A stretch of 64,000 nucleotides of DNA, from the NCBI GenBank assembly GCA_027620445.1, contig JAQBYG010000003.1, positions 175 through 64,174 on the forward strand, read 5' to 3'. Made by a program: the position numbers and the translations under genes. Positions within the stretch are counted from its first letter, which is position 1. Every line of letters starts with the position of its first letter. Shown here piece after piece: positions 1 to 64,000 of this stretch. The stretch comes from a bacterium (lineage in GTDB: Bacteria > Patescibacteriota > Microgenomatia > UBA1400 > PJMF01). Under the pieces are notes generated by a model. It searched no databases, was not told the origin of the DNA, and saw nothing but the letters and a program-made list of their open reading frames with translations.

Positions 1-295
1 TTTTACGCTCTTTAAAAGAAATTTCAGAAGAGAGTGCGATTGTTTTGAATACTTTCTGAATAAATACCTCAAATTGAGATTCATCCATCAGGACCGTAAA
101 ATCAAGATCCTCAGAGAATCTTGGCGCGTGGTACATCAGGTGTACGGCCGTACCACCTTTAAATATAACCTGATTGCTACCATTTGTAGCGTATAAGCTC
201 TCAAGAAAAATGAGCTGAATATATTCTCGGAAGACAACAGACTCAGATGAATTGAGCTGTCTGGCTATATCCTTGAGCTGATTAGCTGAGAGCAT
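1..295 (-). CDS. AbiEii-type nucleotidyltransferase toxin (DUF1814 family), C-terminus runs off the window edge
   Basis: Not in the ORF track. Manual minus-strand translation from ATG at 293-295 gives MLSANQLKDIARQLNSSESVVFREYIQLIFLESLYATNGSNQVIFKGGTAVHLMYHAPRFSEDLDFTVLMDESQFEVF. The FKGGTA and RFSEDLDF motifs are the hallmark of AbiEii/DUF1814 nucleotidyltransferases. The start overlaps the stop of the upstream AbiEi-like gene by 14 nt. Confidence 0.6.
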   Translation of the reverse strand, partial: MLSANQLKDIARQLNSSESVVFREYIQLIFLESLYATNGSNQVIFKGGTAVHLMYHAPRFSEDLDFTVLMDESQFEVFIQKVFKTIALSSEISFKERK

Positions 296-884
296 ATTGA
301 ACCTCTTGTAATAATTTTTGAAACTTTGCTGTCTGGGGAAACGATTTGGCGTACTGCCAAAACTTTTTTAGATTCAATTGCTCATAGTCGTATTCATCTA
401 TTGAATGACCCTTGAGCCCTTTTGAGCTAATATAAAGTTGATCAAGTAAGGCTTTCTCTGGTTCTGCTAGCAAGGCACCATCCACCTTAGCATAGCCCCA
501 AAAGAGTGATTTCTTTATATGTACGTACGAATATAATTTTTCATCTACGTGTTTAGACTTTGATTTTTTTGGTGTTGCTGATGTCGATTCGTACGGAAAC
601 TGAGAAAGAATGCCGTGATGATTGAGCGCTGTTTCAAATGATATGTATGACGGTGAATAGAGAATATTTGCTCTGATAAAGTCAGTAACTCTTCTATCAT
701 TAAGGTGATACTTGCCCCGTTCTAACTTAGTAAGTATCTCGTTTGTTACCAAGTCAGCGATCAGTCGATGCAGAGTTGCCTTCGAAATAATACCTGTATA
801 TTCTCGCAAAATTTGGGGTGTAATAAGAATATGCGAAGAATCTTGTAATTTTTTGATGATATTCGCTACATTGTACGTTTCCAT
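282..884 (-). CDS. AbiEi-family antitoxin (type IV TA / abortive infection), N-terminal wHTH
   Basis: 200 aa. Size and N-terminal HTH-like region (ATLHRLIADLVTNEIL) fit AbiEi. It lies directly upstream of, and overlaps, the AbiEii-like ORF, which is the canonical abiEi-abiEii arrangement. Confidence 0.55.
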   Translation of the reverse strand: METYNVANIIKKLQDSSHILITPQILREYTGIISKATLHRLIADLVTNEILTKLERGKYHLNDRRVTDFIRANILYSPSYISFETALNHHGILSQFPYESTSATPKKSKSKHVDEKLYSYVHIKKSLFWGYAKVDGALLAEPEKALLDQLYISSKGLKGHSIDEYDYEQLNLKKFWQYAKSFPQTAKFQKLLQEVQYALS

Positions 885-924
885 ATACTCTCAATATATG
901 ACACTTCGTGGCATCGTGTCAAGT

Positions 925-1590
925 TTATAAACTAATCCTCCAACTTAAGGCTCGTAGTAATACCTTTAGTGTATCAATAAAAGTCATCCCTCGGTCAAGC
1001 TCATGGTAAATCGTTGTGACTGGAATTGTAACAAAATCAAGTTTTGCTTTGGCAACTCGAGCAGCGATTTCCATCTCGACAGAGTAATCGGAAGAGTTCC
1101 AGGCAACTTGTTTATATGCCCTTTTCGAGAGCGCTTTGAAGCCAGAGGGAATATCTGGGATGTACGAACCAAACAGGAGCATCAGAAACACTGAGGCAAG
1201 TCTATTGAGCATGATGCGAATGAGGGGCATATTTTCATCAAATGAACGCACGCCGAATACAACATCATGTGCTTCTAGTGCTGCTGCAAATAACTCGATT
1301 TCAGTTGCTTCATGTTGGTCGTCAGCGTCAAAAAAGATCACTCCCTCTCCATTGAGTTTAGAAAACGCGTACTCACAACCGGTTTTGAGCGCCGCGCCTT
1401 TACCCAGGTTGATTTTGTGCGACAGAACATGTTCTGAGTGCTTCTGAGCAACCGCGAGTGTTTGATCACTCGAGCCATCATCTACCACGATGTACTGGAA
1501 TCCTTGTTTATTTAGCTTTTGTAGTACAACTGGCAATTTTTTTGCTTCGTTGTAGGCGGGGATAATTACCCAGATACTATTTTTTGTCAT
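925..1590 (-). CDS. GT2 glycosyltransferase, Dpm1/GtrB-like polyprenyl-phosphate sugar synthase (soluble, no GtrA domain)
   Basis: N-terminal IIPAYNEAKKL...VVDDGSSDQT and later FFDADDQH, a DxD-like motif. GT-A fold, about 220 aa, typical of dolichyl/undecaprenyl-phosphate hexose synthases. Confidence 0.7.
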   Translation of the reverse strand: MTKNSIWVIIPAYNEAKKLPVVLQKLNKQGFQYIVVDDGSSDQTLAVAQKHSEHVLSHKINLGKGAALKTGCEYAFSKLNGEGVIFFDADDQHEATEIELFAAALEAHDVVFGVRSFDENMPLIRIMLNRLASVFLMLLFGSYIPDIPSGFKALSKRAYKQVAWNSSDYSVEMEIAARVAKAKLDFVTIPVTTIYHELDRGMTFIDTLKVLLRALSWRISL

Positions 1591-2500
1591 GCTTATACCA
1601 CTCCACCACTCGCCTTACCCCCTCTGCAAAGCCAACAGTTGGTTCCCATCCCAATCTCTCTTTCGCTTTGGAGTAATCGAGTGAGCTAGTCACCTGCTCG
1701 CCTGGGCGCTCTGGCCCATGCTCTGGTGTGATTTGTACTCCAAATGCGTTCGCAACTTGCTGAAATACTTCATTCGAGCTGATCTCTGTTGTAGTGCCGA
1801 TGTTAAAGGCGCCTATCTCTGTAGAAGTCAATGCTAGCGCATTGGCGTTTACTACATCGTCGATGTAAACGTAATCTCTGGTGTGGGTGCCATCTCCATT
1901 AATTATTGGTGTTTTCCCTGCCGCGAGCATCTCACTAAAAATAGCAACAACGCCTGACTCTCCATGCGGATTTTGTCTTGGACCATACACGTTGGAGTAG
2001 CGCAGTATGGTGTATGGAATACCATACTGTTCGAAGTAATAATTAAGGTACAGTTCACCTGATCGTTTTGAAACCCCATAGGGAGAGAGCGGTTCTTCTC
2101 GCATTTCTTCAGTAAAGGGAGTTGGTTTGTTGCCGTACATAGCACCGCCTGTTGAAGCCATGATGATTTTCTTGATTGGAATTTCTTTCGCAGCTTGCAT
2201 GATATTGAGGACGCCAATGACGTTATTTTCGGCATCAAACTGAGGGTGCTTGACTGAGTTACCTACTTGGATGTGTGCAGCGTGATGGTTGATCACCTCA
2301 GGTTGTTCTTGCGAAATGATTTGTGTCACTGCTGCAGCGTCAGTAATATCGGCAGTAATCAGCCTGGCTTTTTTGTTGACAAATTCGGTTTTTCCCGTTG
2401 AGAGATTGTCTAGTACTACAACCTCGTGACCGAGCTCGCAGTAACGATCTACTACGTGCGATGCAATAAACCCAGCTCCACCCGTTACCAAAATTTTCAT
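1577..2500 (-). CDS. NAD-dependent sugar epimerase/dehydratase (UDP-hexose 4-epimerase-like SDR)
   Basis: MKILVTGGAGFIASHVVDRY Rossmann GxxGxxG motif, a YGVSK catalytic YxxxK motif, 307 aa. Confidence 0.75.
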   Translation of the reverse strand: MKILVTGGAGFIASHVVDRYCELGHEVVVLDNLSTGKTEFVNKKARLITADITDAAAVTQIISQEQPEVINHHAAHIQVGNSVKHPQFDAENNVIGVLNIMQAAKEIPIKKIIMASTGGAMYGNKPTPFTEEMREEPLSPYGVSKRSGELYLNYYFEQYGIPYTILRYSNVYGPRQNPHGESGVVAIFSEMLAAGKTPIINGDGTHTRDYVYIDDVVNANALALTSTEIGAFNIGTTTEISSNEVFQQVANAFGVQITPEHGPERPGEQVTSSLDYSKAKERLGWEPTVGFAEGVRRVVEWYKHDKK

Positions 2501-2510
2501 ATGTATATTT

Positions 2511-3674
2511 CTAGGCTACCCAATACCCTTGTATAAACAGCAGTGCGTTGTAGATCAGTAAGCTTACACTGAGCAGTATGAGTATAACCCGAGCAAGTGT
2601 ATTTTTCAGTAAAAGTTGTGACCAAATATAAAAGAGTGGAAATGCGACCAGAATGTAGCGCGGCATACTAGACAGGGTTCCCGTTAGGGTTGGGAGCACA
2701 AGGACTCCAAGTGTAAATATGAGCCAAGAGGTCGGTACTTTGAGTTGCTGACGTTTCCAGTACCCATACGCGAGTGTTGTAAATGCAAGCACAGTTAACA
2801 AAAGCTCTTGGGCGTAGGTGAGCCAAATTCGACTAATTGGTACGGTTGCTAAGATTTTTACTCCTCTCCACAAAGTCTGCGGTAGGAGGATGAGCGATTC
2901 TTGCCTCCCGGATCCAAACTCAGACTGGACGTGGAAAAAATAGAGAGGGTCTGAGAACTCGTACTGTAAAAAAGACATGAACGCTACCAGTCCAGCTAAA
3001 GAGAGAGAAAGTAAAGCAATAATAGGCAGTTTTTTTCTGACTGCTGCAATCAAGTGACGAGACTGTGTGGGAGATAGTAACTGCCAGATCAATGCCAGAA
3101 ACACAAATACCCCAACCAATCTTGTCGAGATTGCCAAACCAGTTGCAAGTGTAGCCAAAGGCCAGTGTTTTTTTTCTGCAGCTAGAAATGCTCCGAGGAC
3201 AAAGCACAGGAAGAATGCTTCTGAGTACACCGCGCCAAAGTAAAAAGAGGTTGGGAATAGCAAGAGCAGTGCCAGGCTAAACCAGCTGACTTTACTTGAA
3301 GCTCGTTGCTTCACCAACGCATAGAAAAAATACAGCGCAAAAGTAAGCGCAATAAAATTCAGTAACAGTGACACAATTGTGTGTGAAAATCCAAACGAAA
3401 CAAACTGAATAAAGAGTGGAAAGAGCGGAAAGAAGGCTTGGATCAAACCAGTGCCGATGTAGCCTTTTTCCATGATGGTCAGGTAATGCACGCCGTCGAA
3501 GTTTGCCCAGGAGTACATCCATTGTGGTAGGCCAAGCTTGGCGAGGAGATCATACGCATAGGGAAAGCTTGGGTCGTAGGGTATAACTCGTGGCGCCAGG
3601 ATGCTGAGGGCAAACAAGCCGATTCTCCATCCCAAAACTAATACTATAATTCTTCTAAGTAGAGATTTATTCAC
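2511..3674 (-). CDS. Polytopic membrane protein, PIG-V-like GT-C mannosyltransferase family (tentative)
   Basis: 387 aa with many hydrophobic segments. N-terminal WANFDGVHYLTIMEKGY resembles the W-x-WDG-x-HY-L motif of PIG-V/GT76-type mannosyltransferases. Confidence 0.45.
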   Translation of the reverse strand: MNKSLLRRIIVLVLGWRIGLFALSILAPRVIPYDPSFPYAYDLLAKLGLPQWMYSWANFDGVHYLTIMEKGYIGTGLIQAFFPLFPLFIQFVSFGFSHTIVSLLLNFIALTFALYFFYALVKQRASSKVSWFSLALLLLFPTSFYFGAVYSEAFFLCFVLGAFLAAEKKHWPLATLATGLAISTRLVGVFVFLALIWQLLSPTQSRHLIAAVRKKLPIIALLSLSLAGLVAFMSFLQYEFSDPLYFFHVQSEFGSGRQESLILLPQTLWRGVKILATVPISRIWLTYAQELLLTVLAFTTLAYGYWKRQQLKVPTSWLIFTLGVLVLPTLTGTLSSMPRYILVAFPLFYIWSQLLLKNTLARVILILLSVSLLIYNALLFIQGYWVA

Positions 3675-5283
3675 GCCACTTTCTTGCTGAAATTAATAAC
3701 CAAGCAAGCGCAAGCAGCGAGACTGTATTTCCAACCAATCGTGCTGGTGTATTTTGAGTAAAGCGAGTGCTCACTTGGTACTCTCCCGCAGGCAAACGAT
3801 ACGCAATCCTGCCGGCGATTTCTTCACTCTGGAGGTACTCGACTTTAGCTGCCGTACCATTTTGCTCTACTGTGGTTTCCCAGCCAGGGAAGTACATGGT
3901 TGGCTCGATCACTATTGTTTCAATGCTCAATGTAAGTGAGTATTTTCTCGAGCTTCCATTCCACGAATGCACTGCAACATTTCCGGATTCTGGGTTGAGT
4001 AGCATTGGAGCAGGTTGCCAATCTCCAATTTGTGTATATGAAAACTGCCTTGTCCTATTTTCATTTTGTGTGCTTGTGCTTTGCGAGAAAACATCATAAT
4101 CAAGATTAGTTTTGTGAAAAAAATCGACCGGAGAAAGTCTTGAAATAGAAATAACTTGTACTGTCAGAACAACCATTAGCAGACGCTGCATGAGTCGACT
4201 CTGCTGTACAACGAAAATAAGTCCAGGAATCAGTAGTGCGCCAGTGAACAGACTCAGCCTCCAAGGAAATTGGATAAAGCTGGCGGCAGGAACTGCACTC
4301 CAGAGAGACTCGCTCATCCAAAGTTGACCGAGAGCTGTTGTCCATGCCAATGCCAACAATAGAAGTATTGAGTTTACACCCTGCTTTTGCCTACCGATAC
4401 AAAAAATGGTGGCTCCAAAAAGTACAACCAATATAGGAAGACCGAGTGAAAAAGAGAGCGAATCTACGTCTCCGGGGTAAGAGAATCCAAAACCAAGCGG
4501 GCTCCAAAGAAGTTGTTGCAATGAGACGAAGTGCTCGAAATAAGTAGAAACAAGCGAGGTTTCGCTAACTACAGTGTATGACATTTCTGCCACTGCAGGC
4601 AGCCAAAACCAGAAGCTGAGTGCTACTGCCCAACCAAAAACAGCAAGATGCCGCAGTAGTAGTTTTCTTGATCTATGAGATTGCATAAAAGAAATAAGAA
4701 GAAACATGCCAGTACCAAGCACGGCAGAAATGTTATGACTGAGCAAAAAAGCTGTGAAAATCACGATCGCAAACATTCGCTCCTTTCGCGAATCTGTAAG
4801 TGAAATTTTCAGTAACCAAGGTAACAGTGACAGCGCGAAAACTTCACCAATGTTTCCGCGAAAGTAGATTGTTGAAACTAAATATGGCTGTAGCAACCAA
4901 AAAATAGTAGCAAGTACTTGTGTAGGAACCGTCGCCTTAAAAACCTTGGAGAGTTGCCAAACCCCAATTGACCCAAACATGACGCTTGCTACAACAAGAA
5001 TCTTAAATGTTAGCTCATATGAAACACCGAGTATGGAAAATGGTAGAGAGAGAATGTTGGCAAGAGGGTAATTAAAGTTAAATACCGGGTATCCATAATG
5101 ATTCAGTAAGTTTGGTGCAAAACGTGGTGGAAACTGACCTTCCCTGAGAGCAATCTTATAATTGGCAAACCGAGCTAAGTGATTCTCTCCATCATGCGTG
5201 TACGGAAACGATGAGCTAAAATAAAGATGGAAGAGAGCTATAAAGGCGCTGCAGACAAGAATCAGTAAGCCAATTCGCTTCAT
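3667..5283 (-). CDS. Large polytopic membrane protein, paralog family A (uncharacterised; GT-C-like or PTPS-related membrane protein candidate)
   Basis: N-terminal signature HDGENHLARFANYKIALREGQFPPRFAPNLLNHYGYPVFNFNYPL, shared with ORFs 11910, 15533 and 34623. Multi-TM N-terminal half and a beta-rich C-terminal domain. The ORF track starts at 5352, but the start is more likely the internal Met MKRIGLL at 5283, which abuts the upstream GT4 stop. Confidence 0.5.
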   Translation of the reverse strand: MKRIGLLILVCSAFIALFHLYFSSSFPYTHDGENHLARFANYKIALREGQFPPRFAPNLLNHYGYPVFNFNYPLANILSLPFSILGVSYELTFKILVVASVMFGSIGVWQLSKVFKATVPTQVLATIFWLLQPYLVSTIYFRGNIGEVFALSLLPWLLKISLTDSRKERMFAIVIFTAFLLSHNISAVLGTGMFLLISFMQSHRSRKLLLRHLAVFGWAVALSFWFWLPAVAEMSYTVVSETSLVSTYFEHFVSLQQLLWSPLGFGFSYPGDVDSLSFSLGLPILVVLFGATIFCIGRQKQGVNSILLLLALAWTTALGQLWMSESLWSAVPAASFIQFPWRLSLFTGALLIPGLIFVVQQSRLMQRLLMVVLTVQVISISRLSPVDFFHKTNLDYDVFSQSTSTQNENRTRQFSYTQIGDWQPAPMLLNPESGNVAVHSWNGSSRKYSLTLSIETIVIEPTMYFPGWETTVEQNGTAAKVEYLQSEEIAGRIAYRLPAGEYQVSTRFTQNTPARLVGNTVSLLALAWLLISARKWRE

Positions 5284-6323
5284 GATATTGCTCTTTGATA
5301 TGCTGCAATTGTCGCTACAGCTGTTTTCTGCCAGGTAAAAGTTTTGCTCCAAGCAATACTTTCTGCTGCCAGTCTTATTCTGTGATCCTGAGTCAGGGCG
5401 TGGATTAACAATACCTGCTCTGCCAGAGATTCAGCAGTTTCAGTAGCAAAAAACGCAAGAGCTCCACCTACCTCAGGAAGCGATCCGAGTCGAGTAGAAA
5501 CAACAGGAGTGCCGCACTGCATAGCCTCAAGCACAGGCAAGCCGAAGCCCTCTGACAATGATGGTTGGACTAAGCAAAGAGCTTCAGAATACAAAACTGA
5601 AAGTACGTCTGTTTCGTCTGGACCCACATCTGTATAAAAATGCACCCGATTGGCTACGTTGCTCAGGGCAATTTGACGCTCAATTGCCTCCCATTCAGGA
5701 ATGGGCTGTGGTGTGAAGTTTTTGCCGACACAAACCAGTGCGATGCTATCAGGCAAGAATTTTAGCATTTTAATCAGCTGAGGAATATTTTTGTTGTAGT
5801 TGATATCTCCCACATACAAAACATACATTTTTGGTAGTTTGAGTCGACGACTTATTTTCGCAACAGTTGTAGTATCTTGAGGTGTAACCGCTGGATTTCC
5901 TGCAAGTGGTACTACAGATATTTTTTCTTCTGGGAATCCTAAGTACTGCAGCAGCTGTCCTTTTGAAAACTCTGAATCTGTAATGACGTGAGCAATTTTT
6001 TGCAGTGATCGCTTTTGTCTGAGATGCGCGAGCTTTCCTCGAATGCCGGGTTTGTAGTGCTCAGGAAATTGGAGAGGAATCAGATCATGAATTGTTATTA
6101 CGCCAGGAATTGAACGATGGAGATGAAGTGTGGGTGCAAATAAGTCAAAGTACGGGTAATGAATGAGATCAAACTCTCCTTTGGAAATACTTCTGCGCTT
6201 GGTGATCCTTGTTACCTCTATGCTCTCCTTTTCTAGAGCTGCAACAAGTTCCCGTGTGTACGTGCCAATGCCCCTTCGAGAGTGACCGCCAAGGAGTGGG
6301 GTTGTATCCATGGCAACTCTCAT
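5280..6323 (-). CDS. GT4 (group 1) glycosyltransferase
   Basis: C-terminal SLSEGFGLPVLEAMQCGTPVVSTRLGSLPEV is the E-x7-E retaining GT-B motif. Confidence 0.75.
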   Translation of the reverse strand: MRVAMDTTPLLGGHSRRGIGTYTRELVAALEKESIEVTRITKRRSISKGEFDLIHYPYFDLFAPTLHLHRSIPGVITIHDLIPLQFPEHYKPGIRGKLAHLRQKRSLQKIAHVITDSEFSKGQLLQYLGFPEEKISVVPLAGNPAVTPQDTTTVAKISRRLKLPKMYVLYVGDINYNKNIPQLIKMLKFLPDSIALVCVGKNFTPQPIPEWEAIERQIALSNVANRVHFYTDVGPDETDVLSVLYSEALCLVQPSLSEGFGLPVLEAMQCGTPVVSTRLGSLPEVGGALAFFATETAESLAEQVLLIHALTQDHRIRLAAESIAWSKTFTWQKTAVATIAAYQRAIS

Positions 6324-7105
6324 CGCTGCGTACTTTCTTGCGTTTCCCAGAGTTTAATGGCGACAACAGGATGATGCAGAGCACTCAGGCTTGCAAAGAG
6401 AAATCCGCGCCAGCCGTCTACATAGCCACGATGACGTATAAATAAAAGAAAAAAAGTTCGACAAGGATCAAACAGAAATGCTTTCACAGTATGCAAAACA
6501 CTCGGTCTCGTTTCGAGTTTCCACAAACGCTCGGCTTCGAAAGATGTATAGCGGTTAAATTTTTCTAGGTAGCTTGCAAGAGTAGGATAAGGGTAATGCA
6601 GTAGGTGACCTTCGGCAGTTCCTACTTCGCCAAATACTCTTAGTTGTTCATGCACATTTTCTTGTGGCAGCTCTGCTTTCCCTCTATAAAATAACCGAAT
6701 TACAGAATCAGGATACTGCCCTCCTTTGCGCAAAAAGTCGCCCAAAAAATCATTTTTCCGTTTGATATACCAAGCTACTGGGGCACTTGTCGATAACGAC
6801 TCGACAGCGACCTTGCCTTGCTTAGCGATAAAACGAGCTAGCTCTTGATCGACCACCTCATCAGCGTCTAGCTGAAGAAGTAAGTCACCCTTGGCTGCGT
6901 CGATTGCGAGCTGCTTGTTGATATGAAAGTTTGTATTGTTTGGAATCGAAATAACTCGAGCACCAAACTTTTTTGCCAAGGTCACTGTATTGTCACGCGA
7001 AGAACCATCGACAACTAAGATCTCATCTGCAAAATCTTTGACTGAATGCAAACATCTGGTGATATTCGCCGCTTCGTTGTGTGTAGCCAAGACAACTGAG
7101 ATCAT
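6320..7105 (-). CDS. GT2 glycosyltransferase (paralog of 30501 and 32244)
   Basis: ISVVLATHNEAANI...VVDGSSRDNT...LDADEV are the GT-A DxD-type motifs. ATGA overlap with the upstream GT4. Confidence 0.75.
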   Translation of the reverse strand: MISVVLATHNEAANITRCLHSVKDFADEILVVDGSSRDNTVTLAKKFGARVISIPNNTNFHINKQLAIDAAKGDLLLQLDADEVVDQELARFIAKQGKVAVESLSTSAPVAWYIKRKNDFLGDFLRKGGQYPDSVIRLFYRGKAELPQENVHEQLRVFGEVGTAEGHLLHYPYPTLASYLEKFNRYTSFEAERLWKLETRPSVLHTVKAFLFDPCRTFFLLFIRHRGYVDGWRGFLFASLSALHHPVVAIKLWETQESTQR

Positions 7106-7119
7106 AGGATTATTTTACT

Positions 7120-8676
7120 CTAGAACTTGGTTATCTCCCACCCAGAACCATTCCACTCGACCAGAACTGTCTCTTCAGCAGTTCGATCGGCTGCTTGCGC
7201 AATAAAGTGAAACCGGCCTGCCTGTTGGCCATACCGAAAGCCTATCTGATTTGGTGCCTGGCGCACTACACTAGAGAAGTATTCACTCGGCGAGAGTTGG
7301 GCATACCACGCAGCCAAAATATACTGATAGCCACCACCATCCACAACTGCGACTTCTGCATCCGGGAATTCTTGCTTAACTTGTATCATTGCCTGCTCAA
7401 AACCAGGTTGAAACATAAGTTGATCACTTTTGTACTCTACAAAGTAATTCTGTGAGTAACGAAACAGTGAAAGCAGGCCAAGAACCGAGATGAGCAGCCA
7501 AAAGTGTTTGCCAACTCTTTTACTTATTGATTCATATGCTACTCCAGCCGAAGTTATCAGAAGGAAAAAGAAAAAAAGACTCCTGGTGGTATGTGGCGCA
7601 TCGGTGGTAATGCTAGACGGGAGAAGTGATATACCAAGTAGAAGCAAAAGAACAAACATTCTCCCCTGGTGACTTTTCCAGGGCTGACTCCAGTCAATGC
7701 GCTGTTTCAAGATTGTTGCGACTGCAAGCACGACCCCTATGAGAGCAAGGAGATACTGCCACCAATAAATATGCCCCCAATCTGGGACTGAGTGCCACGG
7801 ATGGGAGCCTCCCTCTGTAATCAGAAAACGAGGCGAAAATGCTCTGACTGCATTTGCTACTACCTCTGGTGCAAAAAAAATGACTTTATTGCCCAACACT
7901 TTTTGTAAGCCAGTCGGAAGTGCCGATCGATACTCATTGAAGGCAAGTGAGGCCTGCTCATCAGAAAAAAGCGTGATATTTTGTTTTTGTTCAAAAACTG
8001 GTTGTAGTAAAGCTAGCGCAAGCAGTGTGAGAAGAAGCCAGCCAGAAAATACAGGTGTCCACTTCCGCCAATATTTGTAGCCATGTACAAATATGATGAT
8101 CGGAAGCAGCAAAATACCTAAAAGGAGCGGTGAATTGTAAGTAAATACTGCTGCAGCATAAGCGGCTAGAATCACAAGTTTTTTCAACAACGTTGGTCTT
8201 AGTACGTCACTCAGTAGTGTGGTCAAGCTCAAAACGAAAAAAAGAAGGGCAACATTGGCCTCAAACGCGATCCGAGAGTAAAAAATAAAAACGGGGGCAA
8301 TTGCCAACATGGCCGCAAGAAATACTGCAGCCTGGTTTCTAAGCTTTAGTGTTCTTGCAAACCAGTAACCCACAACTAGTAAACCAATTCCGCTTAATGC
8401 AGATGGTATGCGAACCCAAAAGTCATTGAGTGGAACAATTTTGAAAAGAGCGGCCAACACTGCGGAATACCCAATCAGCTTGAAGTCGCCAAACGACTCA
8501 AGGCTCACTGGCCAAGGTCTCCCCCACTCGTCTTGTCCAACCGAACTGAGCAAATAGCCGTTATAGGCTAGGGCTGCCTCGTCTCGGTTGAGGATGCTCG
8601 GCAAAGATCCGAGTTGCCAAAAACGGGGAATCGCAAGTAACGGAATCACTAAAAGCAAGAAAAGGATTTTTTTCAT
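7120..8676 (-). CDS. GT-C membrane glycosyltransferase, ArnT/PMT_2 (GT39/GT83-like), family 1
   Basis: First-loop motif NRDEAALAYNGY...GQDEWGRPWPVSLESFGDFKLIGY, about 12 TM segments, C-terminal extracytoplasmic domain. Downstream member of tandem pair 1. Confidence 0.7.
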   Translation of the reverse strand: MKKILFLLLVIPLLAIPRFWQLGSLPSILNRDEAALAYNGYLLSSVGQDEWGRPWPVSLESFGDFKLIGYSAVLAALFKIVPLNDFWVRIPSALSGIGLLVVGYWFARTLKLRNQAAVFLAAMLAIAPVFIFYSRIAFEANVALLFFVLSLTTLLSDVLRPTLLKKLVILAAYAAAVFTYNSPLLLGILLLPIIIFVHGYKYWRKWTPVFSGWLLLTLLALALLQPVFEQKQNITLFSDEQASLAFNEYRSALPTGLQKVLGNKVIFFAPEVVANAVRAFSPRFLITEGGSHPWHSVPDWGHIYWWQYLLALIGVVLAVATILKQRIDWSQPWKSHQGRMFVLLLLLGISLLPSSITTDAPHTTRSLFFFFLLITSAGVAYESISKRVGKHFWLLISVLGLLSLFRYSQNYFVEYKSDQLMFQPGFEQAMIQVKQEFPDAEVAVVDGGGYQYILAAWYAQLSPSEYFSSVVRQAPNQIGFRYGQQAGRFHFIAQAADRTAEETVLVEWNGSGWEITKF

Positions 8677-10316
8677 TTTAGCCTACGTTCTATTGTAATG
8701 AGTTGACTCTCATCAGAGCTCGTTTTCGCAATAAACTCATACTCCATTAGTTCGTTCACTGAAAGAGTTGTGGAATCACCAAAGGTCAGGTTATCAAAAG
8801 TCTTTACTTGGTGATCATTGGCCAGCAGTGCTTGCAACTCTGCGGGAGAGTACTTCCCCGAGGCAAGGAACCAAAGAAACAATCTGTCATCATAGAAATC
8901 TATCAAAACTTTTTCCTCAGGTTGTCTCGTTGTTTCAACCAACGTTACAACTTGATCAAAACCTGCTTGCCAAGCTTTCCTGCTCGCAAGTTGGTATGAG
9001 CCAAAATAATAGTAAAAGTATGAAAAGATATCAAAACAAACAACTAGTACCCAACCAAGAAGTACTGCTCGTTGCCATGTTTGTTTGTGATTATTGAAAA
9101 TCTGAACAAATGCAAGAACCCCGAAGCTAACAAGACTCAAAATGGGAAACATTCCTGCCAGAGTTCTCATCGCGTGAGGAGTTTCCTCGGCTATTGAAGC
9201 CGGTACAACCGCCACAAGATACCATGTACTCAGCGCTAACAGCAGTGCTTTGTCTTTTTTCCAGAGTGAGTACGAACCCATGATGAAGAATGGGAGAAAA
9301 CTCAAAAGCATGAGTCCATGCTTGCCAGTTCCATGCCGCAAGTTGCTATCGCCCGTCAGAAACAGGTAGGTTGGATGCACATGGTCTGCCATATTTTTTG
9401 CGAAAGCTTGTAGTAAAAACACCTCTCGGTGAAAAACGAGCCAACTCAAAATTGAGTTGTCGGCTAACTCCTTATAGTGATTGGAGAGAGAAGCCTGAGT
9501 CATTTTTGCCTCAAAGCTAAGAACTGACTTTGCACTCAACCGTAAATTCTGACTTGCTTGATACCACTCAGAGTGAGTGAGTGGAAGCAGTAACAGCGCG
9601 TACACTCCAAGCATGCTCATACCAATGGTGCTCTGCTTCAGCAGAGAAAACAGTGATCTGTTTTTTTTCGCTACAAATGTGAAAAGGAAAAATACAACTA
9701 GAATTCCTGGCCAAATATATCGTGCTGCGAAGTAGGTATAGCCCGCCGAAGCGCCAAATAATACCGAGAGAAATAAAAATACGACTCCAAGAACTTTCTT
9801 GCTGGATGGTCGCATTGAAAGAAGTAAAAAAAGCACAGAAACCAATATCCATGCCTGACTTAACATAGATTCAAAAGCAATACGAGAAAAAAAGAATGAC
9901 CACGGAGCAAAACTAGTCACGACTAGAAAAGCGAGTGACAAAATCTGCCGTTGAGTTCGAGATAGGTGTTTTGCAAGCAACCAAAGAATGCCCAAGCCTG
10001 AAATCGTAGAGATGGCCCAGGCAAATACCGATACGAACCGAAGTGACCAACCGGAGACTCCAAATAGCAGTCCTGAGAAGGAAGCCAAAATCGGCAGTCC
10101 TGGTGCCTTGAAGTCACCGTAGGAAGGGTAGATCGGCTGTAGAAAAGAGTTGCCGTGCATGTCTTTGCCACTCTCGACGACAGTTTGCATGTCGATAAGA
10201 ATAGCTGTTTCGTCCCAATAGAGGCCAGGAGGGGCTTCGCCAAGTTTGTATAGTCGCAAGCATAGTCCTAGTAAGAACACTGATAATGCACTAAGTAAGA
10301 ATATTCGAGTCAGCAT
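8673..10316 (-). CDS. GT-C membrane glycosyltransferase, ArnT/PMT_2-like, family 1
   Basis: YWDETAILID...GKDMHGNSFLQPIYPSYGDFKAPGL motif and a conserved PHAMRT motif later. 4-nt overlap with the downstream paralog. Confidence 0.65.
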   Translation of the reverse strand: MLTRIFLLSALSVFLLGLCLRLYKLGEAPPGLYWDETAILIDMQTVVESGKDMHGNSFLQPIYPSYGDFKAPGLPILASFSGLLFGVSGWSLRFVSVFAWAISTISGLGILWLLAKHLSRTQRQILSLAFLVVTSFAPWSFFFSRIAFESMLSQAWILVSVLFLLLSMRPSSKKVLGVVFLFLSVLFGASAGYTYFAARYIWPGILVVFFLFTFVAKKNRSLFSLLKQSTIGMSMLGVYALLLLPLTHSEWYQASQNLRLSAKSVLSFEAKMTQASLSNHYKELADNSILSWLVFHREVFLLQAFAKNMADHVHPTYLFLTGDSNLRHGTGKHGLMLLSFLPFFIMGSYSLWKKDKALLLALSTWYLVAVVPASIAEETPHAMRTLAGMFPILSLVSFGVLAFVQIFNNHKQTWQRAVLLGWVLVVCFDIFSYFYYYFGSYQLASRKAWQAGFDQVVTLVETTRQPEEKVLIDFYDDRLFLWFLASGKYSPAELQALLANDHQVKTFDNLTFGDSTTLSVNELMEYEFIAKTSSDESQLITIERRLK

Positions 10317-10343
10317 ACTGTTGTTCTATCATATCCAATCTGG

Positions 10344-11906
10344 GTGAGCACAACAATAGTGTATGATTACAAGGTGCGTACCTGGAAAAAACTTTTTACT
10401 CCAGCTTTTTTTGTATTTATTTTTTCGCTGATACTCCATTTTTACTTTGCTAGCACACATATTTTTTTGTCTCAAGACTTATCTCGAGATTTATATTTGA
10501 TTGAGGAATTTAGAGAATCGGGTCAATGGCTTATCTCTTATGGTCCCAAGGCAAGTGTGGGAAATTTCTATCTTCCTCCTTTTTATTACCAGCTATATAT
10601 AGTCGTCCATTCACTTTTTCCTTCTCCGATAAGTATGACGATTGTAATAACTCTTATTAAGTCTCTTACTCCAGTTCTCGTTTACCTTTTGTGCAAATCT
10701 TTGCTAAGTAAAAAAGCTGCAGTCGTTGCTGCAGTCGTTGCGGCGTGCTCTCCTCTAGCAGTGATTTTTGGCTCTTTTTCCTGGAATCCTAACATGGTGC
10801 CATTTTTTTCTCTCTTAAGTTTATTACTTCTTATGAAGTATCAGCAAAAGCTTAAATGGGAATTCTTAGTACTCTCTCTTATCAGCTTCATGATTGCATT
10901 TCAGCTCCACTATCAGGCCACTGTGCTTACTCCTGTTTTTGTTATTCTTGCCTTAAAACAAATTTTTTATCAACAATTTAGACCCAATCATTGGATTATT
11001 GGTGCTTTGGTAGCCATGCTACTTATGGTTCCCTATGCAATAGCTGAAGTGGGGAGTAATTATCAAAATTCTAAGGCAGTGTATAACTTCGTCACAGAAG
11101 AACACTCCCGCTACTTTGATAGAATCTCAAAGCCTTATTTTGTACTTACTTTTGTTCCAGCGTTTTTTGAACGCGTAGTTCTCGGGAACAATACTGATTA
11201 TTTTTGGTTGGGAAGATTTCTTCTGTTCTTTGGCCTACCAGTTCTCATTGTGCATTCATATAAGAGAAGGCAATTTCTCCCGTTTTTGTATTTTCTAAGC
11301 ATCTTATTTATGCTTCGAATCTATAAGGGAGACAAGGTAGACTACTACATGTCAACACTATTTGTTCTTCCTTCATTATTACTAGCAGCTGTTTTTCACT
11401 GGAAAAAATATGTTGCTTTGCCACTTATTTTTTACACACTCTTATCAAGCGGCGTGTATCTCGGAAAAATTGAGCGTGTAAATGATTTAAAGGAAATTGA
11501 AGCAGTGCTTGCTTTGTTGGAACAAGAACTGCCCAATAGACGGGCTCGTTTTATTCTCCATGACGATGACTTTGCGAACACTATAGCTTATGTGATGAAA
11601 AAGGCAAATATTCGTATTGACCAGAATTCACTGGTGATTGTAGACGTCTGCAAAAAAGACCAGCCATGCATTCTGTATCCGACTACGTTTTCAACTAGAA
11701 CTAAGATGGAAGCATTCACTTCTGAGCTTCGCAGAACAGGAAAGTATCACTACGTTACCACAATCACCCCTGAGACGCTACCGTTTATCCTTCATGTAGG
11801 CTATCTAGAACAATCTCCAGAGCGCACAATTAATCATCCACTCTTGCGGGAGAAAGACGAACAACAATTTGGTTCAGATATACTATTGAAGGAACTTTTT
11901 GAATAA
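10344..11906 (+). CDS. Polytopic membrane protein, GT-C-like, family 3 (paralog of 58774)
   Basis: Apparent GTG start. Motif SQDLSRDLYLIEEFRESGQWLISYGPKASVGNFYLPPFYY parallels GDQGRDALVV...GNLYLGPFYYY in ORF 58774. About 12 TM segments. Confidence 0.5.
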   Translation: MSTTIVYDYKVRTWKKLFTPAFFVFIFSLILHFYFASTHIFLSQDLSRDLYLIEEFRESGQWLISYGPKASVGNFYLPPFYYQLYIVVHSLFPSPISMTIVITLIKSLTPVLVYLLCKSLLSKKAAVVAAVVAACSPLAVIFGSFSWNPNMVPFFSLLSLLLLMKYQQKLKWEFLVLSLISFMIAFQLHYQATVLTPVFVILALKQIFYQQFRPNHWIIGALVAMLLMVPYAIAEVGSNYQNSKAVYNFVTEEHSRYFDRISKPYFVLTFVPAFFERVVLGNNTDYFWLGRFLLFFGLPVLIVHSYKRRQFLPFLYFLSILFMLRIYKGDKVDYYMSTLFVLPSLLLAAVFHWKKYVALPLIFYTLLSSGVYLGKIERVNDLKEIEAVLALLEQELPNRRARFILHDDDFANTIAYVMKKANIRIDQNSLVIVDVCKKDQPCILYPTTFSTRTKMEAFTSELRRTGKYHYVTTITPETLPFILHVGYLEQSPERTINHPLLREKDEQQFGSDILLKELFE

Positions 11907-11909
11907 AAT

Positions 11910-13598
11910 ATGAATACACTCAAAAAACATTTCGTGTCTCTTGCAGTACTATTGCTACTTGCAGGACTGGGCAGCATCCCGCTCTTTCATACTGGATTGT
12001 ACACTGCTCATGATATTTGGCATCAAGTTGCTCGTCTCTATCACTATAGTACGCTTGTTTCTCTTGGTGAATTTCCTCCTCGATGGGTATTTGACTTGGC
12101 ACAAGGATTTGGTTATCCACTTTTCTTTTTTTCCTATCATTTTCCTTGGTTTTTTGGCAGCCTATTAGTAGCTCTTGGATTGACGATTGCTGATGCTCTC
12201 AAGTTGTTGTTTGTAGTGGGTTACTTTGCTGCGGGTTTCAACATGTACTGGTTGATGTACACACTAACAAAAAAACGAGTTCCAAGTTTGATTGCTGCCA
12301 TTACATATAACTGGTCGCCCTACTTTTTTCTCGCCATGTATGTTGCTGCTGCAATTGGCACTGTTTTTACATTTGCACTCTTACCAGTCCTGATTCTTGG
12401 TCTATATTATTTGTCTCAAAATAAATTTGTTATTGGCAGCGTGTTACTGGCCACTGGACTTTCAGCTGCCTTGCTCACACATGTTCTCACTCTCACATTA
12501 CTCATTCCGTTGCTTGGAAGCATTTGGGTGCTGGGTCTCCACAAGAGCAAAGAACGACATAAATACCTTATCTGGAGTACTATTGCTGGTATTCTCGCTC
12601 TTGGATTGAGCGCCTTTTACTTACTCCCGCTGCGTTCATATCTTCCACTCATTGCTGCAAGCACAGAATCTGGGGGCTTAACGAATAACTACACAAACTA
12701 TTTTGCATCTCTCAAACAACTAGTTTACTCATCTTGGGGATTTGGTCCTATCGTATCAGATGCGAAACAAGGAGAAATTTCACTGCAAGTAGGAATTGCC
12801 CAGTGGCTCGGAGCAGTACTTGCGGTTGCATTACTAGTTGTAACAACCTTTTTCTATAAAAAGGAACTTTTTCGAGCACATTTCTCAAGCAAAATGCGAG
12901 CAGCACTTTTACTATACCTCCTCCTATTTCTCTTAAGTATTTACTTCATGCTAGATATCTCCCAACCATTTTGGTTACTGTGGAGCAAGGTACTTCCACT
13001 CGACTTTCCGTTTCGTCTCTTACTCATGAGCGTCTTTGTTGGTTCACTTCTGATTGGTCTTGGACTTGCAAGTCTCAAAAAAACTTGGTTGCAGTATTTT
13101 CTCGGAGGTAGTCTCGTTATGGTTGCGCTCTACACCAATCGCAATCACGTTCGAGTTAATCTGTACACTGACATCCCACTAGACCTATATATTGTATCTG
13201 AAACTACAACCAACACATATCACGAATATATGCCAAGATCAGCTGACACCTCTGTGCTCAATCAGGACGTGCAAAGTTTTATTCCTGACGAACCGACTTT
13301 CGTATTTTCCGAGCACAGATCACCGACAGGAGTCACAGCCACAGTTGTTTTTCCTGAAAATAAAAGTATTGCAGTTCGCCAATTTGCGTTTCCAGGTGTC
13401 ACCGTCAGGATTAATGGAGAAATTAGAAACACTCAAGTCGATGATAAAGGGAGACTGGTTGTGCTTTTTCCTGCTGGGAAATATCAAGTATCATTGAGCT
13501 ACGAAAAGCCAGCGATTGTTGCTCTTTCAGAGTACATTTCTTTAGGTTCGGTCGGTATACTACTCATACTCATTCTTCTAAGAAAGAAACTAAAATGA
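11910..13598 (+). CDS. Large polytopic membrane protein, paralog family A
   Basis: HDIWHQVARLYHYSTLVSLGEFPPRWVFDLAQGFGYPLFFFSYHFPW signature. C-terminal domain with PAGKYQVSLSYE, matching PAGEYQVSTRF in ORF 3667. Confidence 0.5.
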   Translation: MNTLKKHFVSLAVLLLLAGLGSIPLFHTGLYTAHDIWHQVARLYHYSTLVSLGEFPPRWVFDLAQGFGYPLFFFSYHFPWFFGSLLVALGLTIADALKLLFVVGYFAAGFNMYWLMYTLTKKRVPSLIAAITYNWSPYFFLAMYVAAAIGTVFTFALLPVLILGLYYLSQNKFVIGSVLLATGLSAALLTHVLTLTLLIPLLGSIWVLGLHKSKERHKYLIWSTIAGILALGLSAFYLLPLRSYLPLIAASTESGGLTNNYTNYFASLKQLVYSSWGFGPIVSDAKQGEISLQVGIAQWLGAVLAVALLVVTTFFYKKELFRAHFSSKMRAALLLYLLLFLLSIYFMLDISQPFWLLWSKVLPLDFPFRLLLMSVFVGSLLIGLGLASLKKTWLQYFLGGSLVMVALYTNRNHVRVNLYTDIPLDLYIVSETTTNTYHEYMPRSADTSVLNQDVQSFIPDEPTFVFSEHRSPTGVTATVVFPENKSIAVRQFAFPGVTVRINGEIRNTQVDDKGRLVVLFPAGKYQVSLSYEKPAIVALSEYISLGSVGILLILILLRKKLK

Positions 13599-14311
13599 AA
13601 AAAGTAATCGCAATCATGCCTGCATTCAATGCAGCGAAGACATTAAAAAAAACAGTCCTCGATATCCCAAAAGGAATCGTGGATGAAATCATATTAGTCG
13701 ATGATAATAGCTCCGATGACACCACCGCTGTCGCTCGAGAGTTGGGGTTAACCGTTGTTGAACATCCAATGAATCGTGGGTATGGCGGAAATCAAAAAAC
13801 ATGTTACACCCTAGCACTTTCAAATAAAGCAGATGTTATCGTCATGATTCATCCAGACTATCAGTATGATAGTCGTCTTACCAAAGCAATGGTGCAACCG
13901 ATCCTCGATGGACACTTTGACCTGATGCTCGGCTCACGTATTAGAAGTCGTGCGGAAGTGCTTGCCGGTGGCATGCCAAAGTACAAGTATTTTGGCAATC
14001 GTTTCTTGACCTTGGTTGAAAACCTTATTTTGGGACAAAATCTCTCTGAATACCACACTGGATTTCGAGCCTACAATAGCAAACTCCTCAAGTCCTTGCC
14101 GTTTCATCGCTACTCAGATGATTTTGTCTTTGATTCTCAAGTTATCTTCGGCGCTATTGCCAAAAATGCTCGCATTGGCGAAGTGGCTGTGCCAGTACGT
14201 TACTTTGCTGAAGCTTCATCCATAAACTTTATTCGCTCCTGTATTTATGGTCTGTCTATTTTGAAAGATTTAGGAATTTACCTAGTGAGTGCAGGCAAAG
14301 CATTTGTATGA
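13595..14311 (+). CDS. GT2 Dpm1/GtrB-like polyprenyl-phosphate sugar synthase
   Basis: IMPAFNAAKTL...LVDDNSSDDT...HPDYQYD motifs. ATGA overlap with the upstream family-A membrane gene. Confidence 0.75.
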   Translation: MKKVIAIMPAFNAAKTLKKTVLDIPKGIVDEIILVDDNSSDDTTAVARELGLTVVEHPMNRGYGGNQKTCYTLALSNKADVIVMIHPDYQYDSRLTKAMVQPILDGHFDLMLGSRIRSRAEVLAGGMPKYKYFGNRFLTLVENLILGQNLSEYHTGFRAYNSKLLKSLPFHRYSDDFVFDSQVIFGAIAKNARIGEVAVPVRYFAEASSINFIRSCIYGLSILKDLGIYLVSAGKAFV

Positions 14312-15555
14312 AGAAGTTGCTGCTCTCATTCATTATTTTCCTCTTCGCTTTCTCACGTTTATTTATTTTTCTTAACCCACCACAATATTATTCTGATGTT
14401 ACTGCAGATTATGAGCGCTACGCCAATATGTGGCGTTATGGCTTGACGCCATACCTTGAACATCTCTATGAGTATCCTCCTGCTAGTGTCCCCCTGCTTT
14501 CGCTACCTTTAACGTTTGACCAAGCGGGTTTTGGCAAGTATTACTCAAATTATAGATTGCAAATAGTAGTAATAGATATACTCTTTTTTCTATTCTTGCT
14601 TCAATATATCTATAGACAGAAGATGAAGTATGGCGCAGCTGGTCTTCTTGGCTATATTGCACTCACTACGTTTGCCAAAGACTTTTTGTACGAAGGATTA
14701 GATCTTGCCTTTAGTGCTAGCTACATTGCTGGGGTTTTAATCCTGAGCAAGCAAAAGGATTCATCTCTCTTACAAATTTTTGCCGCCTGGACATTGTTCT
14801 GGCTCTCAACCGCTATCAAATTTTTGACTTTCCCACTAATTATTCCTTTGTTTTTTGCGACCATGTGGAAAAAGAATGCTCTGACAAAGACGTCGGTTAT
14901 TCGCACCTCAATCATTGCCTGTTGCTCGTTCTTGCTTGTTTGGGGAGTACCTCTTGCTGTTTACCGCAGTTCTTTAAGTGTTAGCTTTGTACATAACTTT
15001 GGCAGACCTATCAAGTATGCTTCATTTCCTGCTCACGTCATTCGTTGGGTGAACACCTTTACAGAATCTGAGTCGCAAAACATGGTGGCGCCTGATTTTG
15101 AGTATGTTGGTCCTGTTTCGAAACAAGTAACTAGATGGGTATCGATAATTTTCCCACTTGCGATTCTTGCTTTTCTTATTTGGAGCAGTGTTTTATATTT
15201 TCGACAAAAATCATTTACACAAAAGTCGAAACAGACATACTTGATTGCTACTTTTGGCACTTATGTGTTTTTGTTATTTATTACCGCAAAAACATTCTCT
15301 CAGCCATTTCATATTTGGTATCTCACCCTGTTACCAATTCTGGCATTTAAACAAACCAGAGAGTCATTGCTTGTGTTAGCCACCATGTTGCTACTTGTAG
15401 TTCTTGATACAACTACACTTCTCGCTGTTCATTCAGAATTTAAACTGTTTGCAGTAATCCCACTTGGTCTAATGCGAGACTCTTTGCGCTTCATTCCTAT
15501 GTTTGGTTTTATTTGGTATTTTTTACGCTACCATGAAACGCATTCTCGGCCTTAA
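14308..15555 (+). CDS. Polytopic membrane protein, DUF2029/GT87-like GT-C candidate
   Basis: YERYANMWRYGLTPYLEHLYEYPPASVPL resembles the conserved loop of GT87/DUF2029 (PimE-like) mannosyltransferases. 415 aa, multi-TM. Confidence 0.45.
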   Translation: MKKLLLSFIIFLFAFSRLFIFLNPPQYYSDVTADYERYANMWRYGLTPYLEHLYEYPPASVPLLSLPLTFDQAGFGKYYSNYRLQIVVIDILFFLFLLQYIYRQKMKYGAAGLLGYIALTTFAKDFLYEGLDLAFSASYIAGVLILSKQKDSSLLQIFAAWTLFWLSTAIKFLTFPLIIPLFFATMWKKNALTKTSVIRTSIIACCSFLLVWGVPLAVYRSSLSVSFVHNFGRPIKYASFPAHVIRWVNTFTESESQNMVAPDFEYVGPVSKQVTRWVSIIFPLAILAFLIWSSVLYFRQKSFTQKSKQTYLIATFGTYVFLLFITAKTFSQPFHIWYLTLLPILAFKQTRESLLVLATMLLLVVLDTTTLLAVHSEFKLFAVIPLGLMRDSLRFIPMFGFIWYFLRYHETHSRP

Positions 15556-17221
15556 GTTTAACTTGATTATCCTTGCGATTTTACTACTGTTTTCTGGTAG
15601 ATTTTTTTTGTCAGACAAACTTTTTGATACACACGATCTCGAGTATCATGCAGCGAGAACAGCTAATTACTATCTAGCACTCCAGCAGGGGCAATTTCCT
15701 CCACGCTGGTCACCCAATCTTAATTACTCCTTTGGTCTTCCTACATTTATGTTTGCGTATCCTCTGCCGTACTTTGTTGCAACTGCTTTTTTCTTATTAA
15801 TAGGCAATATCCAATTGTCAATAAACGTAACTCTTTTGTTTTTTTGGTGCGTAGGGGCAGTTGGCATGTTTTACTATGCAAAAGTGCGTACTAATCTCCC
15901 TCATTTTTCCCTTTTGGTAGCAGTATCATACTTTGCAGCTCCATATACATTGTTGAATTTTTTTGAACGTGGTGCATTTGGTGAGACAAGTTTTTTTGCC
16001 CTCCTTCCTCTAGTACTACTCACCATTCACTGGCAAAATAAAATCAAGTCAGGTTGGTATGTTCTTTGCAGTTACGTGGTATGTACTGCATTTTTGCTCA
16101 CACACCCACAATCATTAGCTGTGACTATTCCCATCCTAATAATCTGGATTCTAAATCGGTATAAAAAAACTGAGCTTCGGAAATTTTGGGTAAAAAAAAT
16201 CATGTTGATCGGAGCAATAGCTCTAAGTGTTCAGTTTTTTTGGACGCCTCTACTCTTTGAGAGCAGTGAAACACTAGTATCTGAATCTATCTCAGTACAA
16301 AGACTGCTACAAAGCTTCCCGGTGTTTTCAAGACTGTTTTGGCCAGCCTTCCCTGCATCACAGGTTACTGGGAGTCAAATGCTAGTAACCGATTTTCCCA
16401 CCACACTTGGCCTTAGCATGCTACTACTCTTTCTAGGTGGTGGTTACGCTCTACTTGGCAAGCAAAGAACCAAACATCACTTGTTTTGGTTGGTAATTTT
16501 TTTACTCTCTGTGTTTTTCATGCATCCGGTCTCAAGTTTTGTTTGGGAACGTGTCGGCTCATTAAAGATCATCCAGTTTCCCTGGAGGTTACTCTCCCTG
16601 AGTGTGCTTGCAAGTACTATGCTTTTAATTGAGAGTCGACAAGCTTTGAAAAGTAATCAACTTGTAATGCATCTGTTCAGCATCCTATTTTTTTGCCTAT
16701 CTTTAGCTAACCTGTATGTCTGGGGAAAACCAAAAGGATATATTTCTCGTACCGACTATGAGTGGTTTGAGTACTTTGGTACTGCAAGCTCATTTGACGA
16801 ATTTATTCCAAAAGGCTTTGATCATGGAAAAAATCTGCAAGTAACAGATCAACTTTCACTTATCCCTGCAGGAAACGCACAAATAAGTGCTTGGAATGGT
16901 TCGCGTATGGAGTACCAGATAAAGTCCGATGATCCAACTTGGGTTCTGCAAAAAACAGCTTACTTTCCCGGTTGGAAGGTATTTGTAGATGATTCTGAAG
17001 TAGACATAAATCATAGTTCGGCTGAGTTCCCTGGCAGAATCACATTTTTACTACCACCTGGAGGTCACCTTGTTACAGTCAGATTTACCAACCAAACACC
17101 TATTCGTCAGGTAGCTGACAGCGCATCGCTACTTGGATTAGGGATCCTATGCGCACTATTGTTTACAACTGTGGACCCGGCAAAAGTAAGCGGTATCCTT
17201 CGGCGCCGTCGAAATACCTGA
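15533..17221 (+). CDS. Large polytopic membrane protein, paralog family A
   Basis: HDLEYHAARTANYYLALQQGQFPPRWSPNLNYSFGLPTFMFAYPLPYF signature. ORF track starts at 15503; the internal Met MKRILGL at 15533 is more likely. Confidence 0.5.
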   Translation: MKRILGLKFNLIILAILLLFSGRFFLSDKLFDTHDLEYHAARTANYYLALQQGQFPPRWSPNLNYSFGLPTFMFAYPLPYFVATAFFLLIGNIQLSINVTLLFFWCVGAVGMFYYAKVRTNLPHFSLLVAVSYFAAPYTLLNFFERGAFGETSFFALLPLVLLTIHWQNKIKSGWYVLCSYVVCTAFLLTHPQSLAVTIPILIIWILNRYKKTELRKFWVKKIMLIGAIALSVQFFWTPLLFESSETLVSESISVQRLLQSFPVFSRLFWPAFPASQVTGSQMLVTDFPTTLGLSMLLLFLGGGYALLGKQRTKHHLFWLVIFLLSVFFMHPVSSFVWERVGSLKIIQFPWRLLSLSVLASTMLLIESRQALKSNQLVMHLFSILFFCLSLANLYVWGKPKGYISRTDYEWFEYFGTASSFDEFIPKGFDHGKNLQVTDQLSLIPAGNAQISAWNGSRMEYQIKSDDPTWVLQKTAYFPGWKVFVDDSEVDINHSSAEFPGRITFLLPPGGHLVTVRFTNQTPIRQVADSASLLGLGILCALLFTTVDPAKVSGILRRRRNT

Positions 17222-18812
17222 TATCAGCAATTTCTACAAAGGGGGGTGTTTGAGGTGACAGGACGCAAGTACCCCCAATCACATAAAGTGTGCCAGGATT
17301 CGAACCAACAAAACAACCAGCATCTACAAAGTGAAATTTCCCCAAAACATACTCGTTCTGCAACCGAGTAGGGAATGAACTTTGTATCGTGTCGAGCGAA
17401 ATAAGATTTTGCAGCGCTAAATAGACATAGGCTTGTCCAGTTACTTTACTTATTGTTACTTCTGTGTAGCTGTCGTGATGTTTCTTGAGGTAGGTCGCCA
17501 ATTCTTGATCAATGTACTGTCTAGTCCACGGGCGATAGCGAGGCTGAAACACAGTGTACTGGTGAATAAAATAAGCAAAGCTAAGTAAGTATGCCAAGAG
17601 CAAGAGCCCTCGCAGGCTATACCTAAACACTGGCCTTCTAGCAACCTGCCAAACAAATTTGCCGCCAGATGCTACAAAAAATATGAGAGGAACAAGTAGA
17701 AGTGATGTGCGTATCATGCTAACTGATTCTTCAGTTGTGAGCGCAGATGGCACCGGAGCCAAAAGGAGCCAGCACAAAAATAACAGCGCCAGTTTTTTTT
17801 GTTTACCCGCAGTGCTAAGTGAGGTAAAAATTCCGAGAAGAAGTAACGGTAGTTCGATGATATACAAGAGTCCATGAAATGGCACAATGTAGCGCGTTGG
17901 GTCTCCTCCCCTCAAAAAAAGAAACTCAGTTGTGAAGTGACTCGCATAAGTATCTAAGAAGGCGAGACCATAGTTTACAACTTTGTTGTGGAAAAAACGA
18001 ATAACAAGGGGACTTGAAGATGCTGTTGCAATTCGGATTTGTTCGTCCAACACAAGTTGCGTATCTCCAGTGCTAAATATGCCAACAGCTGTAGCCCGAC
18101 TAAGTCCTCCAGAAACCATTAATGTTGTTGCTAGAACAAAACAAACTTGCAATACAACCGTCGCGAGCGGCCAAATAATTTTTTGACGCATAACTGCTAC
18201 TGCGTATACACTCAGCCCGATGGTAAACAGAGGCAGCAACACCTTGGCACTGTGATACGAATAGACACAAAATAGCGAACTAAGACATGTCGAAAAAAAC
18301 CAAAACCACTGTTTTGATCGGGTGTTTTTTGACAAAAAAAGTGTAGCCGCGAACAATAGGGTGAGTAAAAAAAAGAAGAAAGATAAAATCACCTCTTGAG
18401 TTGATCTGGACAGCACAATATGCCAAGGAGATATACTTCCAAAAAAAAGTATGGCAAGCGCGAGCGATTCATTGTCAGAAAGTCTTCGCGCCAACAAGTA
18501 CAAGACAATCAAGCTAGCGACTCCTAGCACTGCAGAGACTAAGCGAGCAGCAAAAACTGTTTTGCCCAACACAGCTATGAAAGGAATTTGTAAATACGAA
18601 AACAAAGCTGGTTTCGGATCAATAAAAGAGTTGAGGTACAACGGGAAGCGTCGACCATCTTCATCAGCCCCGCTTTGAAATAGCGAAAGAGCGTTATAAA
18701 AAAATGAAGCTTCGTCATTCTGCAGGCTATGTGGCAGCTCACCTAGACCAACTACGCGCAAAATCACTGCGAACACAAGTATAAGCAGAATAGATAACAG
18801 GTGTTTGTGCAT
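17163..18812 (-). CDS. GT-C membrane glycosyltransferase, ArnT/PMT_2-like, family 1
   Basis: LQNDEASFFYNALSLFQSGADEDGRRFPLYLNSFIDPKPALFSY. Its start codon directly abuts the stop of the upstream paralog (TAAATG). Downstream member of tandem pair 2. Confidence 0.7.
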   Translation of the reverse strand: MHKHLLSILLILVFAVILRVVGLGELPHSLQNDEASFFYNALSLFQSGADEDGRRFPLYLNSFIDPKPALFSYLQIPFIAVLGKTVFAARLVSAVLGVASLIVLYLLARRLSDNESLALAILFFGSISPWHIVLSRSTQEVILSFFFFLLTLLFAATLFLSKNTRSKQWFWFFSTCLSSLFCVYSYHSAKVLLPLFTIGLSVYAVAVMRQKIIWPLATVVLQVCFVLATTLMVSGGLSRATAVGIFSTGDTQLVLDEQIRIATASSSPLVIRFFHNKVVNYGLAFLDTYASHFTTEFLFLRGGDPTRYIVPFHGLLYIIELPLLLLGIFTSLSTAGKQKKLALLFLCWLLLAPVPSALTTEESVSMIRTSLLLVPLIFFVASGGKFVWQVARRPVFRYSLRGLLLLAYLLSFAYFIHQYTVFQPRYRPWTRQYIDQELATYLKKHHDSYTEVTISKVTGQAYVYLALQNLISLDTIQSSFPTRLQNEYVLGKFHFVDAGCFVGSNPGTLYVIGGTCVLSPQTPPFVEIADIRYFDGAEGYRLLLPGPQL

Positions 18813-20627
18813 TTATTTCTCCTGAGAAACAAAGAAGTATCTGCAAAACGCTTCATCACTAAGTTTCTCAAAGTTGAACACATCTTTTCTGATAAAAAGA
18901 CTATTCCCCAAACCATACTGCGCGCAAAATTGATCATTGTATACGGTAAATATGGCACCACTATCAAGAAGTGAAGCTATTGCGCTCTTTGGCAAAGTAG
19001 CCAGAATTTGTTCATTTTCATCAGCAACACAATGCGCTGTTGTTGAGTCTTTTATCACTGTAGTAGTACTCCAATCAATGCCAGTTGGAAAACAAGCAGT
19101 ATCGACTGAAACATTTGCTATTCTATACTCTTCACTTTGGAAAGAACGCTGCAGCTGAGTAATAGTTTCGGGCGTGATCAGATTTGCCGATACTAAAATT
19201 TCTAAAAATACAAAGTATTTTTCATCTGCATACACAGAGATAGTTTGGGTTTTTGGTGTGCGTTTGATGTATTCACCAAGTACTCGTTCTGCAAAGTACT
19301 TACCTTGTGTTCCATAAATTGGGTATCGATAAAAGTACTCGTAAAAATACTGAGCTACAAATATGGAATATGTCAGGATTACAGCAGTGAAAATACCTCG
19401 GTTTAATTTTGAAATTGTGTACATCCCATAACTACTCACTGCGAGTAGTGAAATAAACAACAAACTCGAGCGAAACATAATCCAAGTATCGTTCGTTTGC
19501 AAAGCAGATGGTAACGGACCAATTAGTAGTAATAGAGAGATGATAAGTGCCAAGGTCTTATGACTTTTTTTTCTCCAAAGAGTAATGAGCCCGATAGCCA
19601 TCAGTGGTGCGTCAATTAAGTGAAAAATACCGAGTGACCAAACAGAAAACGGATTACGTCGAGCTTCTCCGTGCACAAATAGCTGTCTTGGATTGAACGA
19701 CTCTAGGTACGCTTGTGCTGCAGAACGCGCCATGACGGTGTAGGAGTTGACAAAAACTCTTTGAAATTTATTTTCAATACTTTGTTGCTGTTGCACACCA
19801 GCCTCAATTTGAAAATTACTGCGATTGGCAAAAATAAGATCGTTGGTTCGAGCGCCAACATCTAGGTTAGTAATTCGAACAACCTGCCATACAAAAAAGA
19901 CTGACGCTAACAATAAAAATACCAAAACTGGTTGCAAACGCTTTCTAGAAGTATCTTTCTCGCCACCTTGTAGCACGACAGCCGCGGCTGTAATCAAAAC
20001 AAACGGGAAAAAAATAACCTTTAATCCTTGGTATTGATAAAAGCCAAGAATAAATGGGACTAGGGCTAGCAACTTTTTGTAGCCCGACAATCGCAAGAAA
20101 ATATAAAATCCAAAAAAATAAAAGAATAAGCTGAAGAGCGAGTCGAACGTCATACGAGAGAACTGAAACATCCAAGGATTCACAGAAGCAAGCAAAAATG
20201 TGATAAAAAACAAACGCTTGCTTTTACTTAACTCAAAAACTACACCCGCGAGAAATAGGGGGAGAAGTGCACCCATAACTGCAGAAGTGAGGCGTCCGGC
20301 AAATACTGTATTTTCTGGAAATAACTTAGCAGCTGCAGCCATAACTGTACCTGGCAATTCAGCAAAGAGGGAGTTGGCAGGAATTAAGTTGCTTGGATGC
20401 CAAGTTCCAGTGGGATCTTTCCCCGAGATTGAAATCGTCTTTGCTTCGACAATATAGTAGATTTCATCGTGTGAAATAACAGATGGGAGGGTACTCAGTT
20501 TATGCAACCTCAGTACTAACGAACACAGTAACACAACAAAAATTGAGGCTGGAAAAAGAAAGTGTTTGTAAGTGTTTCTAATTTCTTTAGGCATCTGTGT
20601 AACAATCATTGTATAATTTTTCTGCAT
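18813..20627 (-). CDS. GT-C membrane glycosyltransferase, ArnT/PMT_2-like, family 1
   Basis: ISHDEIYYIVEAKTISISGKDPTGTWHP motif. ORF track extends to 20696, but that overlaps the divergent gene by 71 nt. The Met at 20627 (MQKNY) is preceded by an AAGGT Shine-Dalgarno-like sequence. Mets at 20609 and 20594 are alternatives. Confidence 0.6.
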   Translation of the reverse strand: MQKNYTMIVTQMPKEIRNTYKHFLFPASIFVVLLCSLVLRLHKLSTLPSVISHDEIYYIVEAKTISISGKDPTGTWHPSNLIPANSLFAELPGTVMAAAAKLFPENTVFAGRLTSAVMGALLPLFLAGVVFELSKSKRLFFITFLLASVNPWMFQFSRMTFDSLFSLFFYFFGFYIFLRLSGYKKLLALVPFILGFYQYQGLKVIFFPFVLITAAAVVLQGGEKDTSRKRLQPVLVFLLLASVFFVWQVVRITNLDVGARTNDLIFANRSNFQIEAGVQQQQSIENKFQRVFVNSYTVMARSAAQAYLESFNPRQLFVHGEARRNPFSVWSLGIFHLIDAPLMAIGLITLWRKKSHKTLALIISLLLLIGPLPSALQTNDTWIMFRSSLLFISLLAVSSYGMYTISKLNRGIFTAVILTYSIFVAQYFYEYFYRYPIYGTQGKYFAERVLGEYIKRTPKTQTISVYADEKYFVFLEILVSANLITPETITQLQRSFQSEEYRIANVSVDTACFPTGIDWSTTTVIKDSTTAHCVADENEQILATLPKSAIASLLDSGAIFTVYNDQFCAQYGLGNSLFIRKDVFNFEKLSDEAFCRYFFVSQEK

Positions 20628-22317
20628 GAAACAATACCTTCTGCTAATATCTATCCTACTCCTCGCTTTTACAATCCGCATCTTCATGCTCGACACTGCC
20701 CCCAGTGGAGCACTAGTCGATGAAGCTCACTTTGGCTTTATTGCAAAATCTTTACTTGAAACAGGTCGAGACGAACACGGAGTACTTTTTCCTCTGATTT
20801 TTAAAGGCTTTGGCGACGATAAGTTGCCCGCGATGGCGTATTTCATGACGCCATTTGTAAAATTGCTCGGACTCTCAATTTTCTCGATAAGATTTCCTTC
20901 GGTGTTAATTGGCACGGGCATCGTTTTTGCAATCTTTGCACTCTTAAGGGAGCTAAAGTTTTCAGCCAAACTAAGTTTGTTTGGTTCATTAATTGCAGCT
21001 ATTAGCCCATGGACATTTGTTCTGAGTCGTTTTGGTTTTGAGTCGAACTTGGCTTTACTACTGTTCATTATTGGCTTGATTTTTTTCTTTCGTTTCCAAT
21101 CCCGTAAAAATACAGCAGCAGCCATTCTCGCCGGCATATTTTTCGGCAGCACATGGTATACCTACATTGCATACCGACCAATTACAATAATTTTTGCAGC
21201 TTTGTTGGCAGTAATACTCTGGCGCACAAATATTTCAAAGAAATTGAGAAAGTCTTTCTTTATTTTTTTTATAACACTGGCGATTTGTATTTCCCCACTG
21301 TTCTTGCCAGGTGCTGTCAAAAGTAATGCTACCCGCCTCAAGCAAGTTGGCATTTTTTATGATCCAGGTCTGGTGATGAGAGTAGATGAAAACCGCACAT
21401 TTTGTGACATGAAGTTTGACCGCAATATTTGCGACATCGCATTTAATAAGCCAGTGGTACTTCTTACTTCCCTTTTGGATCGCTGGGCATACATGCTTTC
21501 ACCGCAGTATCTAGCCACACAAGGTGAGCTTGACCAACCAATACTCAATAGCGCAGGCTTTGGGCAGTTTTTTCCAGCCGCTTATGTGCTACTAATTCTT
21601 GGCTTGTTTGCCATTGTAGTTTCTACTCTGCTGGGAAAGGGCACCGTTCTCACACACTCCGTTCTGGTTGGCCTACTAGTGAGTCCCCTTCCTGCATTGC
21701 TCGTTGGTCAACCTCAGCGCGTACGACTTTCCGTGCTCTTTCCATTTGCACTTGTCACTATCGTGTATGGGTTGCAATACCTACTTCAATTGATTGTTCG
21801 CCCTGTATGGCAAAAAGTAGTAGTAGGAATAATCTTCTCTTCACTTATTTTTTATACCGGACTCTATCTGACTGATTTTTGGAGTGTGCACACCATCAAG
21901 CGCGAAGCATCATATGAATCCTATCTCCCAGGACTTTTTTCCTACCTAAATGAATACCCCATTGATGATGAAAATGTCGAAATTGTTTTCAAATCATTCT
22001 TTTCTGACCCATTGATGTTCTATGCTTTTTATACCGATATGGATCCTCATCAGTATCAAAAGTTGGCAGGACTCGGCGAGCTCGAAGCCTCAGGCTTTCA
22101 ACATACTACTCGATTAGGAAACATGAGAGTAGTAAATTCACCTGATATTATTGCACTCGGATGTGCGGGGAGAGCAGAGCAAAAACAAGTACTCCTTGTA
22201 ACTGATCAACCAGAGGAAGCTCCCGAACTTCATCGAGAGATATCGAGTAATGGTGTACACACCTATCTTTTTGTTTACGACGCAACTGGCGCCATCGTCA
22301 CAGGACAATGTCAATGA
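20626..22317 (+). CDS. GT-C membrane glycosyltransferase, ArnT/PMT_2-like, family 1
   Basis: LVDEAHFGFIAKSLLETGRDEHGVLFPLIFKGFGDDKLPAMAY. Upstream member of tandem pair 3. Confidence 0.7.
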   Translation: MKQYLLLISILLLAFTIRIFMLDTAPSGALVDEAHFGFIAKSLLETGRDEHGVLFPLIFKGFGDDKLPAMAYFMTPFVKLLGLSIFSIRFPSVLIGTGIVFAIFALLRELKFSAKLSLFGSLIAAISPWTFVLSRFGFESNLALLLFIIGLIFFFRFQSRKNTAAAILAGIFFGSTWYTYIAYRPITIIFAALLAVILWRTNISKKLRKSFFIFFITLAICISPLFLPGAVKSNATRLKQVGIFYDPGLVMRVDENRTFCDMKFDRNICDIAFNKPVVLLTSLLDRWAYMLSPQYLATQGELDQPILNSAGFGQFFPAAYVLLILGLFAIVVSTLLGKGTVLTHSVLVGLLVSPLPALLVGQPQRVRLSVLFPFALVTIVYGLQYLLQLIVRPVWQKVVVGIIFSSLIFYTGLYLTDFWSVHTIKREASYESYLPGLFSYLNEYPIDDENVEIVFKSFFSDPLMFYAFYTDMDPHQYQKLAGLGELEASGFQHTTRLGNMRVVNSPDIIALGCAGRAEQKQVLLVTDQPEEAPELHREISSNGVHTYLFVYDATGAIVTGQCQ

Positions 22318-24002
22318 ATACTTTTGGCATCTTTAATCGGCCTGGAGTTTTGTTATTCATAGCAATTTTTGTCGGCTTCATGTTACGCGTCTTACTCCTC
22401 GACTTTATTCCGCCAGGATTTAACTGGGACGAAGCATCTGTGGCGTACAACGCTTTCACACTAGCCCAAACCGGCAGAGATGAGTTTGGCAGAAGTTGGC
22501 CACTCATTATCGAATCATTTGGAGACTACAAAACAGGTTTATATAGTATCCTTTTGGTTCCGTTTATTAAAACTTTTGGCCTTTCAGTGTTTGTCGCTCG
22601 ATTTCCTAACGTTCTGGTGGGCGTCCTGACAATTATTGCCAGTTACTATTTTGCAAGACAATACTTTACTAGACAGCTTCCTGCCGCATTAGTCGCATTA
22701 TTAATTGCCATTTCTCCCTGGGCTATTCATGTTTCTCGTTTTGTTCTCGAGTGGCACCTGGGCATACCGCTTACAATTTTTGCTGGAGCATTTTTACTGC
22801 AAGCAAAAGAGCATCCAAAACGACTATTAATTTCAGCAGTTTTTTTTGCAAGCGCTCTGTACTTTTACCACAGCTTGAGATTATTTATTCCACTCTTGCT
22901 TCTCACACACTTGGTGCTGAATAAACACTGGTTCCTCGAACATAAAAAGGAGGTAGTTCTCAGTGCTGTTCTCGGGTTTTTTGTGGCACTTCCATTTTTA
23001 TTTTCAGCATTTTCAAATAACATTTTCGCTCGTCCTGCAGCTGTCTCTATTTTTAATGTTGGCAATGCTGGATTGGCAAGAGAAGGACAGTATAGACAGA
23101 CAGTGTCTCACCTGCCAATATTCGCACTTATAAATAACACGCCTACAGTCTACGCCCAAGAGTTCATCGCAAGATATCTAGCACATTACTCCCCACAATT
23201 TTTATTTACAGGCCAACTACAAGCCTCTCCTAGAACGGCGATAGAAAGAGTCGGTTTACTCTACCTCGTTTCGTTGCCTTTTCTAATTATTGGTCTCTAT
23301 GCATCAGCTCAAAAAAGTACAGAAAGAACGCGCCTTGCGTTCACTTGGCTCCTACTAGCTCCCGTAGCTTCGAGCTTGTCACAAGACTCACCACACGAAT
23401 TGAGGAGCCTCCTTTTTCTTCCCATTTTTCAAATTTTTACTGTATCAGGGATGTTGTTTGTCTGGAAAAAAGTACGCACTCAGAACAAATTATTGCAAAG
23501 AGGGTTTGTTGTAGGGATATTTCTCATGTACCTCCTGCAGTTGCTTTTCTTTCTCAATCGTTACTACTTGTTTTACCCAGAAGAAACTGCGTTGAATTGG
23601 CAAGCAGGTTATGCTGAGCTAGTGCAGCAGATACAAGATTACGAACCATTTTTTGATACCATTATCATTACCACTGGGTACGGGCAACCACACATATTTT
23701 TCGCCTTTTTTGGCACAATTGATCCGACGATATACCAACAAGCAATTCAAGATCAAAATGCTCAATTTAACGGCAGAATTGAAAGTTTGGGCAAACTACA
23801 TTTTGCAGAGGGATCTCCTAGTGATCTCTGTCAGCCGAACACGCTGGTTGTCACCACTCACAGAGGCTTAGATCAAGAATTCAAACCGTTTGATACGATT
23901 ACTACCCTCAATAGGTTTCATGAACCCGAACCACTTTTTAAATTTTATGCTTCCAGTGACCCTCAAATAATAGCAACATGCACGCAAAACTCAACGCTAT
24001 AA
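22308..24002 (+). CDS. GT-C membrane glycosyltransferase, ArnT/PMT_2-like, family 1
   Basis: NWDEASVAYNAFTLAQTGRDEFGRSWPLIIESFGDYKTGLY and PHELRS motifs. 10-nt overlap with the upstream paralog. Confidence 0.7.
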   Translation: MSMNTFGIFNRPGVLLFIAIFVGFMLRVLLLDFIPPGFNWDEASVAYNAFTLAQTGRDEFGRSWPLIIESFGDYKTGLYSILLVPFIKTFGLSVFVARFPNVLVGVLTIIASYYFARQYFTRQLPAALVALLIAISPWAIHVSRFVLEWHLGIPLTIFAGAFLLQAKEHPKRLLISAVFFASALYFYHSLRLFIPLLLLTHLVLNKHWFLEHKKEVVLSAVLGFFVALPFLFSAFSNNIFARPAAVSIFNVGNAGLAREGQYRQTVSHLPIFALINNTPTVYAQEFIARYLAHYSPQFLFTGQLQASPRTAIERVGLLYLVSLPFLIIGLYASAQKSTERTRLAFTWLLLAPVASSLSQDSPHELRSLLFLPIFQIFTVSGMLFVWKKVRTQNKLLQRGFVVGIFLMYLLQLLFFLNRYYLFYPEETALNWQAGYAELVQQIQDYEPFFDTIIITTGYGQPHIFFAFFGTIDPTIYQQAIQDQNAQFNGRIESLGKLHFAEGSPSDLCQPNTLVVTTHRGLDQEFKPFDTITTLNRFHEPEPLFKFYASSDPQIIATCTQNSTL

Positions 24003-25456
24003 CCAAACAACGGCTTGTGTATGCAGCCCTGTTCGCAGGCATTGTATTACTGCAAGTCATTTTCACAATGCTGTCGAGTGCATTCATAACCCACGAAGAA
24101 CTAGCCGAGTCAGTTCGCAATGTGTGGTGGTTACACAATAATAATATCTATGACGGAATCTCGAGCAATGTCGGCTGGTATATGTCAGTTCTTGCTGCAT
24201 ACAACCTATTCGGCTTTTCTCTCTTTATGGGAAAGGCTGTAAAATTGGTGATTTTTGCAATGGGATTGACATGTGCTTTTGATTTATCACTTAAATATGT
24301 TGGGAGAAAATTCGCCTGGGTGCCACTCATACTATTCGGACTCTCTCCCTCCCTACTCTATTTCAACACACTGCAAACAAGCTTCGCAATAGATGTTCCG
24401 TTCTTTTTTATATCAGTCTGGCTATTGGAAAGGTTTTCGACATCAAACAGAGTTATTATATTACTTCTTTTTGGTTTTGTGCTTACACTTGCGTCACTGT
24501 CGTACCCAGCATTTATTCTGTACCTTCCAGTTCTTGGAATACTTTTTGTCCACAGCATTCTCACCTACAAATCAAAACGTATCGCTATTGCAACACTCAC
24601 TCTCGGGTTGCTGCTACCTGTTCTGTTTTTGTTACTCTATTTGAAAGAGCCAAGCAGGCTATTGTTCGATCCCCAGGTAAACTCTGGCGTTTTTCGGGGT
24701 GGAGGTACGTTTCCAGACAATTGGAGTGAAGCTGCATCAAACATTCGCAGTGGAGCGCATATTCTCTACACGGACTTGTTTGTCGTTCCACAGAGTTACT
24801 ACTTTGATGCTGCTAGAAGTGAGTTTTCACATTGGATGACTCGATTCAGCGTCTACCTTGTTTTTATACTTGCTTGCGTGCACATCATCAAATCTCTGCT
24901 ACAAAAAAATTACTTCAAACTGTACATACCAGTTTTAGCTTTTTTTTCTCTGCTTGTCGGAGGCATACTTGCCAACTTAAGCAACTGGTTCCCAGGATTA
25001 CGCAGAGCTACGATTCTTTTGATTGCATTTTATGTTCTCATCGCGTGGTTATTCAGATTATTGCAAAGAAAAGAACTCGGACATATCTCAGCTATTGCTT
25101 TGATTGGGGCCTCCCTTATTATTATTCTCCACCACCTGAAAGTAATTCCTCCGTCTCTTGCCGCTTTATCCGTTGCCAATAAAAATTCTGAGCTGGCTTG
25201 CTTTAACATCTCAGGTGCGTATCCCGCGGAATCTCTAGAAATGCTACGCGCACAGATGCAGCTTGGCGGCACGCTTGACCTGAGTCTAGTACCGAATGCT
25301 AATGACTGTCGTTTGGCAGAAATTTACACCGCAATAGCTAGTGATTGCTACTGGAATGAGAGGGATTGCAAACTCATTCTGTGGCATGACGAGAAATCAA
25401 ACAAAACTATCCCATTGCAAACAACTCTGTGGGATTCATACTACTTCCCACATTAA
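23978..25456 (+). CDS. Polytopic membrane protein of unknown family (possible GT-C glycosyltransferase or polymerase/ligase)
   Basis: 492 aa, at least 10 hydrophobic segments, no recognised motif. It is embedded between GT-C genes. Confidence 0.4.
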   Translation: MHAKLNAITKQRLVYAALFAGIVLLQVIFTMLSSAFITHEELAESVRNVWWLHNNNIYDGISSNVGWYMSVLAAYNLFGFSLFMGKAVKLVIFAMGLTCAFDLSLKYVGRKFAWVPLILFGLSPSLLYFNTLQTSFAIDVPFFFISVWLLERFSTSNRVIILLLFGFVLTLASLSYPAFILYLPVLGILFVHSILTYKSKRIAIATLTLGLLLPVLFLLLYLKEPSRLLFDPQVNSGVFRGGGTFPDNWSEAASNIRSGAHILYTDLFVVPQSYYFDAARSEFSHWMTRFSVYLVFILACVHIIKSLLQKNYFKLYIPVLAFFSLLVGGILANLSNWFPGLRRATILLIAFYVLIAWLFRLLQRKELGHISAIALIGASLIIILHHLKVIPPSLAALSVANKNSELACFNISGAYPAESLEMLRAQMQLGGTLDLSLVPNANDCRLAEIYTAIASDCYWNERDCKLILWHDEKSNKTIPLQTTLWDSYYFPH

Positions 25457-27084
25457 TAAGTGATTGCCTGTCCCCCAACCATCACAGTCCAAGAAGTTTG
25501 GTCAGAATCTGGTGTAGCCAGAATCCTCACTGCATCACTCTGGGGCAGATCACTTTCAGAGTTAAAAAAGCGAATAGCATTAAACTCTAAAAACTCTCCC
25601 TGATCTTTCTTCACAAACTCGTCTGCAGCCTGTACCAAAGCTGGATCTGTCTTCGTAAAAAACCAGTAGTACATCGCCGGCCTACCAGCTGCTCGCGAAA
25701 CATACACCGGCAAATCTGGATGCTCGAGCATAGTCTTTTCGAGCGACGAAATCATGTCTGAATACCCATACTGCCACTCTCTTGCCGAAATTGTTGGGTA
25801 CACTTTGCTGTAATACAACCAAAATGAGCTGAGTTCGGCTGCATAGATGCTAATAATTGCCAATGTTAGTAGTGACAAGCGAATTTTGTGTGGCCGAAAC
25901 ATACTCACGAGCACTTCTATTCCCTCAGCAATCACGAGGACCAAAACAGGAAACAAGGTCATACTGCGCAATGCATGAGGTGCCCCGGTGCTGATAGAAG
26001 CCGGTAACACTGCAACTACCGCGACTATGAGAAGCAATGCTCGCAAAGCGTCGCGCTTCTTCATCCAAACAAAAAACCCAATCACAACAAAAAGTAACTC
26101 TACATGATAAAGATGGCCAAAAAACTGCACTGAGTGACGTACCTGTGAATCACCTGACTGAAACAAATACTGTGGTGAAAAATGAGCCAAGGCATTACTC
26201 AAAATTTCTTTTCCAAACAACACAGAGCGATGATAAATCAGTCGAGAAACAAATGAATAATCTGCTTGCTCGCGCAAATCGTTGCTTTCAAGAATGATAG
26301 AGACATCGCTAAAGATACTGGTCTCGCGCGAGCGTTGCAAAATTTCTGGGGAAGAAATCTTTAACAATAACGGTACTACAGCAACTACTGCCAATAAAGT
26401 TATTGCCGCGAGTTGCCGCCAAGCGGAAGGAGCCAGCTTCTTTAAATCGAGACTCTTTGCCACAAAAACAACTAGTGCCAATCCAACCAAAGGACCGACA
26501 ATTCTTGCGGCATGATAGGTGTACAGCGAGAGTACTAATAAAAGAACTGCAGCAGCAAAGTTTTTACTCTTGAATTTACTCTGAGAGCCAACTGTCGCTA
26601 CTCCAAAATACACCCCCCACACAATCAGGGCTGTCGCCACATGCGCCTCCCACCCCGCTCGAGAAAAATGAACTGCCCATGGTGCTATCGCAAGAACAGC
26701 CATTGCAATAAGCGGATTCTGACCAAGCCGTTTTGCTAGTAAATAGATTGCAAACAACATGCTGATGCCTGCCAACAAAGAAGGCATTCGCACTGCCACT
26801 GCACTCAGGTCAAACAAGGTGATAAATGGAATGATTAGATAGGCATACAGTGCTGGCTTCCAATCCCCAAAAGACTCGAGCGCGACAATGGGTAAAACAT
26901 TTCCATGATGATCAGCGCCTGTTTTCAGTAGGGAGTACGCATCGTATCCAAGTGCCACCTCTTCCCAATACAGTGAAGGTGGGTTGGCACCAAATTGAAA
27001 TAGTCGTAAATACAGTGCCAGTCCGATAATACCGATAAAAAATACTTTATTTCGTAACATAGATCTCAAACCTTGGGTCGCCAT
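25453..27084 (-). CDS. GT-C membrane glycosyltransferase, ArnT/PMT_2-like, family 1 (WEE variant of the acidic motif)
   Basis: YWEEVALGYDAYSLLKTGADHHGNVLPIVALESFGDWKPALYAY and PHALRS motifs. Downstream member of tandem pair 4. Confidence 0.7.
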   Translation of the reverse strand: MATQGLRSMLRNKVFFIGIIGLALYLRLFQFGANPPSLYWEEVALGYDAYSLLKTGADHHGNVLPIVALESFGDWKPALYAYLIIPFITLFDLSAVAVRMPSLLAGISMLFAIYLLAKRLGQNPLIAMAVLAIAPWAVHFSRAGWEAHVATALIVWGVYFGVATVGSQSKFKSKNFAAAVLLLVLSLYTYHAARIVGPLVGLALVVFVAKSLDLKKLAPSAWRQLAAITLLAVVAVVPLLLKISSPEILQRSRETSIFSDVSIILESNDLREQADYSFVSRLIYHRSVLFGKEILSNALAHFSPQYLFQSGDSQVRHSVQFFGHLYHVELLFVVIGFFVWMKKRDALRALLLIVAVVAVLPASISTGAPHALRSMTLFPVLVLVIAEGIEVLVSMFRPHKIRLSLLTLAIISIYAAELSSFWLYYSKVYPTISAREWQYGYSDMISSLEKTMLEHPDLPVYVSRAAGRPAMYYWFFTKTDPALVQAADEFVKKDQGEFLEFNAIRFFNSESDLPQSDAVRILATPDSDQTSWTVMVGGQAITY

Positions 27085-28618
27085 TGCTCCCCATTACAAT
27101 ATGATCGGCTCGATCTGCCGGCAAGCCTTGACTTGGTGTGGCAACCACTAAAGTGTTGACCCGATTCAAATCACCTACAGAGATCCTATCAGAAAACTCA
27201 TATGTATTGAGTGATCCTCCCTGATACCAAATCGGGTTTGTTTTACGCACAAATAATGCGTAAATATACGGTTGGCCGTACTCACTGCTGAAGAGAATTT
27301 TATCTACCTTTGGCTTATTACTCTGTCCTAACTCAAACTCACGAGCAATGGAAAACGCTTCTATGTACCCATCTTGAAACGCAACAGCAGACTCTTTGGC
27401 AAACTTTGAAAAATACGCTTGTTCATATGAGATGAAGAAAAAGACATGAAGTAATACGAGTAATCCTAGTAGCGATTTTTGCAGCATTTGACCTTGCTTT
27501 GTTACTAGTTTTATAAGAAGCACTCCACCAACAACTGCTAACAAAATGAAACCAAGAACAGCAAACAGCCCTCTGTTACTATGCGGCGCCTCTGTAGCCA
27601 AAATGGCAGGTGCGCTGCCTACAACTACCAACAGTACTGCAAACATGGTTGCCCTACCCTGTTCTTTGAGCCAAACACTTAGGGGCAAGGCAATCACGCA
27701 CAAAACATAAGTGGTTGGGTGCAAAAATCCCCAAACTACACCCCCATCACGCAGTGTCGCAATGTTTTTACCAAGTAAGAGGAAAGCGGGGCTCAACTGT
27801 GCAAAAAAATTACCTACAAGCATTTGCAGCAAAGTAGACAGTGAGTAATTTTGATTAAAAAGTAAGACACCTGCTCTTGTGGCGCCAGGACCAAACAGCG
27901 AATCTCTCAAGAGCGGAATGAGTAGGAGTAGCGAAACCAAACCAATTAGCAGTATACGCAACACCGATTTTTTACTTGACTTGATCGCAAACAGAAACAC
28001 CACAATACTCATAATCGGTACAACAATTTTTGCACTGTGATAGGTGTAGATAGATGCCGAGAGCAACACAGCAGATCCGAACCCATTCACTAACCACCAT
28101 ACTAATCTTTTTGCTCGCAAGGCTCGGGCTAATAACAACCATCCCCAAACAGCAAAAGCTAGACTTAAACCAGATTCAAATGCTATTCTCGAGTAATGAA
28201 TGTGCCAGGGATTGAGCGCCAACATGCTTCCTGCTACTAGCGATAGCTCCACAGAAAATCTTTTGAAAACTCGTAATTCGTGCTGTAGAAGAATCCAACC
28301 CAGCACAGCAAAAACCCCAGCGATGGCGAACGACAAACGGACAGCAAATGGAGTCAGACCAAATAAATAAGTAAATGGACCATTCAAATAAATAGCTAGT
28401 GGCGCCTTGTAATCGCCAAACGATCTAAAAGAAACAGGCAAACGTACAATCCACTCGTCTCTACGGGTAGTCAAGATAGCATAACCGTTGTAACCGATCG
28501 CTGCTTCATCCCAGGTCAATCCATGAGGAACGCTGCCAAGCTGATAAAAACGAGTTGCAATGGCAAGAACCACGATCCCAAACAAAAACAAAAAAAACTT
28601 GCGTGACCACATCTGCAT
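27047..28618 (-). CDS. GT-C membrane glycosyltransferase, ArnT/PMT_2-like, family 1
   Basis: TWDEAAIGYNGYAILTTRRDEWIVRLPVSFRSFGDYKAPLAIY and PHSNRG motifs. Overlaps the downstream paralog. Confidence 0.7.
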   Translation of the reverse strand: MQMWSRKFFLFLFGIVVLAIATRFYQLGSVPHGLTWDEAAIGYNGYAILTTRRDEWIVRLPVSFRSFGDYKAPLAIYLNGPFTYLFGLTPFAVRLSFAIAGVFAVLGWILLQHELRVFKRFSVELSLVAGSMLALNPWHIHYSRIAFESGLSLAFAVWGWLLLARALRAKRLVWWLVNGFGSAVLLSASIYTYHSAKIVVPIMSIVVFLFAIKSSKKSVLRILLIGLVSLLLLIPLLRDSLFGPGATRAGVLLFNQNYSLSTLLQMLVGNFFAQLSPAFLLLGKNIATLRDGGVVWGFLHPTTYVLCVIALPLSVWLKEQGRATMFAVLLVVVGSAPAILATEAPHSNRGLFAVLGFILLAVVGGVLLIKLVTKQGQMLQKSLLGLLVLLHVFFFISYEQAYFSKFAKESAVAFQDGYIEAFSIAREFELGQSNKPKVDKILFSSEYGQPYIYALFVRKTNPIWYQGGSLNTYEFSDRISVGDLNRVNTLVVATPSQGLPADRADHIVMGSNGDPRFEIYVTK

Positions 28619-28619
28619 G

Positions 28620-29423
28620 TTATTTCATCCTCAGCATAAACCAATACGGCCACCAAAGAAGAAAGGAAATTTTTTGTAAAAAGGATGCATGTTTCCAAGT
28701 AAAGTACTGGCCGTGTTCCCAACTTTTTTGCTCGAGATGCTCTTGAGAAAAAACTGATGCATTTGTCGTCTCGTGTTTGTGTAGCACAATTGCTCTCTCG
28801 TCGAATAACACTCTCCAACCTCGCTTGCGAGCACGAAATGAAAGATCGACATCTTCCCAATAGGCGGGTGAAAATCGCTCATCAAACCCACCCAGTACTT
28901 CCCATTTCTGTTTGCTAAACAGCGCACTACCACCACTTGCCCAGGCAGTGTCGCCAGTTGTAAAGTCATCTGCTTTGTTGTGCTGAAATAATCCTCGATC
29001 GAACCACAACTTGTTTTTTCCACTTTTCTCCCCACCAACTTGCTCAGCAAACTCAAGGCATCCAACGGCAAAAACTGATTCGTCGTCTATGTATTTTCGA
29101 ACTACATCAAGGCAACCCTGTTGCAGAACAACATCGTTATTGCACAGAAATAAGAACTCGTTTTTTGCTTTGAGGACGCCGTAATTTACCGCACGTGCAA
29201 ACCGAACGTTTTGCTCTAATCTGTGCACGCGAACCTGCGTATGTCTAAACTCATTTTCAATTAAGCCCTGGGTGCCATCAGTACTCCCATCATCTATTAC
29301 GACCACCTCATCTTCAGGACGGAGTTGAGACAGCACACTAGGTAGCAATCTGCGCAGCAGATGAGCGCCGTTGAAGCTAGGAATCAGAACGCTGATGGCT
29401 CTTTCAGTTGACATATTAACCAA
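28620..29423 (-). CDS. GT2 glycosyltransferase
   Basis: ISVLIPSFNGAHLL...VIDDGSTDGT...CNNDVVL GT-A motifs. Confidence 0.75.
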   Translation of the reverse strand: MVNMSTERAISVLIPSFNGAHLLRRLLPSVLSQLRPEDEVVVIDDGSTDGTQGLIENEFRHTQVRVHRLEQNVRFARAVNYGVLKAKNEFLFLCNNDVVLQQGCLDVVRKYIDDESVFAVGCLEFAEQVGGEKSGKNKLWFDRGLFQHNKADDFTTGDTAWASGGSALFSKQKWEVLGGFDERFSPAYWEDVDLSFRARKRGWRVLFDERAIVLHKHETTNASVFSQEHLEQKSWEHGQYFTWKHASFLQKISFLLWWPYWFMLRMK

Positions 29424-30504
29424 TAGCGAATACTGTTCTCACTTGATTTGTAAAACGCTCTTCACCAAATACTTTTGCCCTCTCAATTGCAAGCGAACTA
29501 TGCTTTTGCAACATACTTGGATTAGCAATCAACTTGCTCGTTATGCTTGCGCAATCTTCTTGTGTCTCCCAATTGAGAGACTGTAATTCTGAACCCAATA
29601 CTTCTCTCTGTCCACCTTTTGCTACAACCACTGGTACAGCACCTGCTGCCATCGCCTCAACAGTCGTGATGCCAAAATGTTCCACTTGTTCTGGGTGAGC
29701 GCTTTCATCCACACCGAACCCTGTCGCGTGCCAATAAATGCTCGCTTTTGCGTACAACTCCAAAAGTTCTTGTCGTGAGCAACTGGTTTTTATTTCGATC
29801 GGCAAGTCAGCGCTCGCTCGACGTATCTTGTCAAGATAATCCGAGTTCTCAACCGTACCAACAAGAACTAATTTCCAATCAGATGTAGCGGGGTGTTGTT
29901 CTCGCATTAGGCGAAAATTTGCTACTAAAATATCTTGGCGCTTGCTATGCAATTGGGTGAAAAATCGACCGACATGCAGAATGATTTTCTCCTTCTGTTG
30001 ATTTAGCGAAAATAATTCAGAGGCTACCATGGGTTGTAAAACGCTCGACACCTCTTTGTTCCAGGATTTTTCAATCACCGATTTGGTGAACTCCGAGTTG
30101 GTATTCAACTCCCAAAACCGCAATTTGAGACGGTTGAGTACGCCACTTGGATATGAGGCGAATGGAATTTGCAAATGAACAATGTTCTTTTTTGCCAACG
30201 AAAAAAAGAGCGACCCATCACTTACCGCAAATAGATATGAAAACTGCTTGGTCCAAAGCAACTTTTCTAAGAACCCTGCAGTAGTTTTAATAGGACTGGC
30301 GACAAAAGAAACTCTCGCAAGCGACGCACCATAAAATCGTTCATATTGCTGACGAATCTGAAATTCATCAGGGCTAGAGTTTCGTTTTGGGAACGCAATA
30401 ACCACTTGTAACTCACTAGGAAGGTGCGTAGCAATATCAAGCAAGTGCCGTTCGCCCCCGCCAAAGTGATCAGGGAAATATGGGGAGAATAGACAAACTT
30501 TCAC
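29416..30504 (-). CDS. GT4 (group 1) glycosyltransferase
   Basis: FGITTVEAMAAGAVPVVVAKGGQREVL E-x7-E region. ORF track starts at 30588, but a GTG at 30504 forms a GTGA overlap with the upstream GT2 stop, and the protein would then begin MKVCLFSPYFP, typical for GT4. Confidence 0.7.
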   Translation of the reverse strand: MKVCLFSPYFPDHFGGGERHLLDIATHLPSELQVVIAFPKRNSSPDEFQIRQQYERFYGASLARVSFVASPIKTTAGFLEKLLWTKQFSYLFAVSDGSLFFSLAKKNIVHLQIPFASYPSGVLNRLKLRFWELNTNSEFTKSVIEKSWNKEVSSVLQPMVASELFSLNQQKEKIILHVGRFFTQLHSKRQDILVANFRLMREQHPATSDWKLVLVGTVENSDYLDKIRRASADLPIEIKTSCSRQELLELYAKASIYWHATGFGVDESAHPEQVEHFGITTVEAMAAGAVPVVVAKGGQREVLGSELQSLNWETQEDCASITSKLIANPSMLQKHSSLAIERAKVFGEERFTNQVRTVFAIG

Positions 30505-31316
30505 GATTTTTTTGACCAAAGGTCTGCTATTTCTTTTTCTGCGGCTTTGTATTGTTGCGGAATTGAAGGTTTTTGTTGTAGCTCCCAAACTTGCATGTAC
30601 ACCAACATTTTATTAATCCCTTGGGTTATCGCCTCCATCATTCCCGCCTGACCATCACTATAACCTCGCCAAAAAAAGCCTCGTCGCAAAAACTCCATAA
30701 CTCCTTTACGAATAACGGTTTTCGGCGTGACTGCAAAAGTAATTGCCTCACTCAGTAACTGCGCTTCAAGCCCAGTCCAAACTGCGCTCTTCAGCAAGCC
30801 GGCCGCCACAGACCGGTGTGTCAGATGTACAAGAGGAATGTGTAAGCGTGCAGCGGTTCCCTCATAATCTGGGCTTTCATGCACAACGCCTTTCCACTCC
30901 TTCAAACTTGTCTTGCGAAATACTCGGGTAACTAAATCTGGCGACCAACCACCAGCTGAGAAGGCTTGACCAAAAAAAATGTTCTTACGCTCAAGCTGCA
31001 ACGCTGTATCTGTACCCGTCTCCATGTGTACTTGTATCTCTTTAGCCAACTGTGGCAAAATCCGCTCGTCGGCATCAAGATACAGCAACCAATCTGTCTC
31101 AACATACTTAAGTGCCTCATTTCGAAGTCGCGAAAAAGAAGAGTGAGCAAATGAGACCACTTTTGCTCCAAATTGTTCTGCTATTTTTGGCGTGTCATCG
31201 GTTGAACCTGAGTCGATCACGAGCACTTGATCACACCAACGAACTGTATTGAGACAAGCTTCAAGCATCTCGGCCTCGTTTTTTGCAATAATGACTGCTG
31301 TAATCTTTTCTTGCAT
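30501..31316 (-). CDS. GT2 glycosyltransferase (paralog of 6320 and 32244)
   Basis: ITAVIIAKNEAEML...VIDSGSTDDT...LDADERI. Confidence 0.75.
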   Translation of the reverse strand: MQEKITAVIIAKNEAEMLEACLNTVRWCDQVLVIDSGSTDDTPKIAEQFGAKVVSFAHSSFSRLRNEALKYVETDWLLYLDADERILPQLAKEIQVHMETGTDTALQLERKNIFFGQAFSAGGWSPDLVTRVFRKTSLKEWKGVVHESPDYEGTAARLHIPLVHLTHRSVAAGLLKSAVWTGLEAQLLSEAITFAVTPKTVIRKGVMEFLRRGFFWRGYSDGQAGMMEAITQGINKMLVYMQVWELQQKPSIPQQYKAAEKEIADLWSKKS

Positions 31317-31325
31317 AGACCTTCC

Positions 31326-32240
31326 TCAAATAATCAATTGTTTTCCGTCTTGTCCTATCAAAAAATGCCAAGTAGCTTTTTGCTCTAATCTAGATCCATT
31401 CGATAAGCGCTGGAAGAGAATTTTGAAAACCCGAGCTTTAATTCTCCAGCCACCGTACTTAAAAAAGAAAAACAAGCGATTGCGCAGAAGATAATATACA
31501 TGGAACTGTGAGCCACTTCCCCCACTTGAGCTTGCGTTGATGTGCCAAACCTTAGCAGCATCACAATACCCAATCTGGTAACCGAACAACCGTGCACGCA
31601 TACTGAGATCGACATCTTCTAAATACAGAAAATAGCGTCTGTCCAAAAACCCTGCTTTTTCGAGAACCTCCCTCCTAATGAGAGCACAACAACCCGTCGC
31701 AAAATCACATAGCTCCTGATGCGCAAATTGCAAGCGATCGAGCTCGTCTACTCCTCGGTGATGCGCAACTAGATGATCCCAGTCTACGCTTCCACCTGCA
31801 TACCAGAGGACATTGCCGCGATCTTTTTGTGTATAACTTTGATTGTGATACTCTTTGCCCTGAGCAAAATAAATCTTGGCTGAAACAATGCCCATATGCG
31901 GTCTCGCTTCCGCGAACTCAAATAACTGCTCAAGAAAATGTGGGTCTTGAATTGTGTCGTTGTTGAGCAGCAACACATACTCTGAATCAAACTGCTCAAT
32001 CGCCGTGTGAATACCTAGATTGTTTCCACCGGTGAATCCAAGGTTAGCGTCACTTCTGAGCAAGAAAAATTGCTTGGTCGAAAGTTTTGTTGGCAAGTGA
32101 TATGGCTCAATTGATGCGTTGTCGACCACAAAAACCGAGAATGCGAACTGTTTATGCACAAGCTTTGTCAGTGACAACAAACAATCGTCTGTCAGTTTTT
32201 TCTGATTATAATTTACGATAATTATAGAGATATGTTTCAT
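31326..32240 (-). CDS. GT2 glycosyltransferase
   Basis: ISIIIVNYNQKKLT...VVDNASIE...LNNDTI motifs, typical of rhamnosyl/galactosyl GT2 enzymes. Confidence 0.75.
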   Translation of the reverse strand: MKHISIIIVNYNQKKLTDDCLLSLTKLVHKQFAFSVFVVDNASIEPYHLPTKLSTKQFFLLRSDANLGFTGGNNLGIHTAIEQFDSEYVLLLNNDTIQDPHFLEQLFEFAEARPHMGIVSAKIYFAQGKEYHNQSYTQKDRGNVLWYAGGSVDWDHLVAHHRGVDELDRLQFAHQELCDFATGCCALIRREVLEKAGFLDRRYFLYLEDVDLSMRARLFGYQIGYCDAAKVWHINASSSGGSGSQFHVYYLLRNRLFFFFKYGGWRIKARVFKILFQRLSNGSRLEQKATWHFLIGQDGKQLII

Positions 32241-32243
32241 AAA

Positions 32244-33140
32244 CTAGATTCTGAACTTCCTACGAACTCGCCACACGAGCACTTGTAGTCCCTGAGCACT
32301 TCGAAGCTCTTCATCTGCAATCCAGTATGCTAATTGAGCTCTGAGCTCATGCAATTCTTTGATCGAGTCCGTTTTGGCTCCAAACAAATTGTTCTGTTTT
32401 ACTTCCCAAAACTTAGCAGTTTGTACTACCTCAGAAAAGCCTTGTAACAGCGCAAGTAAAACTCCACGATAGCCGCCCTCGATACCACGTAACGCAAAAA
32501 GGCGTTGTAAAAATTCTCGTCGGAACACAACAATTGGATGCTCAAGATCTATCCCTGGTTTTTGGGTTGTGACATCTGTCGCAATGCTTGTGTATCGATC
32601 AAGACGCTGTACAAACTCAGAGAGCGTTTCATAATTATGGTGCTCAAGTGCAAGCTCGGCAGTTGCAGGCAATTTCTCAAATGTGCCATCGATTGTTGGC
32701 TTACTGTGAATGGTGTCTGACCACAATACTTTACCTCGTTTAAAAAGTCGCGGCTGATAATCGGGCCACCAACCAGCTGTCTGTACCCACTCGCCAAAAA
32801 TGATATTTTTCCTGGCAATAGAGTAACTGGATACGTCACTTTCTACTTTGAGCAACTGAAGCAAGTGATCTCGCAGTGCTGGCGGAATTACTTCGTCGGC
32901 GTCAACAATTAAGATCCAGTCACCACTTGACTTGCTCAGAGAAAAGTTTCGTGCTGGTTCTACGTACCCAACATCTGGGGTAAAAAACACCTTATCGGTA
33001 AATTTGAGAGCAATCTGCTTGGTAGTATCGCTACTCATCATGTCCACGACAACAATCTCGTCAGCAAACTGCACAGACTTGAGTGTCCGCTCCAGTGTGG
33101 CGGCGGCATTTTTTGCAGTAATAACAACGCTGAGTTTCAT
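32244..33140 (-). CDS. GT2 glycosyltransferase (paralog of 6320 and 30501)
   Basis: LSVVITAKNAAATL...VVDMMSSDTT...VDADEVI. Confidence 0.75.
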   Translation of the reverse strand: MKLSVVITAKNAAATLERTLKSVQFADEIVVVDMMSSDTTKQIALKFTDKVFFTPDVGYVEPARNFSLSKSSGDWILIVDADEVIPPALRDHLLQLLKVESDVSSYSIARKNIIFGEWVQTAGWWPDYQPRLFKRGKVLWSDTIHSKPTIDGTFEKLPATAELALEHHNYETLSEFVQRLDRYTSIATDVTTQKPGIDLEHPIVVFRREFLQRLFALRGIEGGYRGVLLALLQGFSEVVQTAKFWEVKQNNLFGAKTDSIKELHELRAQLAYWIADEELRSAQGLQVLVWRVRRKFRI

Positions 33141-33153
33141 ACTATGTACTATT

Positions 33154-34626
33154 CTACGCAGAATTACTTAATTTTTCAGTCCGAACTGCGAGTAAACTGC
33201 GAATTTGCGAGAAAATGACTGTTTTGCCAACTGCTAAGAGGACAACTCCATATGTGGCGGCGGTTAGGCCCATACCGAGTACTAGCCACCAAACGGATCT
33301 TATCCAGAAACTCCCGCCAAGGAAGCCAAGTACTGCCATGACAACTACAGCCAAGAGTTGTCGCCAAACCTGCTCCCACACTTGCAAAACAACAAAACGT
33401 TTGACATACCAGACAGATAAAAATGAGCTACAGCTGATGATGAGCGCAGCGGCGGCAATTCCAGTGAAGCCGTACCAAATCAAGAGGAGCGGAGAAACAA
33501 CCCAAGTAAGAATTGTCCAGATAACCATTAATTTCAGTGTGTAGTTAATTTGCCCTATCGCAGTCAATGCTGTTGTCAGAGGAGAAGAAATTGAACTCCA
33601 GGCGATGCTAAGGGTAAAGAAAATGAAACTCGGTATGGCAGGCTGCCACTTGGCGTAAGTTGGAAATAATTCAATGAGTGGAGAGATAAAAAGTACCATG
33701 CCACAGAGAATCGGGAAAATTGCCAAAGTAATAAAAAAGAGAGATTTTTCGATCGCCGATTGCAGTTGTTTCGGACGATCTTGCAGTCGAGAGAAAGTGG
33801 GAAAAGTGACTGCCATCACATTGTTCACGGTGAGCGCATAGGGATACATAGACCAAGTCTTTGCCCACTGTACGTATCCATTTTCTCTCAGTGGCAAAAC
33901 ATAACCGAGGAACAAAAAAAACAATTGATCTTTAATGCGAGCCAGGAAGTCATTGAGCTGGAACTTGAGACCAAAACCAAGTAACGATTTTAGCGCAAGC
34001 CAGTTGGTAGAGAACCCAATCTGCCAACGCTTAATTAACATGAGTGTGATGACTCCCAGTACCGAGCGGATTACTATTGCCGGAACGTAAGCAAGTGCGC
34101 CCCAACCAGCAATCGCAAGCCAGATTAAAACACCTTGAAAAGCAACCTGCTCTACGATCTGGGGAATGACGAGCTTGGAAAAAAGCAACTGCCGCTCGAG
34201 CATAACGGAAGGTATCGTCTTGAGCGTAGCCAAGGGAAATGAAATCCCGAGTGCGAGCAATATATAATTACCGACCATGCCAGTTTTCTGTGAGAGTAGG
34301 TCAGTTGAGGCTACGCCCACGCAAACCAAGAGTATGACAAGTGAGAGCACAAACTGTACAGTAAAAACGCTGCGATATTCCTCGAGCGTTGGCTCAACCT
34401 TTTTTTGTATGAGTGTCGAAGCTAATCCTATGTCTGAGAAAAAAATCAGAATACCAATGATAGTGAGCACTATGCCATAAATACCAAAATCTTCCGGGGC
34501 AAAGTAAGCACTCAGGATAATTGCAGAAACAAATCCTATTCCTTGTAGAAACAAGGATCGAGCAAAGTACGAAACCGCACCAGAAACTGACTTTCGCTTG
34601 AGTGTCTGAACTTCGGCTTTATTCAT
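33154..34626 (-). CDS. Wzx-type oligosaccharide/polysaccharide flippase (MOP superfamily)
   Basis: 490 aa, about 14 TM segments. The N-terminal basic region followed by GIGFVSAIILSAYFAPEDFGIYGIV is typical of the polysaccharide biosynthesis protein / Wzx family. Confidence 0.65.
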   Translation of the reverse strand: MNKAEVQTLKRKSVSGAVSYFARSLFLQGIGFVSAIILSAYFAPEDFGIYGIVLTIIGILIFFSDIGLASTLIQKKVEPTLEEYRSVFTVQFVLSLVILLVCVGVASTDLLSQKTGMVGNYILLALGISFPLATLKTIPSVMLERQLLFSKLVIPQIVEQVAFQGVLIWLAIAGWGALAYVPAIVIRSVLGVITLMLIKRWQIGFSTNWLALKSLLGFGLKFQLNDFLARIKDQLFFLFLGYVLPLRENGYVQWAKTWSMYPYALTVNNVMAVTFPTFSRLQDRPKQLQSAIEKSLFFITLAIFPILCGMVLFISPLIELFPTYAKWQPAIPSFIFFTLSIAWSSISSPLTTALTAIGQINYTLKLMVIWTILTWVVSPLLLIWYGFTGIAAAALIISCSSFLSVWYVKRFVVLQVWEQVWRQLLAVVVMAVLGFLGGSFWIRSVWWLVLGMGLTAATYGVVLLAVGKTVIFSQIRSLLAVRTEKLSNSA

Positions 34627-36281
34627 TCTTGCCGCTCCCTATGCAACATAATGCCAAATAAAACGAGTATGCTCACAACTGAAATGCCGTTTGCCCAAGT
34701 GCGAATTGGTGTCGGCAAAAACAGTACGCCCACAAGGTGCGAACCTGTTGGCACAGTCACTTGTAACAAGCCTTCTGCTGATTTTTGGTGACCAACTCGC
34801 TTTCCGTCAATTTCAACCTGCCAGCCAGGAAAATCTGCAATTGCAAATGTAAGCTCAGTTTCATCAGTGAATGTCGCAAAGACGAGTTTTTCATGCACTC
34901 GATTCACGAGCTCACTTTCCTGAGGAAGAGTTGGGTCAATAACTACTTTCGAAAAATTAACTGGCACTGCTGTCTCGTCAAAACTTTCTGGCATGAAATC
35001 AGGCAAAATGCCACTCATACTCTCTGCTATCTGAGACTCATCAGCAGAGTACAGTTGCTCTGGATCAGCAAGATATGACTCTGGCCTAAAGTATCGCGCA
35101 TTACTGAGCAAAAGAATCACAAGGAAACCGGTTATAACAATCTTGAGTACCCTACCACGCAGAGTCATAACTCCACTTGTGATAGCTAGTGATAAGAAAA
35201 TAATGGCAACAGAAAGAAATCTCCAGGGAAACTGGACGAATCTGAGGACTTCTACCTGATCCCAGATAAACAACGTTTTTTCTGTCGTCATTAGTAAAGC
35301 AACACAGCCCAACAGAAATGAAAAAACAGCCAGCATGAGCTGATAGCTACGTACATTTTTCTTCTTGCGAATAGTTTGGAAAACTGCGGCTGCTACCAAA
35401 ACAAATCCAGTCAACATGCCGTAACCGAGAAAAAATGAGATCTCATCGACCGGACCCCAGACAGAACCTCCATATCCCCAGTAGGGAGTGATAAGTTGTC
35501 GCAGGTACAGAAAGTGCAGATGAAAATCAAAGTAGTGTGTCAAAATTCTGCCTTCCACTTGAGTGAGTGATTTTTCAAGAAAGGCTGGGAGTATATAGTA
35601 GGCAGCCATTCCAACCCCAAGCAACGTGCTCCCGAGTGTCGTGATCGCTTGTTTCCATGCTTTTTTGTACACGATGAATACCAGTGCAAACAAAGTGAAA
35701 AAAGGCAAAAAGATCATCGTGATCAGGTTATGACTCAATAACAAGCCAGCAGTGCTCAGAGCCAACACGACCCAACCATGCCGATGTTTCTGCAACACCA
35801 GTACAAGCCCCAGAAGCATCCAGACACTAGCCGCAATGCCCCAGGCTTCACTAATCGCACCCCTAATAAAAACATTAACAGCGCGATATGGTGCAAGCGT
35901 GATGAGGGCAGAAAGCAAGAGTGCTCCAATTGATCCAAACAATCGCTTGCCAAGATAGTACGCTGCGACAATGGTTAAGAGGTTCGCAAGAAAAAATACG
36001 CTTGAAACCGAAAAAAGTATCGAGCCAAAAAGCCAAAAAACAAACGCCCCAAAGTAGTACGGCAAGGGAGCATAAAAAAGATAGAGTGGCATGCCATACC
36101 CATATCCAAAGTTCTGGCTCCACTGTGGAGGAATGTGACCATCCGTAACTGCTCGAGTCATCTCGGCAATTCGCGCACCATGCGTATAATCATGCACACG
36201 AAAAAAGCCAGAATGAAAAAGCGGCCAACTACTGGCGACCAAAATAAGCAGAAGCGCGTTAGCGACGAGTAATCTTCTCAT
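34623..36281 (-). CDS. Large polytopic membrane protein, paralog family A
   Basis: HDYTHGARIAEMTRAVTDGHIPPQWSQNFGYGYGMPLYLFYAPLPYY signature. ATGA overlap with the flippase gene. Confidence 0.5.
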   Translation of the reverse strand: MRRLLVANALLLILVASSWPLFHSGFFRVHDYTHGARIAEMTRAVTDGHIPPQWSQNFGYGYGMPLYLFYAPLPYYFGAFVFWLFGSILFSVSSVFFLANLLTIVAAYYLGKRLFGSIGALLLSALITLAPYRAVNVFIRGAISEAWGIAASVWMLLGLVLVLQKHRHGWVVLALSTAGLLLSHNLITMIFLPFFTLFALVFIVYKKAWKQAITTLGSTLLGVGMAAYYILPAFLEKSLTQVEGRILTHYFDFHLHFLYLRQLITPYWGYGGSVWGPVDEISFFLGYGMLTGFVLVAAAVFQTIRKKKNVRSYQLMLAVFSFLLGCVALLMTTEKTLFIWDQVEVLRFVQFPWRFLSVAIIFLSLAITSGVMTLRGRVLKIVITGFLVILLLSNARYFRPESYLADPEQLYSADESQIAESMSGILPDFMPESFDETAVPVNFSKVVIDPTLPQESELVNRVHEKLVFATFTDETELTFAIADFPGWQVEIDGKRVGHQKSAEGLLQVTVPTGSHLVGVLFLPTPIRTWANGISVVSILVLFGIMLHRERQE

Positions 36282-37413
36282 GTATGATGAGACTCATTGT
36301 ACACGCAAGCGTATGAAATCAGCCACTCAGCACACTGCAACTACGGAAACTGAATTTTCCGCTACAACCGTTATCATCAAGTCTACTGCTCTAGCAATAG
36401 CGTTCGTAACTGGTTCATTTCTTGTTCTTATCCTGATAGCAAGCATTTTCGGCTACCAATACCTGCAGAAAATTGGCAGTGAAAGCAACAAATCTCCCCA
36501 AGAATTACTGCAAATAGCAAAGTCAGCAAACGAAGTTACACCAAGAGAAAGCAATCCTGTGTTTCTTATCTTGGGCACTGATTCATTAGCAACTAGGGGC
36601 GAAGTGCCACCTCTCACCGACATACTGCTGCTTGCCTCTCTAGATCTGAAATCCGGCGCAGTACACCTTCTCCCACTCCCTAGAGATCTTTGGAACGAAA
36701 ACTATAAGACCAAAATCAATGCGCTACTTGCGTATGGCAGTGACCGTTCTCCAGATTCTCCCGAGCAATTCCCAAAACAGGTCATCGAGGAAATGACAAA
36801 TGTTCCAATTGATTTTACTGTAGTACTTGCGATGGACACCTTAGCTGAGCTTGTAGACACTCTCGGCGGTGTTGCTGTGTCTATTCCGACCAGCTTTGTC
36901 GACACAGAGTTTCCTAATCCAGATGTCGACATATCTACAGAGAGAGATCCAAAAAAACTCTATAAAACCGTTTCCTTTTCAAAAGGAACTGAAACAATGT
37001 CTGGAGAACGGTTGCTAGAGTTTGTTCGTAGTCGACACAGTGAGTCCGAAGAAGGTACTGACTTGGCTCGCAACCAACGCCAACAAATAGCTTTTGCTGC
37101 TATTCTGGACGCAGCAACAGCTGAATCTGTAATCAAAAATCCTAGTAGAATCGGCAAACTCTTCTCCTTCTATGAGAATCACTTCCGCAGCGCTCTACCG
37201 ATCAACGATATGGCAGCTATCGGCAAGGCTGTACTAGAAAATTCAGTCTCAGGAGTTACGATAGAGTCACACTCACTCTCCATTCAATCACGAACAGAGG
37301 CTGGTGTGTTGGTCAACCCAGACATCAGAACTACCAAAAATATCTGGTTGTATCAGATCACGGACGACAAACTTTTTCGAGAAGAAGTTGGTCGAGCCTT
37401 ACAAAAGCTATGA
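36280..37413 (+). CDS. LytR-CpsA-Psr (LCP) family glycopolymer-peptidoglycan ligase
   Basis: N-terminal TM anchor, then VFLILGTDS...LTDILLLASLDLKSGAVHLLPLPRD, which is characteristic of the LCP catalytic domain. The true start may be the Met at 36313 (MKSATQ). The track start at 36280 overlaps the divergent start codon in a CATG palindrome. Confidence 0.65.
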   Translation: MYDETHCTRKRMKSATQHTATTETEFSATTVIIKSTALAIAFVTGSFLVLILIASIFGYQYLQKIGSESNKSPQELLQIAKSANEVTPRESNPVFLILGTDSLATRGEVPPLTDILLLASLDLKSGAVHLLPLPRDLWNENYKTKINALLAYGSDRSPDSPEQFPKQVIEEMTNVPIDFTVVLAMDTLAELVDTLGGVAVSIPTSFVDTEFPNPDVDISTERDPKKLYKTVSFSKGTETMSGERLLEFVRSRHSESEEGTDLARNQRQQIAFAAILDAATAESVIKNPSRIGKLFSFYENHFRSALPINDMAAIGKAVLENSVSGVTIESHSLSIQSRTEAGVLVNPDIRTTKNIWLYQITDDKLFREEVGRALQKL

Positions 37414-37571
37414 TAAAACAACAGCCAATTGCTCCAAATCGGATAATTCAGGTTCTAGTGGTTATAATAGTTGTACTAGCACTGCTCGCTGGCTACTACC
37501 ACGCCTTGTATCAAACAGAAGTTAGAAAGCAAATAGAAATTTTGAAAGCCAATCCAACAGTACAACAGTAA
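37410..37571 (+). CDS. Possible small single-TM protein (53 aa), not in the ORF track
   Basis: ATGA overlap with the LCP stop. Manual translation gives MIKQQPIAPNRIIQVLVVIIVVLALLAGYYHALYQTEVRKQIEILKANPTVQQ, with one clear hydrophobic helix. It fills an otherwise unexplained 167-nt gap before rfbB. Confidence 0.25.
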   Translation: MIKQQPIAPNRIIQVLVVIIVVLALLAGYYHALYQTEVRKQIEILKANPTVQQ

Positions 37572-37580
37572 TTCTACCCT

Positions 37581-38612
37581 ATGCACCCACAACACTCGAT
37601 CACTCTCCTAGTTACTGGCGGCGCCGGGTTTATCGGTTCCAATTTCATTCATCACTGGCTGGCAAAGTATCCCGATGATAAAGTTCGCAATCTGGACGCA
37701 TTAACCTATGCTGGCACGCTGGAAAACCTCAGGGATATTGAATCTCTTCCAAACTACGCGTTCTTACATGGCTCCATTACCGACAAAGCATTTGTACGTT
37801 CTGCAATGGTCGGTGTCGATTATGTCGTCCACTTTGCAGCCGAAAGTCATGTCGACCGCTCTATCTTGAATCCACAAGTTTTTCTCGAAACAAATATCAT
37901 CGGAACCCAAGTTCTGCTTGATGCAGCAGTTGCAAATAAAGTTAAGCGATTTCATCACATCTCAACTGACGAAGTATTTGGTGCGCTTGAGCTAGGCCAG
38001 AACAAGAAATTTACCGAAAAATCTCCCTATGATCCAAGAAGTCCCTACGCAGCGAGTAAAGCTGGCTCAGATCATCTGGTTCGAGCATACGGCGAAACAT
38101 ACGGACTTCCCTACTCAATTTCAAATTGTTCCAATAACTATGGTCCGAACCAATTCCCCGAGAAATTGTTCGGGCTTGCAATCACCAACTGTATCGATGG
38201 GGAGAAAGTGCCTGTCTACGGAGATGGACTACAGGTGAGAGATTGGCTGTATGTTTTCGACCACTGCAGAGCTATCGAAGACATTATCCTGAGCGATCAG
38301 CTCAACACTACCTTTTTGGTTGGCGGCGAAACAGAAGAAACAACTAACCTAGCAGTCATCAAGTACATTCTCAAAGCCATGAATATCCCAGAAAGTAATA
38401 TTGAGTACATTGCAGATCGGCCCGGACATGATCGCAAGTATAGCGTTGATTGGTCACACATTAATCAAACACTGGGATGGAAACCAAGTGTAACACTGCA
38501 AGAGGGCTTAGACAAAACAATCCAGTGGTACCGAGACAACGAAGCTTGGTGGAGACCACTCAAAGAGCAAAATCAAGCATACTTCAAGGCACAGTATCAA
38601 GATAGAAAGTAA
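37581..38612 (+). CDS. rfbB: dTDP-glucose 4,6-dehydratase
   Basis: LVTGGAGFIGSNFIHHWL, YAASKAGSDHLVRAY, and the C-terminal DRK of RmlB. 343 aa. Confidence 0.85.
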   Translation: MHPQHSITLLVTGGAGFIGSNFIHHWLAKYPDDKVRNLDALTYAGTLENLRDIESLPNYAFLHGSITDKAFVRSAMVGVDYVVHFAAESHVDRSILNPQVFLETNIIGTQVLLDAAVANKVKRFHHISTDEVFGALELGQNKKFTEKSPYDPRSPYAASKAGSDHLVRAYGETYGLPYSISNCSNNYGPNQFPEKLFGLAITNCIDGEKVPVYGDGLQVRDWLYVFDHCRAIEDIILSDQLNTTFLVGGETEETTNLAVIKYILKAMNIPESNIEYIADRPGHDRKYSVDWSHINQTLGWKPSVTLQEGLDKTIQWYRDNEAWWRPLKEQNQAYFKAQYQDRK

Positions 38613-38625
38613 TCGAAGGGAACAT

Positions 38626-39159
38626 ATGGAAATTCACGCAGACATCACTCCAAGTATCACGACACAAAGCTACCAACCGAGCAATCAGATAGCTGATATT
38701 GAGCTAATCTCACTCCCTGTCATGCAGGACGACGGTGGCTACTTCGCAGAACTCGCCCGCCTAGATAACGGCAACCTAACCGCCTTTTCCAGACCTATTC
38801 CGGTGAAGCAAATTAGTATTTCGCAACTACAACCCGGCACTATCAAGGCTTATCACCTCCACAAAATGCAAACAGACGTCTGGTTTGTTCCACCCCAATT
38901 CTCTATGATCGTAAACCTGCATGACGTTCGCGCAGAATCTGCAACATATAACACGCACATGCGACTAGTTCTGGGTGGAGCGAATCCTCAGTTGCTTGCT
39001 ATCCCACCAGGAATTGCCCACGGGATTGCAAACCTCGCTCCGACAGCTGCAAACTTGATCTACTACACCAGCGAGCAGTTCAACAAGGAAAATCCTGATG
39101 AGCACCGACTCCCATGGGACTTCTTTGGCTCAAACGTGTGGGAAGTCACCAAAGGCTAG
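38626..39159 (+). CDS. rfbC: dTDP-4-dehydrorhamnose 3,5-epimerase-like cupin
   Basis: DDGGYFAEL, KAYHLHKMQTDVWFV and PPGIAHGIANL follow the RmlC pattern. It lies between rfbB and rfbD. Confidence 0.6.
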   Translation: MEIHADITPSITTQSYQPSNQIADIELISLPVMQDDGGYFAELARLDNGNLTAFSRPIPVKQISISQLQPGTIKAYHLHKMQTDVWFVPPQFSMIVNLHDVRAESATYNTHMRLVLGGANPQLLAIPPGIAHGIANLAPTAANLIYYTSEQFNKENPDEHRLPWDFFGSNVWEVTKG

Positions 39160-39165
39160 TCGGAA

Positions 39166-40044
39166 ATGACAGAAAAGATCCCACTCCTCATCACCGGCAG
39201 TAGTGGTCTGATTGGTTCGAAGTTTACTCAAGTCTTTGCCGACAAGTATGAGTTTCAGACGCTCGATATTTCTGATCCTGTGCGTCCCATTGATATCACT
39301 GATAAATCAGCGGTTTTTTCTTTTTTTGAAAACTCTACTGCCCAAACCTGCGTTCATCTCGCGGCGTTTACCGATGTCTCAGCAGCTTGGGAGCAACGGG
39401 GCGACAAGAATGGTTTAGCGTATAAAATTAACGTAACGGGCACCGAAACTCTCTCACAAGCAGCGAGCAAATTTGACAAACATCTTATTTTGATCTCAAC
39501 CGCGTATGTGTTTGATGGCAAAAAAGACACGCTCTACACTGAGAACGACAAACCTAATCCAATCGAGTGGTACGGCCAAACCAAAGCCTACAGTGAAGAC
39601 ATCGTGACGGCAAGCGATCACCTATGGAGCATTCTTCGCATCGATCAACCGTTTCGCTCCGATCCTTTTACTAAACTTGATATAGCGCACAAATTTGCTC
39701 AAAAAATCACCGAGGGCAGCGCAAAGTTATTTGACAACCACTACTTTGGACCGACGTTTATAGATGATTTTGTTCGTGTGATTGATTTTATGATTCAGAG
39801 CAAAACTACCGGCATCTACCATGCCACGAGTGGTGAAAAATGGAGTGATTATGCGTTTGGCCTGGCATTGCAAGAAGTTCTCAAACTCCCAGGAAAAATT
39901 GAGAAAAGTGATTTGGTGGCGTACCAACAAAATCAAGTGAGACCATATCAAACAAACACTGCACTGAGCATTGAAAAGTTGAAACAAGTCTTGCCGTTTG
40001 ACCAATTACCAATTGTTGAAGCAATGCGTTTGCTACAGCTTTAA
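39166..40044 (+). CDS. rfbD: dTDP-4-dehydrorhamnose reductase
   Basis: LLITGSSGLIGSKF...ISTAYVFDGKK...YGQTKAYSE is a typical RmlD pattern. 292 aa. Confidence 0.7.
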   Translation: MTEKIPLLITGSSGLIGSKFTQVFADKYEFQTLDISDPVRPIDITDKSAVFSFFENSTAQTCVHLAAFTDVSAAWEQRGDKNGLAYKINVTGTETLSQAASKFDKHLILISTAYVFDGKKDTLYTENDKPNPIEWYGQTKAYSEDIVTASDHLWSILRIDQPFRSDPFTKLDIAHKFAQKITEGSAKLFDNHYFGPTFIDDFVRVIDFMIQSKTTGIYHATSGEKWSDYAFGLALQEVLKLPGKIEKSDLVAYQQNQVRPYQTNTALSIEKLKQVLPFDQLPIVEAMRLLQL

Positions 40045-40691
40045 GTTTTTCGCTGTTGTTCTCGCCACTCCAAAATGGCTTGATGATCCCCACTCAGTAA
40101 CACCTCCGGCACACAATGTCCTTCAAACTCCTCTGGTCTAGTGTACTGCGGATAGCCTAAAACGCCTGGCTCGCTATGGGATTCACCCTGATTGCTCTCG
40201 GGATTACCAAGTACGCCAGGTAGCAAACGGACAACACTTTCTGCAACAACCATGGCCGCCACCTCACCACCCATGAGGACATAATTGCCAATCCGTTTTT
40301 CTTCGTCTATGTAATGCTCTACCACCCGCTCGTCTACTCCCTCATAGTGGCCGCAAATGAGAATAAGCTCATCGAGCTCTGCATAGCGGAGCGCGTCTGA
40401 CTGTGTGTAGGCAGAACCCTGAGCAGACAGAAGCACAATCTTGCTCCCTTTTTGTCCGGGTTTGGCACCTAGAGCTTGGAGCGCTCGAGCGATAGGTTCG
40501 ACTTTTAGGACCATTCCTGCCCCACCACCATATGGTCTGTCGTCAGTTACTCTGTGTTTGTCTGTCGTGTACTCGCGAATGTTGGTATTGGTAACCAAGA
40601 TCTTCTTTGCAGCAATTGCCCGCTTGAACAGCGAAGTTTCCAAACCTGAGGTAAAATACTCAGGAAAGAGTGAGAGTAGTTTCAAGTGCAT
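40041..40691 (-). CDS. trmD: tRNA (guanine37-N1)-methyltransferase
   Basis: LSLFPEYFTSGLETSLFKRA...DDRPYGGGAGMVLKVEP are TrmD SPOUT motifs. Start taken at the Met at 40691 (MHLKLLSLFPE) rather than the track start at 40736. Confidence 0.85.
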   Translation of the reverse strand: MHLKLLSLFPEYFTSGLETSLFKRAIAAKKILVTNTNIREYTTDKHRVTDDRPYGGGAGMVLKVEPIARALQALGAKPGQKGSKIVLLSAQGSAYTQSDALRYAELDELILICGHYEGVDERVVEHYIDEEKRIGNYVLMGGEVAAMVVAESVVRLLPGVLGNPESNQGESHSEPGVLGYPQYTRPEEFEGHCVPEVLLSGDHQAILEWREQQRKT

Positions 40692-40721
40692 AAGAGATAG
40701 TATACTTGATACGAGAGTACT

Positions 40722-41801
40722 ATGCCGGTAACCCAAAATTCTTCAAGTCTGTCGAGAGCAACCATGATTGGTCGTGCAGTGGTCAAGTGGGGAGTCATTT
40801 CACTCGTCGCTATGATCGTGGGCCGAGTACTTATAAGCTCATTGATTGCGTTTTGGAAAGCCATGAATCCTCCCAAGCCAGAGCCGCCAACAGTTGGATT
40901 TGGGGTATTACCAAGTATTGTGTTCGACAAATCACTTTCTAAATCACCAACCAGTTACTCTCTCGAGTTGCCAACCGGTGAATTTCCCGAGTTTCCAGAT
41001 CGGGCAAAAGTGTTCCTGTACTCTCAGGCCGCGCCAAGTTTGCTCGCAGACCAAGAAGCAAAAGAAATTGCAAATGCGTATGACTTTGTCTTTGCACCTG
41101 AAGTGGTGAGTGACAATGTGTACCGCTGGACCAAAACACTGCCGCTGAGTAGCATTTTTGAAATGGATGTAAATACTCACCAGTTCTCCTTGAGCACAGA
41201 CTATATGAATCGGCCAGAGCTGCTCGCGGATCCCAAGTTACCTGATGGGTTTCAGGCGGTGCAAACGGTTAAACAGTTCTTGAGTAGCGGAGGATTACTA
41301 CCTGAAGATGTCGCGACAAGTTCTGGCGACATTGCGTACCAGAAGTTGATTGGCAGAGAGCTAAAAACTGCCGTCTCCGCCTCTGATGCTGAGTTCATTC
41401 AAGTTGATATCAATCGATCACCTGTCGACGAGAAATATCCAATGTACACACCTCATAAAGGACGAGGTATCGTCCATGCCATCATCGCTGGCGGACTCTC
41501 AGGAGATAACTCTATTGTAGAACTACAGTACAACTACTTCCCGACCTTTTCATCACTTGTTCATACCTATCCACTCAGATCTGTTCAGTCAGCATGGGAA
41601 ATTTTGCAGGCAGGGGAAGGCTACGTGGCGCCACAATTTACAGGACAAAAAGCTGCCATTCGCAAAGTGGGCCTTGGCTACTTTGATGACTTTTCCTTTC
41701 AACCATATCTGCAGCCAATCTATGTCTTTGAAGGAGATGATGACTTTATTGGCTATGTTCCTGCGGTAAGTGCAGAGTTTACTTTAAGGCAACAACAATG
41801 A
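40722..41801 (+). CDS. Hypothetical membrane-anchored extracytoplasmic protein
   Basis: N-terminal TM segment (VISLVAMIVGRVLISSLIAFW), then a roughly 300-aa domain with no recognisable motif. Confidence 0.4.
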   Translation: MPVTQNSSSLSRATMIGRAVVKWGVISLVAMIVGRVLISSLIAFWKAMNPPKPEPPTVGFGVLPSIVFDKSLSKSPTSYSLELPTGEFPEFPDRAKVFLYSQAAPSLLADQEAKEIANAYDFVFAPEVVSDNVYRWTKTLPLSSIFEMDVNTHQFSLSTDYMNRPELLADPKLPDGFQAVQTVKQFLSSGGLLPEDVATSSGDIAYQKLIGRELKTAVSASDAEFIQVDINRSPVDEKYPMYTPHKGRGIVHAIIAGGLSGDNSIVELQYNYFPTFSSLVHTYPLRSVQSAWEILQAGEGYVAPQFTGQKAAIRKVGLGYFDDFSFQPYLQPIYVFEGDDDFIGYVPAVSAEFTLRQQQ

Positions 41802-43237
41802 GCACTCACGCGATCGTTCGAACTCGCATGGCGCCGAGCCCAACCGGCGAAATGCATGTGGGCGGCATGGCGATGCTGCTCAAGAACTATGCCTACGCCA
41901 AAAGACATGGTGGCAAATTTATTTTAAGAATCGAAGACACAGATCAAACTCGAGAAGTGCCCGGCGCTGTCGGTCGCATCCTCGATGTGATTAAAGCATA
42001 CGGCCTATCTTGGGATGAAGGACCGGATATAGACGGACCATTTGCTCCGTATACACAGTCACAACGTTTGCCGCTGTACAAGCAGCATGCAGAACAATTA
42101 ATTGCGGCTAATCAAGCCTACTACTGTTTTTGCAGCAAAGAACGCTTAGAACAACTACGCGAAGATCAGATGGCTAGTAAACAGCAGCCAAAGTATGACG
42201 GACACTGCCGAGTACTAGGTTCTGATGAAGTTGCAAAGCGTCTTGCCAACGGTGAACCAAGCGTCATTCGCTTGAAAGTTCCCAAGGACGAGCAGATTCA
42301 CTACACCGATTTAATACGCGGAGAGATCACAGTTTCTGGCGCTGATGTCGATGATCAAGTACTACTCAAAACAGATGGCTTTCCCACGTATCACCTTGCG
42401 GTTGTCGTGGACGATCATGCTATGCAGATTTCTCATATCTTGCGCGGCGAAGAGTGGTTGAGCTCAACACCAAAACACGTGCTCCTCTACAAAGCTTTTG
42501 GTTGGCAAGCACCAATCTTTGCCCATATCCCCATTTTTTTGAATCCTGATGGTAAGGGGAAAATGAGTAAGCGCAAGGGTGAGGTCGCTGCTCAGTCGTT
42601 CTTAGACAAAGGATACTTGCCCGAGGCCGTGTTAAACTTTTTTATGTTGCTTGGCTGGGGACATCCTGAACAAAAAGAAGTGATCTCCCTCGATGAGTAC
42701 ATCCAGAACTTTGATCCGGCCGACATTAGTTCGAAATCTGTCGTGTTTGATTTAGTCAAGCTGCAGTGGTTGAACGGGGTATACATACGAGCACTTTCAG
42801 CCGATGAGTTGTTAGAAAAGTTACAACCGTTTATACCTGCCGACTGCCCGGCGAATCTAGCAAAAGACATTTTGCCGCTCATTCACGAACGCCTTTCGAT
42901 ACTGAGCGAGTTTGAAGAGCTTAGTTCCTTCTTCTATCGCAACATTACCGTTGATCCTCAAGTTCTGAGCAAGAAAGCAACACCAGAACTAGTTCGCGAA
43001 CAGATAGAGACAACTATCCTTGAGTTGGAGAAACTTCCAGATTGGAATGAGCAGGAAATCGAGAACACTGTCCGCCAGCTCCAAGAAAAAAATGACTGGA
43101 AACGAGGACAGTACTTTATGCTGCTTCGCTTGAGTGTTAGTGGACAACAGGCCACACCTCCGCTTTTTACTATGATTGTCGTCCTGGGAAAAGAAAAAAC
43201 ACTCGAACGATTGCGTTCTGCGGGGAAACAGATCTAG
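41798..43237 (+). CDS. gltX: Glutamate--tRNA ligase
   Basis: Class I HIGH region PSPTGEMHVGG and the KMSKRKG (KMSKS) motif. 479 aa, with ATGA overlap to the upstream gene. Confidence 0.9.
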   Translation: MSTHAIVRTRMAPSPTGEMHVGGMAMLLKNYAYAKRHGGKFILRIEDTDQTREVPGAVGRILDVIKAYGLSWDEGPDIDGPFAPYTQSQRLPLYKQHAEQLIAANQAYYCFCSKERLEQLREDQMASKQQPKYDGHCRVLGSDEVAKRLANGEPSVIRLKVPKDEQIHYTDLIRGEITVSGADVDDQVLLKTDGFPTYHLAVVVDDHAMQISHILRGEEWLSSTPKHVLLYKAFGWQAPIFAHIPIFLNPDGKGKMSKRKGEVAAQSFLDKGYLPEAVLNFFMLLGWGHPEQKEVISLDEYIQNFDPADISSKSVVFDLVKLQWLNGVYIRALSADELLEKLQPFIPADCPANLAKDILPLIHERLSILSEFEELSSFFYRNITVDPQVLSKKATPELVREQIETTILELEKLPDWNEQEIENTVRQLQEKNDWKRGQYFMLLRLSVSGQQATPPLFTMIVVLGKEKTLERLRSAGKQI

Positions 43238-43246
43238 AAATCCAAT

Positions 43247-43981
43247 ATGCCGCCCCTCCCTGCCACCAGCTTATACTCACTCGAACTACTCGATACTCTG
43301 CTACAAAAAAAGCAAGCTGAGTTCGCTGTGACTTTTCCTGAGAAGCCGGTAACACAGCAAATAAACAATCCACAACCTACGCCTGAACCTGAAAGAGATG
43401 AGATCTTCGCAAAGTTAGAAACAGCAGCGTCCTCTTTGAGCCAATTATCCGAAAAGGAACTGCTCTATCTGGAACAACAAGTTTCTGATTTACTCGGGTT
43501 TGAGGTCACGAGTTCTCTTGATGACCAGCGCTTGACTCACACGTTTGGCAAGATTCAGGCGCTTGCGGAGTTTGTGCTTCAGCCACATCAAAACACGGTT
43601 TCAACACCAGCTGTTCGAGGAGCAAACATGCAAGCTACTCGACCGACACTCGGATGGGCTAAAAAGCCCCCCGAGAACGGCGAAAAGCACTTCCTTCTCG
43701 CCAATCACTTATTATTGCTTGAAGACTGGCATCTTAAGTACGCCCACTACAAAAACTGGTATAAGTGGCGCAAGCTGCTTGTTTTGAATCCATTTAATCG
43801 CGTCGCTGTAATAGTCGAGTTGGCCTCATTCACCCTACCAAATCCCATGCAGTATCAATTCGGCGGTTCACCTGATGTCATCCGTGCTTCCCAAGCCTGG
43901 TCACCAGAAGCGCAGGGACACGTTTGTGTGTTTTTTATACCAGAAGAAATTGCCATCAAGCCTGGATTACACAAAATATGA
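43247..43981 (+). CDS. Hypothetical protein
   Basis: 244 aa. Low-complexity Q/P-rich N-terminus, then a Trp/His-rich C-terminal half (HFLLANHLLLLEDWHLKYAHYKNWYKW) that I cannot place in a family. Confidence 0.35.
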   Translation: MPPLPATSLYSLELLDTLLQKKQAEFAVTFPEKPVTQQINNPQPTPEPERDEIFAKLETAASSLSQLSEKELLYLEQQVSDLLGFEVTSSLDDQRLTHTFGKIQALAEFVLQPHQNTVSTPAVRGANMQATRPTLGWAKKPPENGEKHFLLANHLLLLEDWHLKYAHYKNWYKWRKLLVLNPFNRVAVIVELASFTLPNPMQYQFGGSPDVIRASQAWSPEAQGHVCVFFIPEEIAIKPGLHKI

Positions 43982-44316
43982 ATACATTGTGGTTCGAACA
44001 GTATGCCTCAGACAGCCTCTTTAACTCAGTGGTTGATGGGTTTGTAGAAGTGCAGCAAGTTGCAGCAAGTCAAAAGCTGCTTGCCATTTTAGAGCTAGCA
44101 GCAAAAGCTCTCTTGATTGAAGAAACTGAAGAAGCGTATCAGGCAGACGTAGCCCAGTTACTAAGCACCGGCTCTGCAGAAGAGATCAACGACTGGCTCG
44201 TAAACCAACCACTTTCGATTATCAACTCGCTCAAAGAACGTCTTGATCGCACAATTCTCCAAGTGCAGGCGCAGCTTGCAGCAAAGGGTAGCTCAGTTAT
44301 ACTCCAATCAACATGA
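43978..44316 (+). CDS. Hypothetical protein (113 aa)
   Basis: Start taken at the ATG at 43978 (ATGA overlap with the upstream stop) rather than track 43924. Acidic and helical, with no motif. Confidence 0.3.
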   Translation: MNTLWFEQYASDSLFNSVVDGFVEVQQVAASQKLLAILELAAKALLIEETEEAYQADVAQLLSTGSAEEINDWLVNQPLSIINSLKERLDRTILQVQAQLAAKGSSVILQST

Positions 44317-44702
44317 TTCAGGTCAATTTATTTGTCGGCTCAAGATACCCAGTCAATCGTAAAAAAATACGACAACGGGCGAGCACCTTTCTCCAAAGTC
44401 ACGGCGTAGAACACGCACAAATAGACATTTCCATTGTCGGAAAACGCAAAATCCAAGAACTCAATGAGTCAAAGTTGCAGCACGATGGCACAACCGACGT
44501 ACTTTCTTTTCCCCAACACGAAAAAGAACAGCTCAATGACTTTCCGTTACCAAGTGGTGTCCCACCTCATCTGGGAGACGTAGTCATTAGCTTTCCTGAA
44601 GCTGTTCGCACCGCGCGCAGATATGGTAAGCTGGTCGATGAGCAGCTTTGTTTCTATCTCGAACACAGCATTATGCACCTGCTCGGCTATCATCACGAAT
44701 AA
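44313..44702 (+). CDS. ybeY: rRNA maturation endoribonuclease YbeY
   Basis: C-terminal HSIMHLLGYHHE is the H-x3-H-x5-H zinc motif, and DVLSFP lies upstream. 129 aa. Confidence 0.8.
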   Translation: MIQVNLFVGSRYPVNRKKIRQRASTFLQSHGVEHAQIDISIVGKRKIQELNESKLQHDGTTDVLSFPQHEKEQLNDFPLPSGVPPHLGDVVISFPEAVRTARRYGKLVDEQLCFYLEHSIMHLLGYHHE

Positions 44703-44704
44703 GT

Positions 44705-46189
44705 ATGAACTGGAATCGTCAATACCGCCCTGCTCGAGTTGCTGATCTGCATTTGGCGACTGCGCGCGATCAGTTGTTACAAATGCTCAAAAGCGGCTCA
44801 ATTCCCCAAGCATTGCTCTTTGCAGGACCAAAAGGTACAGGCAAAACTACCGCCGCACGCATCTTGGCAGCTGTCCTGAATGATGAAGCCAATCGGAAAG
44901 AGAAGCGCAAACAATCAGAAAGCCTCAGCGATGTGAGTGATCAATCTGATGAGCAAGCTCGTATCTTGGCAGGCACTTCCTTTTTGGTACGCGAGCTCGA
45001 CGCAGCCAGCAACCGAGGCATAGACGACGTTCGCCAGCTCAAAGAAGCAGCTTTTACCCCACCACCGCTTGGAGAAAAGAGTGTGTATATTCTCGATGAA
45101 GCTCACATGCTCACAACTGAGGCTTGGAATGCACTCCTCAAACTCTTGGAGGAACCACCAGCACATGCCGTCTTTATTTTGGCAACAACTGAGTTGCAAA
45201 AAATTCCCGGTACCATTCGCTCACGTTGTCGAGAAGTTCTTTTTTCCCAAGCCAGCATAGAGGAAATCGCAAAGGCACTGTCAAAAGTTGCCAAGAGTGA
45301 AAAACTGAACATTCCAGAGAAAATTACGCAACAAATCGCTGAGGCTGCAGGAGGTAGTTTTCGAGACGGCATAAAACTGCTCGAGCAAATTGCAACAGTA
45401 AAGATCTCAGACACTCAGAGCATGGCAGAGCTTCTCGGCAAACAAACAACAGATGACTACACCAAGTTACTTACAGTAGTCATGGCAAAAGTGCCGCAAG
45501 ATGTCTTGTCTTTTTTTGATGGACTACGGGCGAACAACACCGACGAACACGCGTTTCTCAAGGGGTTTCTTGGCTTCCTACACGATCAACTCGTCAGAAG
45601 CTACACAGATACCGACAAAGCAATTACATCTTCCACCATTTTGAAGTACCTACTGACACAGCTGCAAACAGTGTCTTCAGGCCCGCACTCCCCACTCCCC
45701 CACCTGACCCTTGAACTTGCGCTACTCAATATGATTACAAAATCGGGTGACAAACAACAGAGTACGCCCCCCTCAAGTACGCCAAAAAAGACTGAGACAG
45801 CTGCTGTACCCAAATCGTCGACAGTGAAATCGCAACTCAGCGCAGCAAGTATCTCCAGTCATACCGGCGACGCTAAGAAAGTGTGCGAAAGATGGGAAGA
45901 GATTTTAACAACCTGCACAGAACAAAATTTTGGCCTGGCAACACTCCTCAGATCAGCTAAGGCAATTGCGCCAACAAAACACACGCTAGAAATCCAGGTC
46001 TACTATGATTTCCACCGAGAACAACTCATGGCACCCAAATTCTTTCTAACACTCAATACCATTATTGAAACTGTGTCTGGAGGCAGTTTATTGCTCTCAA
46101 TCACCACAACCCCCACTCCTGATGATGCGCAGTTGCAAGAAGTCGCTCAAACACCACTTAAGCAACTAGCTGTTGCTGCTCTCATGTAG
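44705..46189 (+). CDS. dnaX: DNA polymerase III subunit gamma/tau
   Basis: MNWNRQYRPARVADL start, then LLFAGPKGTGKTTAARILA (Walker A) and the LDEAHMLT box. Followed by ybaB, as in most bacteria. Confidence 0.8.
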   Translation: MNWNRQYRPARVADLHLATARDQLLQMLKSGSIPQALLFAGPKGTGKTTAARILAAVLNDEANRKEKRKQSESLSDVSDQSDEQARILAGTSFLVRELDAASNRGIDDVRQLKEAAFTPPPLGEKSVYILDEAHMLTTEAWNALLKLLEEPPAHAVFILATTELQKIPGTIRSRCREVLFSQASIEEIAKALSKVAKSEKLNIPEKITQQIAEAAGGSFRDGIKLLEQIATVKISDTQSMAELLGKQTTDDYTKLLTVVMAKVPQDVLSFFDGLRANNTDEHAFLKGFLGFLHDQLVRSYTDTDKAITSSTILKYLLTQLQTVSSGPHSPLPHLTLELALLNMITKSGDKQQSTPPSSTPKKTETAAVPKSSTVKSQLSAASISSHTGDAKKVCERWEEILTTCTEQNFGLATLLRSAKAIAPTKHTLEIQVYYDFHREQLMAPKFFLTLNTIIETVSGGSLLLSITTTPTPDDAQLQEVAQTPLKQLAVAALM

Positions 46190-46219
46190 TAGAATTGGCC
46201 GAAACATAGAAAGGCTACC

Positions 46220-46507
46220 ATGGCAAATCCATTCAAGGCACTCGGAGACATAAACAAATTACGACAGCAAGCAAAGCAGATGCAATCTGAGCTTGCCGCA
46301 GAGGAGATTCGTGTTGAAAAAGGTGACATCGTTGTCGTGATCTCTGGCGATCAAAAAATAAAGCAGTTTTCGGTGCAAGGCATTACTAGTAGTGATGCAA
46401 TCGAAACACTCAATGATGCTATCAAGCAATCACAGCAATTGGCAGCCAAAAAACTCTCGAGCATGACCGGTGGACTTGGTAGTATGTTGGGTGGTGGCGG
46501 AAATTAA
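46220..46507 (+). CDS. ybaB: Nucleoid-associated protein YbaB/EbfC
   Basis: 95 aa. MANPFKALGDINKLRQQAKQMQSEL is typical of the YbaB family, and it sits downstream of dnaX. Confidence 0.8.
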   Translation: MANPFKALGDINKLRQQAKQMQSELAAEEIRVEKGDIVVVISGDQKIKQFSVQGITSSDAIETLNDAIKQSQQLAAKKLSSMTGGLGSMLGGGGN

Positions 46508-47094
46508 TGCGTCTTTTGGTAGCCACACAAAACCAAGGAAAACAGCAAGAACTCAGATCTCTCCTCTCGCTGTCTGGAGTTGAGCTGGTGTTTCCGAATG
46601 AGTTACCCTCTGTTGCAAACCTAGACGTTGTAGAAGACGGCAGTACGTTCGCTGAAAACGCAGAGCTTAAAGCACGTGCATTTGCTCAAGCTAGCAAGCT
46701 CCTGAGTGTTGCTGAGGACACAGGTTTGCAGGTCAGAGCGCTGGGTAATAAACCGGGGGTCGCAAGTAAGCGCTGGCATTTAGGGAGCGATCTAGACAGA
46801 AATCAGGCGCTTCTCGAACAACTGAACGACAAGACAGATCGTTTTGCCGAGTTTGTAACTGTTGCTTGTCTCTTTGACCCTGTGACAAAAAGTCCTGAAT
46901 ACTTTGTTGGAAAAATGACAGGCAGCATCTCGAGCACAATTGCAGTCGGTACAGGCTTCGGATACGATCCAATTTTTATACCGACCGGAGAGACAAAAAC
47001 ACTAGCCGAGCTAGGGATGGCAGTAAAAAATGCTATCTCACACCGAGCACACGCATTCAAAAAAGTACGATCATATCTAGAGAAAGCACTGTGA
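46507..47094 (+). CDS. rdgB: Non-canonical purine NTP pyrophosphatase (RdgB/Ham1/ITPase)
   Basis: LLVATQNQGKQQEL matches the AT-x-N-x-GK-x2-E motif of Ham1-family enzymes. 195 aa. Confidence 0.75.
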   Translation: MRLLVATQNQGKQQELRSLLSLSGVELVFPNELPSVANLDVVEDGSTFAENAELKARAFAQASKLLSVAEDTGLQVRALGNKPGVASKRWHLGSDLDRNQALLEQLNDKTDRFAEFVTVACLFDPVTKSPEYFVGKMTGSISSTIAVGTGFGYDPIFIPTGETKTLAELGMAVKNAISHRAHAFKKVRSYLEKAL

Positions 47095-48299
47095 AACAAC
47101 CATACGAACCACCAGCAAAAATCCTCTCCAACTATGCAAAAGTTCTCGTACATTTTGCCCTCGGTAAGAAGGAAGGCATCGCGCGGGGCGAAGTCGTCGA
47201 GTGCATCGTGCCAGATGTTGCAAAGTCGCTCGCGCTTGCATTACAAAATGAAGTCCTCCAGGCTGGCGGCCACGTGCTCATGCGTCTCGTGCCTACCGGA
47301 TTTGAAAAAGATTTTTTCTCGCTCGCTTCCAAAGAACAGCTCACTTTTTTTCCAGCAAAGTATCTCAGAGCAAAAGCTGATCTGATTGACCACAGTGTTG
47401 TCATCATTGCAGATGTAGAGCCCTTAGAACTACAAGCAGTAGAACCGAGCAAGCTGCTTGCCGCGCGAGACTCACGCAAACCGTACCGAGATTGGTTGTT
47501 TGAAAAAGAATACAGTGGTAAGCACACCTGGACCATTGGTCTTTGGGGTGTTGAGGCCAAAGCCAAGCTAGTCGGCCTTTCATTAGAAAAATACTGGGAT
47601 CAGATTATTCATGCCTGCTTCCTAGACGCCAAAGACCCTGTCGCCGAGTGGAGAAACGTAAAAGCGCAACAAGAAAAAACACGAACTGCAGTAAACAAAC
47701 TCTCGATAGAGTCGCTACATATTACAGGCGAAGACGTTGACTTGACTCTAAAACTTGGTCCAGATCGAATTTGGAAAGGTGGCGCAGATCGAAACATCCC
47801 CAGCTTTGAGTTATTCACTTCGCCCAACTGGCAAGGAACAAACGGTTGGATCCGCTTCAATCAGCCACTGTACCGTTACAGCAATGTCATCACTGGGATT
47901 GAGCTCGAGTTTGTTGATGGGTTGGTTACAAAAGCTCGAGCAAAGACGGGTCAAAAGTTTTTGAGTGAAATGCTGAAGGTAGAAAACGCCAATAAGGTGG
48001 GAGAAGTTTCTTTCACCGATAAAAGACTTTCCCGCATTACCCATCCAATGGCAGAGACACTGTACGACGAAAACATTGGCGGACCATTTGGCAATATGCA
48101 TCTTGCGATCGGCATGGCTTACAAAGATTGCTATCGAGGTGATCCAAGCTCGCTTTCCAAGGAAGAATGGCTCAAGAGGGGCTTCAATGACTCGGCCGAG
48201 CACTCCGATATCGTTTCTACCACCGATCGTACGGTTCTCGCGACCCTAACATCTGGAGAAGAGGTTTCCCTCTATCAAAATGGCATGTATAGTATGTAG
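47091..48299 (+). CDS. Aminopeptidase, M29 (aminopeptidase T/PepS)-like
   Basis: N-terminal YAKVLVHFALGKKEGIARGEVVECIVP and overall size are consistent with thermophilic metalloprotease family M29. Assignment is tentative. Confidence 0.5.
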   Translation: MKQPYEPPAKILSNYAKVLVHFALGKKEGIARGEVVECIVPDVAKSLALALQNEVLQAGGHVLMRLVPTGFEKDFFSLASKEQLTFFPAKYLRAKADLIDHSVVIIADVEPLELQAVEPSKLLAARDSRKPYRDWLFEKEYSGKHTWTIGLWGVEAKAKLVGLSLEKYWDQIIHACFLDAKDPVAEWRNVKAQQEKTRTAVNKLSIESLHITGEDVDLTLKLGPDRIWKGGADRNIPSFELFTSPNWQGTNGWIRFNQPLYRYSNVITGIELEFVDGLVTKARAKTGQKFLSEMLKVENANKVGEVSFTDKRLSRITHPMAETLYDENIGGPFGNMHLAIGMAYKDCYRGDPSSLSKEEWLKRGFNDSAEHSDIVSTTDRTVLATLTSGEEVSLYQNGMYSM

Positions 48300-48307
48300 C
48301 TATAGTT

Positions 48308-49954
48308 ATGTCTGCCCTGACCAATACTGCCGCCCATCCCATAGCGTATTTCTGTGCCGAGTTTGGCATCGAATCTGAACTCCCGTTTTATGCGGGAGGC
48401 CTCGGCATTCTTGCCGGTGACACACTCAAGCAAGCTGCTGATGATGGTGTTCATATGGTTGGTGTCGGTCTACTCTATCGAGGAATCGGGAGTGTGCAAA
48501 GAATAACAGAGACAGGCAGGCAATATGAAGTAGACGCCGAGTTTGACCCTGTTTCCGCCGGTCTTGAGCACATTTATCACGACGAGCAACCACTGTTTAT
48601 AGGGATCAAAATTGCAGATACCAAAATTTGGTTGCGCTGCTGGAAAAAGGTGATCTCTGCTACTGTTACGTTGTATCTACTAGATACGGAGACAGAGCAA
48701 AACCTGATGCACGAACGCAATATCACCCACGAGCTGTATGCAGGCAGTCAAGAATCACAGTTAAAACAGCAATTGTTGCTCGGTATTGGTGGCGCACGAC
48801 TGCTCGACAAACTTGGGATTATCCCACGCGTTTACCATCTCAATGAAGGACGACCGAGTTTTCTTATCTGGGAACTCATTCGCCAGCTCAGAGAGCGTCA
48901 ACAGCTCATCTACCATGCTGCTTGGAGAATAGCGAAAGAAAAAATTGTCTACACCAACCACACACTTGTAGCAGCTGGAAATAATGCGTACTCGCCACAC
49001 TTGATCCGAGCGTTTGCGCAGCCCTATGGAGAGCTAGCAGATGGCAACACCGAGCTCCTCTTGTACTCTGGCTTATCGAATCAGGGAGACTACTTCTCAA
49101 ACACTATCTTCTCGCTCAACTCGTCTAGTAAAGCTTCTGGCGTCAGCAAGAACCATACGGAGCTTTCTAGACAACAGTGGCCCGAGTACCACTGGGAGTC
49201 CATTACAAATGGGGTACACTTTGGAACCTGGCAGTCACGAGCAATTGCTGCCGCACAGCAAGATCGACAGCAACTTTGGCAGTCACATCTCCAAGAAAAA
49301 GAGGCACTGCGAGCAGTCGTACAAGAACGAACTGGCTATTCCTATGATCCTAATTGGCTCGTCGTCAGTTGGGCACGGCGAATGGCAGGATACAAACGCG
49401 TCGATGCAGTTTTTGCAGACATAAATCGGCTGAGCCAAATACTCTCGAATGCAACTAGACCCGTTCTACTTCTTGTTGCGGGCAAGGCTCATATCCAGGA
49501 TCAAGCGGGCAAAGATACACTGCAAAAAATAATTTCTTACATGCAACGTGAGCTTTCGGGACACGCGCTGTTTGTGCCCGACTACAATATAGCGCTAGCT
49601 CAACACTTAACACGTGGCTCTGATGTTTGGCTCAACACTCCTGAGCAAGGTAAAGAAGCCTGTGGTACTTCTGGGATCAAAGCACTCTCAAATGGGGTCC
49701 TCCAGTGCACTGTGGCTGACGGCTGGGCGGCCGAGGTGGATTGGAGTGGGCTTGGTTGGGAGCTAGATAGTAATGAGATATCACAGCAGATCTACAGCAC
49801 ACTGGAAGAAAAAATTATTCCCACTTACTATGAACGCACGAATGAGGAATATCCGATAAAATGGGTTGAGATGATGCAGCGATCGATTAGCGCAGCAGAG
49901 CAGTTTAGTGCCGCACGCATGCTACGTGAGTATCAAGAAAAACTCTACCCATAA
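48308..49954 (+). CDS. Alpha-glucan (glycogen/maltodextrin) phosphorylase, short-form GT35
   Basis: YFCAEFGIESELPFYAGGLGILAGDTLKQAADDGVHMVGVGLLYRGI is the conserved N-terminal region of alpha-1,4-glucan phosphorylases. 548 aa. Confidence 0.7.
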   Translation: MSALTNTAAHPIAYFCAEFGIESELPFYAGGLGILAGDTLKQAADDGVHMVGVGLLYRGIGSVQRITETGRQYEVDAEFDPVSAGLEHIYHDEQPLFIGIKIADTKIWLRCWKKVISATVTLYLLDTETEQNLMHERNITHELYAGSQESQLKQQLLLGIGGARLLDKLGIIPRVYHLNEGRPSFLIWELIRQLRERQQLIYHAAWRIAKEKIVYTNHTLVAAGNNAYSPHLIRAFAQPYGELADGNTELLLYSGLSNQGDYFSNTIFSLNSSSKASGVSKNHTELSRQQWPEYHWESITNGVHFGTWQSRAIAAAQQDRQQLWQSHLQEKEALRAVVQERTGYSYDPNWLVVSWARRMAGYKRVDAVFADINRLSQILSNATRPVLLLVAGKAHIQDQAGKDTLQKIISYMQRELSGHALFVPDYNIALAQHLTRGSDVWLNTPEQGKEACGTSGIKALSNGVLQCTVADGWAAEVDWSGLGWELDSNEISQQIYSTLEEKIIPTYYERTNEEYPIKWVEMMQRSISAAEQFSAARMLREYQEKLYP

Positions 49955-51636
49955 TGCCAGTATTTTTCGAACTTGCCCTTGTCCTTGCTGTAACAGTCGT
50001 GCTTTCATTTCTTCTGCGAGCACTGAGGCAACCACTTATTATCGCGTATATCTTGGCAGGAATTTTGGTTGGACCGTCAGGACTCAACTTGATCCAAGCC
50101 TACGACTTTCTTGAGTTGTTTTCACAATTTGGCATTACCATTTTGCTGTTCATCGTGGGCTTACACCTCAGCCCAAGCGTTATTAAAGAAGTTGGAAAAG
50201 TTTCAAGCATCACCGGAATTGGCCAGGTTGTCTTTACGTCAGTCCTTGGCTTTGGGATTCTCATGCTTCTGAAGTTTTCTGTACTTGAGGCAACGTACCT
50301 CAGTTTAGCCCTCACCTTTAGCAGTACTATTATTGTCTTAAAATTGCTCACCGATCGTGGAGATCTGCAGACACTATTTGGGAAAATTTCTATCGGCGTT
50401 CTCCTGATTCAAGATGTCATTGCGGCATTTATTCTTATCATGATTACAGCAATCTCACATGCTTCGAGTACTGGCCTGACAAACTCCCTAACTGATACAT
50501 TGCTGAAGGGAGTTGGCTTTGCGCTACTGATTATTATCATTGCAAAGTATGTACTTCCTACAATCACAAGTATTGCGAGTAAAAGCAGCGAGTTACTGTT
50601 TTTGTTCTCTCTTACTTGGGGAGTCGGTGCAGCAGCATTATTTGCGCTACTCGGCTTTTCAACTGAGATCGGCGCTCTGGCGGCTGGTGTCGCCCTTGCA
50701 AGTTCTGACTTTACAGAAGAAATAAGCGCGAGAATGAGACCGCTTCGCGACTTCTTTATCATTATCTTTTTCATCTTACTTGGTTCCCATCTCGCGTTAT
50801 CTGGAGCATCGGCGCTTGCTCTGCCTGTGCTGATACTGTCGCTTTTCGTTTTGATTGGCAACCCGCTCATTGTTTTTATACTCATGAACGTACTTGGCTA
50901 TGAGCGACGTACCCGATTTATGACTGGTTTGACCGTCGCCCAAATTAGCGAATTTTCTCTTATTCTTGTTGCTTTTGGCTTCAAGCTCGGTCATGTTTCT
51001 TCAGAAGTTGTTACACTCATTACGCTTGTTGGTCTGATCACCATTGCGGGATCAACTTACTTCTTCCTCTATGCTGAAAAACTCCTTAGACTCTCAGGAC
51101 CAATCCTGAGTCTGCTTGAATTGAGTAAGCCAAAGCGAAACAAGGAGAAAAGACAAGAACACTTCGATGTCGTATTACTCGGTTGTGATGACTTGGGATA
51201 CCAATTACTGCCCCATTTTGAACAAGCAAGTAAAACATTTGCGATAGTTGATTATGACCCAGAGGTGATAACGAAAATGCAAAAAAAACAATATCGCCAC
51301 TTGTTTGGAGACATAAGCAACATTGAGTTTCTTGAGGAATTACCGTTGCACTCAACTAAGTTAGTTATTTCAAGTATCTCCAATTTGGAGACGAATCAGT
51401 TGCTACTCAAGTTTCTGGCTAGCAAGCACAAAGGAATCAGTACAATCGTGACAGCACATTCAGCTCAGGATGCTCTGAGGCTGTATGACGCAGGCGCCAG
51501 CTACGTCGTATGGTCCCATGCCGTTGGCGCCGATCACGTACAACAAATTCTTTCTACCTTCGGTTACGGACGTGGTGGCTTCATAAAACGAAAAGAAAAA
51601 GAACTTCGTCGAATTGAGACTATTTTATATATTTAA
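49954..51636 (+). CDS. Monovalent cation:proton antiporter (CPA2/Kef-type) with C-terminal RCK/TrkA-N domain
   Basis: N-terminal transporter core (IAYILAGILVGPSGLNLI) and a C-terminal DVVLLGCDDLGYQL Rossmann-like RCK region. 560 aa. Confidence 0.75.
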   Translation: MPVFFELALVLAVTVVLSFLLRALRQPLIIAYILAGILVGPSGLNLIQAYDFLELFSQFGITILLFIVGLHLSPSVIKEVGKVSSITGIGQVVFTSVLGFGILMLLKFSVLEATYLSLALTFSSTIIVLKLLTDRGDLQTLFGKISIGVLLIQDVIAAFILIMITAISHASSTGLTNSLTDTLLKGVGFALLIIIIAKYVLPTITSIASKSSELLFLFSLTWGVGAAALFALLGFSTEIGALAAGVALASSDFTEEISARMRPLRDFFIIIFFILLGSHLALSGASALALPVLILSLFVLIGNPLIVFILMNVLGYERRTRFMTGLTVAQISEFSLILVAFGFKLGHVSSEVVTLITLVGLITIAGSTYFFLYAEKLLRLSGPILSLLELSKPKRNKEKRQEHFDVVLLGCDDLGYQLLPHFEQASKTFAIVDYDPEVITKMQKKQYRHLFGDISNIEFLEELPLHSTKLVISSISNLETNQLLLKFLASKHKGISTIVTAHSAQDALRLYDAGASYVVWSHAVGADHVQQILSTFGYGRGGFIKRKEKELRRIETILYI

Positions 51637-51695
51637 TATACCTTTGATAGTTTTCTTTCATTTGCAAAAGATCTGTGGATCAACAAAAAAAGCAC

Positions 51696-51724
51696 TTTAC
51701 ATACTCAATATGTATGTCTATAAT
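51696..51724 (+). promoter_or_regulatory. Near-consensus sigma70-type promoter (TTTACA - 17 nt - TATAAT) pointing into the 3' end of the racemase-ddl-vanX operon (antisense)
   Basis: TTTACA at 51696-51701, a 17-nt spacer, then TATAAT at 51719-51724. No plus-strand gene lies downstream, so its transcript would be antisense to 51760-54334. Confidence 0.35.
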
Positions 51725-51748
51725 CCTAACTGTATCAAGTTTTGAAGT

Positions 51749-51776
51749 GGACAGTAGCTTCAGCACACTACTGTCC
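51749..51776. terminator. Perfect 9-bp inverted repeat, GGACAGTAG - 10-nt loop - CTACTGTCC, at the convergent gene junction
   Basis: Read directly in the sequence. It overlaps the last five codons and the stop of the racemase gene. No T-run flanks it on either strand, so it is a hairpin rather than a canonical intrinsic terminator. Confidence 0.35.
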
Positions 51777-52482
51777 TCTTGAGAACTTGTGCAAACTCCA
51801 ACGCTCGAGCAATGTGAATATCGATTGTGTCCAAGAAGGCGCACTCGGCACGCATCTTATTTCTTAACAGTGGTAGCTCGGTACACCCGAGAATAATTGC
51901 TTCAGCTCCTAATCGCACGAGGTCTCTGCTAATCTCATCTAAAATGCCCGCAGAACGCTGCAGAACTGCACCCTTAACTAGTTCTTCATAGATAATGGTG
52001 TGAACCATCGTCCCAGCTGCTTCGTTTGGCACAACAACTTTCAAACCATGTGCTTCCAAACACTCTCGGTAAAAGGTGCCATACATTGTGTATGTTGTGC
52101 CGAGGAGTCCAACACACCGCAAACCTTTGCTAATGGCATCTAAAGCAACCGACTCGGGCAATGAGAGTATTGGAATCGATACTGACTGCCTGAGTGTCTC
52201 GACGGTTTTATTTGTGGTGTTTGAGCAAATGAGTGCGCACTCTGCACCACCCTTTTCAAGTCGTTGTAGTTCCTGCACCAGAAAGTCAGCCTCCAAATCG
52301 CTCCTTCCAGATTTTTGATACGCGAGTATCTCAGAGAAGTTGATGCTGGAGATCAGTAATCGAGCACTGGCATACCCGCCTTGGGCTAAGTACACTTGCT
52401 CATTAAATCGTCTGTAGTACTCCAATGTCGATGTCCAGCTGACGCCCCCAACCAAGCCAATCAGTTTACTTCGTTCTTGCAT
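51760..52482 (-). CDS. PLP-independent Asp/Glu/hydantoin-family racemase (aspartate racemase-like)
   Basis: GLVGGVSWTSTLEYY, CSNTTN and GCTELPLL correspond to the two catalytic-cysteine regions of Asp/Glu racemases. 240 aa. Confidence 0.65.
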   Translation of the reverse strand: MQERSKLIGLVGGVSWTSTLEYYRRFNEQVYLAQGGYASARLLISSINFSEILAYQKSGRSDLEADFLVQELQRLEKGGAECALICSNTTNKTVETLRQSVSIPILSLPESVALDAISKGLRCVGLLGTTYTMYGTFYRECLEAHGLKVVVPNEAAGTMVHTIIYEELVKGAVLQRSAGILDEISRDLVRLGAEAIILGCTELPLLRNKMRAECAFLDTIDIHIARALEFAQVLKRTVVC

Positions 52483-53561
52483 TAATCAATGTGGTAACGA
52501 AACTCTGTTGATTTTTCACCCTCACCCAGTTGGTTTTTATACGAGAGTAGCACTACATCCTCAATGTTCTTCCCCGCAGCTCGCAACATCTTTGGAAACA
52601 AACTATGCTCCATCATGCCTGGCAGCGGATTTATCTCTAGAAAATATATAGCTCCTTCCGGATTCACACGGAAATCAAATCTTGCGAAGTGTCGCACACC
52701 CACATGCTGGAACAGCTGCTCAGAGAGCCTGCGAACGCGCGTTTCAACAAGCGATTCTGATTCTGGGTCAATCACCCACTCTTCGTTTTTGCCCAAAGTA
52801 TGCTTCTCAGCATGACCAAAGAACTGCTGTTGAGTGATTACTTTGATCACCGGCAATGCCGAGACCATACCGTTTTCTTCAAGACAACCACACGAGTACT
52901 CATCTCCAGGAATAAATTCTTGTAGTAAGGCTGCCGAATCATACGATAGTATTTGAGCAATCAGATCAGTGGCCTTTTGGTTGTCATCCCCGATGGTATG
53001 TAGCTCAGTCATGATACTGGCTCCGAGAGAACTGGGTTTAATAACCACTTTCTCTCCAGATTTCCAAAACGCGAGGGCTTTAGCAATCTCAGATTCAGAT
53101 CGAACAACCACCGAACGTGGAATCTGCGCCTCAGTCCCAAGACCAGCCACGAATGTGTTGCAGTGCAACTTACTCATGGCCAAAGAAGCGGAAAGAACTG
53201 AGCCAAATGAACCCTTGATGTCTAAAAATGCCGCAGCTCCTTGAATACAACCGTCTTCGCCGTGCTGACCGTGAAGCAAAGAGAATACATAAATAGCATC
53301 CTCAGCTAATTGCGAAAGCAAGGTTGACCGTGAAATGCGCTCTCCTGTTCGTGAGTAGGATTCAGGGGAGTTGTTCGGCAAAAATGGATTGAGCAACACC
53401 CCGCCGTCACGAGCGATATAGAAGATCTGGATGTCCTGAAACTGTTGTTGGATTTTTTTCTGCGTGAGCCTCGAGAGTACGTGCTCAAACGACTTTTTTG
53501 ACGCGTCGTGTTCCGATGAAACACCTCCAAATACTATGGCCAATGATTGTTTTTTGTTCAT
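52482..53561 (-). CDS. D-alanine--D-alanine ligase family (ATP-grasp) enzyme, specificity uncertain
   Basis: LAIVFGGVSSEHDAS, LLHGQHGEDGCIQG and a C-terminal FLEINPLPGM are the Ddl family signatures. 359 aa. Confidence 0.7.
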   Translation of the reverse strand: MNKKQSLAIVFGGVSSEHDASKKSFEHVLSRLTQKKIQQQFQDIQIFYIARDGGVLLNPFLPNNSPESYSRTGERISRSTLLSQLAEDAIYVFSLLHGQHGEDGCIQGAAAFLDIKGSFGSVLSASLAMSKLHCNTFVAGLGTEAQIPRSVVVRSESEIAKALAFWKSGEKVVIKPSSLGASIMTELHTIGDDNQKATDLIAQILSYDSAALLQEFIPGDEYSCGCLEENGMVSALPVIKVITQQQFFGHAEKHTLGKNEEWVIDPESESLVETRVRRLSEQLFQHVGVRHFARFDFRVNPEGAIYFLEINPLPGMMEHSLFPKMLRAAGKNIEDVVLLSYKNQLGEGEKSTEFRYHID

Positions 53562-54334
53562 CTCACACCTCCTATACTTTTACTTTTTGGAATTCCGTAG
53601 AGAGCAGTTTGATTAGTTTGTAACCCATACGCTTGCGTGCCCAACTGAAAATGCCACCACTCGCTAGCCAAACCGGTAAACATACCAACACTTCTCATCG
53701 CGTCGTGTAGAATTCTCCTATTTCTTCTAGCCAAAAAATCCTGTTCAGTTACACAATTTTCTTCGTTCTCAAAATACTGCGTGTGTGCTTTTTCGGAAAA
53801 ATCATCAAAATCAGTGCCCATCCATAACTCTTGGCCAAATTCGTCCAAGATCGTGACGTCTACCGCCCCTCCAGTCAGATGATGGGATGGCGCGCTTGGA
53901 TCAGCTGATGGCAAGGCGACAAATTGTTGGCAAAGACGTTCTAGCTGCTGGGAGTCGAGTGCGCCGTACTGAGCACAAAGTCGAGCGTAATAACGATCGT
54001 AAATTTCCTTTTGCAACGACACCGGCCTCCACGCATCCCAAATTACCAAGCGATACCCCGACGGAAGTGCTTCTGCAGCGAGTAATAATCGCTCAAAAAC
54101 ACCAGCGCGAATTTCTTGCTCGAAGCTCGCTTCTCTAAAACCTCTAATAAAATACTGCGGAGAAATCGCCAATCGCCTCCCACGATACTTTTGAAGTGCT
54201 ACCAGTGGCTCACCGTTGTCTTCAATTTTTACCGATTGCCACCCTTCGATTGAAGTAATTCCTGGTATGGGATGTTTTCCCGCATCCAAAACATCGAGTT
54301 CTGCGTCTGGAAAGTATTCGTACGTTTCGATCAT
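53558..54334 (-). CDS. VanX-type D-Ala-D-Ala dipeptidase (peptidase M15D)
   Basis: SHHLTGGAVDVT (S-x-H-x2-G-x-A-x-D zinc motif), RLVIWDAWRP and EWWHFQ are diagnostic for VanX/DdpX. ATGA overlap with the ligase gene. Confidence 0.7.
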   Translation of the reverse strand: MIETYEYFPDAELDVLDAGKHPIPGITSIEGWQSVKIEDNGEPLVALQKYRGRRLAISPQYFIRGFREASFEQEIRAGVFERLLLAAEALPSGYRLVIWDAWRPVSLQKEIYDRYYARLCAQYGALDSQQLERLCQQFVALPSADPSAPSHHLTGGAVDVTILDEFGQELWMGTDFDDFSEKAHTQYFENEENCVTEQDFLARRNRRILHDAMRSVGMFTGLASEWWHFQLGTQAYGLQTNQTALYGIPKSKSIGGVR

Positions 54335-54418
54335 GCTGGCTCCTTTACTATGAAAAGAGCTTACGCAACAAAGTTAGGGAAATAAATGAATCAACTTAAT
54401 TCATTGCTATGACAATTG

Positions 54419-54489
54419 ATCCCGAGCTAGGATTCGAACCTAGGAAAACAGGTCCAGAACCTGTTGTGATGCCGCTTCACTACTCGGGA
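54419..54489 (-). tRNA. tRNA with anticodon CTG (Gln)
   Basis: Manual fold of TCCCGAGTAGTGAAGCGGCATCACAACAGGTTCTGGACCTGTTTTCCTAGGTTCGAATCCTAGCTCGGGAT. It has a 7-bp acceptor stem, GTGA/TCAC D-stem, ACAGG/CCTGT anticodon stem with loop TTCTGGA (U33, anticodon CTG), and CTAGG/CCTAG T-stem with a TTCGAAT loop. CCA is not encoded. Confidence 0.8.
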
Positions 54490-54494
54490 GTAGC

Positions 54495-54510
54495 AGACAC
54501 GTAGTATACC
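54495..54510 (-). promoter_or_regulatory. Putative extended -10 promoter (TGgTATACT) for the tRNA
   Basis: Minus-strand sequence tttTGgTATACTacgtgtctgctac lies immediately upstream of the tRNA 5' end. Confidence 0.3.
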
Positions 54511-54514
54511 AAAA

Positions 54515-55195
54515 ATGATTAAACACATCATTGCACTCGTACAATCAGATGTTGTGCAAACGAAGTTTCGAATAAACGAGATGCTAGCGGCCACTGCCTG
54601 TCACACGACAACTGACATCACATCTGCGTATAAATTATTCGAGAAGAATAAGATTGATTTGCTTATTGTAGAGATTCCAGGATATTCTAACGATTTACAC
54701 GATCTCGTTTGCTATGTGCATGAAATCTCCTTTGCCACAAAAATTCTTATTGTTTTCTTGCAATCAAAAACGGTGCATCATGAAATCTATCTCAACTCCG
54801 GAGCCGACCTCTGCCTGCAACAACCATTCTCGAAACGCTGTCTAGAGCTCTACTGCAATAAACTGCTGAGTGTAAACAAATTCAAAGCAGGCTCACTTCT
54901 CTACCTCGGTTCGGCAGCATTGCAGCCAGAAACAGCTCATCTGTATATCGGCTCACACCATCAGCAACTAAGAAAGCGTGAAGCAGAAATTCTGGAGTTC
55001 TTTTTTCGAAATAAAAATCAAATCATCACGCGAGAGCGGTTGATTGATAGCATCTGGGGATTTACCGAAGAAATACCCTCATATACTTCGATCGATGTCT
55101 ATGTTCGTCGCTTGAGAATGCAACTTAAGAACTCAGGAGCGATACTTCAAACAGTGCGAGGAACAGGGTATGTTGCTAGAGAAGTTGTAAATTAG
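54515..55195 (+). CDS. OmpR/PhoB-family winged-helix transcriptional regulator with degenerate (phospho-acceptor-less) receiver domain
   Basis: C-terminal LRKREAEILEFFFRNKNQIITRERLIDSIWG...YVRRLRMQL...VRGTGY is a trans_reg_C wHTH. In the receiver the acidic pair is QSD, the phospho-Asp position reads LLIVEIPG (Glu), and the conserved Lys region reads GADLCLQQPF (Gln). Confidence 0.6.
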   Translation: MIKHIIALVQSDVVQTKFRINEMLAATACHTTTDITSAYKLFEKNKIDLLIVEIPGYSNDLHDLVCYVHEISFATKILIVFLQSKTVHHEIYLNSGADLCLQQPFSKRCLELYCNKLLSVNKFKAGSLLYLGSAALQPETAHLYIGSHHQQLRKREAEILEFFFRNKNQIITRERLIDSIWGFTEEIPSYTSIDVYVRRLRMQLKNSGAILQTVRGTGYVAREVVN

Positions 55196-56762
55196 TGATA
55201 TCCCAAACCTGCAAACATGGTGCATTGTCCGGCCGGCAAAACTCAGCTACCAACACAAGATCTTCTGTCTGCATCTGCATGCGATGGCTATTTACCACCA
55301 ACCAAACTGTTTCGTAGGCTGAGGCTTGTTTCAGAAACGCATCAGGAATACCTCGTACTGGCTGTCCTATCCCTTGCACCATAATGTTTGTGACATCTCG
55401 CCTGTGTAAGTACATCAGAATGCCATCTGGTAACGTGCCAAAAAACCCTTCCGTTGCCACCGCAATCGTCCCTTGTTTCGCCTGTGCATTAATCAATGCC
55501 ACCGCTTCCTGAATACCATGGCCAGAGGACCACTCAGATAGATACTGCGTCACGTCTGCAGAAACAAATGGGGTAGCATTTGCGTTGGTGAGAGATGGGT
55601 ATATGAATGCGACAGATCTTACTAGAGAGTTTGCCAGAAGTAGTACCGCAACTACGGCAAAGACTGCTCGTTTTCGCAGTGATAACTCACCATCTTTGGC
55701 TCGACGAAACAACTCGCTGAGGGCAATACTTGCTGCGAGGGTAAGAGGGATAATAGCAGGCATAAAATATCTGGGATACACAACTTTGCCCAACACAGCA
55801 ATCGGGCCAATAAAACTCAATGCTGCCAACAGCAGCACAAAAATAGCTCTTCTCTGTTTTCGCATTAAAAGTCCGATCAAAGATACAATTGTGGCTGTGG
55901 GCGTGAGATACAGCAAGAAATACCTGCCGTATGTAGGAAAGCTGATAATCGTATCTCTCCATTTTCCCTCTAAGACTTCTTGCCATGGGTAAAGAAAATC
56001 ACTGCCACGACTAAACAATTGCGAAAATACGGGTTGCGTTTTTAACACTAGAAAAAATACGAGTCCTACAGCAATTACTGACCCGGACTGCAGCAGTAGT
56101 AACAACCGCTCTGTATACGATTTATTCTTTGGCAAAAAAGCAAAGAACACGAACGTCGGCGTAAACAAAATCGCCGGTACTTTGGTCCAAAGCGCTAAAC
56201 CAAACAGAATGCCACTCAAGAGCAGCCAGGGCTCTCTCAGAGCAACACGAAATACTTTTTTGAGTTGCAACAAATCTCTATTCTGGAATGTGAATGAGCG
56301 CGTCACAACTTCCAAGTAACTTGCAAGACTGAGAGTAAGAAACAAAGTAAGAGTTCCGTCAATTAATGCCATACGATGATGAAAAAACCAGAATGGCAGG
56401 ATCGTCACAAACAAAGCACCGAGAACCTTGGCAAGTTTCGTACCACCTAGTAAGCGAATGCACCAAACATTGGCCCCAATCTGACCAACGCCTACCAATA
56501 CGGAAACAATCCGGGCTGCGTACAGCTGATCAGAAAAGACGAATTGGAAAGGCACGAGAAGCCACATAAACAACGGTGTTTTGCCATCATTCATTGGAAA
56601 AAATAAATACTCTCTCCAATCGTCAATGATCAGTTGCGCCCAACGAATATATATTGACTCATCTGCAAACACCGGTAAGTTAAGCAGGCCCCACAGATGG
56701 GTCACAAGATACACACCAATGATCGCAGTAAAAATTAATTTAACCATCGACTGTTTTCCCAA
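55176..56762 (-). CDS. GT-C membrane glycosyltransferase, ArnT/PMT_2-like (divergent family 1 member)
   Basis: FADESIYIRWAQLI...MNDGKTPLFMW in the first loop, at least 11 TM segments, and a C-terminal extracytoplasmic domain. Confidence 0.55.
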   Translation of the reverse strand: MGKQSMVKLIFTAIIGVYLVTHLWGLLNLPVFADESIYIRWAQLIIDDWREYLFFPMNDGKTPLFMWLLVPFQFVFSDQLYAARIVSVLVGVGQIGANVWCIRLLGGTKLAKVLGALFVTILPFWFFHHRMALIDGTLTLFLTLSLASYLEVVTRSFTFQNRDLLQLKKVFRVALREPWLLLSGILFGLALWTKVPAILFTPTFVFFAFLPKNKSYTERLLLLLQSGSVIAVGLVFFLVLKTQPVFSQLFSRGSDFLYPWQEVLEGKWRDTIISFPTYGRYFLLYLTPTATIVSLIGLLMRKQRRAIFVLLLAALSFIGPIAVLGKVVYPRYFMPAIIPLTLAASIALSELFRRAKDGELSLRKRAVFAVVAVLLLANSLVRSVAFIYPSLTNANATPFVSADVTQYLSEWSSGHGIQEAVALINAQAKQGTIAVATEGFFGTLPDGILMYLHRRDVTNIMVQGIGQPVRGIPDAFLKQASAYETVWLVVNSHRMQMQTEDLVLVAEFCRPDNAPCLQVWDITNLQLL

Positions 56763-58011
56763 CCAAAATACTTCCGTGCTCTGTTTTGGGTCTAACTATA
56801 GACCATTGCCAAAGTAACCACATGGCAGGAATCCCTAAGGAAATGTACTTCTGCCATTGCACGGTATCTGCCTCATACCCACCCGCATACAGCCACGGTA
56901 CATAGCGCAAGAGTGCAGCGATTGAACACACGAGCCAAAATACTCTCCACTTTGCTGAACCAATCAACGGCAACCAGACGAGAGACCAAGTCAGGTACCA
57001 CGGCAAGTACTGCTGCGACTGGTTTGTAAGAAGTGGCAGGAGCAGCAACGCAGCGGCTGAGTATGGCAGTACACGAAGTATGCGTTCCCAAATACCTTGG
57101 GTTAGCAGTTGCAAAAATCGCTTGGGAAGCCTGAGTCTAGTGAAGCTTCCTTCCTCAAACCGCTCGAGCGCAAGTATGGTGAGCCAAATGGGAAGCAGTA
57201 CTATAGTGGCAAATTTGATCGAAACAGAAAAAGCTAACAACAGCAATGACCCAAACACTCTCGATCTGAATGCAAAACGTTTTCGTGCCAGCAGAAAACT
57301 AAAGCTAATCAGCGCTGGCGCAAGCATCCACAAGTCATTGTGACTGTTCGCCACAATCTCTATCAACACGAGTGGGTTAAGAAAAAAGATTGCAGCATCG
57401 CTGAGCGTCAAGCGCTTGCCCATCAGCCCTGCAAGCTGTTTGAGTCCGACATACACAAGAACAAGACTAGCAACAGAAAACACTCGAAACAGCAACCACG
57501 TCCAGGTAAATTTGCCAAAGCCGAGCATAAATGGGATCAAAGAGAGACCAGTCCAACCAAAGCCATATGGCGCGGGAGTGTGCGTATTGTGCATAAATCG
57601 AGTCCAGTCATCACTGAACTCAAGTGCAGTCTGCGCATGCGGATTGGCTTGATAAATCAACACCATTTTGGCATTGAACAAGTAATTAAAAACGTCATGC
57701 GAGAGCGCATTGTAGGAAAAAAGAAGCGGGGAAATAATAAGAGTAAACCACAGTATGGTTCGGGAAAGCGTGAGGTGAGTAATTCCTCTCAACCAACGCT
57801 GCATTTGTAACCCCAACCAAAACATACAAGCAATCAGCAAGACATACACTGTGGTATAGAAAGTTACAAAGCCGCGAGCAATTGACCAAATCCAGTTCTG
57901 AAAAATCCAGTAGGGTTCCCAAGATGTTAATACTAAATTTGGATCAGCCAAGCCATAGCTCCAAATGGCGTAGCTCAGCAAACAAACCCAGAGTGAAACA
58001 ACATATCGCAT
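56740..58011 (-). CDS. Polytopic membrane protein, unknown family (GT-C candidate)
   Basis: HDVFNYLFNAKMVLIYQANPHAQTALEFSDDW loop. About 11 hydrophobic segments. Start taken at the Met at 58011 (MRYVVSLW), which abuts the upstream GT2 stop. Confidence 0.4.
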   Translation of the reverse strand: MRYVVSLWVCLLSYAIWSYGLADPNLVLTSWEPYWIFQNWIWSIARGFVTFYTTVYVLLIACMFWLGLQMQRWLRGITHLTLSRTILWFTLIISPLLFSYNALSHDVFNYLFNAKMVLIYQANPHAQTALEFSDDWTRFMHNTHTPAPYGFGWTGLSLIPFMLGFGKFTWTWLLFRVFSVASLVLVYVGLKQLAGLMGKRLTLSDAAIFFLNPLVLIEIVANSHNDLWMLAPALISFSFLLARKRFAFRSRVFGSLLLLAFSVSIKFATIVLLPIWLTILALERFEEGSFTRLRLPKRFLQLLTQGIWERILRVLPYSAAALLLLPLLTNQSQQYLPWYLTWSLVWLPLIGSAKWRVFWLVCSIAALLRYVPWLYAGGYEADTVQWQKYISLGIPAMWLLWQWSIVRPKTEHGSILVGKTVDG

Positions 58012-58012
58012 A

Positions 58013-58777
58013 CTACTCGTACCTGCCCCGCAGTGCGGCGAAGCGAATGCGCACGATATCAAAAAACATTCGCAGTGAATCTTTGACTGGACTCACTCTA
58101 TTTGTTTCGCGGTGTTCCCAATGGATTGGTACTTCAGCAATCTTGTACTTCATTTTGCGAGCAATGTACAACAGCTCGACATCAAATGCCCCCGTGTACG
58201 CATCCCGGCGTTCTGCCAAATTACCGTAGACCGACAATCGAGAAAACAAATCATTCGTTGCTCGATCAGAAAACAATTTAAAACCACACTGAGTGTCGTA
58301 GATACCAGGCACAGCCAAAATCTGCACAACGAGATTAAACACACGACCCATCAAATGCCGATAAAATGGCTCGTCATCACGCTGAGCACCGGCAATCTCT
58401 CTCGATCCAATTACAACGTCGTATTGATCCCTGGCAATCGCGAGCAGTTTCTCAACCTCACTGAGTGGAGTGGATTGATCAAAATCGGTAAATAAGCGCC
58501 AAGAACCGGTGGCGGCCAACATACCAGAGCTCACAGTTGCAGCTTTGCCCGCATGTTTGTTTTCGAGCACACGAACCCCTTGATTTTTTGAGGCAAATGC
58601 ATGTAGTAACTCTACTGTTCCATCACTAGATCCGTCATCACTCAGAATAACTTCCCAGGTATAGTCTTGTGCTTGCAGATAGGTAAGAACTGTATCAAGT
58701 ACCCCTGAAGCAAAGTTTTTCTGCTCGTTATATGACGGGATAATGACAGAGAGAAAGGGCTGCATAGTACTTATCAT
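58013..58777 (-). CDS. GT2 Dpm1/GtrB-like polyprenyl-phosphate sugar synthase
   Basis: LSVIIPSYNEQKNF...ILSDDGSSDGT...TDFDQS motifs. ATGA overlap with the upstream GT-C gene. Confidence 0.75.
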   Translation of the reverse strand: MISTMQPFLSVIIPSYNEQKNFASGVLDTVLTYLQAQDYTWEVILSDDGSSDGTVELLHAFASKNQGVRVLENKHAGKAATVSSGMLAATGSWRLFTDFDQSTPLSEVEKLLAIARDQYDVVIGSREIAGAQRDDEPFYRHLMGRVFNLVVQILAVPGIYDTQCGFKLFSDRATNDLFSRLSVYGNLAERRDAYTGAFDVELLYIARKMKYKIAEVPIHWEHRETNRVSPVKDSLRMFFDIVRIRFAALRGRYE

Positions 58778-60288
58778 ACACTTGAGGAATCTGTACGCAA
58801 CACAAACAGCTCCACTCCATTTGGTAACTCAATAATCTGACTGGGAGTTTTGTTGGGAAATACCACTAATTCATAGATCGGCAACGAAAGTGGGTCAGGT
58901 GCCACGCGCTCTTCGTTGATAATTATCAGTGTCTCAGCGGTGTGATGTAGTTCTGGTTCCAGCGGTTTTTTCTCAGGATTACTGCTCAAGAAATACCTGT
59001 AGTTCGTGCCATAAATGTCTCTAGTGGCAGAGAGAAGCATGATCTCATACTTCTCCCCTGGCTCAACGAGCTTGTGAATCTCGCTCGCAGTTTCAGCGAT
59101 CAAACTGATATTAAGACCGGCCGTTGCAAACGAGTACCTTGACCAATTACAAATCAGATAAGCCAACACTGTGGCGAGCACAACGAGCTTTGCAAAGACA
59201 CGCTTGCTCTCCCAGAGTTTGCCAAGTGCTATCCCGAAGACAACACAAGCAAAAGGGATAACAAATAAAATATAGTGATCAAATACTGAACTCGTGTAGA
59301 AACTAAGGCCAATAATCGCTGTACCAAGAAACAGCGCCAACAACTGCAAAGCTGCGCGCTGTCTTCCTCGCAATCGGTATAGTAGCCAGGCTACTACTAC
59401 AAGTACACCCCTAAGCAACCAAGTATTGAGCACACGATTTTCTCCGATCTGGGTCTCAAAAAAGATGTGCAGTGATCTCCCGTGTGTTTCGGATAAAATG
59501 CGCTGGGCACGTACCCACCAAGGTGCAGACTCGTTGAAACTATCGCTTTGGAATAACTCAGCCGCTCCCTGAATATTCAGACCCTCGTGCTTGATGTCAA
59601 ATAAAACCAGCGGCAGCATGCTCATCAATACAATACCAATAGCCACTCCAGACCAAAGAAAAAACGGCTTTCTCGCAGTTCTTTTGCGCCAGGCACGCCT
59701 AACTGCCAATATCCAAACAATTCCAACAACAGGTAGTACAAGCAAGGTGATGTAATGCAGTTGCAGTAAGATTGCAGTTGTGAGCGCTATCCATACCAGT
59801 TGTCGAGGAGAATTGTCTTGCCAAAACTTGAGCAGTGCAAAAAATAAGAGAATGCTAAAAATTGGCTCGATGTTTGGATTCCAACTAAAGCGTGACTGAC
59901 TGACAACAGAGCTAGAAAATGCAAAAAAAATACTGCTCAACAAAGCGACTTTTTCGCCAAACACTGCTTTCAACTCTCTATACAACAGAATAATTGCTGC
60001 AATACTCACGACGGCTACAGCCACCGCCGGACCAAGCGGACTTGGGTAACTCAAAAATAGCCAGGGGAGCATAAAATAGTAGTAAAACGGTCCGAGATAT
60101 AAGTTGCCTACACTCGTCACCGGACCAATAAACACCAAATCCCTCTCTAAAAACATCTTCGAGACCACAAGCGCGTCTCTGCCCTGATCGCCAAGAAACA
60201 TGAGGGTGCCAGACAGATTATAAAATCGGACAAAAATTGCGGCCAATAACAGCGCCACAAACAGCAACTTTGCAGGCGATATTCGCAT
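58774..60288 (-). CDS. Polytopic membrane protein, GT-C-like, family 3 (paralog of 10344)
   Basis: GDQGRDALVVSKMFLERDLVFIGPVTSVGNLYLGPFYYYFM, with about 12 TM segments. Confidence 0.5.
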   Translation of the reverse strand: MRISPAKLLFVALLLAAIFVRFYNLSGTLMFLGDQGRDALVVSKMFLERDLVFIGPVTSVGNLYLGPFYYYFMLPWLFLSYPSPLGPAVAVAVVSIAAIILLYRELKAVFGEKVALLSSIFFAFSSSVVSQSRFSWNPNIEPIFSILLFFALLKFWQDNSPRQLVWIALTTAILLQLHYITLLVLPVVGIVWILAVRRAWRKRTARKPFFLWSGVAIGIVLMSMLPLVLFDIKHEGLNIQGAAELFQSDSFNESAPWWVRAQRILSETHGRSLHIFFETQIGENRVLNTWLLRGVLVVVAWLLYRLRGRQRAALQLLALFLGTAIIGLSFYTSSVFDHYILFVIPFACVVFGIALGKLWESKRVFAKLVVLATVLAYLICNWSRYSFATAGLNISLIAETASEIHKLVEPGEKYEIMLLSATRDIYGTNYRYFLSSNPEKKPLEPELHHTAETLIIINEERVAPDPLSLPIYELVVFPNKTPSQIIELPNGVELFVLRTDSSSV

Positions 60289-60300
60289 ACCAAATCCTGG

Positions 60301-61491
60301 CTACTTCTTTTTCCAAATAAACTTGTTGTACGCGAAAAAGTTCCAGCCAATACCAAGTAAAATCCCAGTGACTGCAAAAATCAGGCCAGTCTCAACCACA
60401 AAATTGATAACTGGTACTGTAAAAAGCGGCTTGAGACCAATGGTCGCCTCTCCAATTGCAGCGAGCCCTAGTTGAATCAAAATAGAACCTACCGAAGTTA
60501 GATTGAACTGTAAAAACTTGAGTAACTTTTTGCCCTCCTCTAGCTTGCGATCTGCAAAGGTCCAACCGTTATTCAAAATGAAATTGACAATAATGGCACT
60601 CTCAATACTCAAAAACGAAGCAACAAAAAAAGTGGTAAAAAAACCGATGTCAAACGTTGGCAACAAAAACCTGTACAGCATTAGCGAGCTCAGCTGAACC
60701 GCAGCACCCGTCGCCCCAACAACTAAAAACTTAAACACACGCATCGCCATAATCTCTTGTAACCTCATGCGGAAAATAAACATAAGCGGTTTTACCAGAT
60801 ACTCTGACCCCATCTTTGACTCACCAGCGGTGCGGTCAATAAAGTGATATGCGATATTTGGATCAATCACAAAGTTTTTGCGCAGAGCGTAATACAGAAA
60901 ACCTATTTGAAAAGTATAGCCAGAAAACAATCCAGAGTGCAAAAGAGGGTGTACTGCCTCATACACCGGTTTAGTAATCGCACGGTAGCCCGACGTCCAG
61001 TCCCGAATTTTAAAATTGGCAAAAACAGCCGAGATGAGCAAGTTTGCGCCTACGCTCATAATTTTTCTGTGTAAACCCCAATTTTTTGGCATACTCCCAC
61101 CTGGGATATAGCGTGTCCCTAGTACCATCTCACTCCCGCCCTCAATACTCTTGAGAAATAAGGGAATTTTCTTTGGGTCATGTGAGAGGTCAGCGTCAAA
61201 CTCAAACACGACGTCTGCCTGCAGCTTGCCAAAAGCATGCGCCATTCCTGCCAAATATGCACCGCCCAAACCGCTTTTCTGTTGATTTAAAAGAAGCTCG
61301 ACGTTTGAGTGTTGCTTGTGTAGCTCACGGACAACTTCATACGTTTTATCAGGTGAAGTATCATCCACAACCAAAATACTCATTTTCCAACAGGAAACTG
61401 CAGTAAAAGCCTCGAGCACTGCTGCGACGGTTCGCTTGATATTCTCACGTTCGTTATAGGTTGGGATAATAACAACCGCAGTTTTAGACAT
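60301..61491 (-). CDS. GT2 Dpm1/GtrB-like polyprenyl-phosphate sugar synthase fused to a C-terminal GtrA-like 4-TM domain
   Basis: N-terminal VVIIPTYNEREN...VVDDTSPDKT...FDADLSHDP, and a C-terminal FLVVGATGAAVQLSSLMLYRFLL...NFILNNGWTF...IGWNFFAYNKFIWKKK typical of GtrA family membrane domains. Confidence 0.75.
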   Translation of the reverse strand: MSKTAVVIIPTYNERENIKRTVAAVLEAFTAVSCWKMSILVVDDTSPDKTYEVVRELHKQHSNVELLLNQQKSGLGGAYLAGMAHAFGKLQADVVFEFDADLSHDPKKIPLFLKSIEGGSEMVLGTRYIPGGSMPKNWGLHRKIMSVGANLLISAVFANFKIRDWTSGYRAITKPVYEAVHPLLHSGLFSGYTFQIGFLYYALRKNFVIDPNIAYHFIDRTAGESKMGSEYLVKPLMFIFRMRLQEIMAMRVFKFLVVGATGAAVQLSSLMLYRFLLPTFDIGFFTTFFVASFLSIESAIIVNFILNNGWTFADRKLEEGKKLLKFLQFNLTSVGSILIQLGLAAIGEATIGLKPLFTVPVINFVVETGLIFAVTGILLGIGWNFFAYNKFIWKKK

Positions 61492-61496
61492 ACACC

Positions 61497-62480
61497 CTAT
61501 TCACTTTCCTTTTCCAACTCTGCTTGCACCATAATCCTCACCAACTCATCAAATCGCACTTTTGGCTCCCAACCAAGTTTCTCTTTGGCCTTGGTTGCGT
61601 CACCAATCAGCAAGTCAACTTCTGCTGGTCGATCGTAAGCAGAATTGTGCTTGTAGACAGCTTCCCAGTCTGGCAAACCTGCTTCTGCACAAGCGGCCAT
61701 CAAAAACTCCTTGACCGAGTGTGTTTCCCCTGTAGCAATGACATAATCCTCTGCTCGATCTTGTTGGAGCATCAACCACATGGCTTCAACATAGTCTTTG
61801 GCGTATCCCCAGTCGCGCTTAGAGTCTAAGTTCCCAAGCTCGACATGCGTCTGTTTGCCCAACTTGACCCGAGCAACAGCATTGGCAATTTTTCTAGTCA
61901 CAAACTCTAGCCCACGGCGAGGTGACTCGTGATTAAACAAAATGCCAGAACACGCGAATAAGTCGTACGACTCTCGATAATTGACCGTAATCCAGTGTCC
62001 ATAGACTTTCGCCACGCCGTAGGGAGAGCGAGGGTAAAATGGAGTTTCTTCTGTTTGCGGCACGCTCTGTACTTTGCCAAACATTTCACTCGAACTAGCT
62101 TGGTAAAATTTTGCTTGTGGGCATGCAAGTCGCACGGCCTCAAGGATGCGGACAACCCCAATAGCTGTGAACTCTCCGGTAAGAACGGGCTGATCCCAAC
62201 TTGTTTGTACAAATGACTGCGCTGCTAAGTTATACACCTCATCCGGCTGAATCTTTTGTAAGGGATAGGTAAGGGAGTTTTGGTCGATCAAATCACCGCT
62301 AATGAGCTCCAGGTTCTCGTTGTGCATCAGATGATCAATACGAGCAAAATTTTGCGTGCTGGTGCGGCGAGTTAGACCGTAGACCTTATAACCTTTGTCG
62401 AGCAAAAGCTCGGCAAGGTATGAGCCGTCCTGGCCAGTAACTCCTGTTATAAAGGCTTTTTTCATGGGATTGATCTCCAA
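61497..62480 (-). CDS. gmd: GDP-mannose 4,6-dehydratase
   Basis: [45 protein letters not shown] and the overall pattern of Gmd. 327 aa. Confidence 0.85.
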
Positions 62481-63424
62481 TACTCAATTATACGTTGTAC
62501 TGTCTCGCGCAAGGAAATTTCTGGTCGCCAACCCAAGGCTGTAATCTTACTAATATCAGCTCTGAGTTCTGCAATATCAGCTGGACGCATTCTGGCTTGG
62601 TCGACCTCAATTGGTACTTCTACTGTTGCAAGCTGTATCAGCTCATCAACAACTGTCTGCATTGCAACACCTACGCCTGATCCAATGTTGTACACCTCGC
62701 CCACAACACCATGCTGCATGACTGTTGTGTAGGCACGGACCACGTCTTTGACATCGAGAATGTCGCGAATTGCAGCCAGATTACCAACTCGCAAAGCTGG
62801 TAGCTCACCACGTTCGACTTTCACTACTTGCTCCGCAAATGCTGGTATCGCAAAGGCAGTCGTCTGACGCTCTCCTGTGTGATTAAAGGGTCGGACGCGA
62901 AGAATCTGCAGGCCGTAACTTTCTGCGTACGCATACGCAAGCAAGTCTTGGGCAACTTTGGAGACGGCATACGGGTTGAGCGGTCGAAATGGCTGATCTT
63001 CTGTGATTGGTAACTCGCTCGGCGCAACTTTGCCATACTCGAGGGCTGAGCCCACAATCAAAATTCGCGCAGACGGCACAACTGTTTGGAGCGCTGTTAA
63101 AACAGACAGTTGCAGCTGCATGTTGACCGAAGTGATCTTTGCCGCTTGCTCGAAACTACTGCCAACCTCCGCCATTGCGGCTAGGTGATAAATCTCAGAA
63201 GGGCGAACCTCAGAAAAAAGAGCCTTTGTCTGCTCCAAGTTTGCGAGGTCTAACTCATGTATTACTACCGTATTCCCAACTCCTTCAGGTAGAGCCTCTG
63301 CGCCTTTTTTTAGAGTTGTGACATGGATTGTTGCGTCTGGCTCAGTTTTGAGCAAGTGTTCTGCCAAGTGTGAGCCAGCAAAGCCTGTTCCACCGGTGAT
63401 GAGAATGTGTTTAGAATCTGACAC
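62462..63424 (-). CDS. GDP-4-dehydro-6-deoxy-D-mannose reductase-like SDR (Rmd-like; GDP-D-rhamnose branch)
   Basis: [40 protein letters not shown], and a C-terminal GEVYNIGSG...RMRPADI...LGWRP follow the Rmd pattern rather than Fcl. Confidence 0.6.
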
Positions 63425-64000
63425 TATGGCTGTCTCCGTGCGATACCTGCATAGACATACCCATGAGCGGTTAAAATTGTCGGCTCAAATTGGTTGCGAG
63501 CGTCAAGAAAAAACTGCTTCCTCTCCAGTTTCGTTTTACCAAAATCGAAGGTCAAAAACTCTGGCCACTCGATCAAAACGAGCACAACATCTGCGGCCGC
63601 CACAGCCTCTTCAGGTGAAGTGGCAAACTGCAAACCTGGCTGTTCACCGAGGATTTTGCTAATTTGAGCTGTCGCTTTTGGATCATAACCAACTACCTCC
63701 GCTCCGTGCTGCAGTAACCACGGAATAACCTGCAAACTAGGAGCGTCTCTGGTGTCATCAGTGTTTGGTTTGAATGAGAGGCCCAAAACCGCAACAGCTT
63801 TATCGCCCCACGACCCAACCACTTCTGTCCAACGCGAAAAAACTCGCTCCACTCTTGATTCATTGAGCTCTGACAACAGTGAAAAAATATTTGGCAACTC
63901 ATCCTGCGATTTGGCAAAGTGAGCCAACTCTCGCACATCCTTGGGGAAACAAGAGCCACCGTATCCCAAACCTGGATACCAATAGTGTTTGCCGATTCTC
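63424..64000 (-). CDS. UDP-glucose/GDP-mannose dehydrogenase family, C-terminal part (N-terminus beyond window end)
   Basis: GYGGSCFPKD catalytic-cysteine motif. The reading frame stays open to position 64000 (..GKHYWYPGLGYGG), so the gene continues off-window. Confidence 0.7.
   Translation of the reverse strand, partial: RIGKHYWYPGLGYGGSCFPKDVRELAHFAKSQDELPNIFSLLSELNESRVERVFSRWTEVVGSWGDKAVAVLGLSFKPNTDDTRDAPSLQVIPWLLQHGAEVVGYDPKATAQISKILGEQPGLQFATSPEEAVAAADVVLVLIEWPEFLTFDFGKTKLERKQFFLDARNQFEPTILTAHGYVYAGIARRQP

Follow-up and report, generated by a model that had tools for sequence, protein, structure and literature searches.

Ddl-family ligases set the end of the peptidoglycan stem peptide and with it what glycopeptide antibiotics and transpeptidases see. 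To our knowledge, the only stem-peptide termini characterised for this family are D-Ala, D-Lac and D-Ser. In the VanC, VanE and VanG cassettes, a Ddl-family ligase with an altered second substrate site is accompanied by a dedicated racemase as supplier of the D-substrate, by an M15 D,D-peptidase whose role is to clear D-Ala-D-Ala, and by a nearby OmpR-type regulator. The VanA, VanB and VanD cassettes (VanH-VanA-VanX) place a ligase and a VanX-type dipeptidase in one operon with a VanH-type dehydrogenase. Outside the resistance context, E. coli has DdpX, an M15D enzyme that serves as a stationary-phase D-Ala-D-Ala dipeptidase. Enterococcus faecium Aslfm and Racfm, reportedly described by Bellais et al. 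in 2006, are a D-aspartate ligase and an aspartate racemase that serve the peptidoglycan cross-bridge. Finally, rare Actinobacteria carry uncharacterised 'alanine/aspartate racemase' and Ddl-like genes beside vanRSY, which have been suggested to form an alternative route of wall remodelling, and van genes often co-localise with murF (Andreo-Vidal et al. 2021, PMC8698665).

The operon described here lies in a 64-kb stretch of DNA (the window, meaning the whole sequence analysed) from a Paceibacteria lineage. It shares with the VanC, VanE and VanG cassettes the combination of an altered ligase, a racemase and an M15 peptidase, with an OmpR-type regulator close by. It differs from them in its host, in a ligase that falls outside those families by score, and in a dipeptidase that is nearer to VanX than to the VanXY of those cassettes. 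The VanT racemases of those systems are membrane-bound and PLP-dependent, whereas the racemase here is soluble and has the PLP-independent Asp_Glu_race fold. Like VanA, VanB and VanD, the operon unites a ligase with a VanX-type dipeptidase, but it has no VanH-type dehydrogenase. Like DdpX, its dipeptidase is an M15D enzyme outside a resistance context, but the ddp operon includes a dipeptide ABC transporter and lacks a ligase and a racemase. The presumed likeness to Aslfm-Racfm is the pairing of an ATP-grasp ligase with a PLP-independent racemase of the Asp_Glu_race fold, through which peptidoglycan precursors would receive a D-amino acid other than Ala. Aslfm presumably differs in belonging to another ATP-grasp family and in acylating a Lys side chain once the precursor is complete, and it is not known to make a dipeptide or to have a VanX partner. 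The actinobacterial vanRSY loci, which we liken by description only, have VanY as the partner in place of the VanX-type enzyme found here. The van-like logic is known; the ligase clade and the racemase family differ from those of the VanC and VanG cassettes. New here is a Ddl clade that is rare yet broadly spread over the phylogeny, that has its specificity loop rewritten and that keeps conserved partners of its own.

The operon consists of three genes on the minus strand. The first (53558..54334) encodes a VanX-family (M15D) zinc D,D-dipeptidase-like protein of 258 aa, the second (52482..53561) a non-canonical Ddl-family ATP-grasp ligase of 359 aa, and the third (51760..52482) a predicted PLP-independent racemase of the YgeA/RacX branch with 240 aa. 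A Shine-Dalgarno sequence, AAGGAG, stands 7 nt 5' of the first ATG. The dipeptidase and ligase genes overlap by 4 nt in an ATGA-type junction, the ligase and racemase genes by 1 nt, and the three form one translationally coupled operon. An earlier note on this DNA had placed three minus-strand genes with these overlaps at 51760-54334, which proved exact, and had likened the combination of ligase, dipeptidase and D-substrate supplier to a van cassette, a description that holds. The family identities it gave (VanX-type, Ddl-family and Asp/Glu-family racemase) agree with Pfam, and AF2 models bear out the folds of the dipeptidase and ligase.

The order dipeptidase-ligase-racemase is kept in five distinct Paceibacteria loci (L009, L011, L014, L016 and L017) whose ligases are 54-71% identical, which argues for a real, inherited operon and against chance adjacency. 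Genomes of candidate-phylum bacteria are gene-dense and overlaps are common in them, so that the three genes might be functionally unrelated neighbours packed into a compact genome. We consider this highly improbable given the conserved order and given that ligase-racemase adjacency recurs in four further phyla or classes, with significant enrichment over canonical ddl loci.

A tRNA-Gln(CTG) gene (54418..54489, minus strand; found by ARAGORN and Rfam) has the same orientation and lies 83 nt before the dipeptidase gene begins; it may be co-transcribed with the operon. The tRNA is found at the corresponding place in L009, L011, L014 and L017. Beyond it, on the plus strand, is the gene (54515..55195) for a winged-helix regulator of the OmpR/PhoB type whose receiver domain is degenerate. 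Its Trans_reg_C domain scores 64.9 bits in Pfam, whereas the N-terminal half gives no more than 15.5 bits for Response_reg, a model with a cut-off of 30.2. All Paceibacteria relatives have this gene at the same place, likewise divergent, and it is the candidate regulator of the operon. Domain annotation of the neighbouring genes revealed no adjoining histidine kinase, in contrast to VanR/VanS control, and expression would be governed by this divergent regulator independently of phosphorylation. Simple scans found neither a sigma-70-like promoter on the minus strand nor a convincing terminator, a result that says little for a candidate-phylum bacterium.

The ligase has the Pfam domains Dala_Dala_lig_N (PF01820, 55.2 bits) and Dala_Dala_lig_C (PF07478, 99.3 bits). 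Its AF2 model (pLDDT 91.7) shows the Ddl fold, and the best structural matches in the PDB are all Ddl or Van ligases, with TM scores of 0.7-0.85. Scores fall below every curated cut-off, both for Ddl (TIGR01205, 173.7 vs 245.65; NF002378, 170.1 vs 243) and, by a wide margin, for the Van ligases, namely for D-Ser-type ligases (VanG, 131.1 vs 495; D_ala_D_ser, 119.6 vs 520; VanC, 103 vs 650) and for D-Lac-type ligases (D_ala_D_lac, 95.6 vs 550; VanA, 74.4 vs 775; 70-96 bits against cut-offs of 550-775 over all D_ala_D_lac-type models). The enzyme resembles DdlA and DdlB (EC 6.3.2.4) in fold and in all residues that bind ATP and Mg or act on the acyl-phosphate, but is only 20-27% identical to them and has other conserved neighbours, with no mur or dcw context. 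The retained residues are E17, K175, K253, R294, D296, E309, N311 and S320, equivalent to DdlB E15, K144, K215, R255, D257, E270, N272 and S281; the ATP, Mg and acyl-phosphate residues, including DdlB K97, are conserved in the window ligase and throughout its clade.

The canonical DdlB omega loop, whose presence the earlier note had named among the signs against its proposal, is missing from this ligase. Within the loop, DdlB Tyr216 is replaced by His254, Tyr212 by His250 and Asp211 by Gly249; elsewhere, Ser150 is Ala, Gly153 is Met and Glu180 is Gln. The Glu15-Ser150-Tyr216 triad, which selects D-Ala at the second site, is broken by the Ala at 150 and the His at 216. Tyr216 is present in 42 of the 43 canonical Ddl control loci, which also retain Gly153 and Glu180. 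The VanA omega loop is longer, whereas that of the window ligase has the DdlB length with Lys215 conserved; a histidine in it recalls VanA His244, as a putative equivalent. By its sequence, the ligase is a Ddl-fold enzyme but no canonical Ddl.

The clade to which this ligase belongs is rare (about 100 clusters at 50% identity) and monophyletic in 60 of 60 neighbour-joining bootstraps. Its hosts include Paceibacteria, Burkholderia, Pseudomonas, Xenorhabdus, Legionella, Mesorhizobium and Streptomyces, among others. At 27 of 43 clade loci a racemase or PALP enzyme is encoded no more than 4 kb away, compared with 2 of 43 canonical ddl loci (p = 7e-9), and VanX-like neighbours occur at 9 of 43 and 0 of 43, respectively. 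A C39-like cysteine peptidase often adjoins the clade ligases, and MurF does so sometimes. No member appears to have been studied before: we found no characterised representative in the literature, and a similar (unstudied) arrangement only in the actinobacterial loci mentioned above (PMC8698665).

The racemase matches Pfam Asp_Glu_race (PF01177, 136.7 bits) and the 'amino acid racemase' model TIGR00035 (178.5, above the cut-off of 93.1), and falls below the cut-offs for YgeA (155.8 vs 417), MurI (TIGR00067, 45.7 vs 146.65) and CuyB. Its best PDB matches are 3ojc (E 2.9e-43) and EcL-DER (5hqt, E 6e-38). The putative catalytic pair is Ser87 and Cys200, the former in a C86-S87-N-T motif, so that the first position is not the Cys of the two-cysteine pair found in PhAspR-type aspartate racemases and MurI. 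The enzyme belongs to the broad-specificity YgeA/RacX branch, though it is no YgeA equivalog. It shares 34-42% identity with the partner racemases of proteobacteria and 33% with E. coli YgeA, and its subfamily assignment rests on the CSNTT and GGVSW motifs and on match ranking rather than on identity. Characterised members of this branch are broad-specificity or homoserine/lysine racemases, and YgeA/RacX-type enzymes accept many amino acids, including Ala (PMC12838360). Given this branch, the 'Asp/Glu' of the family name cannot be read as naming the substrate, and the earlier note's guess of D-Asp or D-Glu, which had that name as its sole basis, is not sustained.

The racemase is nevertheless no unrelated housekeeping gene. 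The motifs ICSNTT and LGCTELPL are common to it and to 14 other full-length ligase-adjacent racemases from other phyla, and Ser/Cys racemases with the ICSNTT signature stand directly beside clade ligases in five other genera (Burkholderia, Xenorhabdus, Pseudomonas, Mesorhizobium and Legionella). Ligase and racemase divergences are correlated (rho 0.59). CSNTT racemases are also found away from the ligase clade, at L097 and L099. At L097 a 46%-identical CSNTT racemase adjoins murF-ddl and a two-component system, and the ligase there is of the canonical Tyr216 DdlA type.

The dipeptidase belongs to the Peptidase_M15/VanX family (PF01427, 80.8 bits vs a cut-off of 27). It has the motifs noticed earlier, S150-H151-H152-L-T-G155-G156-A157-V158-D159 and E225-W-W-H228, together with R103. 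Both motifs lie on invariant columns of the family alignment, in which R103, H152, D159, E225 and H228 are invariant across 40 homologues. These comprise the His, Asp and His that bind zinc, together with the catalytic Glu and the Arg of the transition state, as expected of M15D enzymes. VanX (1r44) is the only sequence match in the PDB (E 2.3e-7) and the top structural match of the AF2 model (pLDDT 90.4; E 2.5e-9), followed by VanY, VanXYc and LdcB. The TM score to VanX is only 0.53/0.66, and the N-terminal region is longer than that of VanX. The best NCBIfam match is DdpX, at 71.1 against a cut-off of 176, and VanX scores 36.9 against 320. Equivalog membership, which would imply D-Ala-D-Ala specificity, is thus lacking for both. 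Among its homologues, a VanX-like gene in Brevibacillus is part of a catabolic-looking operon, and a 43%-identical one (L096) sits inside a MurA/MurF-like/Ddl island.

We compared these features with those expected if the operon were a divergent unit serving the housekeeping supply or the salvage of ordinary D-Ala-D-Ala. Here the broad racemase would supply D-Ala or convert scavenged D-Ala to L-Ala, the ligase would be the cell's Ddl despite its His216 loop, and the VanX/DdpX-like enzyme, in the manner of E. coli DdpX, would split D-Ala-D-Ala that is imported or in excess. Paceibacteria are reduced scavengers, local BLAST over all window ORFs detected no second Ddl within the 64 kb, and the Brevibacillus operon looks catabolic. 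In addition, Ala is among the substrates of related racemases, and D-Ala is the obvious product at L097, where the CSNTT racemase stands beside a Tyr216 ligase and MurF. Against this, Tyr216 is nearly invariant at canonical loci, whereas the clade has the whole omega-loop motif replaced. Burkholderia, Legionella, Streptomyces and Pseudomonas possess a standard ddl, which makes the clade ligase clearly an accessory second copy there. It would also be futile for a single translationally coupled mRNA to encode both the making and the breaking of one dipeptide. On balance we regard a plain D-Ala-D-Ala unit as unlikely.

Our best reading, which we put forward tentatively and at slightly less than even odds, is a van-like cassette that writes a stem-peptide terminus other than D-Ala-D-Ala. 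Overall, the coupled operon would probably make and edit a D-amino-acid dipeptide distinct from plain D-Ala-D-Ala, with the cell wall as its likeliest destination. The racemase would use Ser87 and Cys200 to turn an L-amino acid into its D form. The ligase would act in the same way as Ddl. It would phosphorylate a first D-amino acid at its carboxylate, and the retained residues of the Glu15/His63/Ser281 type make D-Ala the probable one; it would then couple this to a second substrate picked by the omega loop, which is rewritten to His250...Lys253-His254 where DdlB has Tyr212...Lys215-Tyr216. The VanX-family zinc enzyme would then cleave whichever D,D-dipeptide is not wanted, presumably D-Ala-D-Ala, and so let the alternative dipeptide prevail; a competing D-Ala-D-Ala pool would require a canonical ddl in the genome. 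Finally, MurF would load the product onto UDP-MurNAc-tripeptide, so that the stem peptides of this Paceibacteria lineage would intrinsically carry a non-standard terminus. The operon also bears on wall construction in the ultra-small Paceibacteria, a candidate-phylum group. A LytR-CpsA-Psr gene in the window, which is a region of cell-envelope genes, implies a peptidoglycan wall.

Evidence from other hosts falls on both sides of the peptidoglycan role that the earlier note had proposed. A Streptomyces canus cassette has the order ligase, PALP enzyme, C39-like peptidase, VanX-like enzyme and MurF; its ligase is of the His216 type and its MurF is genuine (TIGR01143, 386 bits vs a cut-off of 288.6). 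This cassette, the L096 island and the L097 locus provide the link to peptidoglycan, and MurF linkage to the clade itself is confined to S. canus. Counting against the wall reading are the catabolic-looking Brevibacillus operon and the content of the 64-kb window, which has neither MurF or any other mur gene nor the C39-like peptidase that is the clade's most frequent companion.

Clade members also occur in clusters that resemble natural-product pathways. Legionella has PanD, the ligase, the racemase, an MFS transporter and an L-amino-acid ligase; Burkholderia, Xenorhabdus and Pseudomonas have the ligase, the racemase, a membrane protein with roughly 10 TM segments and a C39-like peptidase; and Thermoactinomyces has a monooxygenase, a PALP enzyme, a racemase, a methyltransferase, a second ATP-grasp enzyme, an AsnB-like enzyme and a 2OG oxygenase. 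Exporters, L-amino-acid ligases, PanD and tailoring enzymes recall small-peptide metabolite pathways and count against a role in the wall. They raise the alternative that the product is a free D-amino-acid-containing dipeptide, a specialised metabolite, antimetabolite or signal outside peptidoglycan, with the VanX-like enzyme serving turnover or self-protection and the extra MurF or VanX genes of other hosts being resistance copies and not pathway enzymes. That many clade loci adjoin IS elements or integrases, or sit on plasmids, fits this as well. The Paceibacteria operon itself has no exporter, second ligase or tailoring enzyme, is vertically conserved amid the housekeeping and envelope genes of a reduced genome, and would see its product destroyed by a cytoplasmic dipeptidase co-translated with the synthetase. 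We consider a free dipeptide somewhat unlikely for this operon. Depending on which reading holds, the ligase product would either extend the known chemistry of stem peptides, with resistance logic possibly kept in an environmental reservoir, or reveal D-amino-acid dipeptide metabolites of a new family.

A broader and more speculative proposal, which we hold to be a minor possibility, is that the His212/His216 ligase, the Ser/Cys racemase inherited with it and (ancestrally) a cytoplasmic C39-like peptidase constitute an unrecognised, horizontally spread module making a new D-Ala-D-X (or D-X-containing) dipeptide. Where a VanX-type dipeptidase has joined it, in Paceibacteria, Saccharimonadia-like bacteria and some Actinobacteria, the module would write an undescribed stem terminus. 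This would add a fourth chemical type to D-Ala, D-Lac and D-Ser and would confer intrinsic insensitivity to agents that bind D-Ala-D-Ala. The 279-aa Burkholderia partner was considered as a cryptic VanX analogue and discarded, as it is the roughly 10-TM membrane protein and probably a transporter. An anti-phage defence role, suggested by defence-like neighbours at the S. canus and L012 loci, was likewise rejected, as a PADLOC scan of all partners gave no matches.

The operon consists of three minus-strand genes, which encode a VanX-family dipeptidase of 258 aa (53558-54334; Pfam Peptidase_M15, 80.8 bits), a Ddl-fold ligase of 359 aa (52482-53561; Dala_Dala_lig_N and Dala_Dala_lig_C) and a racemase of 240 aa (51760-52482; Asp_Glu_race, 136.7 bits). 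All three reading frames lie exactly where the earlier note had placed them, with a 4-nt ATGA-type overlap between the dipeptidase and ligase genes and a 1-nt overlap between the ligase and racemase genes. The dipeptidase gene comes first, and an AAGGAG ribosome-binding site lies 7 nt 5' of its ATG. A tRNA-Gln(CTG) gene (54418-54489, minus strand) is situated 83 nt 5' of where the dipeptidase gene begins and may share a transcript with the operon. It lies 25 nt from a divergent plus-strand gene (54515-55195) for an OmpR/PhoB-type regulator. The regulator has a good winged-helix domain and a degenerate receiver half (Response_reg, 15.5 bits against a cut-off of 30.2), in which the motif LLIVEIPG, judged by eye, appears to carry Glu in place of the phospho-acceptor Asp. 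No kinase gene adjoins it in the window, and the regulator is probably phosphorylation-independent.

The nearest relatives of the operon proteins are labelled Candidatus Pacebacteria/Paceibacterota. The gene order of regulator, tRNA-Gln, dipeptidase, ligase and racemase is kept at five separate loci of Paceibacteria, where the ligases share 54-71% identity with that of the window. The tRNA gene holds the same position in four of them (L009, L011, L014 and L017) and was not detected in the fifth (L016). Every Paceibacteria relative has the regulator gene divergent from the operon.

By fold the window ligase belongs with the Ddls, yet it is not a canonical one. Its AlphaFold2 model (pLDDT 91.7) has TM scores of 0.7-0.85 to many Ddl and Van structures. 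The sequence does not reach the cut-off of any curated model for Ddl or Van ligases (TIGR01205, 173.7 against 245.65; VanG, 131 against 495; D-Ala-D-Lac, 96 against 550), and it does not qualify as a Ddl, a VanA-type or a VanC/G-type ligase. In an alignment with DdlB of E. coli and with VanA, the sequences of which were checked against PDB entries 2dln and 1e4e, it keeps E15, K97, K144, K215, R255, D257, E270, N272 and S281 (DdlB numbering). Tyr216 is replaced by His254 and Tyr212 by His250, and the ligase further has Gly at the position of Asp211, Ala at Ser150, Met at Gly153, Gln at Glu180 and Ala at Val18. The omega loop is as long as that of DdlB, with Phe209 and Lys215 equally far apart in both, so equating Tyr216 with His254 does not rest on any gap. 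A canonical DdlB loop, which the earlier note had named among the features that would together count against an alternative dipeptide pathway, is not what the alignment gives.

These replacements bear on a housekeeping or salvage role, in which a broad racemase would make D-Ala and the ligase would be the cell's own Ddl. We consider this quite unlikely, since Tyr216 is conserved in true Ddls (all but one of 43 canonical control loci from the same GTDB scan, which also keep Gly153 and Glu180), and the relatives of the window ligase are accessory in other hosts. Those relatives form a clade that is monophyletic in 60/60 neighbour-joining bootstraps against DdlB, VanA and 29 canonical Ddls. A clade profile scores its members at 224 bits or more and canonical Ddls at 163 bits or less. 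Clade-like scores occur in only about 95-100 clusters at 50% identity in a search of 1.84 billion representative proteins, and roughly half of these clusters carry the signature FFGHxEKH. No characterised member was found in literature searches.

Genomic neighbourhoods were gathered by context look-ups and the GTDB scan, and all loci were then searched with HMMs of the partner proteins. We counted partners within 4 kb of the ligase in 43 distinct clade loci and the 43 canonical loci. The earlier proposal that the ligase is tied to its own D-substrate supplier holds up well, as a racemase or PALP enzyme was found at 27/43 clade loci and 2/43 canonical loci (p = 7e-9). Enrichment extends to a C39-like peptidase (15/43 against 1/43, p = 1.4e-4), L-amino-acid ligases (11/43 against 0/43, p = 4.7e-4), VanX-like proteins (9/43 against 0/43, p = 2.5e-3) and PanD (7/43 against 0/43, p = 0.012). 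Together these partners tie the ligase functionally to a supplier of an unusual amino acid. What is new here is a Ddl clade, as yet uncharacterised, that has a dedicated racemase as partner and is joined in the window to a VanX-type enzyme. The coupling of ligase and racemase crosses phyla, and the clade is occasionally coupled to VanX-like and MurF genes.

The arrangements differ between hosts. Paceibacteria have the VanX-like gene, ligase and racemase, with or without the C39-like peptidase, and Burkholderia, Xenorhabdus and Pseudomonas combine ligase, racemase, a membrane protein of about 10 transmembrane segments and the C39-like peptidase. Streptomyces canus and an Arthrobacter carry the ligase with a PALP enzyme (Ser/Thr dehydratase or serine-racemase type), the C39-like peptidase and a VanX-like protein, and the S. 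canus cassette continues with a genuine MurF (TIGR01143, 386 bits against a cut-off of 288.6). Other Streptomyces pair the ligase with a PALP enzyme and have L-amino-acid ligases and the C39-like peptidase nearby. Saccharimonadales-like MAGs have ligase and C39-like peptidase, with a VanX-like gene too in one of them (L018), and in Mesorhizobium the ligase stands alone with adjoining IS elements. A natural-product-like cluster in Thermoactinomyces contains a PALP enzyme, a Cys/Cys racemase, a methyltransferase, the ligase, a second ATP-grasp protein, an AsnB-like protein, a 2OG oxygenase and a monooxygenase; its PALP-racemase-ligase core recurs in Amycolatopsis, a verrucomicrobial MAG and a Methanobrevibacter MAG. 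The Legionella arrangement comprises PanD, ligase, racemase, an MFS transporter and an L-amino-acid ligase. Contexts of this kind in other phyla, with exporters, L-amino-acid ligases, PanD and tailoring enzymes, favour the main rival to a role in the cell wall, namely that the product is a free D-amino-acid dipeptide metabolite. For the window we regard this as unlikely, because its operon has no exporter or tailoring gene and the dipeptidase is co-translated with the ligase.

The C39_2-like protein, a cytoplasmic cysteine peptidase of about 200 aa with the motifs PYFSQWES, CGMACLKM, GGHLVLV and HNPSG, is the most recurrent clade partner after the racemase. Its hosts are Paceibacteria, Saccharimonadales-like MAGs, Burkholderia, Pseudomonas, Xenorhabdus, Streptomyces and Arthrobacter. 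It is added as a fourth gene in 3/5 of the Paceibacteria loci (L011, 11778-12410; L016 and L017, approximately 11760-12407) and also occurs in L005 (10008-10616) and L001 (10707-11321), two further loci. The gene is absent from the window, having been lost from its sub-lineage, and the peptidase could have a VanY-like role.

Two further clade neighbourhoods are of separate interest. In Legionella bozemanae (L004, 7503-12266; also L026, L027 and L031), the PanD aspartate decarboxylase, a clade ligase of an Arg212/Leu216 variant, a racemase with the CSNTT motif, the MFS transporter and the L-amino-acid ligase form a Legionella-specific cluster adjoined by an integrase, which suggests an exported tripeptide in which beta-alanine is combined with a D-amino acid. 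Clade ligases of Fulvivirga (L047) and a Mesorhizobium (L039) have PanD beside them as well. In a Bacillota MAG (L046, 168-16157), a His216-type ligase stands among three giant ORFs (1032-1474 aa) matching the MurF profile, together with an octopine-dehydrogenase-family protein and a TupA-like ATP-grasp protein, in an unusual locus for polymer or peptide synthesis.

The window racemase scores over the cut-off of the TIGR00035 amino acid racemase subfamily and under the YgeA, MurI and CuyB equivalog cut-offs, failing the tests for aspartate and glutamate racemases. The structures nearest to it in sequence are YgeA-like (3ojc and EcL-DER, 5hqt). The first catalytic position is Ser87 in C-S-N-T-T (Thr83 in EcL-DER, Cys82 in PhAspR) and the second is Cys200. 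The motifs GGVSWxSTxEYY, ICSNTT and LGCTELPL are common to 15/15 full-length ligase-adjacent racemases of this CSNTT kind, which come from Paceibacteria, Burkholderia, Xenorhabdus, Pseudomonas, Mesorhizobium and Legionella. The best matches in a database search with the window racemase were likewise CSNTT (18/18), and remoter matches were mostly of the CTNTM (YgeA) type, in Bacillus, Flavobacterium and Pantoea. Pairwise divergences of ligases and racemases correlate (rho 0.59), and the window racemase is 34-42% identical to the proteobacterial partner racemases, barely more than to YgeA (33%).

Characterised racemases of the YgeA-type branch are broad-specificity or act on homoserine/lysine, often with an L->D bias (PMC12838360), so the family name Asp/Glu does not identify the substrate. 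Possible substrates include D-Asp, D-Ser, D-Ala and others. His/His-type ligases are paired with either a CSNTT racemase or a serine-racemase-like PALP enzyme, from which we infer a hint of a D-amino acid that both can make, for example D-Ser or D-Asp. At another locus (L097), a CSNTT racemase 46% identical to that of the window has as neighbours a MurF-like gene, a DdlA-type ligase that is canonical and keeps Tyr216, and a two-component system. The racemase type is thereby connected with the synthesis of wall precursors, and D-Ala stays a candidate. In a marine metagenome (L099, 2008-12228), a CSNTT racemase has an AsnB-like amidotransferase on one side and, on the other, several GT4 glycosyltransferases and a polysaccharide deacetylase. 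This locus suggests D-amino-acid decoration of a glycan, and the racemase subfamily is thus not exclusive to the ligase clade.

The dipeptidase has the complete set of catalytic residues of the VanX Pfam family and falls in a divergent subfamily of it. The SxHxxGxAxD and ExxH motifs previously read from its sequence are present and fall on invariant columns of a 40-sequence family alignment (H152, D159, E225 and H228), as does R103. The best PDB match of its AlphaFold2 model (pLDDT 90.4) is VanX (1r44; TM 0.53/0.66), followed by VanY, VanXYc and LdcB. Scores against the VanX and DdpX equivalogs are far under cut-off, and both tests fail. Homologues of 38-46% identity provided two informative contexts. 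The first is a mobile island (L096, 2924-12056) flanked by transposases and an integrase fragment, which encodes two MurA-like proteins (EPSP_synthase family), a 417-aa membrane protein, a VanX-like protein 43% identical to the window dipeptidase, an alpha/beta hydrolase, a MurF-like ligase whose N-terminal part is a membrane region, and a long canonical-type Ddl with Tyr216. It looks like a transferable peptidoglycan-precursor cassette. The second is a catabolic-looking Brevibacillus operon (L094), and the subfamily is therefore linked repeatedly, not exclusively, to peptidoglycan-precursor genes.

Our tentative reading, which we place somewhat short of probable, is that the operon is a van-like, intrinsic system acting on the wall terminus. 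It has the same logic as the VanC/VanG cassette, with its ligase, racemase and D,D-peptidase. The racemase would supply a D-amino acid, D-X, and the ligase would activate D-Ala at its intact first site, the acceptor being chosen by the His250/His254 loop. The dipeptidase would remove D-Ala-D-Ala made by a housekeeping Ddl or by a side reaction of the ligase, and MurF would then install the alternative dipeptide. Control of the operon would fall to the OmpR-type protein with the degenerate receiver. What the operon makes could prove to be a stem-peptide terminus of a new type or D-dipeptide metabolites of a new class.

Cell-envelope genes dominate the window, with many paralogous PMT/GT-C-like membrane glycosyltransferases, GT2 and nucleotide-sugar enzymes and a LytR-CpsA-Psr ligase, followed by housekeeping genes. 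At least 12 paralogous membrane proteins of 490-630 aa, with 22-35% pairwise identity, are encoded at 3667-36281 (also at 55176-58062 and 58774-60288), and those that were scanned gave weak PMT/PMT_2 (GT-C) matches. They are interspersed with GT2 enzymes, nucleotide-sugar epimerases/dehydratases and the LytR-CpsA-Psr gene (36280-37413), and the whole forms an envelope-glycosylation island that is very large given the reduced genome. Five window ORFs of 200-440 aa had no Pfam match at E<=0.001: 40722-41801 (+), 43247-43981 (+), 2511-3674 (-), 282-884 (-) and 56740-58062 (-). The product of the last is a multi-pass membrane protein, the orthologue of which in one of the Paceibacteria relatives (L009, 5534-6796) carries PF26314 (MptA_B_family).

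Follow-up and report, generated by a model that had tools for sequence, protein, structure and literature searches.

A window of 64,000 nucleotides, the whole stretch of DNA analysed here, carries near its end a glycosyltransferase gene of the GT2 type that runs on into a membrane domain and is followed by further glycosyltransferase genes. The host is a tiny uncultured bacterium (Patescibacteria). What would these enzymes make together, and which sugars would they handle? A first-pass annotation had drawn attention to four ORFs on the minus strand, all of which are present (Table 1), and had read them as a system that synthesizes a lipid-linked sugar and then transfers it outside the cytoplasm, pairing a GT2 with a GT-C. 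Our comparisons support that outline. With a probability of about 0.8, judged from sequence, the genes appear to form a conserved "multi-component transmembrane glycosylation" operon, in which lipid-linked sugar synthesis would precede extracytoplasmic transfer by GT-C enzymes.

Table 1. Positions of the operon genes, the domains of the fusion protein and the related sites in the window
Feature	Position	Strand	Remarks
ugd, 3' part (UDP-glucose 6-dehydrogenase)	63424..64000	-	gene continues past window end
rmd, GDP-4-keto-6-deoxy-D-mannose reductase	62462..63424	-	product GDP-D-rhamnose, possibly its C4 epimer
gmd, GDP-mannose 4,6-dehydratase	61497..62465	-	longest ORF from TTG at 62480
DPMS·GtrA fusion gene	60301-61491	-	396 aa; DPM1-type GT2 + GtrA/DPMS membrane domain
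catalytic domain, aa 1-244	60760..61491	-	DPM1-type GT2, candidate polyprenyl-phosphate hexose synthase
GtrA/DPMS-type four-helix membrane domain, aa 245-396 + stop codon	60301..60759	-	putative lipid-sugar translocator
GT-C glycosyltransferase, ArnT-like fold	58774..60288	-	504 aa; invariant GDQGRD in first outer loop
Second candidate polyprenyl-phosphate sugar synthase	58013..58777	-	254 aa, or 250 aa from conserved Met; soluble DPM1/GtrB/ArnC-like GT2
Putative MptA/MptB-family polytopic glycosyltransferase	56740..58011	-	423 aa, ~8 TM
PMT-like GT-C	55176..56747	-	523-528 aa; DE motif after TM1; Cys-containing C-terminal outer domain
OmpR-type winged-helix regulator, convergent	54515..55195	+	often conserved beside operon
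Second site	11910..15555	+	GT-C paralog 11910-13598; DPM1-like GT2 13595-14311; 8-TM protein 14308-15555
Third site	925..5352	-	PpgS-like GT2 925-1590; SDR epimerase 1577-2500; 9-TM protein 2511-3674; GT-C 3667-5352

The predicted synthase fused to a membrane domain

The fusion protein, DPMS·GtrA, is recognized by Pfam in both of its halves: Glycos_transf_2 (PF00535) matches residues 7-142 with E 2.9e-27, and GtrA_DPMS_TM (PF04138) matches residues 254-393 with E 8.4e-15, at 55.4 bits against a cutoff of 26.1 and over the full length of the model (positions 1-117 of 117). The protein also aligns end to end with the dolichyl-phosphate-mannose synthase of Pyrococcus furiosus (PfDPMS, structure 5MLZ; profile E 2e-51). 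Its family profile covers residues 25-366 of the 374 in that chain, TM helices included. The catalytic domains match at 1.3e-36 and are 34% identical; for the TM domain as a whole, the identity is 26%. The two Pfam matches and the 5MLZ alignment confirm the first-pass description of this ORF as a Dpm1-type GT2 with a C-terminal GtrA domain; the identity of the latter, on which that description had been staked, is settled by PF04138 and the alignment to the PfDPMS TM helices.

Conservation in the catalytic domain centres on D99-A-D101, H104, R127-Y128, R142 and S146, and the equivalents of PfDPMS Asp89, His94, Arg117, Arg131 and Ser135 are invariant in 34/34 members of the fusion family. In PfDPMS, Asp89 and His94 contact O2/O3 of mannose, while Arg117, Arg131 and Ser135 are ligands of the lipid phosphate (PMC5526996). 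Compared with a human DPM1 sequence that was not drawn from a database record, the catalytic domain is 38% identical over 230 residues (E 1e-40), and the motifs DADLSHxPK, GTRY, GYxFQ and FxDRxxGESKxG are common to both.

The membrane domain, the sole GtrA/DPMS-type copy in the window, has four hydrophobic segments (~246-273, 274-309, 323-347 and 355-388). Its overall conservation is 0.67, against 0.74 for the catalytic domain, and among 79 orthologs Q266, E297, N303, N308, N330, S333, S336, Q340 and N384 are each at least 97% conserved. Such invariant polar residues within the membrane would fit translocation through a polar pocket, as proposed for PfDPMS (PMC12992685); for GtrA-type proteins, lipid flipping has never been directly demonstrated (PMC11127046).

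Is the fusion itself new? It is not, because Pfam already names the domain "GtrA/DPMS, transmembrane domain", the structure 5MLZ exists, and divergent clusters carry the fusion (at least 7 of the 8 examined at 50% identity). The union of GT2 and GtrA is an established architecture, and PF04138 relatives of this domain occur both in fused proteins (~390 aa) and in stand-alone ones (~150 aa).

A strict definition of type-III DPMS was given in 2026 (PMC12992685, Methods). The fusion has its architecture, namely a GT2 domain and a GtrA-like four-helix TM domain in one chain. The motif 89-DADxQHPP-96 is absent from it: the protein reads DADLSHDP, and Ser at the Q93 position and Asp at the P95 position are invariant in 34/34 family members. 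Three of the four entries for lipid-phosphate ligands are found, with R127, Y128, R142 and S146 kept and Lys178 replaced by Thr193 (KIL by TFQ). The set formed by Asn248, Asn277 and Phe338 in the polar pocket and gate is not found as a whole, since N277 corresponds to the conserved N303, with Q266 at the place of N248 and T368 (T or S across the family) at that of F338, the last in a TM helix 4 whose alignment is uncertain; PfDPMS R341 has a hydrophobic counterpart. On these alignments, the protein is DPM1-like and falls outside the strict type-III motif definition at Q93S, P95D, K178T, N248Q and F338T/S.

A candidate second synthase and three probable GT-C enzymes

Twelve nucleotides separate the fusion gene from that of the 504-aa GT-C. 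In this protein a Pfam scan finds PMT_2 (29.0 bits against a cutoff of 26.1), and its AlphaFold model (pLDDT 90.7) matches ArnT (5F15) in Foldseek with E 2.4e-8 and TM 0.63, the next matches including 38 further GT-C structures; its earlier assignment to the GT-C class is supported by a domain match and a fold match. The gene overlaps that of the 254-aa GT2 as ATGA at 58774-58777. This coupling, already noted for what had been called a Dpm1-like GT2, is real, and orthologs and an independent gene call place the GT2 start four codons downstream of it. The best PDB matches of this second GT2 family profile are DPMS (1.4e-21), GtrB (3.9e-16) and ArnC (2.9e-15), and no TM helix is predicted in the protein. 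At the His94 equivalent it has Thr, which suggests that it handles a different sugar.

The first-pass annotation had also taken both GT2s for polyprenyl-phosphate synthases, and their features agree with this. Among solved structures, both come closest to the polyprenyl-phosphate sugar synthases DPMS, GtrB and ArnC, and both retain the DxD motif as well as the Ser/Thr-Arg and second Arg by which the lipid phosphate is bound.

The 423-aa protein, earlier described as polytopic and indeed so, has a precomputed PF26314 match, as have 120/120 of its top homologs; a local Pfam scan gave none up to E 1. In its model (pLDDT 89), the top four Foldseek matches are GT-C structures (AglB, ArnT), all weak (E 0.3-1.2). 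The last gene encodes a PMT-like GT-C, with PF02366 (PMT) at 25.3 bits against a cutoff of 22.7, a family-profile match to Pmt4 (9I5K) at 1.3e-5, and D29-E30, C504 and C511 as invariants.

Upstream genes and conservation of the operon

Upstream of the fusion gene lie three genes of nucleotide-sugar metabolism, whose membership of the conserved unit was absent from the first-pass annotation. For ugd, a full-length ortholog (L002:6772-8067) matches UDP-glucose dehydrogenase 4A7P at 4.2e-100, as against 3.4e-63 for GDP-mannose dehydrogenase. The best PDB matches of rmd are 2PK3, a GDP-6-deoxy-D-lyxo-4-hexulose reductase (1.2e-60, full length), and 6X3B, an Rmd (8e-45). The gmd product scores 444 bits with TIGR01472 (cutoff 415) and E 5.5e-137 with PF16363, and its start codon, an ATG, shares the ATGA at 62462-62465 with the stop codon of rmd.

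These genes and those flagged earlier are a real, chromosomal, conserved operon of Patescibacteria (Microgenomates/Paceibacteria-type). The order ugd-rmd-gmd-DPMS·GtrA-GTC-GT2-GTC-GTC is near-invariant in ~75 Patescibacteria genomes; in the window, the genes of the operon overlap or lie at most 12 nt apart. Synteny was followed in 78 loci, from the best 80 of 435 matching genomes, and across them DPMS identity is 53-88%. At their operon positions, rmd and gmd are each found in 75/75 loci, ugd (three genes upstream of the DPMS gene) in 70/71, the 504-aa GT-C in 72/73, the 254-aa GT2 in 71/72, the MptA/B-like protein in 67/69 and the PMT-like GT-C in 53/63. The machinery is of a known kind, and it is mainly this eight-gene order, kept in dozens of related species, that makes it notable.

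The neighbours of the operon are housekeeping and peptidoglycan genes. An ortholog of the OmpR-type regulator lies downstream on the opposite strand in 45 of 58 loci; in a Pfam scan, the protein matches Trans_reg_C (7e-18) and no receiver domain.

What the operon may do, and with which sugars

From the architecture, folds, homology, gene order and conservation described above, we infer the exact sugars, the flipping and the acceptor as follows. In the cytoplasm, Ugd would supply UDP-glucuronate, while Gmd and Rmd would convert GDP-mannose to GDP-D-rhamnose. At the inner membrane face, the two GT2s of the DPMS/GtrB/ArnC class would each move one sugar from its nucleotide donor to polyprenyl phosphate. 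Since the residues with which DPM1/DPMS contact a manno-configured GDP-sugar are retained in DPMS·GtrA, polyprenyl-P-mannose or polyprenyl-P-D-rhamnose would be expected as its product. The fused four-helix domain would serve as an anchor and probably moves the lipid-linked product to the outer side. There, such lipid-linked sugars would be used by the ArnT-like, MptA/B-like and PMT-like GT-Cs in building or decorating a glycan or glycoprotein of the cell envelope. There is precedent for this in paired GT-A and GT-C genes whose GT-Cs are of PMT_2 or YfhO type, where one GtrA-type flippase serves several pairs (PMC8035078, PMC11127046).

Is the sugar on the fusion's lipid simply mannose? A plain polyprenyl-phosphate-mannose (PPM) system of actinobacterial type, to which we give slightly less than even odds, would restrict DPMS·GtrA to GDP-mannose. 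The products of Gmd/Rmd and Ugd would then go to other enzymes, and the MptA/B-like and PMT-like GT-Cs would make a lipomannan-like glycan, attach mannose to secreted proteins by O-linkage, or both. Such a system is the best explanation in a narrower form, with the sugar fixed as mannose. It is favoured by the DPM1-like catalytic domain, by homology to a proven GDP-Man enzyme, and by the use of PPM or Dol-P-Man in characterised members of the MptA_B and PMT families (PMC3485146). Against it, gmd and rmd stand directly upstream in all 75 loci, a tighter linkage than that of one of the GT-Cs, and the operon has no other cytoplasmic glycosyltransferase able to consume GDP-D-rhamnose, although Gmd/Rmd and Ugd could feed glycosyltransferases encoded elsewhere. 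With GDP-D-rhamnose and UDP-glucuronate as the products of the upstream genes, the lipid may carry something other than plain mannose. One GT2, most likely DPMS·GtrA, might instead turn GDP-D-rhamnose from Gmd/Rmd into polyprenyl-P-D-rhamnose, with the other loading glucuronate from the Ugd product and the GT-Cs assembling a rhamnose/uronic-acid glycan outside. The co-conservation and tight packing of ugd-rmd-gmd with both GT2 genes speak for this, as does the Thr of the second GT2; moreover, the conserved Asp and His read C2-C4 of the sugar, where D-rhamnose and mannose are identical (PMC5526996). It is rather unlikely all the same: none of the residue differences found points specifically to a 6-deoxy donor, and K178T and Q93S are shared with the mannose-using human DPM1 (again by the human sequence used above). 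We also know of no polyprenyl-P-rhamnose donor described so far. A bolder form, which we regard as distinctly doubtful, is a previously undescribed lipid-linked 6-deoxyhexose pathway, in which the fusion would both make polyprenyl-P-D-rhamnose and flip it via its polar TM pocket, the soluble GT2 would load glucuronate, and the GT-Cs would polymerise a core envelope lipoglycan characteristic of Microgenomates/Paceibacteria. If true, a synthase-flippase fusion from a mesophilic bacterium would be a tractable system for an old question: who flips lipids of the Dol-P-Man type?

Two further readings go back to analogies drawn in the first-pass annotation. A phage-derived GtrABC module for serotype conversion, variably decorating a surface polysaccharide, would have the same three functional parts, i.e., a lipid-sugar synthase, a GtrA-like domain and a GT-C. 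The likeness holds as an analogy only, and descent from such a module is contradicted and highly improbable: phage records hold no close or full-length relative (the best are archaeal-virus DPMS homologs at 33% identity), gene order is fixed in 78 loci across species differing by up to 47% in the DPMS·GtrA protein, the cluster's neighbours are those named above, and GtrB proper has two C-terminal helices and no GtrA domain. An Arn-like pathway, in which Ugd, an ArnA-type decarboxylase, ArnC and ArnT would place an amino-pentose (Ara4N) on lipid for resistance to cationic peptides, can point to the joint presence of Ugd, an SDR, an ArnC-like GT2 and an ArnT-fold GT-C. The ArnC/ArnT comparison nevertheless fails, for the sole SDR matches Rmd enzymes best and not ArnA, the operon lacks an aminotransferase, a formyltransferase and a deformylase, and ArnA, ArnB and ArnD domains are absent from it; we give this pathway hardly any credence.

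Related sites in the window

The same pairing had been reported at two more places, and for the GT2s this is correct. A DPMS catalytic-domain profile singles out, besides 58013 (6.6e-22), the GT2s at 925 (3.3e-20) and 13595 (2.9e-11), all other GT2s in the window scoring 5e-5 or weaker. At the second site the genes are all ATGA-coupled (overlaps 13595-13598 and 14308-14311); its GT2 matches AglJ (1.2e-22) and PpgS (2.5e-19), and 11910 is a paralog of YfhO/PTPS-type GT-Cs. At the third site the GT2 matches PpgS at 6.7e-27, and 3667 is a YfhO/PTPS-type GT-C (PTPS_related, 6.7e-13). The claim does not extend to 14308, without a family match in our searches, or to 2511, with weak matches only, to putative glycopolymer-formation families; a GT-C identity is not demonstrated for either, and their GT-C-type neighbours are 3667, 11910 and 15503.

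Comparison with known systems

The Shigella/Salmonella phage systems GtrA-GtrB-Gtr(type) share the logic of a lipid-glucose synthase, GtrA and a GT-C (PMC11127046). Here, in contrast, the cluster is conserved, neither phage-borne nor serotype-specific, the donor is likely a GDP-sugar, and the synthase lacks the two-helix anchor of GtrB.

With the mycobacterial PPM pathway (Ppm1, MptA/MptB, Pmt), the operon has in common a DPM1-like lipid-mannose synthase, a putative member of the MptA_B family of GT-Cs, and a GT-C resembling PMT. The phylum is another one, the membrane protein to which Ppm1 is fused or with which it is paired is of a different kind, and genes for phosphatidylinositol mannosides did not turn up here. 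Soluble GT2s resembling PpgS, at the other sites of the window, recall the mycobacterial PpgS/Rv3632/Rv3779 system.

The multi-component systems of Gram-positive bacteria (CsbB/GtcA/YfhO, CsdAB-CD-EF with CflA, GacI/J/K/L; PMC8035078) likewise have adjacent GT-A/GT-C pairs with PMT_2 or YfhO GT-Cs, one GtrA-type component for several pairs, and an envelope with LCP-attached polymers. They differ in that the present locus fuses the GT-A with GtrA, gathers three GT-Cs, two GT-As and nucleotide-sugar genes in one operon, and is conserved as a core unit, unlike a decoration that varies between strains.

The catalytic domain resembles eukaryotic DPM1 in the motifs noted above (by the same human sequence). 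DPM1 itself spans the membrane with a single helix or not at all, and the mammalian enzyme requires DPM2/DPM3 (PMC5526996), whereas the protein in the window carries a fused GtrA-like domain. In this it is like the type-III DPMS of P. furiosus (5MLZ/5MM0/5MM1/9EP0; PMC5526996, PMC12992685), in which one polypeptide unites a GT2 domain, interface helices and a GtrA-like domain of four helices. The DAD motif, His94, Arg117-Tyr118, Arg131, Ser135 and Asn277 are kept, and the reading DADLSHDP, K178T, N248Q, F338T/S and the hydrophobic residue for R341 set the two apart. Unlike PfDPMS, the fusion belongs to a bacterial, mesophilic host, and its lipid would be a bacterial polyprenol instead of dolichol.

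Organization of the Operon

The fusion, a DPM1-type GT2 joined to a GtrA-like membrane domain, is the fourth gene of a series of eight. All of the operon ORFs listed in the first-pass annotation are present on the minus strand, and their spacing is tight. According to its orthologs, the 254-aa GT2 may truly start four codons further in. With Rmd-like, Gmd and Ugd genes at its head, the operon would make GDP-D-rhamnose and UDP-glucuronate; for the former, the C4 epimer is also conceivable.

Coordinates of the operon and of other features in the window. The last column counts the loci with the gene at its expected position, among 78 loci with a called ORF; denominators are the loci with sequence at that position.
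Feature	Position (strand)	Description	Junction with next gene	Loci
ugd	cut by window end (-)	UDP-glucose 6-dehydrogenase; identity judged from full-length ortholog		70/71
rmd	62462-63424 (-)	Rmd-like; 2PK3 at 1.2e-60, 6X3B at 8e-45	ATGA overlap	75/75
gmd	61497-62465 (-)	TIGR01472 score above its cutoff	5 nt	75/75
fusion	60301-61491 (-)	396 aa; GT2 + GtrA-like domain	12 nt	
504-aa gene	58774-60288 (-)	ArnT-like GT-C	ATGA overlap	72/73
254-aa gene	58013-58777 (-)	second GT2	1 nt	71/72
423-aa gene	56740-58011 (-)	Mpt-like GT-C	8-nt overlap	67/69
528-aa gene	55176-56747 (-)	PMT-like GT-C		53/63
OmpR-type regulator	54515-55195 (+)	winged helix		
Peptidoglycan precursor genes	51760-54334 (-)	VanX-like D-Ala-D-Ala dipeptidase, Ddl, glutamate racemase		
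Wzx-type polysaccharide locus	33154-40044	Wzx flippase, LCP ligase (36280-37413), rmlB/C/D		
177-aa ORF	38626-39159 (+)	dTDP_sugar_isom (RmlC) + Polysacc_synt_C		
14308 ORF	14308-15555 (+)	polytopic, 8-9 TM; adjoins DPM1-like GT2 gene		
2511 ORF	2511-3674 (-)	polytopic, 8-9 TM; adjoins DPM1-like GT2 gene		

The Fusion Protein

The catalytic domain of the fusion is matched by PF00535 (GT2) at residues 7-142. The GtrA-like nature of its C-terminus, proposed on first reading, was borne out: PF04138 ("GtrA/DPMS, transmembrane domain") matches residues 254-393 over the full model, well above the curated threshold. This domain occurs once in the window, and a search of all six frames found no stand-alone GtrA gene there.

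The closest structural relative is PfDPMS, the dolichyl-phosphate-mannose synthase of Pyrococcus furiosus (5MLZ), matched by the fusion at E 1.3e-36. A profile of 34 relatives aligns to residues 25-366 of the 374 in the chain (E 2.3e-51), taking in the catalytic domain, the interface helices and every membrane helix. By phmmer, the membrane domain alone had no match in the PDB, and its alignment there required the family profile. Among solved structures, ArnC and GtrB come next, these being the other two polyprenyl-phosphate monosaccharide synthases of known structure.

When the residues described in the structure papers (PMC5526996, PMC12992685) are mapped onto the family, Asp89-Ala-Asp91, His94, Arg117-Tyr118, Arg131, Ser135 and Asn277 (PfDPMS numbering) are kept in 34/34 members, and five positions are changed: Gln93 to Ser, Pro95 to Asp, Lys178 to Thr, Asn248 to Gln, and Phe338 to Thr or Ser. 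The strict motif definition of the 2026 paper confines type-III DPMS to hyperthermophilic archaea (PMC12992685); with these five positions replaced, the fusion has the type-III architecture and yet fails that definition. The substituting residues are themselves near-invariant within the family. Where the fusion departs from PfDPMS, it carries the motifs of eukaryotic DPM1, namely, DADLSHxPK, GTRY, GYxFQ and FxDRxxGESKxG, and its catalytic domain is 38% identical to human DPM1 (E 1e-40).

As for the membrane domain, its conservation among 79 orthologs (mean top-residue frequency) comes close to that of the catalytic domain, at 0.67 versus 0.74, and polar residues are kept within its four hydrophobic segments (Q266, E297, N303, N308, N330, S333, S336, Q340 and N384). 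These exceed what a mere anchor requires, and the conservation fits the translocation role proposed for PfDPMS, short of proving it. When this domain by itself was the query of an exhaustive search, 449 cluster representatives were returned, including stand-alone GtrA proteins of ∼150 aa and many divergent proteins of ∼360-415 aa with the identical GT2+GtrA arrangement, so the fusion architecture is common and already catalogued.

Glycosyltransferase Partners

The 254-aa GT2 was expected to be a polyprenyl-phosphate synthase, and its family profile agrees, ranking DPMS (1.4e-21), GtrB (3.9e-16) and ArnC (2.9e-15) first. It has no TM helix and retains the DxD, the Ser-Arg and the second Arg, with Thr at the His94 equivalent.

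The 528-aa protein matches PMT above threshold, and its family profile matches Pmt4. The 504-aa protein matches PMT_2, and its GT-C fold was reached through structure prediction, since family profiles of this and of the 423-aa protein gave zero matches to PDB sequences: the model (pLDDT 90.7) matches ArnT at E 2.4e-8 and TM 0.63, with 38 further GT-C structures among the next matches. PF26314 (MptA_B_family) is precomputed for the 423-aa protein, as it is for each of its 120 top homologs, but a local Pfam scan of the protein did not return it, nor anything even at E ≤ 1; apparently, the two Pfam versions differ. In Foldseek, its confident model has GT-C enzymes as its top four matches, all weak, and hhalign of the Mpt-like against the ArnT-like family was negative.

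Conservation and Genomic Context

Is this a mobile serotype-conversion module of the kind carried by phages? The first-pass annotation likened the arrangement to phage-type O-antigen glucosylation, among other systems. Relatives were sought in one genome per species, and the loci compared come from the best 80 of 435 matching genomes. These 80 are essentially all Patescibacteria, as is the source MAG. Across the 78 loci, the gene order is conserved (see the table), while the DPMS protein varies from 53 to 88% identity. Beyond ugd the neighbors are housekeeping genes: in some loci a tRNA synthetase and a DD-carboxypeptidase, in others rml genes and trmD. No close relative was found in the phage collection, and PADLOC gave no match to a defence system. 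On this evidence the eight genes form a conserved core operon and not a mobile module of the phage type; its near-unchanged state across dozens of species points to a core envelope pathway and not to a variable decoration.

The public records that bear the operon (loci L005-L081) are often titled Pseudomonadales, Vitreimonas, Limisphaerales, Methylococcaceae, Actinomycetota or TM6, although "PATE" occurs in a number of the isolate names; probably the titles are mislabels or the contigs mis-binned.

The gene for the OmpR-type regulator converges on the operon and shares 20 nt with the last operon gene. The regulator has no detectable receiver domain, and an ortholog lies downstream of the operon on the opposite strand in 45/58 related loci. 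Peptidoglycan precursor genes also adjoin the operon, and in related genomes a DD-carboxypeptidase stands immediately upstream of ugd.

Other Glycosyltransferase Loci

The ∼17 GT-C-type genes take up 27.5 kb (43%) of the window, at 3667-36281 and 55176-60288, and for a bacterium with a small genome this expansion is extreme. They comprise two families, one of PMT_2 type with eight members and a DE motif, the other of YfhO/PTPS type with four members and an HD motif, together with one pair (58774 and 10344) and singletons.

The three small GT2s singled out from the sequence are exactly those that the DPMS catalytic profile selects. The proposed recurrence of the GT2/GT-C pairing holds in part. 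At 11910/13595/14308 the genes are ATGA-coupled, 14308 to its GT2, with a YfhO-type paralog at 11910; the GT2 of 925/2511 is PpgS-like, and the adjacent 3667 is of YfhO/PTPS type. Neither 14308 nor 2511 could be assigned. Both lack a Pfam family and detectable kinship with the other GT-C families of the window, hhalign against the Mpt-like family included, and they may be unrecognised GT-C types.

In the Wzx-type locus, rmlB/C/D stand for dTDP-L-rhamnose synthesis; together with the GDP-D-rhamnose genes of the operon, the bacterium would make both L- and D-rhamnose donors. The 177-aa ORF shows an odd pairing of matches for its size.

Proposed Pathway and Comparison with Known Systems

The reading with the best support is the following pathway, of which we infer the sugars, the acceptor and the flipping step. 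Two polyprenyl-phosphate sugar synthases, placed at the membrane's inner face, would be supplied by the two nucleotide-sugar branches. The lipid-linked sugar would cross the membrane probably via the fused GtrA-like domain, and, outside, the three GT-Cs would pass sugars on to an acceptor in the envelope, either a glycan or a protein. In Lactococcus lactis, one CflA flippase serves three GT-A/GT-C pairs (PMC8035078), which is a precedent for a single GtrA-like domain beside several such pairs.

Which sugar does the fusion transfer? It could use GDP-mannose or GDP-D-rhamnose, because Asp89 and His94 read O2 and O3 of mannose, and D-rhamnose matches mannose at C2-C4. Rhamnose may be the sugar, given that gmd and rmd are always adjacent and that the operon encodes no further cytoplasmic glycosyltransferase; no residue evidence favors it. 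The changes K178T and Q93S were considered as a sign of a non-mannose donor and rejected: human DPM1 shows the same pattern, so the substitutions are no argument for a different donor. Given how tightly GDP-D-rhamnose synthesis is linked, a lipid-linked deoxyhexose might serve as a donor.

In Patescibacteria, with their tiny genomes and their life attached to other cells, the surface genes that are retained are likely important. A search of the literature turned up no account of this operon from Patescibacteria; one paper mentions gmd/rmd solely as phage auxiliary genes. What stands out is the strict conservation in an uncultured phylum, the GDP-D-rhamnose link and a possible mesophilic model for synthase-coupled flipping. 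PfDPMS has recently been proposed to flip its own product (PMC12992685), and the fusion, as its mesophilic, DPM1-like counterpart, could serve to test this idea.

The known principles are unchanged, and the operon extends them to an uncultured phylum: it would work in like manner to the multi-component transmembrane glycosylation systems of Gram-positive bacteria and to the mycobacterial PPM-dependent pathway, with the fusion as a bacterial, DPM1-like variation on the architecture of PfDPMS.
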